Shown here: in pieces, positions 1 through 64,000 of the stretch | Numbering within the stretch: the first letter of the stretch is position 1 | Layout of the letters: every line of letters starts with the position of its first letter | DNA from: Octopus vulgaris | Taxonomy: Eukaryota | DNA: 64,000 bases | NCBI GenBank assembly: GCA_951406725.2 | Contig: OX597833.1 | Location: 22,010,001 to 22,074,000 of the forward strand | Direction of reading: 5' to 3' | Made by a program: the position numbers and the translations under genes | Notes under the pieces: generated by a model | Told to the model about the DNA's origin: nothing | The model's database searches: none | Seen by the model: only the letters and a program-made list of their open reading frames with translations

Positions 1-281
1 TCTTTTTTAAGCCCCTGGTACTTATTCTATTGGTCTCTTTCACTGAACCACTAAGTCATTGGAACATAAACACACCAGCACTGGTTGTAAGTGGTGGTGA
101 GGATAATGATGATGACGTCTGGCTTTTATCTCTAATTTCACCTCATAACTTTCCTTTCTTCTTCTTCAAATAATAGAGTGTGTTTGTGTGTGTGTATGGG
201 GGAACAGTGTATTAGAGTACCAGTAATACATTCAGGTACATTAACAACTAGAATTTTCTTTTTGCACTTTTTCTTTTCCAG

Positions 282-340
282 AAACTCATCAGAAACAATG
301 GCCCTAACTATTGCAGGCCCTCCATTCCCATATTAATGGA
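282..340 (+). CDS. Candidate internal coding exon of an unidentified host gene (KLIRNNGPNYCRPSIPILM[E])
   Basis: Long polypyrimidine tract ending ttcttttccag before 282; donor GA|gttagt at 341; only one frame is open; non-repetitive sequence; ends in phase 2, compatible with 10564-10607. Confidence 0.4.
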
Positions 341-398
341 GTTAGTGTGGCTGATGTTCAGTCTGAATATTTGTAGGTTAACTATCTGCCAGAGTGAA

Positions 399-730
399 GG
401 CGCATGGCTCAGTGGTTAGAGCGTTGAGCTTACGATCGTGAGGTTGTGAGTTTGAATCCCAGACTGGGCTACGTGTTGTGTTCTTGAGCAAAACATTATT
501 TCCCGTTGCTTCAATTCACTCAGCTGTAGAAATGAATTGCGATGTCACAGGTGCCAAGCTGTATCAGCCCCTTGCCTTTCCGTTGGATAACATTGGTGGC
601 ATGGAGAAGGGAGGCCGGTATGCCTGGGCGATGGCTGGTCTTCCATAAACAACCTTGCCCAGACTTGTGCCTGGGAGGGTAACTTTCTAGGTGCAATCCC
701 ATGGTCTGTGTCAATACCGAAGTGGGTCTC
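399..730 (+). mobile_element. tRNA-derived SINE, family C (head GGCGCATGGCTCAGTGGTTAGAGCG)
   Basis: A-box TGGCTCAGTGG and B-box-like GTTTGAATCC. Highly similar copy at ~32720-33046; related heads at ~826, 15858, 24670, 33097 and 51760. Confidence 0.85.
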
Positions 731-1109
731 AGAATTATCTGCTGGAGTAAAAATTTGGTGGGAAAAGGAGGCCAAGTGGATACAATAAAGGGGCCACCTC
801 TACAGGTTCAGTACTTTGGTTAGTGAAGGCATGTGGTCAGTTGTTTAGGGTGCTGAACTCATGATTGCAAGTTCATGGTTTTGATTCCCAGACCATGAGG
901 TGCATTGAGTTCTTAAGCAAGACATTTCATTTCACATTGTTCCAGTCCACTCAGCCATAAATGGGTCACCCTGCAATGGACTGGCATCCCATTTAGGGGG
1001 TAATGTTGTGATCTTGGTTACTTATATATATGCTATCATGGAAATTGGGTAACCACCCCTATGACTTGAGGCAGTAATGGTGATGATGATGATGATGACA
1101 CTGATGATA

Positions 1110-1316
1110 TACTTACTCTTTTCCTTGTTTCAGTCATTTGACTGTGGCCATGCTGGAACACTGCCTTTAGTCGAGCAAATAGACCCCAGGACTTATTCTT
1201 TGTAAGCCTAGTACTTATTCTATCGGTCTCTTTTGCTGAACCGCTAAGTTACGGGGATGTAAACACACCAGCATCGTTTGTCAAGCAATGTTGGGGGGAC
1301 AAACACAGACACAGAA

Positions 1317-1379
<63 letters not shown>

Positions 1380-1550
1380 CATATATACGACGGGCTTCTT
1401 TCAGTTTCTGTCTATCAAATCCACTCACAAGGCTTTGGTCGGCCCGAGGCTATAGTAGAAGACACTTGCCCAAGGTGCCACGCAGTGAGACTGAACACAG
1501 AACCATGTGGTTTATAAGCAAGCTACTTACCACACAGCCGGTCATGCCCC
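1110..1550 (-). mobile_element. tRNA-derived SINE, family A (internal (CA)n/(TA)n microsatellite; tail GACTGAAACAAGTAAAAGAG)
   Basis: Same sequence recurs throughout the window; head TGGCTGTGTGGT...GGTTCAGTCC carries Pol III A/B-like boxes. Confidence 0.9.
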
Positions 1551-2516
1551 AAATTTAAGGCCTCATATATCTATATTGCAAATCAGTAATAAAGAATCTT
1601 TGACCAAAGGGCCATCTCTGTAAATCAGAATTGCTCACAGATGTATCTACCACAATTTCTGACAGGTTTATGGTCAAGCCTGTGGTAGTGGTTCCAGTGT
1701 CCCCTCCCCACTCCCAGACCATTTCCCTGCTCATATCTATCAGGGCGGAGATTGTTGTCAGCAAATGTGTGCCCTCTGAGTCAGAGTGGGTTTCCAGCAC
1801 ATCTCTCTCACCATCCTTCAAGGCAACACCTTTTCCATTTTGTCTGCTGGGACCAGGAAACAGTCTAACTTACAGGAAATAGCACAATCCACTCCTTAAT
1901 GCAAAGTTATTCCATATATTTATGCTAATCAAGCATTTTATCTAATCAGGTTGTGCAAGGAAAATGTTGCATATCCACCAGATATGATAACTTCATCATA
2001 ATTATTAAGCTCACTAAATGCAGAGATTTATCAACTAATTCAGTATAAAGGGTGCAAGAGGTATTTGAGGACATATTTGGCAATTGAATGAAACCTTTTT
2101 TGAAGAGAACAGTAAACTGATAATTGTCCTCAAATATACCTTGCATCTTGCACTTTAAACTTCATAGGAACTGTTAGGAAATCTGATCTGCAATTATTCA
2201 CTTTATAATTTATAATTATCTTACACTAACTTCAAATGCCTCAATTGATTTGCCTGCCCAAATAATATCATAATATCCCAGCTGTTTTAATAATACTATT
2301 TTTCTCATTCATCAAAGTATCTTTTCCTGTCTTCCTAATATGTTAATTCCAGGTCAAGACATCTGTGTAATAACAGTAATGAGATATTCTCTCCCCTCAA
2401 TATTAAATTAGCTAGCTTATATGATTCACAAATCTGACTCGTTCTTACAGTGTGGGAATGAAATGCAAGCTTTGTGGGAGGAAAATGATAAAGTGGATAT
2501 ATACGTAGTGTGAATA

Positions 2517-2559
<43 letters not shown>

Positions 2560-2837
2560 CAAATACGAGGGGTTTAGTTCACTGATGATCTAAACGAACA
2601 GGTACGCTGCCTAAGTGCTATAATTGGTCAGTCATCCGATAGGTTCCAAGTCTACAACTGAGGCAGGAGCTAGGGATCCGTAGTAGGCTTCTGAGTCAGC
2701 AGGTATATAGTAAAGGAAAATGGGTAACAAAACCAAGGCATGGTAAATATTTGAGGTGATTTAGAATATTTAATTAGAGTAAGGTGAATCAAAAATAGAG
2801 AAGTAGAAGTAATTAATGTCTTACAACTGTTTCTTGG

Positions 2838-2937
2838 ATATCCCAGGTGATGGATCAACATCTCCATACATTGAGTATTCTATCTCTGATGACAGAATAC
2901 CCAGTGTATGGAAATGTTGGCTGATTGCCTGGAATAT
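2838..2937. repeat. Imperfect ~45-bp-arm hairpin containing a decayed hammerhead-like core
   Basis: ccaggtgatggatcaacatctccatacattgagtattct pairs imperfectly with agaatacccagtgtatggaaatgttggctgattgcctgg; CTGATGA at 2886 and GAAA at 2911. Confidence 0.6.
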
Positions 2938-3216
2938 TCCAGGAACAGCTATATATATATAGTTAGAATCTGTAATACAAGATGCACATGTGAGAAAAAA
3001 TGTGCTTAATTAAATGAGGAAACTTGCACCTTAATAATACTCATCCCGTCCTAATTACCCAATGAAACTAACCAATCCACCACAAGCAAACCTTTACCCA
3101 GCGAATTTACCAGTGCAAGAACAAAATTTCAATGTAAGAATTACCACTTTGTTTACATTACCATCACATATGTATCAATCATTTTCGCATCCTAATCGAT
3201 GCATCTATCTATACTC

Positions 3217-3252
3217 GCATTCTGAAGAGTAAATTGAAACGATTGTAAATGC
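3217..3252 (+). ncRNA. Minimal type I hammerhead ribozyme motif
   Basis: gcatt-CTGAAGA-gtaaatt-GAAA-cgattg-TA-aatgc: perfect 5-bp stem I, intact core, near-palindromic stem III (ACGATTGT), GUA triplet; stem II is very weak. Confidence 0.7.
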
Positions 3253-3770
3253 CACCCTCATCTCTGCTTCTAACATTTTCTTACCTATTTAATTAAAGAC
3301 ATGCCAGCATAAACCATGAGTCTCCTATTGTTATTATATCCATTTTCTTCTCTTATATATATATATATATATATAATTGTTTTCATAATGAGATAAAAAA
3401 ACCAAGGCTGTGTAGATTTTAGAACATATAAATATTTCTAGGATATTTATTGTATCCCTTCATTGGAGACGGTGTGAGAAAATGGTTAAGCAATAGTTAA
3501 TTTAGATAAGATACAAAATAGAGAGTGTGGAAGAGATTTGTCCAAGGTGCTGTGCAGTGGGACTGAACCGGAAACCTCATGGTTGCAAAGTAAGCTTCTT
3601 AAACATGCAGCCATGTCTGTGTCTATGCAAAAGAAAACTACAAAAGCAGTTGTTGAACAAAAGACAATTTGGTTGGACGAGAGAAAAGTTAGTTGGCAAA
3701 GAGTAAAAGATGTGCGTGTGTGTGTGTGTGCATACATATATATATATACACACACATACATATATGTATG

Positions 3771-3772
<2 letters not shown>

Positions 3773-3848
<76 letters not shown>
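3773..3848. repeat. (TA)n microsatellite, representative of many in the window
   Basis: Direct reading of the sequence. Confidence 0.95.
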
Positions 3849-3851
<3 letters not shown>

Positions 3852-4006
3852 AAGACTATTGAAAAGGTTGCAAGACGCAACGAAAATTTTAAGAAAATAA
3901 AATAAGAAATAAGTGGAAATTTTACTGGTGAATGTGTTACATTATAAGGCACGAAAAGAAAATGACTCTCCCCAGACACAACAGAATATATACACACACA
4001 CACACA

Positions 4007-4070
<64 letters not shown>

Positions 4071-5023
4071 AACAAATATATAAATATATATATATATATA
4101 TATTTACATATACTAGATAAGAACTGATAAATTAAATTTGATATATGTAAACATATTTAAATATATTTTAATCTTGGTTTGAAATTGTTTCTGAGTCATA
4201 GAAACACTTTCTCTCTCTCTCTCTCATAACCAAAGGAATGAGAGAGAGAGGGTAAGAGAGAGAGATAGAGAGAGAGAGTAAATGAGTGCATTTAGAAATT
4301 ATGTTAAGCCAAGGTGTAAATGAAGTCTTACACACTGAGTTTATATAACCACTATATTATATTGATATAAATCAAACATTGGTAAACTGCAACCCATGGA
4401 AATTTCCGAATGATACGTCAGACGAAAAATTGCCTTGAAATTTTTTTCTTTTAGTAATGAGGCCTGTTTGATGGTGAGCCAGGTCTCATGTAGCCTGTTT
4501 CTCATAAAACATTGCTAATTCCTGGAATTAAGCAACAGATTTATGGCTTGTTGATTCACCATCATCATCATTTTCATGTGCTTTTTTTCTATGCTGGCAT
4601 GGGTTGGAAAAGGCTTGATCTTCAGCTGGGTGCCCTTTCTGTCATTTTATATGCAAATCCATGAAGGAATGACACATAAAGGAATGACACCAATGTTCTA
4701 TAAAAGACATGCACACACATTCACTCTCTCTTTCTCTCTATCTTCCCCCCCTCTCTCTCACACACACACACACAAACATGTATATATTGGGTTGTCAGAT
4801 AAATTCATTTGATTTTTTGTTTATTATTTTCCATTTCTTTTAATCATTTCGAATGTTATTTGAATTAATAGAAAGATATTTTTATCGGAGATGTACTTGC
4901 ATAGAAAGTGATTTGATCTCAGATCGTGTGCTGAAACGAAAACAATTGCAGCGTGGAAGGTGTTTGTAAGCCATTTAAGAAACACACAAAAGCCGTTAGA
5001 TTCACTTCAACATTTAAGTTTAA

Positions 5024-5074
5024 TTTGTCAAAATATTTTCGTAGCTTTAAGACCGCGACCTGTTCACTGACAAA
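5024..5074 (-). ncRNA. Type I hammerhead ribozyme, G3-C8 core variant (left arm)
   Basis: Minus strand reads tttgtca-GTGAACA-g-gtcgc-ggtcttaaa-gctac-GAAA-atat-TT-tgacaaa: 7-bp stem I, palindromic stem III AATATT. Confidence 0.65.
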
Positions 5075-5099
5075 ATCTCACGGAGATGCAGCATGGATT

Positions 5100-5150
5100 T
5101 TTGTCAGTGAACAGGTCACGGTCTTATAGCAACGAAAATATTTTGACAAA
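5100..5150 (+). ncRNA. Type I hammerhead ribozyme, G3-C8 core variant (right arm)
   Basis: tttgtca-GTGAACA-g-gtcac-ggtcttata-gcaac-GAAA-atat-TT-tgacaaa; stem II is partly decayed. Confidence 0.6.
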
Positions 5151-5449
5151 TTAAACTTAAATGTTGAAGCGAATTGAACAGATTTTGTGTGTTTCTTAAA
5201 TGGCTTACAAACACCTTCCATGCTGCAATTGATATTTTTATCATAGTGTTTTATGTTTTTTTAAAACTTTTCTAGCTCTATTCTTCTAACTTTCATTTAT
5301 CATTTCTAAATTTGAAAAGAACTTTTCCTCTTTTTACCCATATGACGAGGGAGTGCCGAGAAGAAAAATAAATAAAATGAAAAAAAAAATTATCTGTCAA
5401 CCCAAAACAGTGTTTTCTCAACCATTTTTCGTGAATTCATACCCCAGGG

Positions 5450-5870
5450 CCAGACCATGAATTGAGAATTCTACTGCAATGTTTTGAAGCATTTGAGAGA
5501 GACCATTTAGCAAAAGTGACCAGATTTGTGGAGCATGAAGAATTAGATTTTTCACGACAAAAATGCACCCTGTCACAAAGTTCTCCTTACTTATGAGTTT
5601 CTCACCAAAAACAACATGGTATTGCTTCCATACCCACCCTATTCACCAGATTTAGCATCTGCAAACTTCCACCTCTTCCCAAAATAAAAATGCAGCTCAA
5701 AGGTGGCTGTTTTAATACCATTGTCAAGATCCAGAGTGAATCGCAGAACGTCCTCAACTTGCTCACCGAAAACGACTTCCAGGCTGGATTCCAAAAGTGG
5801 CAGGAATGCTTACTGCACAAGGTGACTGTTTCCAAGGAGACAATGTTAAAACTTAAGTAAATAAAATTAT
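5450..5870 (+). pseudogene. Mariner transposase C-terminal remnant
   Basis: Manual translation gives FHDKNAPCH...EFLTKNNMVLLPYPPYSPDLASANFHLFPK (HDNA and YSPDLAP motifs) followed by a stop or frameshift. Confidence 0.85.
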
Positions 5871-5902
5871 TTTTTTGTAAATATAACTAGTATAACTAAT
5901 AT

Positions 5903-6278
5903 AGGCTTGTTTACCAACCACATGGCTCCAGGTTCAGTCCCACTGTGTGGCACCTTGGGCAAGTGTCTTCTACTATAGCCTCGGGCCGACCAAAGCCTTG
6001 TGAGTGGATTTGGTAGACGGAAACTGAAAGAAGCCTGTTGTATATATGTATATATATATATGCGTGTGTGTGTTTGTGTGTCTGTGTTTGTCCCCCTAGC
6101 ATTGCTTGACAACCAATGCTGTGTGTTTATATCCCCGTTACTTAGCGGTTTGGCAAAAGACACCGATAGAATAAGTACTGGGATTACAAAAGAATAAGTC
6201 CCGGGGTCGAGTTGCTCGATTAAAGGCGGTGCTCCAGCATGGCCACAGTCAAATGACTGAAACAAGTAAAAGAGAGAG
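5903..6278 (+). mobile_element. SINE family A copy (5' truncated)
   Basis: Matches 1110-1550 and 31205-31600. Confidence 0.9.
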
Positions 6279-7969
6279 TCCAGGAACCTTTTGATACCAT
6301 CTTGTGTTTCTGTTTTTACACTCTGCTGTGAAACCTGGGCTATTTTTTCATGCACCACTCTGTATAAGTTGAAATAATGAAATCAAACTAAATAGTGGTA
6401 TTAGCTTAACATGAAATATATATACATGTGTGCATGTGTGTGTGTGTGTGTGCATGTGTGTCTTTGTCTTTTTTTGGTGCTCACTACCAGTGTGGGTTTG
6501 TTTACATCCACCTTAACTAAAGCAATTCAAAGAAAAGAGACCAGTAGAATAAGTAACAGACTTAAAAAAAATAATAATAATCCTTTCTACTGAAGGCACA
6601 AGGCCTAAAACATGGTGCAGAGGGCACTGGTCGATTAAAATAATAATAATAATAATAACTATTGGTGTCAATTTGTTCAGCTAAAACCCTTCATGATGAT
6701 GTCCCAGCATGGCCACAGTGCAATGACCAAAAGTAGTAAATGATAAAAGATATCTCCTACCAATTTGATTAATAAGAATGGAGATAATGATTGTTGTTGA
6801 TTTTAATATTTTTCTTTTTTTAGTTTTGGCTTTCTTAGGCACAAATCCAATTTCCTTGTAAGAGGAGAGAAGAAACATCAACAGAGAGATTATTACATTG
6901 GTCCCACCATACTTCAGCATTAGTTGCTATTTTACTGATCCATAGAATCATGAAGGACAAACTTGATCTTGGCAGAACTGGAATTCAGAAACAGCGAGGA
7001 TGAAACTAAATACGAATACAGTAAAGCTTGTTTTTTTTTGTTTTTTTGCTCGCTTGTTTATTTTCTTTTAGATTGGCACTCAACCATACCTGCCATACCC
7101 TCTTCCGCCTTCCATTAGTCTAAGAATGATGATTTCTCACGTTGGCACCCAGCCACGCATTTTGGCAGATGAGTTTAGTCGATTTAATTAATTCCAGTAT
7201 CAGACTGACACTCGTTCTATTAATCCCAGAAAGATGAACAACAAACGTTGACACCCGACCAACCAAGGTTTGAACCCTGAAATCTTAGATATGCAACTAA
7301 ATACTGAAATGGTATTTAGTCTTGTGGTACTCTTCCATCTTTGTCTCCTCCCCGCTGTCTTCCACTTCCCCCAGTTATTAAACTGAGGTAATGAGGGAGC
7401 CTCTATGTGCTCACTCATCTTGCTAGAAATAGCAGTCAGATATTCGATAAATTCATACCATTGCATTTCAGACAAGAAAAGAGAGATGGTGAGTTGGCAG
7501 AATTGTTACAGCATCACACAAAATGCTTTGTCAAATTTTGCCTGTCTTTATGTCCTGACTTCAAATCCAGCTGAGATTGATGACTTAGTCTTTCATCTTT
7601 TCATGGTTTATAAAATAAGTACCAGTTGAGCACTGGGGATCAATCTAATCAACTAGTCTCTGCTCTTCGTAATTCTAGGTCTTATGCGAATAAGTAAGGT
7701 GTTGCACTCATGATCATAAGATTGTGGTTTCAATTCCTGGATTGGGTGGTGTATTGTGTTCTTGAGCAAAACACTTCCTCTCATGTTACTCTGTGATTAC
7801 TTCAACACCTGACAAGTGGTACACCGTGCACCTGTTCAGACGAATCCAATTTGACAGAGAGAGCGAGGTAATGTGCTGTGCATATATTTGATCACTATAA
7901 ACAAATTATTTGTGCAGGTTATTGAGTCCATTATTATTTGTGCAGGGAGAGTCCATTATCATTATTATT

Positions 7970-8183
7970 AAGGTGGTGAGCTGGTTGAATCGTTAGCATG
8001 CCGGGCAAAATGCTCAGCAATATTTCGCTTGTCACAAAATTCTGAGTTCAAATTCTGCCAAGGTCGACTTTGCCTTTCATTCTTTCAGGGTCGATAAATT
8101 AAGTACCAGTGAAACACTGGGATCAGTGTAATCAACTAGTCCCTTCCCCAAACATTTCAGGCCTTGTGCCTACAGCAGAAAGG

Positions 8184-8186
<3 letters not shown>
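7970..8186 (+). mobile_element. tRNA-derived SINE, family B (head AAGGCGGCGAGCTGGCAGAA; core GTCGACTTTGCCTTTCATCCTTTCGGGGTCGATAAATTAAGTACCAG)
   Basis: B-box GAGTTCAAATTC; more than 12 copies in the window; this subtype ends in (ATT)n. Confidence 0.85.
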
Positions 8187-8225
<39 letters not shown>

Positions 8226-8686
8226 GAGTGAGAGAGCAGTTCATGCCATCAAAGTGACACTGGGGTAAATTATACGAAGCCCAATATACCCATCATGACT
8301 ACCCGTCTGATAAAGGTACACCAGGCACATGCATCACAACCATATGTGTGCGATATGGTGATCTCATATCAAGATAAACAGCACATGACCTTGCAGGTGG
8401 GGCCCAGTTAGAATTTTCTTCAGGTTGAGTAGCCCATCCCGCTCAAAAGGTCCCTGAGTAAGGGTTGTTTAAGGATGTTGAAAGAACCACCCCTGTTTCC
8501 AGAGGTGAATTATTCAAACCCCAAATAATCCCTCTCAACACATGGCTATGATGCTCCCCCACTACTTCTGCTCATGATCAGAGATGCACATATCGTCAGC
8601 CACTAAGGGACATGCTCAACTGGTTAAGGTCAAACAACTGACAAGCAAATCTGTGGTATTGAGCAGAATATTTGCTGTAGCCCATC

Positions 8687-8690
<4 letters not shown>
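8226..8690 (-). mobile_element. ~465-bp non-coding interspersed element embedded in a (TTA)n tract
   Basis: GC-richer block flanked on both sides by (TTA)n; no TIRs and no credible ORF. Strand inferred from an (AAT)n tail. Confidence 0.45.
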
Positions 8691-8731
<41 letters not shown>

Positions 8732-9725
8732 CATTATCATCATTATTATTATTATCATTATTGTTTTATTTTCATTCTTTGCTTCAGTCATGTATTCATT
8801 GGTATATCTATTCATTCATTTATTTACCAATTTATTTGACCCTTCTTTTTCTCTTCCTCCCAAGGATCCAATTTCTCCCCTTTCTTCTTCTCTCACACCA
8901 ATTCTACCAATCAATTTTCCTCCCTTTTCTCTTTTTCTCACTCACCTTCCCCATCTCTCTCTCTCTTCCTTTTCCCTCTCTATAGATATTCTACTCCTTC
9001 TAGCCATGTCCTCCCCTCATCTAGTAGGTCACAGAAACTGCCCTGACCGTATATAAAGGGTGAATACCATCAATTTGTCCATGTTTTGATTGTCTTAACC
9101 GAGGAAAATTTTGTGTAAGAGATGAAATTCCCTTTTCATTTATTGCACAATTATCCAAAATGTGCATGTTAAAATGCATTTAGAATATCAGTTCTTGGTT
9201 TGACTTTGGTTTTATAGGTAAAGCATGGCTGTGTGGTAAGAAGCTTGCTTCCCAACCACATAGTTCCAGGTTCAGTCCCATTGTGTGGAACCATGGGGCA
9301 AGTGCCTTCTACTATAGCCTCAGGATAACCAAAGCCTTGTGAGTGGATTTGATAGATGGAAACTGTAAGAAGCCTGTTACGCCAGCTAAGCTAAGTTGTA
9401 CTGTCTATAGTCGTAAGACACCCGCTGTTTTTGTCCTGTTATTACTATTATTGTTTTTTGTATTTATATTCGTGTGGCATCGTCCGTTTTTCTGTCCTCG
9501 TTTCGTATACATTCGATCCTTTTTCCAAGAAATCTAATGCTCGTAGCTTAGTTTTTCCTTGGGGCTGGTCGGATCGGAGCGATCTCAAGATTAATCAGCC
9601 GAAATTGCGAGGATGATCCGGTACTTGACTGAAGATTGAAGGCTTCGAATGTCCCGTCTGTGTTTTTTGTATCGTCTTCTAAATGTTTTGCGTTCTTGTC
9701 CCAGTTTGTATTTTTTTACATATAC

Positions 9726-9763
<38 letters not shown>

Positions 9764-9904
9764 GCACACACACACATACATACATAAATTTACATAAATA
9801 AGGATAAGATCGATATTTAAATTCCAATCTTATCAGGTGGCCAGCATGGGAATAAAAACCTTTCAAAGGTAATAATTATTTAAAATTATAATTTAGGGTA
9901 TCCA

Positions 9905-10024
9905 AGAGATACCACCACGCTGAAAATAGCAGTCATAACTTGATTCTAAAACCACATTAAATGTTCATTTAATGTGGTTTTAGAGTCAAGTTATGACTGC
10001 TATTTCCAGCGTGGTGGTATCTCT
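9905..10024. repeat. 120-bp near-perfect palindrome (59-bp arms, TT spacer)
   Basis: agagataccaccacgctgaaaatagcagtc...aaatg TT cattt...gactgctatttccagcgtggtggtatctct; two mismatches. Confidence 0.95.
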
Positions 10025-10079
10025 CATATATGTACATATTTATGTATCTGTATTTGTTCCCCCACCACCATCACTTGAC

Positions 10080-10137
<58 letters not shown>

Positions 10138-10563
10138 TAGACAGACAGGCAGGCAGACAGACACATGTACAAACATAAGTATACAATAGGCTTTCAGTTT
10201 CTGCCAAACTAATCCACAGTAAAAGACACTTAGCCAAGGTACCACACAATGCTAATGAACTTTTTGACCATGCCACCACAAATTTAACTCCCCTCTGTAT
10301 TTGTTTTTAAATTATCCTAAAGTTTGGTGTATATTTCTTATCTTTGTTCTCTATTCAAAGTATTATTGCACTCATTCATTAGTTAAAGTTTGTAGTCTTT
10401 CTGAAATTACATGATCTTACATTAAAAGCATTCTTAATCTAAACTATAAACAATATTTGATACTCTGAATTCTTATAGACAAATAAACATGACTTTTACT
10501 CTGTCTATGTTTCAAGAATTATTTTTCAAATTGCACTTGTGTTTTTATTCTGTTTCATTCCAG

Positions 10564-10607
10564 ATGTCAAAAGTCACTCCTCAACAATATTGACTACACA
10601 GAGCAGG
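10564..10607 (+). CDS. Candidate internal coding exon ([E]CQKSLLNNIDYTEQ[G])
   Basis: Acceptor tttttattctgtttcattccag; donor GG|gtataa (weaker); joins in frame to 282-340. Protein not recognised. Confidence 0.3.
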
Positions 10608-10655
10608 GTATAAGAGAACTTAGTTATTGTCATTTAGAAACCTTTACACTTATTT

Positions 10656-10854
10656 AAGGCGATGAGCTGGCAGAAACATTAGCACGCCGGGTGAAATGCT
10701 TAGCGGTATTTCGTCTGCCGTTATGTTCTGGGTTCAAATTCCGCCGAGGTCGACTTTGCCTTTCATCCTTTCAGGGTCGATAAATTAAGTACCAGTTATG
10801 CACTGGGGTCGATGTAATCGACTTAATCCCTTTGTCTGTCCTTGTTTGTCCCCT
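10656..10854 (+). mobile_element. SINE family B copy
   Basis: Close to the family consensus seen at 47784-48015 and 50946-51172. Confidence 0.9.
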
Positions 10855-11124
10855 AAATAAGAAGAGGTGACCAATCAAAACTAAAATGTAATGGATTCCA
10901 GTTTTTAATGATGAGTATTAAGTTATTTGATCAACTGCTGACTGAATTAGCATATAAGTGGCTGAATATTCCACAGACATATGTACCCTTAACCCTTACT
11001 GCACAGAAACTGAGTATACTTGCTCTCTTACATGTGTACTTGAGACACAAGAATGGAGCTAATTTAAATTTCGTAGTTAATTTGTGTTAAAGATAGAAAG
11101 TTAAGATAACCACTGTTTATACAT

Positions 11125-11568
11125 TTTGGCAGATTTGAACATAAATATCCAATTGTTGTTGTTTTTCATGATCAAATAACATTTCCTCATTTTAAACACT
11201 GTGCATTCATAATACGGATGTAAAGGGGGACTTTGAGATCCTGTAATGTTTTGACCTTATTGTATGTCTCCTCAGTCAAAGCTACCTCGTCAGGCTCTTG
11301 TTTATAGAAATCAACAAACAAATTATTTGTTGATGAGTGCTGATGTCTGCCAAACAATAATTAAGGAAATGCATACAGAACTGTGGGAATCCAAACAATA
11401 ATGTATCTATTCATTCTCAATATGTTCTGGCAGATTTGAAAGTTAATATCTGATTGTTCTCTTTAGAGGATACATGTACATAACACACATGGATCACAGG
11501 TAGAAGAGGACTTTGTGACACTGCAGTATTTCAACCTTATTTTGTGTCTCCTCTGAAAGCTATTCCTC
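11125..11568 (-). repeat. Degenerate ~280-300-bp tandem repeat (about 1.5 units), each unit with a decayed HHR
   Basis: ggcagatttgaa recurs at ~11128 and ~11429; ggactttg...ccttatt...gtctcctc...aaagcta recurs at ~11228 and ~11508. Confidence 0.6.
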
Positions 11569-12468
11569 TAAACCAGTGGTTTATCAACTGCGGTACATAA
11601 ATTTTGTTGTTAAAATTTATCTCCAATAAAGTGGTTATACTTCAACAATACACAAGATATTTTAACATCTTTTTTATACAATTCTCTCATTCTACTTGAT
11701 TTTGATAATTTTTAAAAATTGATATAACTCTTCATGAAGGTAAATGGACAATAAGAAGAGTGCAATGCAATTTATAATAGAGATTGTCTATTTGACAGTT
11801 TACTTGCTTTTACTTTTTTCAATCATTTGACTGAGGCCATGCTGGAGCACCACCTTTTAGTCAAGCAAATCGACCCCCAGGACTTATTCTTTGTAAGCCT
11901 AGTACTTATTCTATCAGTCTTTTTTGCCGAACCACTAAGTTACAGGACATAAACACACAGGTGATGTCGGTTTTGGCATGGTTTTTACATCTGGGTGCCC
12001 TTCCAAATGCCAACCACTTCACAGTGTAGATTGGATGCTTTTTACATGGTACCTACACTGGCAGGGTCACCAAGTAACTTGCAAGATAAAGATCCTTTGA
12101 GAGGAAAGGGGACATGGGAGGAGGTGATCTTGTGTCAGATGATGAAAGGTTAGAGTGTGACAGAGAGACAAATTCTCCCCATTTCATATGATGTATTACA
12201 CATATTTTTACTGGCGAGTAGAAAGAGATCTCAAGAACTGATTTGCATATGATTAGCATGCTACATCACCACATTAATACACAAAACTTTTAATCGGTGC
12301 AGAGAGGATTAATACAGTTCTTAACAGGAATCAACATGACACATTGTAACAGAGCAGATTTTAACTCTTCAGCATTTAAACTGACAGATCTGGTCCAAAG
12401 ATACTACTTATTTTATGCTCAAACTGACTAGATACAGCCTCTGTCACCTACCCTGCAATTTTATTTTA

Positions 12469-13961
12469 TTGGGTTGTCCGGAAAGTTCATGCTGATTTTT
12501 AAGGGAAATTAAAAGAGAAAACAAAATTATGTCATTAAATATTTATTCGACTAAATATGAACCACTTCATTACACAACCTTTCTCTGTCTTTCCTTCAGC
12601 TTAAAGATTCTGTCTTCCCAGAATTTCAGTGGTTTCTTGGCAAAGAACTCATTAAGGTGGGTTATTTTTACCATTGAGACTATTTTGCAAGGACCTGAAT
12701 AAATGAAAATTCAAAGGAACAATGTCTGGTGAATATGGCAGGTGGGATAACACATCCCAGCTTAGCTGCAACAATTTTTGATGGGTCGCCAAAACGTGAG
12801 GTCTGGCATTATCCTGATGGAAAACAATACCTTCCTGTTTGCCAATTCTGGGGTTTTTCTTGAATTGTTGCCTTTAAATCATCCAGTTGTGAGCAGTAAT
12901 TATCAGAATTAATTGACTGGTTATTTGGCAGAAACTCATAGTACAGGATTCCTTTCCAATCCCACAAGATGCAGAGCATGACTTTCTTAGGCTGAAGACC
13001 AGCTTTTGGGGTGGCTAAAGGTGGCTCATGTCGCTTACCCCAGGATCTTTTTCACTGAACATTGCTGTAAACAATCCATTTCTTATCACCCATCACAACT
13101 TGCTTCAAAAAGGGTGCGTTTCCATTGCATTTATACAGCAAATCAAAGATAGAAATGTGATCCAAAATATTTTTTTCGCTCAGATCATGTGGTACCCAAA
13201 CACTGTGGCAGTTTGAGTACCCAAGCTTCACTAAGTGCTCATGAATGGTGGATTTCAATAAATTTAGTGTTTCTGCCAATTCCCACATTGTGTAATGTGG
13301 GTTATTCTATTTCTTTACTACCCACAAGGGGCTAAACACTGAGGGGACAAACAAGGACAGATAACCGGATTAAGTCGATTACATCAGCCTCAGTGAGTAA
13401 CTGGTACTTAATTTATCGACCCTGAAAGGATGAAAGGCAAAGTCGACCTCGGCAGAATTTGAACTCAGAGCGTAACGGCAGATGAAATACTGCTACACAT
13501 TTCGCCCAGCATGCTAATGTTTCTGCCAGCTCGCCGTCTTAATGTGGGTTATTCTCAATCAATGTCTTGAAGCAGTGGTGGTGGTGGTGGTGGGGTTTTG
13601 CCTGAGTGTTCTTCATCAATAAGGCTGCAATCACCAATTCTAAACTTAGTGAACCACTTCTGTACAGTTCTGTCAGCTAAAGCACCTTAACTATACACAG
13701 CTGGTTGCTTGCATGGCATTTTTGCCTTTAGGGTAATAAAAAAGGCATCAAGTGTCTAAAACGTACCTTATAATCTTCCATTTCCTTAGGGATGCAAAAT
13801 TGACTCAAATTAAGTAATTTTAAACTTTCTTTCTCAAGAGATAGCTTGAAGTGTGCAATAACTAGAAATGTAAGTATATTATGTGTTGATAAATTTGACA
13901 TGTTCTAACGTGTTGGAACATGAACAACTAAAAATCAGCATGAACATTCCGGACAATCCAA
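12469..13961 (-). mobile_element. Full-length decayed mariner transposon
   Basis: TA|TTGGGTTGTCCGGAAAGTTCATGCTGATTTTT ... AAAAATCAGCATGAACATTCCGGACAATCCAA|TA; ORF 13052-13288 contains WVPHDL and LKQVVMGDKKWIVY (mariner WVPHEL and TGDEKW motifs). Confidence 0.92.
13309..13539 (-). mobile_element. SINE family B inserted into the mariner, 16-bp TSD
   Basis: TAATGTGGGTTATTCT at 13293-13308 and 13540-13555. Confidence 0.92.
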
Positions 13962-13979
13962 TAAAAATAAACAATCATG

Positions 13980-14430
13980 TAGGTGCAGGTTGTGTAGTAA
14001 GAAGCTTGCTTCCCAACCACGTGGTTCTGGGTTCAGTCCCACTGAATAGCACCTTGGGAAAATGTCTTCTACTATAGCCTAAGGCTGAGCAAAGCCTTGT
14101 GAGTGGATTTGGTAGATGGAAACTGAAAGAAACTGAAAGAAGCCTGTCGTATATTCACATGTATACATACATATATGTGTATGTGTGTGTATCTGTATGC
14201 GTGTGTGTCTTTGAGTCTATGTTTGTCCTGCCTACCATTTCTTGACACCTGATGTTGGTATGTTTACATCCCTGTAACTTAGCAGTTCGGCAAAAGAGAC
14301 CAGTAGAATAAGTACTAGGCCTATAACGAATAAGTCCTGGGGTTGATTTCTTCGACAAAAAAATAAAACCCATTAAGATGGTGCTCCAGTATGGCCACAG
14401 TCAAATGACTGAAACAAGGTAAAAGAATAA
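13980..14430 (+). mobile_element. SINE family A copy
   Basis: Head, internal microsatellite and tail are all present. Confidence 0.85.
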
Positions 14431-15706
14431 ACATTGCCTTTGACAGAGAAATCTGAATGTTAAAGAGTTAAATTACATGCAAAATCCATCCGAGAAACTT
14501 TTATGTAGCTTCTGTCCACCTGATTTCACTGGAAAGGGTTTGGGTTGATCCAAGGCTGTGGTAAAGGCACTAATCTGAATTAAATATGTGTTATGAGGAC
14601 GCAGGTTCAATCTCACAGCATGGCATCAAACCAGGATCTGGAACTAAAGCCATTAAAATAACCTTTGTTTGTTTCAGTCATTGGACTGCAGCCCTGTTGG
14701 GGCACCATTTTCAAGTGTTTTGTCAACCAAATCAACTCCAGTACTAATTTTTTTCCTAAAGTTTGTTACTTATTGTTTTATTGGTCTCTTTTGCTGAACT
14801 GTTAGGTTATTGAGACATAAGCAAATCAACGTTAGTTGTCAAAGGATGGCAGGAGACAAGCACAAAGACATACACAAACACACTCACACACATATATACA
14901 CAAACACACGCATACATACAAACACACATGCATATAAACATATCTATGTATACTTACATACATATACATGATGGGCTTCCATACAGTTTCTGTCTGCCAA
15001 AATTACTCACAAGGTACCGGTTGACCCAGGGCTGTTGTAGAAGACACTTACCCAAAATGCTGCACAGTGGGATTGAACCTGAAACCTCGTGGTTGCAAAG
15101 CAAGCTAATTACATTTTACCACTTTTGATAAACCATTATAGACAAGATCAAACCCTCATTAGCCTTAATTATTGTATTGGGTGAATAGTTACTAGGATTG
15201 TGCAGAAAAACATCCTCAACATTCTGACCAATGTTACCCCTATGTCCTTCCATAGAATAGCAAGTAGAGAAAGATGGATGGGTGGTTGGATGGTGCAGAC
15301 ATGGTTGTATGGCTAAGAAGCTTGCTTTGCAAACGTGTAGTTTCAGGTTCAGTCTCACTGCTATACACTTTGGAAAAGTGTCTTTTACTGTAGCACTGGT
15401 CCAACCAATGCCTTGTGAGTCAATTAGATAGATGAAAACTGTGTCGAAGCCCATCATATATATATACATTTTCTAAAAAATTAAAATTGTTATACCCAAG
15501 TACAATTCAGTTCAAATATATACGTTTATATTTGGGCATTTAATATAAAAATTCTAATTTTCAGACCTATGTTCCAAACTTTTGGCTACAACAGTGTGTG
15601 TGTCTTTCTCTCTCTCTCTCCCTCTCTCTCTCCCTCTCTCCCTCTGTGGATCATTGGCGATTTTTTCCTCAGTCTTCCTTTTCTCTTAGACTTTCCTCTG
15701 TCTCCT

Positions 15707-15741
15707 GTTTTTGATGAAGAGCTTTGCTTGAAACATCAAAC
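15707..15741 (+). ncRNA. Decayed minimal type I hammerhead motif
   Basis: gttt-TTGATGA-a-gagc-ttt-gctt-GAAA-ca-TC-aaac; deviations are C>T and CpG-type changes from gttt-CTGATGA-agagc..gctc-GAAACGTC-aaac. Confidence 0.55.
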
Positions 15742-16116
15742 TACTTTTCTTTCCTTCCCTGAGCATCTACTAATACTTTGCATGCGCCATGTCCTTGCAT
15801 TGTTGCTTTTTCTTGTGTTTGTTCATATTTTTTTTTTGATTAATTATATATATGTGGAGGCACATGGCTTAGTGGTCTAGGGTGTCAGCATCATGATTGT
15901 AAGATTGTGGTTTCGATTCCTGGACAGGGCGATGCATTGTGTTCTTGAGCAAAACACTTCATTTTCACATTGCTCCAGTCCACTCACCTGGCTAACAAAA
16001 ATGAGTAACAATGCAATGGACTGGTGTCCTGTCCAGCTGGGGAACACATACGCCATAGAAACCGGGAAACCGGGTCCATGAGCCTGGCTAGGCTTTAAAA
16101 GAGCACAAAAAAAAAT

Positions 16117-16147
<31 letters not shown>

Positions 16148-16691
16148 CTTTGTACCTTTCCTCTCTTACTACATGACAACAAGTGCCAGTTTGTTTACAT
16201 CTTCATAACATAACAGCTTGAGAAAAGAGGCTGACGGAATAAGAACCAGACTTACAAAAAACAGACAAAAAACAAACAAAACATAGGTACTGAGGCCAAT
16301 TTGTTCAACTAAACTCTTCAAGGTGGTTCCAAAGCACGGCTGCCATCCAATGACTGAAACAAGTAAAAGATTAAAAAAAAAAACTACTCATGAAGACATA
16401 CAAACACTAAAACAAGAACATATTTTCCATCCCCAGTCCTTCTTCGAAAGCAGCTGTATTAAGCTGTTTAAGTCTGGTGCAAAGTGTGTATATATGTAGA
16501 TTAAAGCCTAGAGCATTTTTGTATCTAATACTCTCAGGTGTTAGAGAGACAAGGGGTGGGAGCTTTAAGATACAGAACTGACTAATGATACTCAGTTAAG
16601 TGTAACAGAAGTCAATTACAAAGTCAGATATCACCTCGTTTTTCTTGCTTTCCATCTCTTCTGTGTATTTTACGCAAACACACATGTGAGT

Positions 16692-16733
<42 letters not shown>

Positions 16734-17260
16734 ACATGTATAGATGTATGTATTTATACACACAAACACACTCTACATAGCTGATAAATATATTCTAATA
16801 CTTACCACTTTGTACACTTCCTTGCTAATGTAATATAATATTATATACACACAAACATACATACACACACACATGTACACACACACACATGTACGCACAC
16901 ACACACACACACACACATGCAGACACATACACACAACACACACACTCATTCTAATTGCAGTCTGCAACTTTCTCATATATTTTACAAATGGTAATGCCAT
17001 TGAAAACCATATATCATCATCACCACCACCATCATCATATCATCATTATTACCACCACCACCACCACTACCAATATTGTCATCATCATCATCATATCATC
17101 ATTACCACCACCGCCACCACAACCACCACCACAATCATCATTATTGTCATCATTACTTAACATCTGTTTTCTAAGCTGGCATGCGTTGGACAGTTCAGTG
17201 GAAGTCGGCAACCCAGGGGATTGCATCAAGTTCTAATGTCTGTTTTGGCATGTGACCATA

Positions 17261-17636
17261 GCTGTGGGGATAAGAGGCTCTCTTTGTAACAATGTGGTTT
17301 CAGGTTCAGTTCCAGAGTGCAGCAGCTTGTGCAAATGTCTTCTACTATGGCCCTGGGCAGACCAGTGTCTAGTGAGTGAATCTAGTAGACAGAAACATGA
17401 TTTTTATGGGCAGATACCCGTCTTAATGCCACCCACATATGTTACAGTGGCCATCCCCACTCCCCGGACTACTAAATTATCTCTCTCTGTGCATTACATC
17501 TGTTTCTGTCTACTAGATTCATTCACAAGGCATTGGTCTGCCCAGGGCCATAATAGAAGACACTTGAGCAAGGTGCTGCACTGTGGGACTGAACCTGAAG
17601 CCACATTGTTCAAAGAGAGCTTCTTATCTCCACAGC
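17261..17636. repeat. Inverted pair of SINE-A head fragments (17261-17397 and 17501-17636)
   Basis: Both copies share non-consensus changes (gataag, ctctctttg, atggccctgggcagacc, aatctagtagacagaaac). Confidence 0.85.
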
Positions 17637-17689
17637 CATGCTCACGTAGGTTGAACAGGTCCTTTCCAACACATTGTTTTGCCATTTGT

Positions 17690-17792
17690 TGTATTCTTTC
17701 CTATCTTCTTTGTGAGGGTTGAATGTTCTGATATCAGCTTTCACTGCATTTGTCCATGTCTTCCTTGATCTTCCTCTGCTACAAATTCCTTT
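17690..17792 (-). mobile_element. RTE-type LINE 3' fragment
   Basis: Translation GICSRGRSRKTWTNAVKADI resembles the RTE ORF2 C-terminal GRPRKTW..V..D motif. Confidence 0.6.
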
Positions 17793-19091
17793 GGCACATA
17801 CATACATGTGTGTGCATGTGTGAGTGCATATGCTTGTATGTGTGCACATGCACATGATTCTTTTATTGTTCAGCATGCACATTCTTTGAAGGAATTTAAT
17901 CTCACTGATTTCGTTGAAAAAATAGGAATGCAAAAATCCTTTATTTCTTTCTCAACATTTTGGGCCTGTCTCCTTTTCAAATTTAACAAGCTTCATGTGC
18001 AGCAATACTGCAGTATGCACATATAGTGATCTATTGAGAATGTGTTGCAACAGTGCAATATATGCAGGACATGACATGTTGAGACATTGGTGCAGTTCTG
18101 CAGAATGTGCAGCCCATAACATGTTGAGAAAGTGGTGCAATAATGAAAATGTGCAGCTGATAACATGTTGCAAGAGTGTGGTGCAGTCCTACAGAATATG
18201 CAGTTTGGCATATGTTAGCAGTGTGATATGCACTCACTGCCATTCTGTATTAAGTCTTCGGTCAAGGACCAATTGAGTGAGAGGCAAGGACTACTGCAGT
18301 AATACCAGACAAACTGCACATTATACTATGCAGCTGATGCACAACTGGTGTAATATAATAAAACACAGATGCAAGAGTGAGAGAAAAAGAAGCAGAGCAC
18401 AGCATGCATGCAGCATGCTGCACAGTACAAGATAAGCACTACATCACCCTCTGTCAAATAACACAGTGTAATTCTATACAGAAGGCAGATAGTAGCACAG
18501 TAATAATCAACAAGGGAGCTTCTGTATGGTTACTCAAATGCTAGAAATAACAGTCAAACATTCTACCATTATCAAAACAGAAGAAAATACACATTGAATA
18601 TGAATATGGTCTCTTCTGTGTAAAAACAGTGGATGGTCATGACAGGATTGTTATTGACCCCAAGCCTGCTGAATCAGGGCAGATAGGGGTTAAATAATAC
18701 TGCTTAGCTCCAAACATTTTGTAGATTGCATGATTAAGAGCTATATCTTTTATTTTTGATTAATATCACCTGTTCTTGTACATGTGTAAGCATGTAAACA
18801 TGTATGCACACATGTGTGTGTATATGTATGCATACATGTATTTATATATATGTACATATAATATTTGCTCATTCAGTTATGACTAAATGACTGAGGAGGT
18901 CATTATGTAATATGCATTATATAGTGGACATAATGATATCATTATTCTCATCCATGTCTTCATGCATGATATTAGATTTATCACCTATACGTTGCTGAAA
19001 TGATTGTAGATGTAATACCAGCAATTCTATTCTTTACTTATATATTATATACTAGTGACAGAGGAAGTGTTAATACTGAAAGATAATATTT

Positions 19092-19414
19092 ATTCCTACT
19101 TAAAGGTGGATGTTCCATTGGAACAAACCATACTGTGGTAGATACCATGAGAGAAACTATCATATAGGCTTTTGGTGCTAAATGCATGCTTGTTTATATC
19201 ACTAGCAGTTAAGCTTCAATCACTGATGAGAACAAAGAAGGTTGAAACCATGTGATCTGGTGGTCTCAGTGCTGGATTTGGAGGAGATTTATCTCCCCAC
19301 TAGCAATATAAACAAGCATGCATTTTGTACCAAAAGTTTATATGTGAGTTTTCTCTCATGGTATCTACCACAGTGATATTTGTTCTAACAAAACATCCAC
19401 ATTTAAGTGGGAAT
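19092..19414. repeat. Old fold-back element (~115-bp imperfect arms) with central CTGATGA...GAAA remnant
   Basis: actgtggtagataccatgagagaaaact/agttttctctcatggtatctaccacagt and aaatgcatgcttgtttatat/atataaacaagcatgcattt are inverted matches. Confidence 0.85.
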
Positions 19415-19429
19415 GAATAATACCTATTC

Positions 19430-20075
19430 TTTTATTTTTACTCTTTTACTTGTTTCAGTCATTTTACTGCGGCCATGCTGGAATACTGCATTGAAAGATT
19501 TTCTTTTGTCGAAAAATTTGACCCCAGGACTTATTTTTTAGGCCTAGTATTTATTCTATTGGTCTCTTTGCTGAATAGTTAAGTTACAGGGATGTCAACA
19601 CACCAACACTTGTTGTCAAGTGATGATGGGGTGACAAACACAAAGGCACACACACACACACACACACACATATGGTGGGCTTCTTTCAGTTTCTTATTTT
19701 TTCATTGCCCACAAGGGGTTATACATAGAGGGGACAAACAAGGACAGGCAAAGAGATTAAGTCGATTACATCGACCCCAGTGTGTAACTGGTCCTTAATT
19801 TATCAACCCTGAAAGGATGAAAGGCAAAGTCGACCTCGGTGGAATTTGAACTCAGAATGCAGTGGCAGATGAAATACCACAAAGTATTTCGCCCGGTGTG
19901 CTAACGATTCTGCCAGCTCACCAGCTTCTTTCAGTTTCTGTCACCAAATCCATTCACAAGGGTTTGGTTGGCCTGAAGATAGTAGAAGACACTTGCCCAA
20001 AGTGCCATGCTGTGGGGCTGAACCCAGAACCATGTGGTTGAGAAGCAAGCTTCTTAACACCCAGTCACACCTGTG
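19430..20075 (-). mobile_element. SINE family A with nested SINE family B (~19695-19923)
   Basis: GCTTCTTTCAGTTTCT is duplicated on both sides of the B copy (TSD). Confidence 0.85.
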
Positions 20076-20632
20076 CAATTTTTCATTGTACACATCCTTT
20101 GATTGTTATTGTTTTGTTCCATATTTTCAAGTTTTCTACACCATGGGTTTTAAATGTTTACCTTCATATTCAGTGGAACTGCAGTTTATGAACACCTCTC
20201 ATCGTGAATAACTTGGTTTATGGACAATTTTTCCAACATAAAATGTATTGGGTGATAAACTGTGTCTCCAGTGATGAACAGGCAACAAGGCAACAACAGT
20301 TGGCAACAAACTTGGAGAATAAGCAGAAGATGATGAGTTGCTGTTTAGCTTTCACTAAGTGCACATCCCTGCTCAAATTTGCCAAGCCTTTTCTTGAATT
20401 TCTCATGGGGAAAATAGCTTTGGTTTATGAACGCTTTGGGTGACAAACAGCCTTCAGAAATGAATTATATTCATAAACCAAGATTCCACTGTATCAAATA
20501 TTTATTTGAATCTTTCTTAACTTATGATCTTTTTTCATTTTACTTAGGTGTTCTGTCCATCCATCTATCCATCTATCTATTGATCTATCTATCTATCTGT
20601 CTGTCTGTCTATCTGTCTGTCTGTCTGTTTAC

Positions 20633-20692
<60 letters not shown>

Positions 20693-20732
20693 TTATCTAT
20701 CAATCTAGCTATATATGTAAGGTGTGCGTGTG

Positions 20733-21709
20733 TGTGTGTATATATATCATCATCATCATTGCTCCAGTCCACTTAGCTAGCAAAATGAGTTGTACGTATT
20801 TCAAAGGGCCAGCCTTGTGACATTCTGTGTCAAGCAGAATCTCCCTGAGAACTACATTAAGGCTATGCATATTTATGGAGTGCTCAGCCACTTGCATGTT
20901 AATTTCATGAGCAGGCTGTTCCATTGATCAGACCAACTGGAACAGCTGTTGTTGTAACCAACAGAGTGCCTGTTTTATTCATATAATCATTCCTATGAAG
21001 GGGTGCTGAAAAGCTCCTAGCTTCGGGTGAAAGAAAATACAGGAGGATCAATTAATTATGATTTTATCCAACGTATTCCCTTCTCAGATTCACACACTTT
21101 TTGTAGCAGTCCTTCAGTTTTTTAAAGCCCTGTAAAAGAGCTCAGAAGGCTGGTCCTCCAACCAGGCCTTTTGCAATACCTCTAAAGCCAGGAATTTTTC
21201 AGCACCCCCTCATGTGTGTGTGTGTCTGTGTGTATATATATCATCATCATCATTGCTCCAGTCCACTTAGCTAGCAAAATGAGTTGTACGTATTTCAAAG
21301 GGCCAGCCTTGTGACATTCTGTGTCAAGCAGAATCTCCCTGAGAACTACATTAAGGCTATGCATATTTATGGAGTGCTCAGCCACTTGCATGTTAATTTC
21401 ATGAGCAGGCTGTTCCATTGATCAGACCAACTGGAACAGCTGTTGTTGTAACCAACAGAGTGCCTGTTTTATTCATATAATCATTCCTATGAAGGGGTGC
21501 TGAAAAGCTCCTAGCTTCGGGTGAAAGAAAATACAGGAGGATCAATTAATTATGATTTTATCCAACGTATTCCCTTCTCAGATTCACACACTTTTTGTAG
21601 CAGTCCTTCAGTTTTTTAAAGCCCTGTAAAAGAGCTCAGAAGGCTGGTCCTCCAACCAGGCCTTTTGCAATACCTCTAAAGCCAGGAATTTTTCAGCACC
21701 CCCTCATGT
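20733..21709. repeat. 494-bp essentially perfect tandem duplication
   Basis: gctccagtccacttagctagc at 20761 and 21255; identical 60+ aa ORF translations in both copies. Confidence 0.95.
20996..21212. mobile_element. Mariner-type MITE (duplicate at 21490-21706; diverged copy at ~55262-55448)
   Basis: TIRs TGAAGGGGTGCTGAAAAGCTCCTAGCTT / AAGCCAGGAATTTTTCAGCACCCCCTCA. Confidence 0.8.
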
Positions 21710-22621
21710 GTGTGTGTGTGTGTGTGTCTGTGTGTACACGTACAAACACACACATACAGACTCTCTTTCTCTCTCTTGCACACACACACAGACACACATA
21801 CATACAGACTCTCTCTTGCACACACACAGGCACACACACAAACACGCAAACACACACACACCTCAAGTAGTCACTCTGACCTCTTGAAATGTAAATGTGT
21901 TAGTAGTGGAAAGGATACATGACGCTCTAGAGAAGACGATGTCTTTGTAAAAAGAAAGTGAGATTTGTACAGTAGAAGCATGCAGGTTTTATATGACAAA
22001 ATAAAAATGATAAATAACAAATACATAAAACTGTCTTGCTAACAACAACAACAACAGCAATAACAACAACAACAACCACCCTATTTTGAAACTGTACAAG
22101 ACATTTTATGGTTAATGTCACCATCTATCCTCTCATATGTCTCGTTTGCATGGTGCTAGATTTTTATTCGATAAGAGCTATACAATACTTGGGAGGTGAA
22201 CACTGAAGCTGGGAAGGAACTGAAATCAGGTTCAAAACTGAATCACAGACAAGATCAGCTCAATTAGAAAAGGGACAGAAAATTCATTTGTATCTTCTTT
22301 TTATGTTTTGCTTGTTTCTGTCATTGGAGCAGTGCCTTGAAGGGTTTTAGTTGAATAAACGGCCCCAGTACTTATGTTTTCTTCTGGGTGTGTGTGTGTG
22401 TGTGTCTTTTTTTTTATTCCATTGGTCCCTTTTACTGAACTACTAAGTCACAAAGACATAAACAAACTGACACTGGTTGTCAAGTGGAGAGAGGAGAGGC
22501 AGATTACAAACACGGAGACACACACAGAGATACACAGATATATATGCATACGTAGATACATACATACATACATACATACATACATACATACATACATGCA
22601 TGCATATATATATATATACAT

Positions 22622-24150
22622 TAGAGTGGCCCTTAGCAATAGGTAATTTTCCGAAAGTTAAAATTTTGCTGCTCCCACCCCCTAATCCTGTTCCAATAAA
22701 CAAAACAGCAGGATGTGCAAGATTTCAGCTTAATCAGACAACTGCTAGGCAACCCTCAAACACCTTGAAGTTGGAACATAGTATATACAACGATTAATTC
22801 TGTTCAAAAGTGGTATACTGTTCCCTTTCTTGACCACTTTCTTTTTTTCTTCTTAGAGAAATTTATGTGGACACATCCAGGCAACCCTAACAGCTTAGAA
22901 AATTCCTATTTTTAAAATCTTACAATGTGAGATATTCATCAACAGTACTTTGGATGTTGAAAGGTCTTTGCTGAGAAAATTGGTGCCAACAGAAAATCTC
23001 GTGAAGAAAGTTTTTGTACCAGGAGTTACAAAAGACGAAAACTCAATGTTTGTAAAGGAAGAAAAGTCATTTTGGTGCAGAATGTACCTCTTCAGTTCAT
23101 CTTTCTTTTCTTTCTCTTCTTCACCTGTGTCTTCTTGAGCAATATTTACCTTCACCTGTGTTGGAACATTATCAAATATGGATAGAACCACAGTTTCGGG
23201 AGCTGAGTACCAGAGATGGTTGGAAAATTTCTTTGCAGCAGCCTTACTGATATCTGGATCAATATCCTGATAATTTATCAGTTGGCACATGAATAGGAAA
23301 TTATGATAAGGTGCTTTAATTACTTCTGATGACAGAAGTAATTACACTTGAGCAAGAAAAATACATATTCTTCTTAAAGAGTGCTTTTCCCTTGGAAATA
23401 ACTGAAATTGATCTTGAAACAGATATATCTTGAATGCACAAATTGCTTTTGACATCCACTTAGCATGACTTACAGCTCCTGGTGTACGAAACAATATCCT
23501 GTTCTTCAGAATGCTGCCAAGAAAGACCATCATTAACTCCAACAATTCTTGGTAATCATTTCGTTATTGTTTCTGCATAGAGAGGTGGTATTCAAGAAAT
23601 CCAAGAATGGTAAAATGGACATCATCAGACACTTCATTGCTACCAGTAATGTAAACCCTCTTGTTAAGATTTATCCAGAAATCTTTTGAAAAACGCTATG
23701 TCTGGACCAGAAGTTGCACCCATCAGTGAGTCAAAACAGCTCCTAAAAACCATCTCAAAAATACAATGACAGCAAGGGAAGTACAACAGGTCATGATTGA
23801 ACAATTTTTCTAGATTTGTACAAGCACCATTTACTCGACGTGTGCTGCTTGATGTCGTATCACAGCAAAGTGCCTGAATTTTGTTGGTTATACCCCTCTT
23901 CTCCACTGCTTGGTAAACACCCATAGCTTGCTGTTCTCCTGAAGATGTTGGAATTTCAGGGACTCCCAACAATTGCTCCTTGCCTTGAAAAGTTACTATT
24001 ATTGCCAGTCTATCAACCTTTTCAATGCCTGTGAGTGCTGGGAGCAGCTTTCCATCCCAGTGCAACACTAATTCTTGACAGCCGTTTAGGTTAAATTTGT
24101 GTTGTATTTCTTTGTGTCTCGCTTCTCTAAATATTGTTCTAAGGCATTGA
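22622..24150 (-). pseudogene. Decayed DNA transposase, hAT-related (hATm-like, HWDGK type), with one terminus at ~22622
   Basis: Collinear broken ORFs: LHWDGKLLPALTG..VDRLAIIV..EQLLGVP..CCDTTSS..GAC..LLYFPCCH; ELLEL..FLG..PGAVSHAKWMSK; NHLWY. Terminus TAGAGTGGCCC lies next to a TA tract. Subgroup assignment is from memory of the motifs. Confidence 0.8.
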
Positions 24151-24419
24151 AAATAAGTATACAAAGCACATGGCATTATAAAAATGGAGAGGTTGTAAAC
24201 ATGGTAATACAACTTTGTCAGGGCTACCAACACAACAGGGGAAGATCTATGTCATAATGCTCTGCAACAAAATGAATGAATGCTTACAAGTAATTACAAA
24301 TAAATTAACTTGTATCAAACTCTTTTGCCAAACCACTAAGTTACAGGGATGTAAACACACCAATGCTGGTTGTCAAGCAATAGTGGGGGGCAAACGAAGA
24401 CACACAAATGCATACATAC

Positions 24420-24463
<44 letters not shown>

Positions 24464-24632
24464 GATGGGCTTCTTTCAGTTTCTGTCTACCAAATCCATT
24501 CACAAAGCTTCAGTTGGCCTGAGGTTATAGTAGAAGACACTTACCCAAAGTGCCATGCAGTGGGGCCGAACCCAAAGCTTCTTAGCCCACAGTCACACTT
24601 ACACCTATTTATATATATACATACATACATAC

Positions 24633-24663
<31 letters not shown>

Positions 24664-24972
24664 ATGTGAGAGTGCATGACCTAATGGTTAGGATGTTGTA
24701 CTCATGATCGCTAGATTGTGGTTTCAATTCCAGGACTGGTGGTGTGTTGTGCCCTTGGGCGAAGCACTTTGTCTCACATTGCTCTGCGATCACTTCGACA
24801 CCTGACACAAGGTACATCATGCACTTGTTCAGACAATGTCGATTTGATGGAGAGAGTGAGCTAATGTATGGCATGAACATTTGATCCCTACAGACAAATT
24901 GTTTGTGCAGATTGTATGGCAAGAAATTGCAGAACACTCATATATCATTTTCGACGGGAGAGTCCGTCATAT

Positions 24973-25052
<80 letters not shown>

Positions 25053-26019
25053 ATGTATATATTATCATCATCATCATTGTTTGATGTCTGCTTTCCATGC
25101 TGGCATGGTTGGACGGTTTGACTGAGGACTGGTGAGCCAGAGGCAGCACCAAGCTTAATCTGATCTGGCAAAGTTTCTACACCTGGATGCCCTTCCTAAC
25201 GCCAACCACTGCGAGAATGTAGTGGGTACCATAATGGAAGGCACTTGCCAAGGTACCACACAGTGGGACCAAACCTGAAACCAGATAGTTGAGGAGCAAA
25301 CTTCTTACCACACAGCTATGCTTGCATCTATTTAAAAAAAACAAAAACAAAATTTTAAAAAAACCCCAAAAAAACACAAATATGGAACACTTCATGAATC
25401 TGCGTGTCATCCTTGCACAGGAAATAAAAAAAAAACAAGAAAGAGGAGAAAATAAGAAAAAGAACTGCACTGCCATCACCTCCGCCCCAACCCTCACACA
25501 CCAATATTTCTTGTAACATTTTGTCAACTACTTGACTTATTTTGGATGCAAACATTCTGTATATATTTTAAATTTCATGTGAAAGAAGAAAGCAATTTAA
25601 TTATGAAACCCTATATAGGAAAAGTCAGATTAAATGTTGTGTTTGTAATTAATTATGTAACTTTTTGATACTCTCTCAGCTGAAAAGATGATGTAAGAAT
25701 GTCAGCATAGCTTAATAAAAATAGAAGCCAGACCTCCTGAGAGAGAAAAGCAATTCTGATCTTTGGTTTCCATCTGAGATCACTCCTCCTCCTTCTCCCC
25801 CTCCTCTCTCTCCTCCAGCCTCACTTCACCCCACCATCACTCCACTGTCTCACCGTTTCACCCTCCACCCTGTTATTTGTGTGTGTGTCAGCCTCATAAT
25901 TCTTTTTTAAACTGTTTTAACATCTGTATCTTCTTCTTCTTCCTCTTCTTCTCCATACGTTTAGCATGCATAAGGCTGGTTGACGGAGTGGTGGTTTTTC
26001 GACTTACCAAGAAAGAAAA

Positions 26020-26310
26020 AGAGATGATGATGATGATGACGATGACGATGTGGAGGTGAACAAGGAGGAGGAGGAAGATGATGACGGTGGTGATGATGAT
26101 GATGATGATTATGAGGAGGAGAAGGATGGCAATGGTGATGATGATGTTGGCAATGATGATGATGATGGTGAATACTGATGATGAGGAGAAAGAGGAAGAT
26201 GGTGATAATGATGATGGTGATAATGATGATGGTGATAATGATGATGATGATAATGATGATGAGATGGAGGAGGATGATGGTGATTGTGATAATGGTGATG
26301 ATGATTGTAA
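26020..26310. repeat. (GAT/GAG/GGT)n low-complexity trinucleotide tract
   Basis: Direct reading; the His-, Asp- and Met-rich ORFs here are artefacts of the repeat. Confidence 0.9.
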
Positions 26311-26676
26311 TTGTAAACAGCATCATCGTTAACCATTTAATGAAGTCCATTCTTTTTTTTTTATTCCCCCAAGATGGAATGTGCTAAATGAGAATACAGT
26401 AAATATGTCATTACTGCATGTGTTTTGGTACTTTGGCATTTCATCTTTGAATGCGTGTGAGCCCCAGCCTTCTGCCACCATCAAAAACCACCACCACCAC
26501 CACCACCATCACCACAACTGAGCTAAAGAAAGGAAACCTTGAACTGATTGCCCTCCCTATGATCAAAGAAGACTAATGATGATAAAACCTTGACCAGCCT
26601 GTAGTAGTTCTCTTTTTCAGACAGGACTATATTATCCATTGTGCCATCACTTTTCTTATATGCTTAAGGTTTAAAG

Positions 26677-26956
26677 CAGTGGTTCCTAAACTTTTTCAGG
26701 TTGCTGCCCCCTTGACACCCAGGCCACATTCCTAGTGGCCCCACCCAAACTAACCATCACAAACATAGACCTCTTTTTGGAACAAATTCAAAGCAACTGC
26801 ATTTCACAAATAAAACTTAACCTAATCAACCCATTATTTTGTTGTTTTTACATGAATCACTCCCCCATTATTGCCCCACTTTTTACATAAATCGCTACCC
26901 CATTATCACCTCAATTAGAACTTTCCATGCAATGCTGCCCACTTTGGGAACAACTA
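26677..26956. mobile_element. hAT (Charlie/Buster-type) MITE
   Basis: CAGTGGTTCCTAAAC ... CTTTGGGAACAACTA termini; 8-bp flanks gtttaaag/atttaaag. Confidence 0.75.
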
Positions 26957-27599
26957 ATTTAAAGTATGGATGTTTTGCTGCTATTTCTAGCAGATTGAGC
27001 AACAAGCATGAGGCTCCCTCTTTGTCTCATGCTATTTGTCAGTTGTTAAGGAGGCTACAGATGGTTGAGTGGATAGGGTAACAAAGAGCTTGCCCAAAGT
27101 CGACAGTTCATATCCTATTATCAGTACTGTATTATGTCTATGGTCAGAATATTTAACTCTCTTGATACCAATCTGCCCAAATCAGCCCTTGGTTTTACAG
27201 TACAAACTTTCTGTTTTAAATTAACACCTCCCATTATAATTTCTTGTTAACTTATCTTCCAAACACCAGCTTATTAGCAACAGAGTAATTTTACTAAATT
27301 CTTCATTATTTCCAAAATTAACTGAAATAGAGACAGTTCTGTATTTTCAGACAAAAATTTACTGCCAAAAAAAAAAAAAAAATGACAGGTCAACTTATAT
27401 ATCAAGATAACTTTGGATTCCATAAAGATTCCATAAGAAATGCAGCAGGTTTTGGAAATATAGGGACAACATTTGGATGTTCATGCTAAACGTATACTCT
27501 ATATACTATATTAACTTGTATGCTAAAAAATACGGTATATCTTGACTGAAATACAGGTCCAAATAGGCAGTGGTGGCTTTATCTTATATCTAAGAATTT

Positions 27600-28080
27600 A
27601 GTTTCTTCTTTGTTGAACACTTCCGTTATGGTGATAGCGTTGGTGTCTCTGTAGGCCAATTCTTGCATAGAAGAGTCAATGAAGGCATTGACTGTATGGT
27701 AATGTTGGTGGAAGATGAGGTTGGTTTTGTCAACCCTTTCTCTCTTGTCATTTGATTTATTACCCTTCTCTTCTGGTCACTTTGAAGTTTTTTGTTCCAA
27801 TGGCGATGGAACACCACCACATGGTATGGTCTTGGGTTTGTGTTTCAAACGATTTAGGCTCAATTCCAGTGGCTTTCAGTGTTGTTTTGAGTTGGTCCTT
27901 ATATCTTTGAAGAGGGTAGCCCCATGGTCTTTTTCTTGAAGTGAGCCCACTGAATAAGACTTGGCATGGAAGTTTTAACTCTTCCGTTCTTGTTATGTGT
28001 CCTGCAGCAAGAAGACGGTGTTTCATGATCAGTGATTTGATATTTTGACTGTTGGCTCTTTCCAGGACTTTGTATGCTCA
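27600..28080 (-). mobile_element. RTE-clade LINE ORF2 3' remnant
   Basis: RLLAAGHITRTEELKLPCQVLFSGL..KRPWGYPLQRYKDQLKTTLK matches the RTE C-terminal pattern LRWAGHV.RM...RLPKQ.L.GEL...R..G.P..RYKD.LK. Confidence 0.85.
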
Positions 28081-28409
28081 TTTTACAACCACATGGTTTC
28101 AGGTTCAGTCACACCTCATGACACCTTGGGCAAATGTCTTCTGTTATTGACTTGTGCTTTATTTTAGCAATCCTGAAAGGATGACCAGTAAAGTTAACAT
28201 TGGTGGGATTTGAACTCAGAATGAAAACAGCCAAAACAAAAGCTGCAATGCATTTTACCAGGTGCTTTGAGAATCCTGCCAATTCAGTATGCTTCTTAAA
28301 AAAAAAAGATTTCTGTGACTTGATATGAATTCAGTAAACAAGGCTGCTAATGAGCTATTTACTCAGAAGTGTCTGTTCAATGTACAAGGTTAACTTCATT
28401 ACATAATAC

Positions 28410-28448
<39 letters not shown>

Positions 28449-28480
28449 TATTAATAACAACAATGATAATAATAATAATA

Positions 28481-28735
28481 AATGATATCAAAACTATCCA
28501 AATATCAAAGTCTGGAAATATAGATAATCAGAGTGCAGGGAATTGAAACTGGAAACAATCCTGATAATAACAAGTACCCTGGGATTGATAAAAAGAAGAT
28601 GCAGACAAAATCTAACCAAAATGACAGGACTGACACACAAACACAACATAAAAGAAATATTATTAGAAGTGTGAGGTACTCCACATATATTTTAAGGTAC
28701 TGTACACATATATTATGTTGAGGCACTGTATGTAT
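28481..28735 (+). mobile_element. Restriction-like-endonuclease non-LTR retrotransposon 3' remnant (R4/Dong-like) beside (AAT)n
   Basis: Manual translation with a stop and frameshift: KYQSLEI*IIRV..LKLETILIITSTLGLIKR ... GTVHIL, resembling KY.DL.IEI.RMW.LK....P.IIG.LG and LGTAHIL. Confidence 0.65.
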
Positions 28736-28869
28736 ATATTATTGTTATGTAAGGCAGTGCCAATAGAACAGAAAGTTAACAAAGAGACATGCACCCAATG
28801 CACTTCAGAGTTGCATAAGGTGTGGCTGCAGGGAAAGCATCCAGCCAAAAGATTAGGCCATTGGAAGAA

Positions 28870-29146
28870 GTAGGGGAGTGGGGAGAGGAACAGGAGGTGG
28901 AGGAGGAAGAACAGAAGGGGAGGAGAAACAGGAGGAAAGGAGGAGGCAGAAAAGGAGAAGGGAAGGAGAAGAGGAAGGGGAGGAAGAAGAAAAGGTGGAT
29001 AAGAAAAGAAGTAGAAGGCTGAGGAGGAGGAGGTGGTGGTGGTGGAGGATAATGATGATGATGAGGAGGAGGAGGAGGAAGAGGAAGGGGAGGAGGCAGA
29101 GGAGGAGGAGGAAGAAGAAGGGGAGGAGGAAGAGGAGGAGAAGAAG

Positions 29147-29180
<34 letters not shown>

Positions 29181-29193
29181 AAGAAGAAGAAGA
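28870..29193. repeat. (GAG/GAA)n purine-rich tract
   Basis: Direct reading of the sequence. Confidence 0.9.
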
Positions 29194-30712
29194 ATGCAAC
29201 AACAACTAAATGATTTCTAATTTCAGCAAAAGACCAGAGTTTGTTTGTCAAGAGCAGGACTTGCTAGTCATGTAAAATCTCATGACAAATATTTATTAAT
29301 TGAAGAGATGGCCTTCTTCTGTAAAGAAGCGACAATCATCATATATGTATATAGATATATACATACACACACATACATATATAAATACATAACAGCCACA
29401 TGTGTATATGTAAACAAACTTACATTTGTTTTTATTAGAAGTGTCGAAGGTGAAATTCTTGAATGCAGCATTGCTGTTAAAACAGCAGAAATAGTGGATA
29501 ATATTACCCATATATGGACGTATGCATATTTTTGTGTTTGTGCTTGACTCCACTACCACTTGACAACTGGTGTTGGTTTGTTTACATCCAAGTGACCTAG
29601 CAGTTCAGCAAAAGAGACTTATAGACTTAAAATAAGTACAGGAGTTGATTTGTTTAACTAAAATCCTTCAAGGCTTGTGCTCCAGTATGGACCTCACCTG
29701 GAGGAGGTAAAATTCATTTCAGGACGTACTGAGTCAGTCTTGATGAAGCAGATCCAAGACCAAAGACTTTCTGGTCATCACTGTCCTACTTTTATTTACA
29801 TCTAGAATGAAGATTTGGCCCAATGCGTCCTTTTTGTTTTCAGACAGTAAAGTGAGGTTTGAGGGATGTTTGGTTGCTATATCTAGCAAGTCAAGTGACC
29901 ATGGAGAGGCTCCATTGTTAACCCAGTATAAAAAAAAAATGTTTCTTAGTTTGGTGTGCAAAGCAGTGTATTACAGTGTATAGAGTCAACAAGAATTTAA
30001 TGTAAAGGGACATTAAAGGGGACAGTGTGCCGTACTGACACATTAAACTCCTTAACATGGAAGGTAATATATCATCTGACAGAAGGAGGAATAATTTCTT
30101 TCACACGGCTGTTTGCAAACAAGAAAACAAAATAAAATAAAAATAAAAAAGATAAAATAGTAAAAATAAAGTAAAAAAAAAAGCCTTGACTAAAACTGAC
30201 AAATTTCAATGGGAAATTCAAAAGTCTGCAAATCTTACTTGATAATTCAATTTTGTTGGTGGTAAGTTGTGGAAAACCAAAGTCATGTTAAGAACTTAGA
30301 TTCTGTTATTAATTAGGCAATATACTTCATGGTAAATCTCTTTCCTCCTATCTTTCCATCAAAATAAAAAAAAAAAGGCTCTTTTATGACATGCTATGAT
30401 ATTATTACAGCTTTCATAAAACAACTTCAAAATTGGTTTCCTTTGACCTACCTCCTCCCCTCCCCCCGTCTCTTCCATCCACCTCACCATTTCCAACTTA
30501 AACCAACATGACAAATTGATAAATAATTATAATATATATTCTCTAATCTAACAGTCTCCATCATCATCATCATCATCATCATTATCATCATCGTCATCAA
30601 CATTATCATCACCATCATGATCATCATCATTGTTGTCGTTGCTGCCACCACTGCCACCGCCTTTGTTGTCATCATCATCATCATCGTCATCATCGTCATC
30701 ATCATCATCATT

Positions 30713-30929
30713 AAAGCGGTGAGCTGGTAGAATTGTTAGCACGCTGAACAAAATACTTAGAAGTATTTTGCCTGTTGCTACGTTCTGAGTTCAAATTCCA
30801 CCAAGGTTGACTTTACCATTCATCCTTTTGGGGTCGATAAAATAAGTACCAGTTGAACACTGGAATTGATGTAATCGACTCATCCCCTCCCCCAAAATTG
30901 CTGCCCTTGTGGCTAAATTTGAAACTATA

Positions 30930-30971
<42 letters not shown>

Positions 30972-32066
30972 GTTAAGGCAGTGAGCTGGCAGAATTGTTA
31001 GTATGCTGGATGAAATGCTTAGCAGTATTTCACCTGTTGCTATGTTCTCAGTTCAAATTCTGCCAAGATCAACTTTGCCTTTTATCAGGGTCAATAAATT
31101 AAGTACCAGTGAAACACTGGGGTTGATGTAATTGACACATCCCCTCCCGCCAAATTGCTGTCCTCATAGCAAAATTTGAAACCATTATTAATTCTATTAT
31201 TATTAAGGCGTTGGAGTGGCTGTGTGGTAAGTAGCATGCTTACCAACCACATGGTTCCAGGTTCAGTCCCACTGCATGGCACCTTGGGCAAATGTCTTCT
31301 ACTATATCCTTGGGCCGACCAAAGCCTTGTGAGTGGATTTGGGAGATGGAAACTGAAAGAAGCCTGTCGTATATATATGTATGTGTATATGTGTGTGTAT
31401 TTGTGTTTGTCCCCCCAACATCACTTGACAACCGATGCTGGTATGTTTATGTCCCCGTAACTTAGCAGTTTGGCAAAAGAGACCGATAGAATAAGTACTA
31501 GGCTTACAAAGAATAAGTCCTGGGGTCTATTTGCTCGACTAAAGGCAGTGCTCCAGCATGGCCACAGTCAAATGACTGAAACAAGTAAAAGAGTAAAGAG
31601 TAAGGCAACAAGCTGGCAGAATCATTAGCACGCCAGACAAAATGGTTAACGGTATTTCATCTATTGCTGCATTCTGAGTTCAAATTTTGCCAAGGTTGAC
31701 TTTGCCTTTCATCCTTTCGGGGTTGATAAATTAAGTACCAATCAGGTACTGGGGTCAATGTGATCAACTTACCCCCTACCCCAAAATTTCAGGCTTTGTA
31801 CCTACAGTAGAAAAGATTATTATTATTGTTATCATTATCATTATTACTAAGGTAGCAAGCTGGCAGAATTGTTAACACATCAGCAAAATGCTTAGTAACA
31901 GTTCTTCTGTATTTACATTCTGAGTTCAAATTTCACTGAGGCTGACCTTGCCTTTCATCAATTCAGGATCAATAAAATAAGTACCAGTTGAGCACTGGAG
32001 TCGATGTAATCAATTAGCATCCTCTCCAAATATTCAGGCCTTGTGCCTAAAGTAGAAAGGATTATT
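30713..32066 (+). mobile_element. Head-to-tail train of SINEs (B, B, A, B, B), mostly separated by (ATT)n
   Basis: B heads at ~30713, 30975, 31602 and 31849; full family A copy at ~31205-31600. Confidence 0.88.
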
Positions 32067-32605
32067 GCTGATGTTTTTCTTTTTACATTATTTCATAGTA
32101 AATTTTATTTGACTGTAACTTAATAAAATAAATTGGGTTTTAATAAGGTATTAAAATGAGGTGGGGGTGGCGTTAAGAAATTAAGTTAACAATGAGGTTT
32201 GGTGACATTTGGGTTATTAACAGGAAATGGTAAGCCCCAAAACCCTCACCACCATCATTGACAGCATATCAGGACAATTAGCCCCCCCCCCCGAGGACAA
32301 TTACCCCCCCCCCCGTAGTACAATGATAACTACCCCCCTAGGAAATTACTCCCTTGGTTAATTACCTCCTCTCCAATATATTAAGAAGTTTGAAATCATC
32401 ATATGTTGTCCTCAGGGGTAAATTGTCAGTTTTTCCTGTTTTTTTACTCTTTTATTCTTTTATTGTTTCAGTCATTTGACTGCAGCCAAGCTGGAGCACT
32501 GCCTTTTAGTCGAACAAAACTGTAAACCTAGTACTAAAAATATATATAGACATGTGTGTGTCTTTGTAGTTGTGCTTCCATCCACCATCACCACCACTAC
32601 CACCA

Positions 32606-32662
<57 letters not shown>

Positions 32663-32719
32663 GTCTGTCTGTCTGTCTGTCTGCCTGTCTGTCTGTCTGT
32701 GTGTCCATCTGTCCATCCA

Positions 32720-33046
32720 TCAGTGGTTAGAGCGTTGAGCTTACAATCGTGAAGTTGTGAGTTTGAATCCCGGACTGGGCTGCGTGTTGTGTTCTTGAGC
32801 AAGACACTTTATTTCATGTTGCTCCAGTTCACTCAGCTGTAGAAATGAGTTGCGACGTCACAGGTGCCAAGCTGTATCAGCTTTTGCCTTTGCCTTTCCC
32901 TTGGATAACACTGGTGGCGTGGAGAGGGGAGGTCGGTATGCATGGACGACTGCTGGTCTTCCATAAACGACCTTGCCTAGACTTGTGCCTGGGAGGGTAA
33001 CTTTCTAGGTGCAATCCCACAGTCAGTCATGACCGAAGGGGGTCTC
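32720..33046 (+). mobile_element. SINE family C copy
   Basis: Highly similar to 399-730. Confidence 0.88.
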
Positions 33047-34362
33047 AATACACACACACACACACACTCACATATACATATATACTCAACAAAGGAAGAT
33101 ACATGGCATAGTGGTTAGGATGTTGGACTCATGATTGTAAGATTGCGGTTTCGATTCCTGGACTGGGCAACATATTGTGTTCTTGAGCAACACACTTCCT
33201 TTCACATTGCTCCAGTCCCTTCAGCTGGCAGCAATGAGTAATCCTGCAATGGACTGGCAGCCCGCCCAGGTGGGGAATATATATGCCACAGCAACCAGGA
33301 AACTGGCCCTACAAATCTATATAACTCGGGAAGGATCTTCATCTTCCATTTATACTTTAGGCTTCTACACAGTTTCCATCAACTAAATTCACTCACAAGG
33401 CACATGTCAGCCCAAGGCTATAGAAGACAACATTTGTCTAAGGTGCTACGCAGTGGGACTGAACCTGATATCATGTGGTTCCAAAGCAAGCCCTTTAACC
33501 ATAAATCAAAGCCTGCACCAATAGAATGTTTATAATCCTGCAATTACGTTGTTTTTACATGACTAAAATGGTTCTCCTATGATGTAATCACTACAGTTTC
33601 AGATTGAGTCACTTGTTCGACAAACACAGCTCCAGAAGCAATAATATTTATTTCTTCAGAGAACTAAGAGCTAGCAGGGTTGGAGCACCTGACAAAAATG
33701 CCATGCAACATATATCTTTTACATGTCTACAATCTTGATTCAAGGCCCACAAATATTGGCAGCTTGCCTATTGAAAGGATTAAAAAAATTTTTTTTAATC
33801 AGAGTAGTGGAGACATGAAAATAAAAAATAGTAAAAAAAAAAAAAAGAAAAACCTGAACTAGAAAAAGGTAAAATAGATTGTTTATAAAGTAATACCTCT
33901 GAGGTAATATATTTTCACATGCTTGTGTTTTTTTTTTCTGCTTTAAGTAATTTAAGAAATATAAATTAGATTAACTAAATGAAACCAAATGCAATAGACC
34001 TGCAGTTAAAAACATCTAATTAAGGTAGTAGAATAAAGAATTAGTGGAAATGTTGGTGTTAATTTTACTAAATCTCTAGTTTAGATTAATTTTCTCAGAT
34101 GACTAAACTGTACTAAGTTTCATCAAGGCAAAAGAAGAAAAAAAAAAGAAAAAAGGGAATAAAAAAAAATTTTAATTTAAAAAATTTACTTTTATCTTTT
34201 TGGCAAATAATTCTAACTGCCACCACCAAGAGAAAATATATATATTTACACATATACTATTCACATATGTATACACATATAATACAATATAAATATTTAT
34301 ATATATATATATATACACACACACACTCACACATATATACATATATACATATATATATATAT

Positions 34363-34404
<42 letters not shown>

Positions 34405-36104
34405 GTTTAACGTCCGCAAAAAATAAAATATATATATATATATATATACATCATGTACATATATGCATACATATATGTACATACTTACATATATATGAAT
34501 ATTCCTATGCATATATGGGTACAGGACGTCATAAAACATAAACAACATGAAATATGAAAACATGGAATACAAACTTTTTTCGTGAACAACGAAAGAAACA
34601 AATGGAAAACAAGACAAGTAACATAAAGAATGACCTTTCATCAGTTGTTGGCTGTTTATCTACCCCACATTTCGAGCAATTATGACAAGATGTTTGTTTT
34701 TACTGTCCTGTTTTCGTTACCCACTTTGACCCTCTGCAAATCCCAAATTTTTTTTTACTTTGCGGGACCAACTGTTTTATTATTATATCATATAATAATA
34801 TCACGTAATATCATATAATATATCATATAATTATATCATTGTTTATATTATTATATCATATTAAACTGGCGAGCTGGCAGAATCGTTAGCACGCCAAGCG
34901 AAATGCTTAGCGGTATTTTGTCTGCCGTAAGGTTCTGAGTTCGAATTCTACCGAGATCACCTTTGCCCTTCATCCTTTCAGGCTCAATAAAATTAGTACC
35001 AGTTATGTACTGGGGTTGATGTAATTGACTTAAATTTGAGGCCTTGTGCTTCCAGTAGAAAGGATTTATTCGAGTTGAAGAAGTGTGACACATTGACATT
35101 CACATTTATTATATTAGATATGTTTAATTTTGGGGAAACTTAATTTCAATTAAAGTGTATTTTATGTGTGTGTGTGTGTGTGTGTAAGGATATGTATTAA
35201 AGAAAGCAAAAAATAAAACAAAAATTATAGTGTTTAGTATGTTGGTGACAGGAATTTCTGACAAAGAGACATGGTTAAACAAAGTTGGACATCATCTCCC
35301 TCTTTCTCACACATACCCACTCTTTCTCTCTCTTTTATTATTACTCCCACTACCACCATCAACACTACCTTTAACAAAACATCATCAACTCTCCCTAAAT
35401 TTCTTTGTCTCTCTTTCACTCCCTCTTTTTTCTTTCTCTCTTTCTCTGTCTGTCTTTGCCACCGCCCACACCATCTCTATTCCTACTATTACTCTCACCC
35501 CATCATGAGGAATAGTAGGAGTATCATTGAATAGTGAGAGAGGGGGGGTCTAAATGTGACACACTGACACACAGAAATTAGTTTTCGCATTTATTATATT
35601 AGATACACACACACACACACTTACACACATATATATACATAAACACACACATACACACATATATGTGTATGTGTGTATGTACACGTACACACACACACAC
35701 ACACACACATTCTCTCTGTCAGTCTTGCTCATTTCAGTTTTGTTGAACTGATTTTTGTAACCAATTTTCTTAACCAACCTAAAACATTTACCTGCAATTT
35801 TACAACCTTTCATTTCAAAGCCTTTCCAACCTTGCAGAAGAAACTTCCTTCGCATGCAAGCAAGGCAGTCAAAAACGTATATAAAAAGTAAATCTCTTTA
35901 TGTCTGGAAATATAAAATATTACAAATGTTATGAATACTGTATGTCTGTAAAATGAAGTTTATAAATGAGTCTGGTTCAGCAGAAGGTGGGCTTTTTAAT
36001 AGTTTTTCTGAAATTCGACAGCGAAAAAATGTTTTTTAGCTCTCGTAGTAAAATATTATTCCATATGTTATAAATAAAGCTATTTTGATAACTTGATACT
36101 CAAT

Positions 36105-36345
36105 AAAAGGGCATCTCAAAATCCAGCATCATGGAGGAAGAACTTTATTGCAAGGTACCTTCAATAACAACCATACATCAACAAAATTAAGGAGTGTTGG
36201 TCATTGCTGGAAGTGCAAAGATGAGGTGGGTAGTACATCAGTTGTGGCTATGGAAGCCTGTTCATGGCTGTGACAAAGGATACGGATGAAAACCCTACTT
36301 TATGCACACCAGCTGATTTGGCAGATGTCACTGGTATAAAACAGG
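36105..36345 (+). mobile_element. Non-LTR retrotransposon (RTE-like) 3' remnant
   Basis: Fragments EELYCKVPSIT, GHCWKCKDE and QLWLWKPVHG lie in shifted frames. Confidence 0.55.
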
Positions 36346-37723
36346 GAAACCTATTTGCTTCTATGGACAGTTGTGTTTCTTGTTTATTCCTAATTCCATC
36401 GATCTGTTAATCATTTACTGTAATAGTAACCATAGAAATATTAAATCACTGAACCAATGACAGCATTTCCATGTGGTTGCATGACCTATTAGAAATAATA
36501 GCTGTCCTAAAACAAAGAAAAAGACACACTGGATAATGAAATCCAAGATACTCATAAAAGGATGGAATGGTCATAATTAGAATGCCTTTAGTCATAGGTT
36601 TATTTGAACAGGATTGACCTGAGGTTGGGCAACAATAACATAAATATTAGTAATAAATTTTGGCACAGGTTCAGAAATTTCGGGGAAGGGACTAAGTTGA
36701 TTACACCAATCCCAGTACCCAACTGCTAATTATTTTATCAACCCCAAAAGGATGAAAAGTAAAGTCAACCTTGGTGGAATTTGAACTCAGAATGGAAAGA
36801 CAGACAAAATACCACTAAGCATTTTACTCAGCATGCTAACAATTTTGCCAGCTCACTAACTTAGATATTGAAACAGCAGATGTTTCATTATTCTAGTTCA
36901 GATCAAACAATTAATTAGTTACATCAAAATTTTAAAATTGGATTATTGATGAATAAAATGCCTCATGGTGTTCAGTTGGATAAGGTCTGTCGCCAGAAAA
37001 GCATTAAAATGAGACAAATTTTATGGATCTAGTGCAGGCATTTTTGATCTCCATCTGTTATGCCACCAAAGTACCAGCCATTAGCCTCAGCATGCTATCC
37101 TTAATGATATCATCAAACATAGTGGGACATGTTGTCACTTGTCAGGAGCATTTAAGTTTGCATGAGGAATAAAAGAAGAAAGAGGCAGCTATGCACAATG
37201 TTTTACCCTTCAAATTACTCTTCCCACCCAGAAGCAGTTGTGGAGTCCAATTTTATATCAGAACAAAAACCAGATCAGAAGGAATGTAAATGTTCTGCAA
37301 TAGTTCCAACCTTGTAAACAAAAATGGTAGAGGAACTGTCATTTCAAAAGGACAAAAGGCAATGTTGGTCTCAGCAGGATTTCAACTCAGATCATAGGGA
37401 GTCAAAAATGAACACCACAAGGCACTATGATTGATGCTCTACTGAGCCAATCAACTTACTGCTTTATTTCTAAAATATAAGATATAATTTTTATGGAACA
37501 TTATACACAGGCGTGGCTATGTGGTAAGAAGTTTGCTTCCCAACCACATGGCTCAGAGTTCAGTCCCATTGCATGGCACCTGCATCTTGGCAAGTGTTTC
37601 TACTATAGACCAAAGCCTTGTGAGTGGATTTGGCACATGGAAAATGAAAGTAACCTGTCATATATATATATATGTGTGTGTGTGTGTTTGTGTATATATA
37701 TATATATATATTATTATACACAA

Positions 37724-37758
<35 letters not shown>

Positions 37759-38237
37759 CACATACATAAATGTGGCCATTCATCATGTTGAACCATTAAT
37801 CCCTACACATTTTCTTTCTCTCTTCATTTTTTCATTCTCTCTCCTTATTTTCCTCTCAATCCTTTCTGTCAAGGAGCATAGGCTCAAAACATCAAAGACT
37901 TTTCTATTCAAACCAACTACAGTTGTCAAATGGTGATGGGAGACAAATATAAACACACACACATACACACATACATACATACGTACATACATACATACAT
38001 ACATACAGGCATATGTAATACTTACATACATACACACACATACATATATATATATGTATATGTATACATACAACAGGCTTCTTTTACAGGTTATAATGGA
38101 AGATACTTTCCCAAGGTGCTATCAAGTGGGAATGAACTTGAAACCATGTAGTTGGGAAGCAAGCTTCTTACCTCACAGCCACATCTGTGCTTATATATAC
38201 ATATGTATATATGTGTGTGTGTATATATGTGTGTGTA

Positions 38238-38283
<46 letters not shown>

Positions 38284-38502
38284 CATACATATATATGTAT
38301 ACATGTGTATATATATATATGTACATTCACACACACATGTATGCATGCGTATATATGTATGTATGTATATACATATATATATAAAATAATAATAATAATG
38401 ATAATAATAATAATAATGATTAATAATAGGGAGTATAAATTCAAACTTACAGGGAAAAATTCAATTTAGTATTAAATCAAATTTCACGATATAAATATAT
38501 AT

Positions 38503-40286
38503 ATATAAATTAGAGAAAAACCACTAATATGCAATTCAAACAATGATAGACATAAATCATACCATATAGAAAAAATATAATATACGATAAAACATTTACC
38601 TAGATCACAATAAAGTACATAATAATAAATAAACAGTATATAATTAGTAAATAGACTATGTATGCTTTGTGGCTATATCTTCAATTCGAATTACAATTAA
38701 ATTTAAATTTAATCGATCCAAAAACAATTCAATTTGAAAATAGAGTCACTCCTCAGGTCAACAATAATAACAATAATAGTTAAATACATATTTTTAATAA
38801 ATAACCAAACAGAATTAAACAATATTTCTTAAAGAAGTAAAAACATGATTCTTCTTGTAGAAGAAATTCTATTAACTAAATTTTTAACTTAAAAAGTAGG
38901 ACCAAGTGTTTATAATAAATTTATCACGTTAAAAACCTAATGTAAAAAAAAAATAGAATAAATAGATAGAAATATGTATTTTATCTGTGAAGATATATTT
39001 TAGCTTTGAGAATAATCTAAAGTAAATATAGTATATCGTTACTGGAAAAATATAAGAGTCCAATTAATTAAAATAAAAATACTTAAGATACATCATATAT
39101 TTAATTTAAGCTAAATTACTATAATTTAATTTATATTCATTAGTTAATTAAATTATATATTTATTTATTAATTAAATAAACATCTAATTTGATATGATTC
39201 TAACTATGTACTAAACCCTATACAAACATGTGTAGACTTATAATATGTAATATGTTCTATATCAACAACGCTGCAGCCACAACTCTGTAATAGTATTTTG
39301 TATATATTTCAAAAATATACTCACAAATAATTTAAACTTATATAAGTAAATTAATTTATGTCTAGAACTAATATTTCGCTCATTGATTGAATAAACAAAG
39401 TAATTATTATTATTATTAAATTCAATAGTATATAAAGAAAAAAAAACTTTTCACTACCCATACTATAATATTTTGCATTACAAACTATTTCGCAAAACAA
39501 CCACAAATAATACTTTTAGATTTTAGTTCACATATAATAATTATAATAATAAGAATAATTAAATAAATGTATCTTAAATTATAATTAACAAATAAAAAAA
39601 TTAGAAATACATATTTTTTCCATCAATAAACATATAAATTTCACCATTATTTCTTAAATAAAATGTATACTTATTTTTTTGAAGATATTTTATGAACTAG
39701 AAATTTTAAATTAAAAACGTATAACTTAGTGTTTATATGTCAAGATCTAATATTTCGCTTATTGAGGGAATAACGAAAGTACTTATTATTATTAAATTCA
39801 ATAGTACAAACAAATAAAAAACTTTTCACTACCTATACTATAATATTTTATGTTACAAACTATTTCACAAAGAAACCACACTTAATGCTTTTAGATTTTA
39901 GTTCACATATAATAATTATAATAAAAAGAATAATTAAATAAATGTATGTGCCTAAATTATAATTAACAAATAAAAAAAATTAGAAATCCATATTTTTTCA
40001 ATTAATAAGCATATAAATTACACCATTATTTCTTAAATAAATTGTATGCTTATCTTTCCGAAGATATTTATGAACTAAAAATTTCAAAACTAAAAACTTG
40101 TTACTTAGCGTTTAAAAATTTACTCTCAAAACTAAAAACTTGTTACTTAGCGTTTAAAAATTTACTCATGAAAAAAGTACTTATTATTATTATTAAATTC
40201 AATATTACAAAAAAAATTAAAACTTTTCACAACCTGTCTATCATTGTTTGAATTGCATAATAGTGGTTTTTCTCTAATTTATATAT
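38503..40286. mobile_element. Very AT-rich 1.8-kb element with ~50-bp inverted ends, a decayed HHR and an internal ~379-bp tandem repeat
   Basis: aaattagagaaaaaccactaatatgcaattcaaacaatgatagac / gtctatcattgtttgaattgcataatagtggtttttctctaattt; repeat units start at ~39368 and ~39747; 42-bp duplication at 40084-40167. Confidence 0.75.
38654..38759 (-). ncRNA. Decayed type I hammerhead motif with long stem II
   Basis: Minus strand reads gac-CTGAGGA-gtgactcta...tatagccac-AAAG-cataca-TA-gtc; the GAAA box is mutated. Confidence 0.45.
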
Positions 40287-40297
40287 AAATCGTTTAG

Positions 40298-40650
40298 TCA
40301 TCATCATCGTTTAGCGTCTGCTTTCCATGCTAGCATGGGTTGGATGGTTCAACTGGGGTCTGGGAAGCTCGAAGGCTGTACCAGGCCAGTCAGATCTGGC
40401 GGTGTTTCTACAGCTGGATGCCCTTCCGAAAGCCAACCACTCCGTGAGTGTAGTGGGTGCTTTTTACGTGCCACCGGCACAGGTGCCAGACGGGTCTGGC
40501 AAACGGCCACGATCGGATGGTGCTTTTTATGTGCCACCGGCATGGGGGCCAGGTGAGGCTGGCAACGGCCACGATCGGATGGTGCCTTTTACGTGCCACC
40601 GGCACGAGGCCAGTCGGGGCGGCGCTGGCAACGGCCATGTTCGGACAGTT
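40298..40650 (-). mobile_element. SINE family D with (GAT)n tail and internal ~60-bp repeats
   Basis: Related copies at 25065-25230, 42020-42215, 43612-43925, 45330-45600 and 48037-48320. Confidence 0.85.
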
Positions 40651-41011
40651 CTCTTAAAAGTAGAATTAACTTAATCAGTTAAAGAAATCTAATTTGATGT
40701 CAGCAGTATTTGGTTTCAAATTGAAAAACAATTTTGATTAATATGCTGAACACTAGAAACAGAAAAAGTTTCATCAATCTGAAATCAATCAAATAAATAC
40801 CATTCTAATGATTTTTGTTTTGTTTTCATTTCTAAAGCCAGGTTAATCTCATTTAGAAACTACTTGATAAGCACTGAATAATCCATAAGAATTTAGGAAC
40901 AAAATCAATAAAATAAACCTGATTAAAAAGCTTGCTTTTCAACTGTATGGTTTCATGTTCAATCCCACAGCATGGCACTTTTGGCAAGAGTTTTCTTCTA
41001 TAGCCCTAGAA

Positions 41012-41549
41012 CAGGGGTCACCAAACTTTTTTCATGGTGGGCCAGATAGCAGAGAATGATGAGCACGGGCTGCATAACCATTTTGTTCAATACAATACAG
41101 TGAATACACAATAAATAAAGACAACCAACATATTTATTTACCAAGAAGTTATCAAAGAAGGTGATGTTAGCAATAAGATAGTTATATCCACACCCAGTGT
41201 GTACATAACCGAATCTCACAAACTAAGCAGCAAAAAAGGTTAGTGAGATTTGTGAAACTGGAGTTTAGCTTTTAAGATATCATCAATATTTGCTTTGGAA
41301 CTGCTGCATCCAACCAACATAGGTTTCAAATATTCATCAGTCCATCTCATTCGATGTGCTGACTTCACATACTTCATTATTGAAAATGTTTGCTCACAGA
41401 CATCAATTGTTCAAGACACTAATGCCATACCAGAGACAAATGAACTCTCATTGCAGGGAGTTACACAAAAGGTACAGTGCAGTGGCAGGCCGGATGAACT
41501 GACTTTGTAGGTTGGATATGGCCCGCAGGCCATAGTTTGGTGACCCCTG
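41012..41549 (-). mobile_element. Internally deleted hAT (Buster/SPIN-like) transposon nested in a SINE-A
   Basis: Perfect TIR CAGGGGTCACCAAACT/AGTTTGGTGACCCCTG; 8-bp flanks ccctagaa/ctctagga; minus-strand CEQTFSIMKYVKSAHRMRWTDEYL...QFHKSH* is a hAT dimerisation-domain C-terminus. Confidence 0.9.
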
Positions 41550-41652
41550 CTCTAGGATGACCAAAGCCTTGTGAGTGAATTTGGTAAATGGAAACTGTGT
41601 GGCAGTCTGTCATGTACATATACATACATACATACACACACACAAACACACT

Positions 41653-41683
<31 letters not shown>

Positions 41684-42229
41684 ACATACATACATATATA
41701 TTTGATGAAATTTTATTTAACAGTAAGAAAATTCTAATATTACAATAAATTGTTTCGTAACTTAAAAACAAGTAGATAATTTATATTGTATTTAATAATA
41801 AATAAATTACTTACACATCTGTATTAATGCAAAATACAAAGTATCTTTCAAAATAATTCAGAATTTAAGCTATGTCCACAGGTAAAGAAAGAAAGTCTTT
41901 TTTAAATGCTAAATTCTTGACATAATGTTATAGGAATGTAAAGTCAAAATCTTAAAGATTATGGAAGACAATAATAATAAAATTGATATAAATTAATGAG
42001 AAGATTTTCTAATATATATATCATCATCTTTTAACGTCTATTTTTCCTGCTGGCATGGGTTAGAGGGTTTGACAGGAGCTGGCAAGTTGGAGAGCTGCAT
42101 CATGCTCTGATTGTCTGTTTTGGCTTAGTTTCTACAGCTGGGTGCCCTTCCTAATGCCAACCACTTTACAGAGTGCAGTAGGTGCTTTTCACGTGTCACC
42201 AGCACTAGTGCTTTTACATGATACAAGCA

Positions 42230-42268
<39 letters not shown>

Positions 42269-42436
42269 GCAGGCATGACTCTGTAAGAAGCTTGCTTCCC
42301 AACCATATGGTCTTGGGTTGAGTCCTACTGTATGGCACCATGGACACATATTCTTCCACTACAGCCCTAGGCTGATCAATGTCTTGTAAATGGATCTGGT
42401 GGTTGAAAATTGAAAGAAGTTCATAATATATAGATA

Positions 42437-42493
<57 letters not shown>

Positions 42494-43438
42494 ATGTCTT
42501 TGTGTCTGTGTTTGGTCCCACTACTTGACAACTAGTGTTGGTCTGTTTACATCCCTGTAACTTGGCAGTTCGGCAAAACAGACCAATAGAATAAGTTCCA
42601 AACTTAAGAAAAAAAAATCTTTAATGACTGAGGTTGATTTGTTTAACTAAAAACCCCTTTAAGGCAGTGCTCCAGCATGACCACACCCCATTGGCTGAAA
42701 CAAGTAAAAAGACAAAAAGATAAAAAACTTTTCTTGTCACATTCACTAAACACTGAATAAATAAATAAAAATACAAAGAAACAAATAAATAGCCATAATT
42801 GAAAGCAATAACTCAAGGGAGTTGTTATTAAATCATATATTTTCCCACGACAAAACCTCAATAAATTTATTATGTATTATTAGATTAGGATTCAGAAAGA
42901 AAGCTGAATGTATTATTAAATTAAGAACTGAGAAAGGGGAGTGAATGTAAAATGAAAAGAAAACAAAACTCTATATTTTATTATACGTCTCAGTATTCTG
43001 CTTGTCCAAAGTCTAATAATGTAGTTGTTCCTCTGTAAAGTGTTTATCCAAAACAAAGGACATTGTCGTAAGAGGTCATTTATCTCTGGAAGCTTTCTTC
43101 TGCTCAGTAACCAATCTCCTTACATCAAACTGGTAGAGTTGCCATCGTAAATAGCAGAGATCACCTGACCATCAAGTTGAGTCATGTGACTGAGATGATG
43201 GTAGTTTCGTCATGCCCAGAGATCATCAGTAAAAGTGATATGTCCTCAAGTGGTTATGATAATCAGGACACATATGCTAAATTTCAAGGTCTTTCTCTCT
43301 AATGTATAATGGAATCAAACTTTTACCGTTGTCATCTATCACTACTGCCTCAAAATACATTTTTGGTGTAATAAACCAATTCTTTCAAGTATGTGCAGTG
43401 GTAGCTGGTGAAATCATGAAGTTGAATTCTTAGGGTAA

Positions 43439-43474
<36 letters not shown>

Positions 43475-43477
<3 letters not shown>

Positions 43478-43955
43478 CATTGAAAAATACCTTAGGAATG
43501 AGAACCCAGGTTTGAAATTTCCCCCAAAACACCTGATGAAGGCTGGAGGGTATATCAGCCGAAACGTGTTAACAACAAACAAGATGAGGACAAATATCCG
43601 TCAAATGTAAATCATCATCATCATCGTTTAGCGTCCGCTTTCCATGCTGGCATGGGTTGGATGGTGCAACTGGGGTCTGGGAAGCCAGAAGGCTGCACCA
43701 GGCCCAGTCTGATCTGGCAATGTTTCTACGGCTGGATGCCTTTCCTAACGCCAACCACTCCGTGAGTGTAGTGGGTGCTTTTTACGTGCTACCGGCACAG
43801 GTGCCAGACGAGGCTGGCAAACGGACACGGTCGGATGGTGCTTTTTACGTGCCACCGGTACGGAGGCCAGGCGAGGCTGGCAAACGGCCACGAGTCGGAT
43901 GGTGCTTTTTACGTGCCACCAGCACAAATGTAAATAAGGAACAACTTTGGTAACC
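43475..43955 (+). mobile_element. Penelope-like pLTR fragment with hammerhead motif after (AAT)n, interrupted by SINE-D (TSD caaatgtaaat)
   Basis: aacac-CTGATGA-a-ggctg-gagggtatat-cagcc-GAAAC-gtgtt at ~43528-43570; second copy at ~44825-44982; short inverted piece at ~44701-44731. Confidence 0.65.
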
Positions 43956-44733
43956 AAGCTGGTGTGGGCAGAAGTTGAGAAATCGTGGTTTCATTCATTA
44001 GCAGCAGACACTAACAAACAATATGGCAGCCTTTTTTTTAGTTTTTGAGGAGCAGGTTTTCCCATTTGCCTAACTCATAAAATCAGAAGAGATTTGAGAT
44101 TTGAAGCCACATGCATCACAGAACTTTTTTATATAATAATTAATTCAAGATTGCTTAATCAAACTGATATTATCTTCATCATAAGTAACAGATAGGCTTC
44201 CTTCAATGCATCTTGCTTGCTGTTCGACTAGATCATGTGCTTGCATCAATGCTATCAACTTTTAAGCATGGTATTAAGTGACTGCAACAACTTCATTCTC
44301 ATAGTGTAACTTATCTTCTCAATGAATTAATCCACTATTACACTATCAGTAGCATACTTATCAAAATCCCATGCTTATGCATCTGTTTTTAGTTGAGAAA
44401 CATAACTGAGGGGTATTTGTCCTGGGGTAAGATAAACTGGGATATCATCCTCTCATAACTCAAATTATTTTTCTGTACTGAATTATAACGCCATACGTTG
44501 CATTTACATAAGTTAATTTGCCATCGTTTAGTATATGATAAATTTCAATGTTTCTCCACTTTTAATATATAATGGTACCACCAATTTTTGTGGACATTTA
44601 TCATAGTTATCTTGGGTGTTAAGCAACAACTTGGGTAATACAGTTCTATAATACAGTTCTATATTAAAGAGGTGAAGAATTATGTACACTATTGACAATT
44701 GAAGGATATTTGTCCTCATCTTGTTTGTTGTGA

Positions 44734-44793
<60 letters not shown>

Positions 44794-45197
44794 TAATAAT
44801 AATAATAATAATAATTATAATAATAACATCAAAAAATACCTTAGGAATGAGAACCCAGGTTCAAAATTTCCCCAAGACACCTGATGCAGGTTGAGGGTAT
44901 ATCAGTTGAAATGTTATGTTAACAACAAACAAGATGATGACAAATATCCATCAAATGTAAATAATGAACAACTTTGGTAACTATTTAGGAACTTTAGGAA
45001 CTATTTATAAATTTTCTTGAAAGAAACAGGCATGGCTGTGTGGTTTCAGAAGTTTGCTTCAGAGCCATGTAGTTTCAGTTTCAGTTACACGTTAGGGTAC
45101 TTTGAGCAAGTATCTTCTACTATAGCCCCAGGTCAACCAATGTCATTGTGAGCGAATGTAGTTGATGGAAACTGTTGAAGCCTATCATGTGTGCATG

Positions 45198-45243
<46 letters not shown>

Positions 45244-46170
45244 GACAAGGGACCAGGAGATGTGGTGATTTGCTGTACTTGATAAGATGCATCAAGCCAA
45301 GTAAAATTGCTGTCTTCCTCACACGCAGGCTTCTCCTTTCAGGTGCTAGTGCCACATAAAAAGCACCCATGCAGGTGCAGTGTAAACACACTCATGCCAA
45401 TGGCATGTAAAAACCACCCAGCACACTCTGTTAAGTGGTTGGCATTAAGAAGGGCATCCAGCCATAGAATACATGCCACAACAGACAAGTAGAGTTTGGA
45501 CAACTCCATGTCAAACTGTCCAAGCCATTCCATCATGGAAAGCAGACATTAAACAAAGATGACAACGACGACGACGACGATGATGATGGTGATGATGATA
45601 CATGTGAGTGATTTGGGGTTTGTCTTTGTCCTCCTTTCACTGCTTGAGAACCAGTGTTGATTTGTTTAGGTCCCTGTAACTTAGAGGTTTGGCATAAGAG
45701 ATAGATAGAATAAGTGTTAGACTTAAAAATAACTACTGGGATTGATTTAATGAACTACACTCTTTAGACAGTGATCCAGCATGGCCACAGCCCAATGACG
45801 GCCACATATAAAAAGAAAGACAGAGTAAAAAGCAAAAAGGACAGCAGAAATTAAATATTTTGGCTGAATATCTCTCCAAACTATATTCATAGCAAGTTGG
45901 GTTTGAACAACAAAACTTTAAGCTAACACAACAATCATCCGTTTCACAATGCCCCTACTGGTTTACTCTTTTACTTCTTTCTGTCATTTGACTGTGGCCA
46001 TGCTGGAGCACCACCTTTTAGTCGAGCAAATCGAGCCCTGGACTTATTCTTTGTAAGCCTAGTACTTATTCTATCGGTTCTTTTACCAAACCGCTAAGTT
46101 ACGGGGATGTAAACACACCAGCACCAGTTGTCGAGCGATGTTGAGGGTACAAACACAGACACGCAAACAT

Positions 46171-46209
<39 letters not shown>

Positions 46210-46756
46210 CACAATGGGCCTCTTTCAGTTTCTGTCTACCAAATCCACTCACAGGGTTATAGTAGAAGACACTTGCCCAAGGTCCCATGCAGTGGGATTG
46301 AACCCAGAACCATGTGGTTGGTAAGCAAGCTACTAAATCCACTCACAAAGCGTTGGTCAACCCAAAGCTATAATAGTAGATGGAAACTGAAAGAAGCCCA
46401 TTGTATGTATATACATATATCATCCTCATCATCATTTAACATCTGCTTTCCATGCTAGCATATGTATATATATATATATATATATATATTTAAAAATTGA
46501 GGGAGATAAATTAATATTAATTTTAATATCAATTTAAAACCAGTAGTCCAGCATTCAAAAAATCTGAGGAGTCAGAGAAAATTCAAATATATGTGTATAT
46601 TGGCAGGGCTGGCCTGCTAGGTAGCGGCCAGAATGCTAGAAATAGATCATAAACGATCAAACTACAAGGGAAATTCTCTAGAGGAAGAATTCAGCGAACA
46701 CCAGAACCGAATTTGGCGGGCAGGACATATGAAAAATTAAATAAAAAACAGACTTA

Positions 46757-46832
46757 AATGCATACCTCGGTTTCGGTCTTAACAAAAGAATTACTTGCAT
46801 AATTCAAGTGTCCGTGACTTCTTCAGCACATT
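46757..46832 (-). ncRNA. Type I hammerhead motif (left arm of palindrome)
   Basis: Mirror copy of 47027-47102. Confidence 0.65.
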
Positions 46833-47026
46833 CGGTCCTCGAGATGCAAACCGCAAGACTAACCCCAGCTCTCTGTGTCAAGACAGACACGTGCTTAGTC
46901 TTACTGATTACATCGGGAATAAAATTTCTTGAAATTTTATTCCCGATGTAATCAGTAAGACTAAGCACGTGTCTGTCTTGACACAGAGAGCTGGGGTTAG
47001 TCTTGCGGTTTGCATCTCGAGGACCG

Positions 47027-47102
47027 AATGTGCTGAAGAAGTCACGGACACTTGAATTATGCAAGTAATTCTTTTGTTAAGACCGAAACCGAGGTATGCA
47101 TT
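47027..47102 (+). ncRNA. Type I hammerhead motif (right arm of palindrome)
   Basis: aatgtg-CTGAAGA-agtc-(37 nt)-gacc-GAAA-ccgagg-TA-tgcatt: stem I 6 bp with two G.U pairs, quasi-palindromic stem III, GUA triplet. Confidence 0.65.
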
Positions 47103-47259
47103 TAAGTCTGTTTTTTATTTAATTTTTCATATGTCCTGCCCGCCAAATTCGGTTCTGGTGTTCGCTGAATTCTTCCTCTAGAGAATTTCCCTTGTAGTTT
47201 GATCGTTTATGATCTATTTCTAGCATTCTGGCCGGCTACCTAGCAGACCAGCCCTGCCA

Positions 47260-47315
<56 letters not shown>

Positions 47316-47783
47316 GTGTGTGTGTGCGTGTGTGTGTGCGTGTGTGTGTGCGTGTGTGTGTGTGTTTGTCCTGCACCACCACTTGACAACTGGTGCTGGT
47401 GCATTTATGTAACTGTAACTCAGCGGTTCAGCAAAAGAGACCAATAAAATAAATACTGGGTTTAATTCATTTGACTAAACCTCTTCAAGGCAGTGCTCCA
47501 GCATGGCCACAGTCTAATGACTGAAACAAGTAAAAAAATAAAGCATCCAGTCAATGCTGTGAAGTGGTTGGCATTTGAATGGGCATCCAGCCCTAAAAAC
47601 CATGCCAACACCACAGACACAGTGGCCTGTTGTAGTCTTCTCTCTGAACGGCTGCTGTTGAACCATCCAACCCATGCCGGCATGGAAGACGGATGTTAAA
47701 TGATGATGATGAATGAGTGCTAGTGACAGGGTTTGCTCCATTTAACTTTCTGATTGCTTATACAGCATTCTACTGACCTTACC

Positions 47784-48015
47784 TATTTCTTTATTACCCA
47801 CAAGGGGTTAAACACAGAGGGGACAAACAAAGACAGACATAGGTATTAAGTCGATTACATCGACCCCAGTGCGTAACTGGTACTTAATTTATCGACCCCG
47901 AAAGGATGAAAGGCAAAGTCGACCTCGGCGGAATTTGAACTCACAACGTAACAACAGATGAAATACGGGTACGCATTTCGCCCGGCGTGCTAACGTTTCT
48001 GCCAGCTCGCCGCCT
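47784..48015 (-). mobile_element. Young SINE family B copy with 17-bp TSD
   Basis: ATTCTACTGACCTTACC at 47767-47783 and 48016-48032; CpGs retained. Confidence 0.95.
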
Positions 48016-48559
48016 ATTCTACTGACCTTACCATCACATCATCATCATCATCGTCGTTTAACATCCACTTTCCCTGCTAGCATGGGTTGGACGCTTTGAC
48101 TGTGGGCTGGCGAACCAGATGGCTGCACCAGGCTCCAGTCTTGATCTGGCAGAGTTTCTGCAGCTGGATGCCCTTCCTAACACCAACCACTCCGAGAGTG
48201 CAGTGGGTGCTTTTACGTGCCACCAGCACGAGGGCCAGTCACGCGGTACTGGCAATGGCCACACTCAATGGTGCTTTTTATGTGCCACCTGCACAGGAGC
48301 CAGTCCTGTGGCACTGGCAAACATACAAATACATACATACACACACACACACATACATTCACCCACACAGACACACGAACAGATGTCCTCTATGCTGGGT
48401 TTTCAATATGCTTCTGTTATGCATATCATATTGTTGTTGTTGTTTTGTATGGAAGAGCAAACGTGCTTTATATCATTTTATCATTGTTATCTGTTTTCTT
48501 CTCCAAATTGACAAATAAAAACTATTCTTATTGAAAGCCTGGTAGAGCAACAGCATTGC

Positions 48560-49020
48560 AGTTGGTGTTGCTGTTGGTGGCATTGGTTGTAGTGGTAGTG
48601 GTGTTGATTGGTGATGGTGATGTTGGTGTAAATGGTGGTGGTAGCGGTGGTGGTGGTGGTGGTAGTGATGGAAGATGCTGATGCTGGTGATAGTGGTGTT
48701 AGAGATGGTGGTGTTGGTGGTAGTGATGGTGGTAAAAGTAGTAGTGGCAGTGGTGGTGTTAGTGAGGGGTGATGATAATGATGATGATGATGATAAAGGT
48801 AGTGGTGGTGATGGTGGTAGTGACGATGATAAACCTGATGGTGGTGGTGATGATGATAAGCCTGATGGTGGTGGTGGTGATGATGATAAACCTGATGGTG
48901 GTGGTAGTGATGGTGGTGCTAGCAGTAGTGATGATGGTGGTGGTGGTGGTGGTTGTTGTTGAGGTGGTGGTGGTGGTGGTGATTGGTGGTGGTGTGGTAA
49001 GATTGGTGGTGGTGTGGTAA
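48560..49020. repeat. (GGT/GAT)n low-complexity tract with a short higher-order repeat (gatgataaacctgatggtggtggt x3)
   Basis: Direct reading of the sequence. Confidence 0.9.
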
Positions 49021-49875
49021 GAACACTGACACCACAACAGATGACTGACCTTGGCCAGAACATTCGTATCAATTGACAATAGAGATGTGTTTAGTGTGTT
49101 TAAAAAGCAAATTTAAAAAAATTACATAAATGTTTGTCATGGATTATTTCAATAAGGCTTTTTTTATTCAGCAAAATCTAGAGAGAGAAATAAAGAGAGG
49201 GTGGTGGGGGAAAAGGGGTCAGAGAGTGGAGAGAGAAAAACAGAGTGAAGGAAAGAGCAAGAACAAGCGAGCATTAATAATTTATGTAAGATTAGTTAAA
49301 CAACAATGTCAATATCACGCAAGACAATTACAATGATTTGGCATAACCATGTAACGATAACAATAATAATTTTTTCCAACTATTGGCCCAAGGCCTGAAA
49401 GTTTGGGGTAGTGTCTTTCTCATGTGTCGGCTGTTCCATTAATTAAACCAACTGGGACACTTGTCGTCATAACTGATGGGGTGCCAGTTTTTGTAACACT
49501 ATTACATCGACAATATGACATAACACAATTACAATGAGAAAATGTCATATTGCTATGACACTGACAATATGACATAAGGCTATGTCATAACTGACATGTT
49601 GTAACACTATAACATTATTTTCTATTCTAGGCACAAGGCCCAAAATTTTAGGTGAGGGAGCCAGTTGATTAGATCGATCCCAGTACACAACTGGTACTTA
49701 ATTTATCAACCCCGAAAGGATGAAAGGCAAAGTTTACCTCGGCGGAATTTGAACTCAGAATGTAAAGACAGACGAAATACCGCTAAGCATTTTGCCCAGC
49801 GTGCTAATGTTTCTGCCAGCTCGCCGCCTTAGCAAGATCACAATTATTGTAAGAGTAATGCTGAGGGGTTGGTGG

Positions 49876-49911
<36 letters not shown>

Positions 49912-50469
49912 CAATAATGGTGATGATGATGATGATTATGACAATGATGATGATGATGATGAAGACATCAATGACAAACGATGATGACAATGATGATGAT
50001 GATGGTGATAAGCAACCAAGGACAAGGTCTTTGAATGTGCATATGCCATATTCCTGGTTAGTAAACACTACTAATTCTCAACAGGCCTTCACATAGCAGA
50101 AGTTAAACTACATAAAGTAATCAAAAAGAAAAAAAAGAAAAAAAGAAAAGCAACAATGTTTTGCTTTCCTTTTCTTCTTCCTTCACAATATAACAAAGAC
50201 ATTGCAAGTGAAAGATGTCAATTGTTTTGAACCTACTCTTATAGTGTATAAACAAGTTTATAGCTTAACATTAATTCTAAATGAGGTTAATGGGAACAGA
50301 TCATTGTGTGGCTTTCATTAACTGATTAATAACTAATTATTTTATATGCTATTTGTATTTGTATTACACATGGTGAAATGATTTGACTCATATAGTTACA
50401 TGATTATGCATATACATACATAAACATATGTGATACATATATATATATATGTGTATATATATATATGTA

Positions 50470-50880
50470 TATACTCTTTACTCTTTTACTTGTTTGTCAT
50501 TTGACTGTGGCCATGCTGGAGCACCGCCTTTAGTCGAGCTAATCGACCCCAGGACTTATTCTTTGTAAGCCTAGTACTTATTCTATCGGTCTCTTTTGCC
50601 GAACTGCTAAGTTATGGGGATGTGAACACACCAGCATCGGTTGTCAAGCAATGTTGGGGGGACAAATACAGACACACAAACAAACACATATACATATATA
50701 TATATATATATACATATATACGACAGGCTTCCTTTAGTTTCCGTCTACCAAATCTACTCACAAGGCTTTGATAGGCCCAAGGCTATAGTAGAAGACACTT
50801 GCCCAAGGTGCCATGCAGTGGGACTGAACCTGGAACCATGTGGTTAGTAAGCAAGCTACTTACCACACAACCACTCCTAT
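50470..50880 (-). mobile_element. SINE family A copy
   Basis: Full-length match to the family. Confidence 0.9.
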
Positions 50881-50945
50881 GTCTATATATAGCATATATG
50901 TCTATATGTGTAATATGTATGAATATATATATATATATATATTTG

Positions 50946-51172
50946 AAGGCAGTGAGCTGGCAGACATGTTAGCGTGCTGGGGGCTTAGCTGTATTTTGTC
51001 TGTCGTTACGTTCTGAGTTCAAATTCCGCCAAGGTCGACTTTGCCTTTCATCCTTTTGGGGTCGATAAAAAAAGTACCAGTTTCGCACTGGGGTCGATGT
51101 AATCAACTGAATCCCTTTGTCTGTCCTTGTTTGTCTCCTCTATGTTTAGCCCCTTGTGGGCAATAAAGAAAT
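50946..51172 (+). mobile_element. SINE family B copy
   Basis: Full-length match to the family. Confidence 0.9.
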
Positions 51173-53096
51173 ATAAATATATATATATATATATATAGAC
51201 ATATATGCTATATAGTCATACAGACATACAAGGGTGGCAAGCCAGCTCAATCATTAGCACATTGGGAAAAATGCTTAGAGACATTTCATTTGTCTTTACA
51301 TTCTGAGTTCAAATGCTGCCAAGATTGACTTTGCCCTTCAAACTTTCAGGATTGATAAAAAAGTAGCAAGCTGACTTTATCCCTTCCCTGAACTTGCCGG
51401 TCTAGTGTCAAGATTTGATATCCATCCATCCATCCATCCGTCCGTCCGTCCATCCGTCCATCCATCCATCCATCCATACATACATACATACATACATACA
51501 CAAGACTTTTCTCAAGTTCCAGATGTGAATTTGCCTATGTTAGCTACATCCCCAAGACAGAGCCTTGTATCTTTATTGGAAACCAGTTCCCTCCTCAGTG
51601 GAAGATTTATAATAATTAAAAAATAGAAAAGGTATGCATACATAAGCACACAAACAATATATTCATACCTGCATAGAAATAAAATGATGAAGACAGAGAG
51701 CATTTTACAAAGCATAGAGGGAAGAGTTAAGTAACCTTCATATATTTCAGGCAGTTATGGCGATTGGCCTAGTGGTTCGGGTGTTGCACTCACGATTGCA
51801 AGATTGTGGTTTCAATTCCTGGACTGGTTGGTGTGTTGTGTTTTTGAGCAAAACACTTCATCTCATGTTGATCTGTGATCACTTCGACACCTGAAGTGTG
51901 ACATAGCATGCACCTTTTCAAGCAACATTGATTTGATGGCTGGAGGGAGTGAACTAAAGTTTAGCACATACATCTAATTACTGTAACGAAATCATTTGTG
52001 GAAGTTTGGACAGCAAGAACTTGCAGACCCATCTTTCTCAGACTATGAGAGACTACCATCATATATTTCAGGCACAAAAGTCCATCATCAGAAGTGAATG
52101 GATTAAAGAAATGTAAGTTTACATAAATATGGCCCCGTTGGGCATTGTATGGTAGTGACTCCAATTTGTCCCTTTAGGGGTCGTGGTGGCAATGGGTGAA
52201 TGCAACAGCTGCAATGGTGCTACCAGTGCTTATAAAGGTCATTGATATAGTTATTTCTACTTAAATATAAATACACACGTCCAAACATACATGCAATAGT
52301 CATACAAAATTAACACATGGTTACAGTTATATGAACAGGTATGGCTGGGTGGTTAAGACATTTACTGTGCAAGCCATGGTTCTTGGTTCAATCCTACTGT
52401 GAGGCACCTCTTGGACAAGTGTCCTCTTCTGTAGCCTCAGGCTAACCGAAGCATTGTGAGTGGATTTGGTGGACAGAAACTGAAAGCAGCCAGTAGTATG
52501 TGTGCATGTGTGTGTGTACGTATGTATGTGCATGCATATGTGTATGTGCACATGTGTGTGTGCATATGTGTGTGTCTGTACGTTAGTCTCTTTCTTTGTT
52601 TTGATAATATATGTTGGTTGTATGTGAGCTTTACTGTCATACAAGTGATGTTGTTTGTTTCCAGTTTCCTGAGTAAAGCTTATTTAGCCATTGGGAAATA
52701 TTATCTTGCTTTGAAACAGGTGAGAGTTGATGGCAGGAAGAATGTCTGGCTGTAGAAAATCTGCTTCATCAAATTTTGCAAGCATGATGATGAAAGATGA
52801 TGATGATGATGAAGAGGGTAATTTTTATGTGTGTGTGTGTGTGTATGTGAGAGAGAGAGAGAAAAGGTTGAGTTCTATTTCATCTTTTACTTTGTTGGGG
52901 TTCCAAAGGTTGATTTCTAAAAAAATTCTTCATATTTCAATGGTAGCATACTGTTGTAAGAATTGTGAATATGAAAATGCTACGAGTATAAGGTGTGTTA
53001 TGAGAATTTATAGAACAAACATCCTATAGAAAACTCAACAAACAATTAAAGATAGAGAAGAGAAGGTGTTAAAAGTTTGAAAAGAATTTAATCCAT

Positions 53097-53207
53097 GCAT
53101 ACGATCGTTTGGAACAGCAATATTAACATGTAAATAACATGGTAGAAAAATTAGAAATCAGTTTAATTATAATTAAATTAATTACATATTACTGTCCTCC
53201 TCAGTGC
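53097..53207 (-). ncRNA. Hammerhead motif, left arm, with GAAA>CAAA (G12) lesion
   Basis: Minus strand reads gca-CTGAGGA-ggacagtaatat...atattgctgttc-CAAA-cgatcg-TA-tgc. Confidence 0.65.
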
Positions 53208-53974
53208 GAAAAAAGAATACATCAAAAAATAATATTATTATTGTCACAGAAGACCTGACAGAGTAAGTGTCACAAAAACACTTCATTATCATCGAACAGT
53301 TTTTTTCAATATTCTTAGCCACAGCAAGTAATTTCTTTCTGAATTCTGTAATATTAACAACAATTCTTTTATATTTATTTCTTTATCTTATTTCACACAA
53401 ATGAATATATGCTTTTTCACAAAAGTTTTTTTTCCCAATATATTAAGCTATTAATTACTCCCTCACAACTCCATATACTTTTCGTTTATAATTCAAGTAG
53501 CTTAAATAAAACTATTTTAACTATTTCCTATATTTTAATCTCGAACAAGAAATTTTTTAAAAATAATTTCTTTAAATATACACCATACTTAATATTTCTT
53601 ATATACCACTTATATAACTGTCAAATCAAATATTAATTTGAATATAGCTATGCTGTCCCATTGGATGCTTATATATATATATATATATTATATTTTTATT
53701 CCCCTTATGATAAATATTTTATATGGAGTGTATATTACTTAATTACTTATTATTATATAGAGGGAATATTTCTTAAACATCTTTCACTTATATTTTAAAA
53801 TAACTGTTTGCCGCATCAGTTTTAGTTCATACACAACTAGACTCAACAACTCTATCTTAGCATGCTCCTATCTTTCATAAGGATAATATATATATCCAAA
53901 TATGTAATGTGACACTCGTTCCATCAAGTCTTCTGTAACAATAATAATATTATTTTTTGATGTATTCTTTTTTC

Positions 53975-54085
53975 GCACTGAGGAGAACAGTAATATGTAA
54001 TTAATTTAATTATAATTAAATTGATTTCTAATTTTTCTACCATGTTATTTACATGTTAATATTGCTGTTCGAAACGATCGTATGC
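53975..54085 (+). ncRNA. Intact type I hammerhead ribozyme with extended stem II
   Basis: gca-CTGAGGA-gaacagtaatat-(~62 nt)-atattgctgttc-GAAA-cgatcg-TA-tgc: 12-bp stem II, palindromic stem III ACGATCGT, GUA triplet. Confidence 0.82.
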
Positions 54086-54226
54086 ATGGATTAAATTCTT
54101 TTCAAACTTTTAACACCTTCTCTTCTCCATCTTTAACAGTTTGTTGAGTTTCTATAGCATGTTTGTTCTATAAATTCTCATAACACACCTTATATATATG
54201 TATACCTCCCATCTCTCATTAACCAA

Positions 54227-54257
<31 letters not shown>

Positions 54258-54642
54258 ATATTTGCTATTAAACAACAACAAATCCCAAACTAAGATGTAC
54301 CCAATTAGAAAACTTATACATATCACAAATAAATTCTTTAATAAACCTTTACTCTACTCCCAGCATTAAAAAAAAAACATCAAAATTTTAGAAAAACAGA
54401 GACTAGAACTATCAATAATGTGCAAAGAAAAATTGTACAAAGACAACAGAGAATGAAGAAAAACACACCACATGAAATAGGGCTTCCCTCTTCAGCTGCT
54501 AATCAGATATTTGTTTTGGTTTTAAAACCTTGGGCAGTACTACTCTATCTGATGGTGTCAGCAGTGCTAAAAATAAATAGTTTTAATGCTGCTCGGGAAT
54601 ACACACAGATACACACACACACATGTATACATAGAAGCACAC

Positions 54643-54696
<54 letters not shown>

Positions 54697-55062
54697 ATCA
54701 GTGTTAAATGCTTTATGCCTAATGTTTTTAAGCCTTATTTATCCACCAAGTTCATTTGGTAACCCAGACTTTGTTGTCACAGTGAGCTGTGTACAACTAC
54801 TTGACGATACATTCCTTAAATGCATAACAAAGAGATGGGAAAAGATAGAAATATTTCAACAGATATTATCAATTGGGATTTAATAAATATTAGAACAGGG
54901 AGGACGGCATTGGGTAACCATGGTGACAAAACAGTGCAAGGCTTCAGTGAAGTTACTCAATGTTTGGTGAAGAAATATGAGCAGAGACGCATTTAATCTA
55001 ATAGAAATATAATTTCTCCTTATCAAACAGGATATTGTTGATTTGGCTCTTATATTTTAGAC

Positions 55063-55098
<36 letters not shown>

Positions 55099-55744
55099 AC
55101 GTGTTTGTGTGTGTGTGTGTGTGCATGTTTATGTGTGCGTGCATGTGCATGTGTGTATCACTGTCAATGTTATTTTACATCCATTTCCCCATAATAGCAT
55201 GGGTTGGGCAGGTTTCACAACATCTTTCCACATGTTGCAGTCCTTCATACACACACGCACACAAGGAGGTGTTGAAAAGATTCTGACTTTGAGTAAAAGA
55301 AAATACAGGAGGATTGGTTAATTATGATTTTATTCACCATACTCCCCTTTCAGATTCAGACACATACTACAGTAGTACTTATTTTCTAAGCCCAACCAGG
55401 CTTTTCACGACACCCTTAAAGCCAAGAATGTTTCAGCACCCACTCACATATATATATATTTAGATACATGTATACATATATACATGTATGAATGTATATA
55501 CATATATATATTTGACTGAGGGCTGGCAAGTCAGAAGGCTGCACCAGGCTCCAATCTGATCTGGCATCTGTCGAAACTTTGCCAGATCAGATTGGAGCCT
55601 AGTGTAGCCGTCTGGCCTGCCAGCCCACGGACAAACCATCCAACCCATGCCAGCATGGAAAGCGAACGTTAAACGATGACGACGATGATGATGATATTTA
55701 GATACATGTATGTATATATGGGTGTATATATATATATATATATA

Positions 55745-56155
55745 TAGGTGCAGGAATGGCTGTGTAGTAAGTAGCTTACTTACCAACCACATGGTTCCGG
55801 GTTCATTTCCACTGCATTGCACCTCGGGTAAGTGTCTTCTAGTATAGCCTAGTGAGTGGATTTGGTAGATGGGAACTGAAGGAAGCCCATTGTATATATG
55901 TATATATATATATACATATATATGTATTATGTATGTATATGTTTGTGTGTCTCTGTTTGTCCCCCGCAACATCGCTTGACAACCAATGGTGGTGTGTTTA
56001 CGTTCCTGTAACTTAGTGGTTTGGTAAAAGAGACTAATAGAATAAGTACCAGGCTTACAACGAATATGTTCAGGGGTCAATTTGCTCGACTAAAGGCAGT
56101 GCTCCAGCATGGCTGCAGTCAAATGACTGAAACAAGTAAAAGAGTAAAAGAATAC
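55745..56155 (+). mobile_element. SINE family A copy
   Basis: Head-to-tail match to the family. Confidence 0.88.
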
Positions 56156-56166
56156 AGACATATATA

Positions 56167-56389
56167 CAGCAATTCCTCACCATATTGCAGTTCACCTATT
56201 GCGGTTTATTATTCAAACTTACGTCAATTCCTCTGTGGTGTAATTTTGCATTTATAATAAAATAAATATATACAAATTATAAAAATAATAAAAAAAAATA
56301 TACAGTATAGTACTGTTTCTACTTCATAGATTTTCACCTATTGCGAGAGGTTTTGGAATGTAACACTCGTGATATTTGAGGGATTACTT
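56167..56389. mobile_element. Pogo/Tigger-like MITE
   Basis: TA|CAGCAATTCCTCACCATATTGC ... GTGATATTTGAGGGATTACT degenerate TIRs. Confidence 0.6.
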
Positions 56390-56505
56390 TATATCTAAGA
56401 TATCCAAATGCATGTATGTATGAATATATATACATATATATATATATATATGTACTCACACATACATACATGTAGATTTATGCATGTATTTTCTCTGTGT
56501 GTGTT

Positions 56506-56544
<39 letters not shown>

Positions 56545-57079
56545 GTGAATGTGTGTCTAACGTAAACTTTCACATGCACGTTAACGCTAAGAAATCCATA
56601 AATCAGAAATCACTGAGTCACTACATCAAGCCACCATACTATCTCTTTCTCTCGCACTCTCTCTCCCTTTCCCTCTCACTCCCTCTCCCTCTCTCTTTCT
56701 CTCTCTCTCTTTCTCTCTCTCCCTTTCCCTCTCATTCCCTCTCTTTCTCTCTCTTTCTTCCCACACAAATACACACAGACACATGCATACATATCTGCCA
56801 TACTTCCAACACACATACACACACACACCACAACCAACTCCTCCGTACAAACCCTTGCCCCAACACCAACCCTCCACAGCACAGTGCACCCATTACCATT
56901 TAAAGCCTTGTCCAACCTATTTATTCTTTCCTTACCATATTTCTGTGAAACATGCTGCCTTTTTTTCAATCAGCTTCAAAAACAATGAGGAATTTAGTAA
57001 AATAACTTTGTGCTTCTTAACCTTCTAGCATTCCCATTACTTTGTCAAATGTAATGCCTATCTATCATTTTTGTTTTAC

Positions 57080-57670
57080 ATGTTTCAGTCCTTAGTCTGC
57101 AGCCATGCTGGGGCCCCAACTTGAATCTGGAACAGTAAGGTCTTCAGGCTAATGCTCTTCTAACTTTATCATTTTTCTTTTCCTTGTTTTGGTCATTAGA
57201 CTGTGGCCATGCTGGGGCACCATGTTGAAAATAAGGCAAATCAGCCACTGGATGCCAAAAGCCAGGATTGAACCTAGGATCTTTAGATCATTGATCTAAC
57301 ACTCTTCCAACTTGATCTTTTTCCTTTTATTTGTTTCAATCATTAGACTGTGGCCATGCTGGGGTACCATGTTGAAAAGAAGGCAAACCAGCCACTGGAT
57401 GCCAAAACCCAGGATTGAACCTGGGACAGTTAGATCATTGGTCTAACAGTCTTCCAACTTTATTCTTTTCCTTTTACATGTTTCAATCATTAGACTGTGG
57501 CCATGCTGGGGCACCATGGTGAAAAGAAGGCAAACCAGCCACTTGATGCCAAAACCTGAGATTGAACCTGGGATCTTTAGATCATCAGTCTAACAGTCTT
57601 CCAACATTATCTTTTTTCTTTTACTTGTTTCAATCATTAGACTGTGTGTGGCCATGCTGGGGCACCACTT
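57080..57670 (-). repeat. 147-bp tandem array: SINE-A 3' tail fused to a 5'-truncated tRNA-Phe pseudogene (four units)
   Basis: tRNA-like segments at 57119-57164, 57253-57312, 57400-57459 and 57547-57605. One unit reads gttggaagactgttagactgatgatctaaagatcccaggttcaatctcaggttttggca versus tRNA-Phe GTTGGGAGAGCGTTAGACTGAAGATCTAAAGGTCCCTGGTTCGATCCCGGGTTTCGGCA. Confidence 0.85.
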
Positions 57671-58005
57671 GAGGAATTTTAGTTGAATAAATCAACCCCA
57701 ATACTTTTTCTCTTTGTAAGCGTGGTACTTATTCTATCAATCTCTTTTGCTAAACTGCTAAGTTACAGAGATATAAATACACCAACACCAGTTATCAAGT
57801 GGTGGACAAACATAGACACAAAGACACATACATGTGTATAAACGGCTGGTTTCTTTTATTTGCCAGCAACTGAATCCACTTACAAGGTTTTGGTAGGCCC
57901 AAGACTATAATAGAAGACACTTGTCCAAGGTGCCACTCAGTAGGACTGAACCTGGAACCATGTGGTTGGGAAGCAAACTTCTTACTGCACAGCCATGCCT
58001 GTACC
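57620..58005 (-). mobile_element. SINE family A copy leading into the tRNA-Phe/SINE array
   Basis: Family match; its tail is the repeated SINE portion of the array. Confidence 0.85.
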
Positions 58006-58354
58006 CATTCAATCACATTTAAAAAGTTAATCGCGTATTAGTTTGTAGCTTCAAGATTTTAAAGAGTTGATTGCTTACTTTCAGAATGACATTGCAGGGT
58101 AGGTGTGAGAAGACAGATCTGACCAATTTAAACATAAAGCAGATAGAATATTTGGGCTGGATATGTCCGTTTTCTGTGCTGGCATAGGCCGGAGGGTTTG
58201 ACAGGAGCTAGTAAGGCCAGGGATGGGGGGGGGGGGGGGGGTCGAGCCAGGCTGCATTGTTTGTTCTGGTTTGGTTTCTATGGCTGGATACTCTTCCTAA
58301 CACCAACCAACTCACAGAGTGTACTGGGTGCTCTTTTGACATGGCACCATCACC

Positions 58355-58394
<40 letters not shown>

Positions 58395-58720
58395 AAGTGT
58401 GACTATTTCTGTCTCCTAGCCTTGGCATCAAGCGATAGGTGTAAATGAGAGCCACAGTCATACAGGCAGTGTCATTCATTTCCAACATAATGCATGAACA
58501 TGTCTGGTCACGGGGAAATATTAATCATCTTGCTTTGAAATGAGTGTTGGCAACAGGAAGGGTATCCAGCTGTCAAAAGTCAACCTCAATGGACTATGTG
58601 TGTCTGACCCATGCAAGCATGGGAAAGTGGACATTAAAACAATGATGATGATGATGGTAATGATGATGATGTACCAAGGTTTCTTGAGAAAAAAAAACAC
58701 GGGTGTAGTTATGTTAATTT

Positions 58721-58808
58721 ATGGTACCAGATTTCGCATGGAGTTATGTAACGGGTGAACTCGACGATATCGGAATGAATGCATGGCTCCATGAGTTCGT
58801 CAACAAAA
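58721..58808 (-). ncRNA. Decayed hammerhead motif with long stem II
   Basis: Minus strand reads TTGACGA-act-catggag...ctccatg-c-GAAA-tctgg-TA-ccat; C3>T change and poor stem I. Confidence 0.45.
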
Positions 58809-59696
58809 CACCTTTGTATCTAAGAAACATTTGGAACCAAAACCAAAAATGAGTAAAAAAAAACAACACTACACATACATATATACATATACACGCACAT
58901 ATATACAAACATACATGCACATATATACAAATATATATATATATGTGCTTGTGTGTGTATGTTATAGTGCAAATATATATATGAGAAGGGAAAATAGCTT
59001 TCCTAGTAGGAGGTAGTAATAAAATCTCAACAAATGAACATTCTCTGAATTAAGAGCATTGTATACAGGAATGTTTATTTAACAAGTTTATCAAGAATAT
59101 ATATCACTGGTGCTTTATTTTTTTTTTTTTGCACTGCCATCACAACCCCTCCTTACTACTACAGACCAACGTACATTTATCATTATTACGCTTCTATAAA
59201 CATGGTGAAACACAGAAAAACCCACATGGGTATGAATATAAACAGAATTCTGATACATTTGTATAATGGTTGTTGTTCTGGTTTAGCCCAAGGCTGACCT
59301 TGATTGAGCAGGCTTATTATGATCAAAGGCATTCCTGCCTGAAACTACTCCATCTTTTTTGGACTGTATTATGTAATACGGTTTTTCTCTGCTGTTCTTT
59401 TATTTATTTTCTTATACTTGTTTCCCTTATTTGACTGCAGTCATTCTGGGGCCCCTACCTTGGAGGGTTTTAGTCAAAGAAATCGACCCCAGGACTTATA
59501 TTTTTTTGTTAAGCAAGGCACTTACTCTATTAGTCAAACTATTAAGTTACAGGGATGTAAACACACCTACACTGGTTGTCAAGTAGTAGTGGGGAACAAA
59601 CACAGGCACAAAGACACACACACATAGATATATACGCACACACACATAGATATATACGCATGCACACACACACATACATGTATGTATGTATATACT

Positions 59697-60005
59697 ATAT
59701 GGTGTGATCAATAAGTATCCAGATTGCTGCTATGGCAACAAAGCTAAAGCATGCAGAGTGAAGCTGCTTGGCACAGATTGATCTTGAACTCTGTTGTGCA
59801 GGTGCACTAAGTCTTACTGTTCTAGCTCACTTCTGCTGTTTACAACAGTGCTTGGAAGGAAGGTGTGTAGCGTGTGATTGCCGTATTAACCATGACAGAG
59901 AAAGTTGTCATAGCGATATCTGCTCAGAAGCTTGTGCAAAGTTGTAGAAAGTGTTTCGAGAGGAGTGTATGAGCTACACAGAAATGTACGAGTGGTTCAG
60001 ACGTT
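59697..60005 (+). mobile_element. Mariner 5' remnant (TIR plus HTH fragment)
   Basis: TATGGTGTGATCAATAAGTATCC TIR-like end; SEACAKL*KVFREECMSYTEMYEWFR resembles the mariner N-terminal HTH. Confidence 0.65.
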
Positions 60006-60697
60006 CTTGTTGTTGTTTAGTCTGAGGCTAAACCTAAGTAGACCTATGGCCAAAGACATTCTAGCCTAAGACCATTCTGTCTTTTAAGAGGTGTCTTGGA
60101 GTACATCACAGTTTCATGTCCATTTTCCTTGCTGTCTGGAGTCAGGTCTCAAGCAGAGTTATTTCCCTTCCAGGGGTGGTTGGCAGTGGTGGTGGTGTGA
60201 CCATGTTTCACACTTGAGCATTAATTTTTCGGCAAGGTTTCTACATCTGTATGCTCTTCCTAACATTAAATACTTTACAAATTACAGGCACAGGTGCAGC
60301 CGTGTGGTTTAAGAAGCTTCCTTTCCAACTATATGGTCTTGGATTAAATTCTGTTGGATAGCACCTTGGTTAAGTGTCTTCTATTATAACCCCAGGCCAA
60401 CAGAAACCTTGTGAGTGGATTTGGTAGATAGAAACTGAAAGAAGCCTGTCAAAATTGTATGTATGTATGAATGTATGTCTATTGATACATATGTATATTT
60501 GATTAATGAGAAAGATGGCAGATGGAAGATATGAGAATGTTTATTGATCATTATAATTGTTTTGACCCATCTTTTGTTTTTCTCATTAATCAAATATCCA
60601 GTGAACTCTATGAAAATGAACATGCTTTACCAGTAAGCTAGCAGGTGTACACCATATGATTTATTATCTAATAATATCTGTGTGTGTATGTGTGTAA

Positions 60698-60754
<57 letters not shown>

Positions 60755-61067
60755 CACATACATGTGTATGTGTATGTGTGTAGCCTTGTCCAGACTTCAG
60801 AAGATGGTTGTAAAAGAGCATCACCATCATACAATTGAGGTTGTTCAAGTCTAGTCTTCTATTGCAAACATGTCTGGCTATGGGGAAATATTACTTCGAT
60901 TGGAAACAGGTGAGGGGAATGGAAACAGAAAGGGTATCAGGCTGTTGAAAAAATCTGCCTCAAACAAATTCCATCTGACCCTTGCAAGAATGGAAAGTGG
61001 CTGTTAAATGATGACAATGACAACAACAATTATGTTTATAATTATAAAATTTTTGTGTGCATACATA

Positions 61068-61475
61068 TCTATATATATAAAACTCAACTTGTGTGTCTGT
61101 GTGTGTATCTGTGTGTGTGTCTGTGTGTTTAACTTCCCAGCACATCTCCTCCTAGCCAACAAATCATAGAACCACCAAGAATGGGTCACTTAAAGTTTAG
61201 GCGAATGAAAATTGAACTGCGCTATTTCTGTTCCGAAATTCATCTCACAAGTGCAAAAATCGATAATATATTTGTTTAGGCCTTATCCCATGCATTGAAT
61301 AGTGAACTTTACTCAGTCAGCTGTTTGACGTGAACTGTGTTCACCACGCGTGCAAGCATGCATAAATTGCATGAAAAATAAAAAAATCAAGATATAGAAA
61401 CGAATCACCGTAAACATTGTAGAAATTCGGCAAAGAAATTAATTTTCGGGATGTAGCCTGGAAGGTTTTTTCGTA

Positions 61476-61523
<48 letters not shown>

Positions 61524-61813
61524 CATGTATACATATATATATATGCGGGTATGATAGAAGAAGGCTAACTCTTCCTTCCGTAGAAGAAAAAATTCAAATC
61601 GAACCATGTTAACACCAAAAATTATTTACGTCAAAAAGGTGTCTTTTTTCTATGAAAATCCCTATTTTTTACGATGTTTTGACTGCTGTGTCACCATTTT
61701 TCAATGTATTTCACTTAAAGAGAATAACAAGCTACATACTGCCAAATTTTTACTTTTCAAAAATTCCAATTCTAAAGGGTCTAAACAAACTGCAACGCTG
61801 GGCGATACTGCTA

Positions 61814-61814
<1 letters not shown>
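61068..61814 (+). mobile_element. Non-autonomous Helitron
   Basis: A|TCTATATATATAAAA 5' end; GCAACGCTGGGCGATACTG-CTAG|T 3' end with a degenerate subterminal hairpin; inserted between A and T with no TSD. Confidence 0.8.
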
Positions 61815-61880
<66 letters not shown>

Positions 61881-61896
61881 CATACATACATACATA

Positions 61897-62983
61897 CAGG
61901 ATGTGGTAAATAAATTGTTGTCTAAATTATGCAAAAATGAAAATAACACTGACACCTTATTTTAACAGATATATTTACCAAAATTACATAAAAATATCTT
62001 GAAATACTAAAGAGTAAATTTATTCAATAAAATTGCCATTGGCTTCAACCACGGCCTCCAGATAACTTTGGAATCACCTGCAACTCTTCTGGGTGGTCTC
62101 CTTGTTTAAGTTGGTGAATGCTGTCATAATCATTGCCTTCAGTTTATCTTTGGTGTTACAAGGAGCTTTGTTGGCCTCTCACTCAACTGTGGCCCACACA
62201 TAATAATCAAGGGGGTTGCAGTTTGGGGAGTTAGGCAGCCAGATGTTGGAGTGATGTGGTTGCAGAAATTGTGTGACAGCCATGACTGGGTTTCCCTGCT
62301 TGTGTGGCATGGTGCAGAGTCCTGTTGCCAGACATAGGGTCTTCCAGCAGCCACCTGCTCAGAGGCCTGTGCAAAGTTGTAGAAAGTGTTTGGAGAGAAA
62401 TGTATAGTTACACAGAAGTGTACGAATGGTTCAGATGTTTGAGCCAGATCATACCTGCACCTGTTCTTATTGTTGTTGTTGTTTAGTCTGAGGCTAAACT
62501 TGATTAAGTAAACCTATGGCCAAAGACATTCTAGCCTATGACCATTCTGCCTTTTAAGAGGTGTCTTGGAGTACATCACAGTTTCATGTCCATTTTCCTT
62601 GCTGTCTGGAGTCAGGTCTCAGTCAGAGCTATTGCCCTTGCAGGGGTGGTTGGCAGTGGTGTAGGCCTCTATATTGAGTCTGAGACCATGTGGGAAGACA
62701 AATGGAGGCATAACGTTGCCATCACTAGTGATTGCTCTACACATCAGATTGACATCCAAACACTCTAAAATGTTCATACTGGAGCTTCTGGAATGAATGC
62801 CAAGCAGTACAAGATGCTGTTTCCAAATTTCTGGCAGAGTGAATTGCATCATGGTGCTGCTTTTCTCACAGACAGTGCCCAACTGACCCTACCATACTCT
62901 GTAGTTGACAAAATGAAAAACAAACAATGCGCATGAGTGAAATTAAAAATATAAAATGGTGGCAGTTTACCCATCACACCCTG
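61897..62983 (-). mobile_element. Decayed Tc1/mariner-superfamily transposon with an internal foreign insert
   Basis: TA|CAGGATGTGGTAAATAAATTG ... CAGTTTACCCATCACACCCTG|TA; translation YVWQQDSAPCHTSRETQSWL, then PNSPNCNPLDYYVW after a frameshift. Confidence 0.85.
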
Positions 62984-63003
62984 TACATATATGTGTGTGT
63001 GTG

Positions 63004-63088
<85 letters not shown>

Positions 63089-63123
63089 ATGTGTGTGTGT
63101 GTGTCTATCTATCTATCTAGCTA

Positions 63124-63166
<43 letters not shown>

Positions 63167-64000
63167 TTGTGTGTATATGTGTTGGTGTGTGTGTGTGTGC
63201 ATGTGTATGTGTGTGTGTGTATGTGTATCTCTCTATATATACATATCTATAAATACACAGGCACATATGCATACATACTTAATGTTGACCATGATTTTTA
63301 TTGATTTCATAATGTGTGTTGTTGTTATTCTTGTTGTCTGTTATAGTTTAGCCAACATGGTTGATTATTGACTTTGGTTAACAGGACAGATAAATAACCG
63401 ATTTTTAACACCCTAACATTGGCACCCTATAATACTTTGCATACCATAAATCTGGTTCAGTTTGGGAGAGGAAAGGCATGGGTGGAGTGGAGGGGATAAC
63501 ACAGCAAGAATGCATTGTCCTTTGAATCAATGCTAGTTTGATGCCAGACAAAAGGACAATCAGGAAAGTGTTGACCTCAGATGGATCTGACCTTTGGAAG
63601 TGAAGAGCCATAGGCATGATTATGTGGTTAAGGAAGGTCACTTTACAACTACTGTGATTTGAACTTGGAACACAAAAGCATTGGCATGATGCATTGTGTT
63701 CTGAGTTCAAATCGCACCAAAGTCAGCTTTGGCTTTCATCCTTTTGAAGCTTCATAAAGAAATTGTCTGTCCAGGGCAGTGGATAGGCAAAATTGTGAAA
63801 ATGTTAGACAGAATGCCTGGTGGTGTTTGTTCTGAATTTCTGTATTCTCAGTCTGAGTCCCTCCTCTGGCTATTAGGTATGGGAAAAAGGTGAGATTTCT
63901 ATCAGGAATTGCAACTGATAGATAATATCAGCAATTGAAAACAAAAAAAAAGCAAAAAAAAATATAACAACTAAACAATAAAATCATAATTAAAATAATT

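What the first reader, a model, noticed from the sequence alone, without database searches (positions are those of the whole stretch)
4875..5242. TSD-flanked palindromic insertion carrying a G3-C8 covariant hammerhead in each arm
Seen: ~135-bp inverted arms, a 56-bp extension on one side only, and a 12-bp TSD (GATATTTTTATC). The core reads GUGAACA instead of CUGANGA, between a perfect 7-bp stem I, stem II, GAAA and a palindromic AAUAUU stem III. Established: C3 and G8 form a Watson-Crick pair in the active hammerhead, and the G3-C8 swap can retain activity. Inference: a non-canonical-core ribozyme that CUGANGA searches miss, inserted as one fold-back unit by target-primed retrotransposition. 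The predicted UUU cleavage triplet is also atypical.
Basis: partly seen in the sequence, partly recalled or inferred. Interest (0 to 1): 0.8.

Follow-up and report, generated by a model that had tools for sequence, protein, structure and literature searches.

The report
Penelope retroelement with swapped-core hammerhead
This is a head-to-head double copy of the front end of a high-copy Penelope-type jumping gene, whose hammerhead-shaped RNA motif has two paired core letters swapped compared with sister families; the two arms were likely copied from two separate, uncut RNA molecules, and self-cutting is predicted but untested.

Summary
Observation confirmed; the 12-bp duplication is real (14 of 14 host-element copies have one site). 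The unit is not a free ribozyme element. [quoted passage not shown] The 56-bp extension is the PLE 'tail' and encodes the ORF start. The motif fits a PLE minimal hammerhead. G3-C8 is a natural swap: an old family keeps it while N7 and loops II/III change, and three sister families read C3-G8. I found no natural G3-C8 in print (U3-A8 and the lab double mutant are known); this scan noted one before in a protist PLE (unchecked). 'One fold-back unit' is not supported: arms can carry different subfamily loops, 94 of 100 pairs have exactly one tail, and 5' ends stop at one site with a likely cap-derived G, upstream of the cut site. So the templates were likely two capped, uncleaved RNAs. Cleavage is unshown: no excess of ends at the cut site, a sister family has A9C, and both window copies have decayed stem II. 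New variant of a known kind.

The parts
4787..4802 (+). Left terminal inverted repeat of the host repeat (mariner-like MITE; the label is recalled, not tested)
   Evidence: 40 related copies at 76-86% incl. self at 100%
4875..4886 (+). Target-site duplication, left copy
   Evidence: single in 14 of 14 empty host copies
4887..4942 (-). PLE 'tail': stretch between the two reverse-transcription start sites; encodes about codons 11-30 of the element's ORF
   Evidence: tail defined in PMC11167929
4887..4974 (-). Start of the PLE ORF (MAYKHLPRCNCFRFSTRSEIKSLSMQVHLR), similar to the N-terminus of the sister family's intact ORF
   Evidence: a family copy, L119: 9 of 22 identical to the sister N-terminus, pairwise E 0.003
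4887..5075 (-). Long arm: reverse transcript primed at the distal (tail) site
5024..5074 (-). Minimal hammerhead motif, left arm (G3 = 5067, C8 = 5062; stem II one mismatch; predicted cut between 5031 and 5030)
   Evidence: sequence
5076..5083 (.). Variable head-to-head junction; G5083 is the likely cap-derived base
5084..5231 (+). Short arm: from the inferred transcription start (A5084) to the proximal priming site; ORF ATG at 5200
5100..5150 (+). Minimal hammerhead motif, right arm (G3 = 5107, C8 = 5112, extra G 5114, GAAA 5134-5137, AAUAUU 5137-5142; stem II two mismatches; predicted cut between 5143 and 5144)
   Evidence: sequence
5231..5242 (+). Target-site duplication, right copy
5390..5405 (-). 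Right terminal inverted repeat of the host repeat

Best explanation
The unit is a head-to-head pair of short copies of the 5' end of a Penelope-like retroelement, likely written into a staggered break by target-primed reverse transcription of two separate capped, uncleaved RNAs, and its hammerhead motif carries a natural G3-C8 swap that is likely kept by selection and is predicted to cut only slowly, as a dimer. Steps. (1) Shown: longer copies join this sequence to an ORF with RT, a CxxxCxxC linker and GIY-YIG; the ORF start lies in the arm and tail. (2) Inferred: a promoter in the pseudo-LTR starts a capped RNA about 23 nt before G3. (3) Inferred, by analogy with the anole element PAc: the protein nicks both strands about 12 bp apart in AT-rich DNA and primes internally at two fixed sites about 56 nt apart. 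(4) Shown as a pattern: one arm uses the distal site (tail), the other the proximal site. (5) Inferred: each cDNA runs through the uncut hammerhead to the cap, and the two ends are joined by microhomology, giving the variable centre. (6) Inferred: G3-C8 replaces C3-G8 as the core pair, and U17 would avoid a G3-C17 trap. Any cutting is not needed to make these copies. The two window arms are decayed and probably inactive.
For: Partner ORF: 1,025-aa frame with GIY-YIG (Pfam E 1.8e-05) next to the same arm; 198 homologs at E<=0.001. Duplications vary in length, mode 12 bp (7-16 in 17 of 30 loci scored as non-microsatellite, one mismatch allowed); empty site 14 of 14. One tail per pair: 94 of 100 (30 of 30 selected on whole-unit similarity, 64 of 70 others, a few not independent). 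5' ends: 69 of 79 arms start within 2 nt of the AG before ATGCAGC; 28 of the 33 that start at that A follow a G where the source DNA has C (by eye about 10 of the 28 could also come from the partner arm). Two templates: loop II class differs between arms in 10 of 21 and 3 of 34 pairs; 7 of these are an 8-nt against a 9-nt loop with several base changes. Covariation: sister families B, C, D read C3-G8 at the same position with different stems I and III; old family E keeps G3-C8 with N7, loop II and loop III changed. Pair 3-8: CG 17, GC 13, other 6 of 36 rows. A tree of 3' flanks without the motif separates A+E from B/C/D, support 0.996. Literature: PMC4209133, PMC8557442, PMC11167929.
Against: No cleavage data. 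16 of 37 truncated arms begin at -3..+1 of the predicted cut, but an unrelated T-run shows the same clustering by eye, so there is no genomic footprint of cutting. The young sister family B, with many intact 1,312-aa frames, mostly has A9C (12 of 19 motifs), and G3.G8 mismatch copies are over-represented (41 of 98 family-type non-C8 rows; 4 of 146 arms against 16 of 5,528 at non-CpG G/C sites): both point to weak selection on catalysis in this clade. The swap is one evolutionary event, and the invariant stem and core letters were demanded by my search patterns, so they are not evidence. Most unselected pairs have matching arms (31 of 34), which one template would also give; later gene conversion was not excluded. 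The start site and cap are inferred from junctions only. In PAc the two strands showed no difference in start site in vitro, unlike the one-tail rule here.
Confidence: 0.65

Rival explanations
1. The motif is kept as a fold or RNA-pairing signal for the PLE protein and no longer cuts; G3-C8 preserves shape only.
For: Copies derive from uncleaved RNA; no specific excess of ends at the cut site; A9C in young family B; G3.G8 excess; PAc hammerhead mutants do not affect insertion in vitro and no reads end at its cut site (PMC11167929); palindromic stem III kept while its sequence changes, AAUU in E and AAUAUU in A.
Against: The 3-8 pair belongs to the active conformation and the lab double mutant partly restores cutting; keeping exactly this pair from family E to A is easier to explain by catalysis.
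Confidence: 0.22
2. One RNA or cDNA folded back or was copied twice, and arm differences arose later by gene conversion.
For: 31 of 34 unselected pairs share the loop class; arm-to-arm mismatch overall is 4% (514 of 12,714 sites). A strict one-tail rule implies a coordinated event.
Against: In the 30 best matches to the window unit, discordance (10 of 21) is near random pairing (0.57 expected); the centre is a variable junction, not a hairpin loop, and each arm has its own 5' end.
Confidence: 0.1
3. G3 and C8 were fixed by drift or by another constraint (each creates a CAG; the upstream DNA looks like a branch point and 3' splice site), and their complementarity is coincidence.
For: ACTAAC...TTTCTCAG just upstream in 976 copies; relaxed core in family B.
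Against: Two core changes landing on 3 and 8 and staying complementary has roughly a 1 in 150 chance (my estimate: 1/55 x 1/3); both are kept across E and A while flanks are only 66% alike (58% for shuffled). No spliced copy or joint was seen.
Confidence: 0.07
4. A DNA transposon (MITE or foldback) with long terminal inverted repeats.
For: Long inverted arms and a target duplication.
Against: Variable duplication length, one-sided tail, solo and truncated arms (11 of the 30 loci L031-L060 show a single arm), direct link to an RT-GIY-YIG ORF.
Confidence: 0.01

Closest known systems
Minimal type I hammerheads of metazoan Penelope-like elements (Cervera and de la Pena 2014, PMC4209133)
   Same: In the pseudo-LTR; extra nucleotide between 9 and 10.1; G10.1-C11.1; palindromic minimal stem III (2-nt palindromic insert as in D. 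virilis); U17 and even UUU occur; opposite-strand pairs were reported.
   Different: G3-C8: 0 of the 56 motifs in their Fig. S3 have it; their known swap is U3-A8. The extra nucleotide is G (their consensus is H; 1 of 56 has G).
PAc, Poseidon element of the green anole (Frangieh et al. 2024, PMC11167929)
   Same: Two internal RT start sites inside the ORF start define the tail; AT-rich targets; uncleaved RNA is the insertion template; first start site about 85-92 nt after the cut site there, about 88-90 nt here; C3G/G8C partly active.
   Different: There the swap is engineered, here natural; tail 56 nt against 30-40; ATG after the hammerhead rather than inside it; CxxxCxxC linker present; here one arm takes each start site.
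Neptune/Nematis-type EN+ PLEs (as described in Craig et al. 2021, PMC8557442)
   Same: C-terminal GIY-YIG, CX2-5CxxC linker, (TA)n bias, inverted 5'-truncated copy, one-sided tail.
   Different: Clade not resolved (no named reference proteins were on hand); DKS in place of DKG; very many short copies that stop at the inferred start site.
U3-A8 natural hammerhead variants (Perreault et al. 2011, PMC3088659)
   Same: Natural compensatory change of the 3-8 pair.
   Different: Transition pair there; a purine-pyrimidine inversion here.
Animal non-LTR retrozymes (bioRxiv 10.64898/2026.07.22.740005; part 1 of 5 read)
   Same: Short non-coding PLE derivatives with type I hammerheads.
   Different: Those are head-to-tail tandems tied to cleavage and circles; these are head-to-head pairs or solos ending upstream of an uncut hammerhead.

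Membership tests
Penelope-like elements (EN+) | Single ORF with RT and C-terminal GIY-YIG endonuclease | tested here: met
   L110 1,025-aa frame, GIY-YIG E 1.8e-05; Pfam gave no RT hit, the RT call rests on the motifs visible in the translation and on homolog names
Penelope-like elements (EN+) | Pseudo-LTR repeats, inverted 5'-truncated copy, one-sided tail | tested here: met
Penelope-like elements (EN+) | Variable target duplication in AT-rich or (TA)n DNA | tested here: met
Neptune/Nematis clades | CX2-5CxxC linker before GIY-YIG | tested here: met
   CQSNCAVC in L110; definition read
Neptune/Nematis clades | Phylogenetic placement with named members | not tested
   no named reference proteins fetched
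Hammerhead ribozyme | Canonical core letters C3 and G8 | tested here: not met
   G3 and C8 in 95 of the first 100 matches with both positions free; no Rfam hit at gathering in the window, none among the 150 of 204 rows shown at E<=10
Hammerhead ribozyme | Watson-Crick 3-8 pair and the other core letters (U4 G5 A6, A9, G12 A13 A14, A15.1-U16.1, H17) | tested here: met
   sequence; covariation CG/GC across families; the fixed letters were partly imposed by the patterns
Hammerhead ribozyme | Three helices around the core | tested here: met
   Stems I and II appear in the predicted fold of an intact copy, -15.4 kcal/mol; stem III is 2 bp with a palindromic loop; stem II broken in both window arms
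Hammerhead ribozyme | Site-specific self-cleavage | not testable with these tools
   needs an assay; the genomic proxy gave no specific signal
Non-LTR retrozymes | Head-to-tail tandem units, each with a hammerhead | tested here: not met
   head-to-head pairs and solos
MITE / foldback DNA transposon | Symmetric termini and fixed-length target duplication | tested here: not met

The most novel reading that the evidence does not exclude
The G3-C8 hammerhead is a natural inverted-core ribozyme whose palindromic stem III pairs two element RNAs, like a retroviral dimer signal, so that a protein dimer primes one RNA at each nick, one at the tail site and one at the proximal site. This would explain the inverted, one-tailed insertions of Penelope elements and why their hammerheads are conserved although they barely cut.
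Probability: 0.3. Interest if true: 0.8.

Novelty: new variant of a known kind. Interest (0 to 1): 0.58.

Why it matters
A natural G3-C8 core in thousands of copies, with C3-G8 sister families beside it, completes the covariation of the hammerhead's tertiary pair and shows that CUGANGA and U3-A8 descriptors miss whole families. The copies also give countable evidence on an open question, how Penelope elements make inverted, one-tailed insertions: one tail per pair, a likely cap-derived 5' G, and arms from different subfamilies point to two uncleaved RNAs per event. The G3-C8, C3-G8 and A9C families form a ready natural series for testing what PLE hammerheads are for.

Tried and rejected
Cleavage footprint: clustering of truncated 5' ends at the predicted cut (16 of 37 at -3..+1; 52 of the first 100 of 530 matches were fetched, the 48 left out showed an intact core with a small indel) was rejected because a control T-run clusters alike (judged by eye). 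Expression: no RNA holder listed on record; four contig sets laid on a family copy showed no splice joint to the AG and cannot show ends, strand or level, so they were not used. Rfam: nothing at gathering; only microsatellite noise at E<=10. Metagenome scan for the motif elsewhere: 44 chance matches, none with both stems. Dimer folding: the lowest-energy cofolds did not give the stem III-swapped dimer; nearest-neighbour models do not score the core, so this is uninformative. A G3.G8 ancestral subfamily: not supported, G8 occurs with several loop classes and often in one arm only. Spliced exon 1 as the source of the 5' G: no shared upstream sequence among junctions. Lunse et al. (PLE hammerhead dimers, seen only as a citation) is not held and could contain a G3-C8 case. 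Literature searches for a natural G3-C8; none found. Supplement file 1 of PMC4209133 was not searchable; bioRxiv supplements are closed. Two scripts stopped on errors; one search completed them.

Full report
Observation. The duplication, the 133-nt arms, the 56-nt extension and the GTGAACA motif are all at the stated places. The insertion sits in a small repeat with terminal inverted repeats; 14 of 14 other copies of that repeat that I fetched have the site once, so the duplication was made on insertion. The window lies in a 2.8-Gb genome of 227 contigs; the closest named relative of the element's protein is from Octopus vulgaris, 57% identical, so the host is probably a cephalopod (inference).

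It is a large family. The whole unit has 2,814 candidates; all 40 scored cover nearly its full length, 90-94% identical apart from the window itself. The motif pattern has 4,740 exact matches, control 0. Of 30 loci taken in genome order, 19 show two arms and 11 one (two of the 30 are the two arms of one insertion). Apparent duplications run from 7 to 16 bp, mode 12, in the 17 of 30 loci not scored as microsatellite.

It is the front end of a Penelope-like element. A longer upstream flank, present in 976 copies, leads through a (TACA)n-rich stretch into the end of an ORF. L110 holds a 1,025-aa frame with RT motifs, a CxxxCxxC linker and GIY-YIG. A sister family, 54% identical in protein, has intact 1,312-aa frames, and its N-terminus resembles the frame that runs from the arm into the extension. 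The sister copies stop at the same two places. This matches the published anatomy: an inverted 5'-truncated copy and a one-sided tail (PMC8557442, passages), the tail being the stretch between two internal RT start sites in the ORF start (PMC11167929, parts 1-2 of 4).

How the unit was made. In 94 of 100 head-to-head pairs exactly one arm has the tail (30 of 30 selected, 64 of 70 others; a few pairs are duplicates of one insertion). 69 of 79 arms start within 2 nt of one AG, and 28 of the 33 that start at its A follow a G where the source has C (loci chosen for long upstream flanks were left out; about 10 of the 28 could come from the partner arm, by eye). I read this as a capped RNA end about 23 nt before G3; that cap copying adds a G is recalled from other retroelements, not from a call. 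The copies pass through the predicted cut, so the templates were uncleaved. The arms of one insertion differ in loop II class in 10 of 21 pairs among the best matches (0.57 expected at random) and in 3 of 34 others; 7 cases are an 8-nt against a 9-nt loop with several changes. Point decay cannot do that; two RNAs can, and later gene conversion remains possible.

The hammerhead. The motif has the traits of PLE minimal hammerheads: an extra base between 9 and 10.1, G10.1-C11.1 and a palindromic stem III (PMC4209133, parts 1-2 of 4 and supplement parts 1-2 of 3). With positions 3 and 8 free, 95 of the first 100 matches are G3-C8 and 5 are single changes; genome-wide, looser patterns give 206 non-G3 matches (about a third of the first 100 belong to a sister family) and 281 G3/non-C8 matches. 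The C3-G8 version of the same architecture has 5,459 matches, control 80, in families B, C and D, with different stems I and III, an A-U pair for G-C in stem II, and mostly C17. An old family E, found by requiring C8 and leaving position 3 free (91 matches), mostly has G3 while N7, loop II and loop III differ and its flanks are 66% like family A (58% shuffled). On 37 aligned motifs (6 of a random 43 dropped as junction-damaged or redundant; 36 distinct) pair 3-8 is CG 17, GC 13, other 6. A tree of 32 flanks without the motif splits A+E from B/C/D with support 0.996. So the swap happened once and has been kept. The four invariant stem II pairs were imposed by my patterns and count for nothing. 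A and E have U17; a passage in PMC3884650 says a G3-C8 variant works better with G17 than with C17, which fits avoidance of a G3-C17 trap (inference; U17 also occurs in D and in some B copies).

Against activity. Nothing here shows cutting. An apparent pile-up of truncated ends at the cut (16 of 37) is matched by a control T-run. Family B is young and intact yet mostly A9C. G3.G8 copies are about ten times above the background for that change, unexplained. In PAc, hammerhead mutants did not affect insertion and the double mutant was only partly active. Both window arms have a broken stem II.

Known or new. The element class, the inverted tailed form and the hammerhead are known. Natural U3-A8 is known (PMC3088659 section 8; PMC4209133), and G3-C8 is known as a lab rescue. 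A natural G3-C8 was not found in searches, nor among the 56 motifs of the published alignment, but the most relevant paper (Lunse et al.) is not held. This scan noted a similar core in a protist PLE (unchecked here). A search for a two-template model of PLE inversion returned nothing relevant (listing only).

Verdict. New variant of a known kind. PLE origin about 0.95; G3-C8 kept as a real pair about 0.85; two uncleaved capped templates about 0.75; measurable self-cleavage about 0.55. Interest 0.58.

Noticed in passing
L111:9292-9333; one search matches: The young sister PLE family B, with many intact 1,312-aa ORFs, mostly reads CUGAUGC (A9C); older members read CUGAUGA. A second natural core variant.
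   Followed up: partly
Family-wide, position 8 (e.g. L031, L187, L196-L198): C8-to-G copies are about tenfold over background and occur with several loop classes; mutation hot spot or mismatched source elements, unexplained.
   Followed up: partly
L119:1960-1983: The inferred start site lies in a sequence that looks like a branch point plus 3' splice site (ACTAAC...TTTCTYAG); it could be an intron end as in D. virilis Penelope.
   Followed up: partly
L039, L097, L162, L190: The same head-to-head junction recurs at four loci, three seen with the same flank, so one insertion has been re-amplified inside another repeat.
   Followed up: no
L271, L272, L289, L291, L293: Copies with internal deletions that remove part of the hammerhead, likely template jumps across the stems.
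   Followed up: no
window 4787-5405 and about 5406-5700: The host repeat looks like an internally deleted mariner element, followed by a decayed mariner transposase fragment (PPYSPDLA-like; read by eye, label recalled).
   Followed up: no
window 23664-24251 (-): A 195-aa frame that looks like a transposase fragment; the only non-repetitive long frame of the 12 listed.
   Followed up: no
L111 ORF, about residues 250-500: Family B has a long Asn-rich low-complexity insert that family A lacks.
   Followed up: no
   Followed up: no

Follow-up and report, generated by a model that had tools for sequence, protein, structure and literature searches.

An inverted-arm copy of a common repeat in Octopus vulgaris DNA with one intact and one G12-mutant hammerhead motif

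Results

Organization of the element

The element, ~1.3 kb in length, belongs to a common repeat and has two mirror-image arms around an AT-rich interior, each arm containing a hammerhead motif. It is likely a derivative, 5′-truncated or non-autonomous, of a Penelope-like element (PLE) within a high-copy repeat family, in which an inverted hammerhead end was added at insertion; G12 of the left motif would have decayed and the right motif would act only as a dimer. The window (the whole 64-kb stretch of Octopus vulgaris DNA that was analysed, 64,000 nucleotides) is AT-rich animal DNA, dense in microsatellites and short interspersed repeats. The main parts of the locus are as follows.

52865–52986 (−): extension beyond the left arm; tail-like family sequence of 122 nt or more, without a right-arm counterpart
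52987–53274 (−): left arm; inverted copy of a pLTR-like terminal module
53275–53907 (+): interior; 23% GC, a repeated part of the family that other copies hold in line with the right arm
53908–54194 (+): right arm; pLTR-like terminal module that closes with a short (TA)n run

The inverted arms that had been proposed from the sequence alone are borne out at exactly 52987–53274 and 53908–54194, with 94.8% identity over 288 columns and 15 differences. The element bounds given in that sequence-only reading hold for the arms but not on the left, where family sequence reaches at least 52865. The arm differences are crowded, with seven of the 15 in the inner 30 nt, at 53917–53937 and all transitions (Fisher p=0.0002), such that the inner 30 nt are 77% alike as against 97% for the remainder. 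TATAA is present at both arm ends, at a TA-rich site. The interior starts at the inversion junction near 53275–53300, and there are neither direct repeats within the element nor, short AT-rich words apart, other copies detected by blastn within the 64-kb window. Elsewhere in the window, the region 38400–40300 (21% GC) contains, by eye, a diverged ~370-nt direct repeat near 39350–39730 and 39730–40100, and a 43-nt tandem is visible in the vicinity of 40085–40170.

The interior (53275–53907) contains no recognisable ORF. None of nine frames (six interior and three extension frames) has a Pfam match, a phmmer search of one rightward interior frame against 1.84 billion proteins gave no matches, three word-index protein searches also gave none, and the best Atlas score was 0.77; two + and two − interior frames were covered by Pfam or word-index search only. 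Of the 252 filtered open frames of the window, the 150 longest were compared with Pfam, and neither an RT nor a GIY-YIG domain was found. The interior is a long 3′ UTR or else represents the body of a non-autonomous family. Other coding traces in the window include a mariner-type transposase fragment at 12812–13051 (−; Pfam PF01359, E 5.5e-23), and open frames of 195 and 148 codons at 22895–24251 (−) that look like a decayed transposase-sized gene and have no Pfam match.

Hammerhead motifs in the two arms

Each arm contains a motif of the same layout, facing outward on its own strand, and the right one is made up of the parts listed below.

53975–54085 (+): right type I hammerhead; intact core, predicted cut after 54082
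53975–53977/54083–54085 (+): right stem I, 3 bp
53978–53984 (+): right 5′ core CUGAGGA
53985–53996/54059–54070 (+): right stem II, 12 bp, G10.1–C11.1 closing pair
53997–54058 (+): right loop II, 62 nt, AU-rich
54071–54074 (+): right GAAA
54074–54081 (+): right stem III palindrome, 8 nt
53097–53207 (−): left hammerhead motif; same layout, CAAA for GAAA (window G at 53111)

The right arm has the full core, C3-U4-G5-A6-N7-G8-A9 together with G12-A13-A14, and the left arm fails at G12. The cleavage-site triplet is GUA with A17 at 54082 (an NUH site), the required A15.1–U16.1 is present, and G10.1 directly follows A9, with no unpaired base between 9 and 10.1. Loop II contains a near-perfect palindromic hairpin of 28 nt (53999–54026) and a small second hairpin. 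The motif sits inside the terminal repeat, a Penelope-like feature, and the core starts of the two opposite-strand motifs are 774 bp apart.

The sequence-only reading had described a 12-bp stem II, a ~62-nt AT-rich insertion, a palindromic stem III and GUA in the right arm, all of which are present, as is the stem I that it put at about 3 bp. Its statement that the motif has every canonical feature is correct for the core and G10.1–C11.1, but it does not extend to the short stem I, to a stem III of only 2 bp in the monomer, or to the long loop II. The proposed GAAA-to-CAAA change at G12 of the left arm is confirmed, with C in the motif and G at 53111 of the window. However, the arms differ at three places in the hammerhead span (53986, 54021 and 54071), as the left motif also has G-U in place of one A-U pair of stem II and a further difference in the loop hairpin; the left arm is mutated at G12, as suggested for a natural inactive control, but it is not a clean single-change control.

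The hammerhead descriptor was composed after the motif had been noticed, and its relaxed form was scanned over the window. It finds three core starts, and only the one in the right arm has a stem II of at least 8 bp or a palindromic stem III. Among 300 block-wise dinucleotide shuffles of the window, none has a stem II of at least 12 bp, none has a palindromic stem III, one has a stem II of at least 8 bp, and 38 have any relaxed match. The stem II domain has a z of −6.8 with bounds picked after the fact. Rfam reports no hammerhead among the 150 listed of 203 matches over the window (E up to 1), and four chance matches over 52800–54300 (E up to 10) do not include a hammerhead, presumably because of the 62-nt loop II. 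A two-part core pattern has no matches in prokaryote genomes or in viral contigs. Exact-pattern matches at four metagenome and 16 viral loci were rejected as chance, as only a pattern of 16–20 letters matched. A weak U6 snRNA-like match (33 bits, E 0.0002) at 25376–25426 (−) is under the family threshold.

Several other hammerhead-like motifs are present in the window. The region 46587–47273 is a near-perfect palindrome (98.8% over 688 columns) with a 2-nt centre and TA-rich ends, and each of its arms contains an outward type I hammerhead-like motif unrelated to that at 53975–54085, with CUGAAGA at 47033, GAAA at 47085, a ~45-nt stem II domain and an A-C mismatch as the closing pair. The palindrome has the architecture of the 52987–54194 element, is younger, has no sequence likeness to it, and may be a fold-back assembly artefact. 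A minimal hammerhead-like motif without stem III (a 5-bp stem I, CUGAUGA, an extra base and a 5-bp stem II) is located at 43527–43572 (+), directly after a (TAA)n run, and resembles the short motif of Poseidon/Neptune pLTRs. A further CUGAUGA...GAAAC match, to the core pattern alone, is at 43174–43229 (−).

The repeat family and the state of G12

The repeat occurs in high copy in organisms A, C and E. Contigs of four of 24 public runs were aligned to 52865–54590 at 80% likeness: X1 (899 contigs) and X3 (19) from organism A, X6 (767) from organism C, and X13 (339) from organism E; that X3 is an RNA run is a guess only, and it has no A-to-G excess (A>G 7, T>C 11, C>T 12, G>A 9). Most family contigs, including 659 of the 899 in X1, are less than 95% alike to the locus. 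Locus-like contigs have a depth of ~28 (X1) and 7 (X6), and the matching arm bins sum to 7,000–12,900 and 1,700–2,800; by inference from these contig depths, which are not copy numbers, the family would comprise hundreds of copies. The locus itself is represented in organisms A (53301–53590, 1 difference) and C (53301–53582, 4 differences), whereas contigs of organism E do not cover the right flank.

The GAAA state at 53111 accounts for a depth of 239 of 576 in X1 (6 contigs), 79 of 108 in X6 (8 contigs) and 4.7 of 9.4 in X13 (1 contig), the remainder not being broken down in any of the three. No row against the G at 54071 is among the best-supported 40 of 289 differences, despite the high coverage of this region. 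The family state is therefore G12, and it is the left arm that has decayed, likely through neutral loss. G12 is the general base, and a G12A change is described as slowing cleavage 100,000-fold or more (PMC2553840).

The 5′ core is the point at which summed depth steps up, from 2,671 to 11,230 in X1 and from 563 to 2,169 in X6 (~4-fold), and from 134 to 354 in X13 (2.6-fold), and no other part of the family is as widely shared as the core. At least 13, 9 and 4 contigs (X1, X6 and X13) keep the core but diverge upstream of 53975 into sequence that is shared but different, and these carry T at 53974, a potential fourth stem I pair. At least 12, 15 and 5 contigs leave the window sequence at 54011 in loop II and retain the second half of its palindromic hairpin. 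The pattern fits subfamilies that would keep the core and change its surroundings; stem variation between the arms is a single one-sided A-U/G-U change.

These findings bear on whether the hammerhead likeness arose by chance in an AT-rich inverted repeat, with the right-arm G as the mutation. The absence of an Rfam match and the post hoc descriptor speak for such an origin, but it is highly improbable given that none of the 300 shuffles reproduces the motif, that GAAA is the family state and that the core is shared more widely than any other part.

Ends and the one-sided extension

Family sequence continues beyond the left arm. In X1 the depth over 52865–52980 is 953–1785, whereas that of the right flank is ~23. 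A mismatch at 52984, as far as 49 letters inside the contig ends, is present in 29, 23 and 16 contigs (X1, X6 and X13), and the pieces 52921–53134, 52963–53093 and 52967–53097 span 52987; therefore 52987 is not the end of the family. At the right end, X1 depth drops from 4366 to 41 past 54198. A (GT)n/(GA)n microsatellite is situated just beyond 52865, the edge of the aligned stretch, and both ends abut simple repeats. Neither candidate left end has a target-site duplication exceeding 5 AT-rich letters; in PLE insertions, microsatellite targets often mask such duplications.

The extension contains a candidate start codon (52949–52947, −) in a frame that stops after ten codons. The frame neighbouring this start is open to the end, and four X1 contigs have one extra base there, so that on sequence grounds the extension may hold the broken start of an ORF; the frame has no protein match.

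The inversion junction

The join between left arm and interior is rare in the family. Depth at 53213–53270 is 81, 8 and 0 (X1, X6 and X13) versus 2590, 555 and 134 in the corresponding bin of the right arm. In two X3 contigs, likeness to the interior begins at 53302 and 53312, after 129 and 170 unrelated bases. Other left-to-right joins include 53063>54109 and 53154>53819 (X1), 53063>54090 and 53063>54120 (X6), and 52900>54049 (X13); these variable joins form five of the eight rows of the junction table, with joints read at 80% likeness. Three of the five resume 8–38 nt past the cut site, a number too small and positions too loose for use. Interior pieces are joined in order to one another and to the right arm (e.g. 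53361>53735 and 53596>53975, among 15 of 68 joints listed). From the ordered joints and variable junctions it follows that the interior and right arm are one 5′-truncated + strand unit, and the left arm is, as far as these joints indicate, an inverted copy added at a variable point. The X3 contigs 53194–53535 and 53702–53944 are locus-like, with 2 differences each, and the former crosses the left junction; the inversion is therefore real and not an assembly artefact, which has no bearing on transcription.

The junctions and ends also bear on two other classes of mobile element. A foldback or MITE-like DNA transposon with long TIRs could have captured a hammerhead module and later lost the outer at least 122 nt of its right repeat by deletion. 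The 288-bp arms around an AT-rich non-coding interior would suit this origin, as would TATAA at both arm ends with a TA-rich site, the colinear interior of other copies, and the failure to find a retroelement protein. It is nonetheless unlikely, as the junction of left arm and interior is nearly absent elsewhere, the junctions vary (52900>54049 lies even outside the arm), and family sequence runs past the supposed TA end in 29, 23 and 16 contigs of the three organisms. A reading as a TA-flanked Tc1/mariner element was dropped on the family contig evidence.

Alternatively, the repeat could be a retrozyme or SINE-like non-coding RNA with an efficient hammerhead, processed or circularised and using RT in trans, and the locus an inverted double insertion. 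The repeat is non-coding, AT-rich and of high copy, its type I motif has a palindromic stem III, and a relationship of animal retrozymes to PLEs has been described (PMC7229834; bioRxiv 10.64898/2026.07.22.740005). However, described retrozymes are head-to-tail tandems of 170–400 nt (PMC7229834), whereas the unit here is longer than 1 kb and inverted; no go-back joint is among the 15 of 68 joints listed, and the element lacks direct repeats. A retrozyme-like origin is accordingly improbable.

Predicted folding and activity

The right motif had been proposed as the best candidate for an active ribozyme in the window. It is the best-formed motif there, but the proposal is weakened by the predicted folding. 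Stem II is predicted with pair probabilities of 0.95–0.99; stem I has 0.79–0.88 in a trimmed 119-nt piece but 0.0 with 50 nt of flank, and monomer stem III does not exceed 0.04. The palindrome at 54074–54081 has a predicted trans duplex of −10.0 kcal/mol, and a double-hammerhead dimer is predicted at −58.4 kcal/mol versus −49.6 for two monomers. At −61.8, the most stable dimer departs from the active fold: its cores are misfolded, and the loop II palindrome joins them. When the locus is read through as one RNA, pairing with the other arm is predicted to take up 109 of the 111 motif bases (−487 kcal/mol).

If the intact right motif cuts at all, it is thus predicted to do so only as a two-molecule double hammerhead, and read-through of the whole locus is predicted to bury it in a 288-bp hairpin. 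The arms are on opposite strands and therefore cannot serve each other as partners. With one sense motif per strand and arms that pair with one another, the locus is therefore predicted to be most likely silent. Lunse et al. have reportedly found PLE hammerheads that cleave as dimers. A Schistosoma PLE motif is described as uncut as a monomer and weakly cut as a dimer or trimer (PMC4209133), and an Anolis PLE motif as requiring the protein of the element and as dispensable for insertion in vitro, with no read ending at the site (PMC11167929).

Origin of the element

By analogy with described insertions, the locus likely resembles a Penelope-like insertion with a one-sided 3′ extension, its membership being putative as RT and endonuclease were not found. 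The inverted-pLTR-like nature first proposed agrees with the one-sided extension, the variable junctions, the (TA)n end and the palindromic stem III, but not with the failure to find RT and GIY-YIG. Published PLE insertions have an inverted 5′-truncated copy, carry their tail on one side and target microsatellites (PMC8557442, PMC3846280), opposite-strand hammerhead pairs 100–700 bp apart are reported in Schistosoma and a palindromic helix III in metazoan PLE motifs (PMC4209133), and the PLE tail is reported to fall between two RT start sites (PMC11167929).

On this model, taken from the PLE literature, a PLE RT and GIY-YIG endonuclease would copy the RNA from two internal starts, one at 54194 and the other at or beyond 52865. 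Insertion would be into an AT-rich or microsatellite target and would give a head-to-head pair with both motifs facing outward. In a master element the hammerhead would be kept by selection, the core being the most widely shared part, and would work as a dimer through the 8-nt palindrome, either in tandem transcripts or in trans.

Several observations run against parts of this model, among them the lack of a target-site duplication longer than 5 letters, the absence of the unpaired base between 9 and 10.1 and the inactive fold of the lowest-energy dimer. A canonical PLE should have its endonuclease end no more than 680 nt upstream of the motif, and none was detected; the extension of at least 122 nt far exceeds the described tail of 30–40 bp; and a single clean copying event does not agree with the seven of 15 arm differences in the inner 30 nt. 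The arms also share states unlike the family majority at 53020/54161, 53159/54023 and 54116. Both the clustering of differences and the shared states could be explained by a subfamily master combined with a template switch, or else by gene conversion at a later time.

The gene conversion version, in which the outer 258 bp of an older insertion, or of two adjacent insertions, were homogenised from arm to arm, is compatible with a PLE origin, and the likeness of the arms would then date the conversion and not the insertion. It draws on the contrast between the inner 30 nt and the rest of the arms, on the shared non-majority states, and on the divergence of most family contigs from the locus copy (less than 95% alike). 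However, the sharing would follow just as readily from a subfamily master that carries those states, and arm-to-arm conversion seems improbable. The preferred reading remains a PLE derivative with an inverted end added at insertion.

Significance of the locus and family

The locus itself is of little weight, being most likely one decayed copy among hundreds. The family shows high-copy hammerheads, as predicted motifs, with an 86-nt stem II domain; it escapes both Rfam and short-loop descriptors, and ribozyme counts in such genomes are therefore too low. If the locus is transcribed, the likelier cellular effect would be 288-bp double-stranded RNA. A doubtful extension of the model is that of an octopod-wide, non-autonomous Penelope-dependent family, with hundreds of copies, in which loop II has expanded to 62 nt and its palindromic hairpin docks two separate transcripts; these would then make up an active double hammerhead in trans, in place of the tandem arrangement that PLE hammerheads usually require. 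If it is true that the loop hairpin drives trans pairing, this would bear on how weak PLE hammerheads cut in cells.

In the O. vulgaris repeat annotation, PLEs are given as 6.83% of the genome in 190 families, and the word hammerhead is absent from the available text and supplement (PMC13282606). The titles and abstract starts listed for the octopus-hammerhead, Penelope-hammerhead and octopus-Penelope literature contain no account of the family; the supplements of PMC4209133 or the Lunse paper may hold long-loop cases, and relaxed long-loop hammerhead descriptors have been in prior use (PMC8557442).

Comparison with known systems

Of the known systems, described insertions of EN-positive PLEs (Penelope/Poseidon and Neptune; PMC3846280, PMC8557442) share with the locus head-to-head terminal modules, an extension at one end, an AT-rich or microsatellite target, a hammerhead in the terminal module and varying truncation points. 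The locus differs in that no RT-EN ORF or target-site duplication was detected, the extension is at least 122 nt versus 30–40, and more than 600 nt of AT-rich non-coding sequence is situated upstream of the motif.

The Anolis Poseidon element PAc has two RT start sites that would match the two 3′ ends of the locus past the hammerhead, and the candidate ORF start in the extension can be likened to that of PAc (PMC11167929). However, the PAc ORF is described as starting at stem II and its RT starts as 30–40 nt apart, whereas here the candidate start follows the cut site by 150 nt and lacks a protein match.

Animal non-LTR retrozymes (PMC7229834) are similarly non-coding and of high copy, with type I motifs and a weak palindromic helix III. 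They are described as short direct tandems, many families having canonical loop 1–loop 2 contacts, in contrast to the locus, which is long, inverted and lacks canonical helix sizes.

The motif itself is closest in form to the metazoan PLE hammerheads described by Cervera and de la Pena 2014 (PMC4209133), with which it shares type I topology, an intact core, G10.1–C11.1, a long helix II, a short helix I, and the palindromic 15.2–16.2 and loop 3. Opposite-strand pairs of motifs are also common to both, at 100–700 bp there and 774 bp between core starts here. Helix II has 12 bp and a 62-nt structured loop as against 6–8 bp in the published motifs, and the unpaired base between 9 and 10.1, reported as conserved in PLE hammerheads, is absent here, although canonical hammerheads do not need it. 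The layout is thus already known, and the modest new part is a long-loop variant that is missed by Rfam, with the structured loop II as its sole unusual feature.
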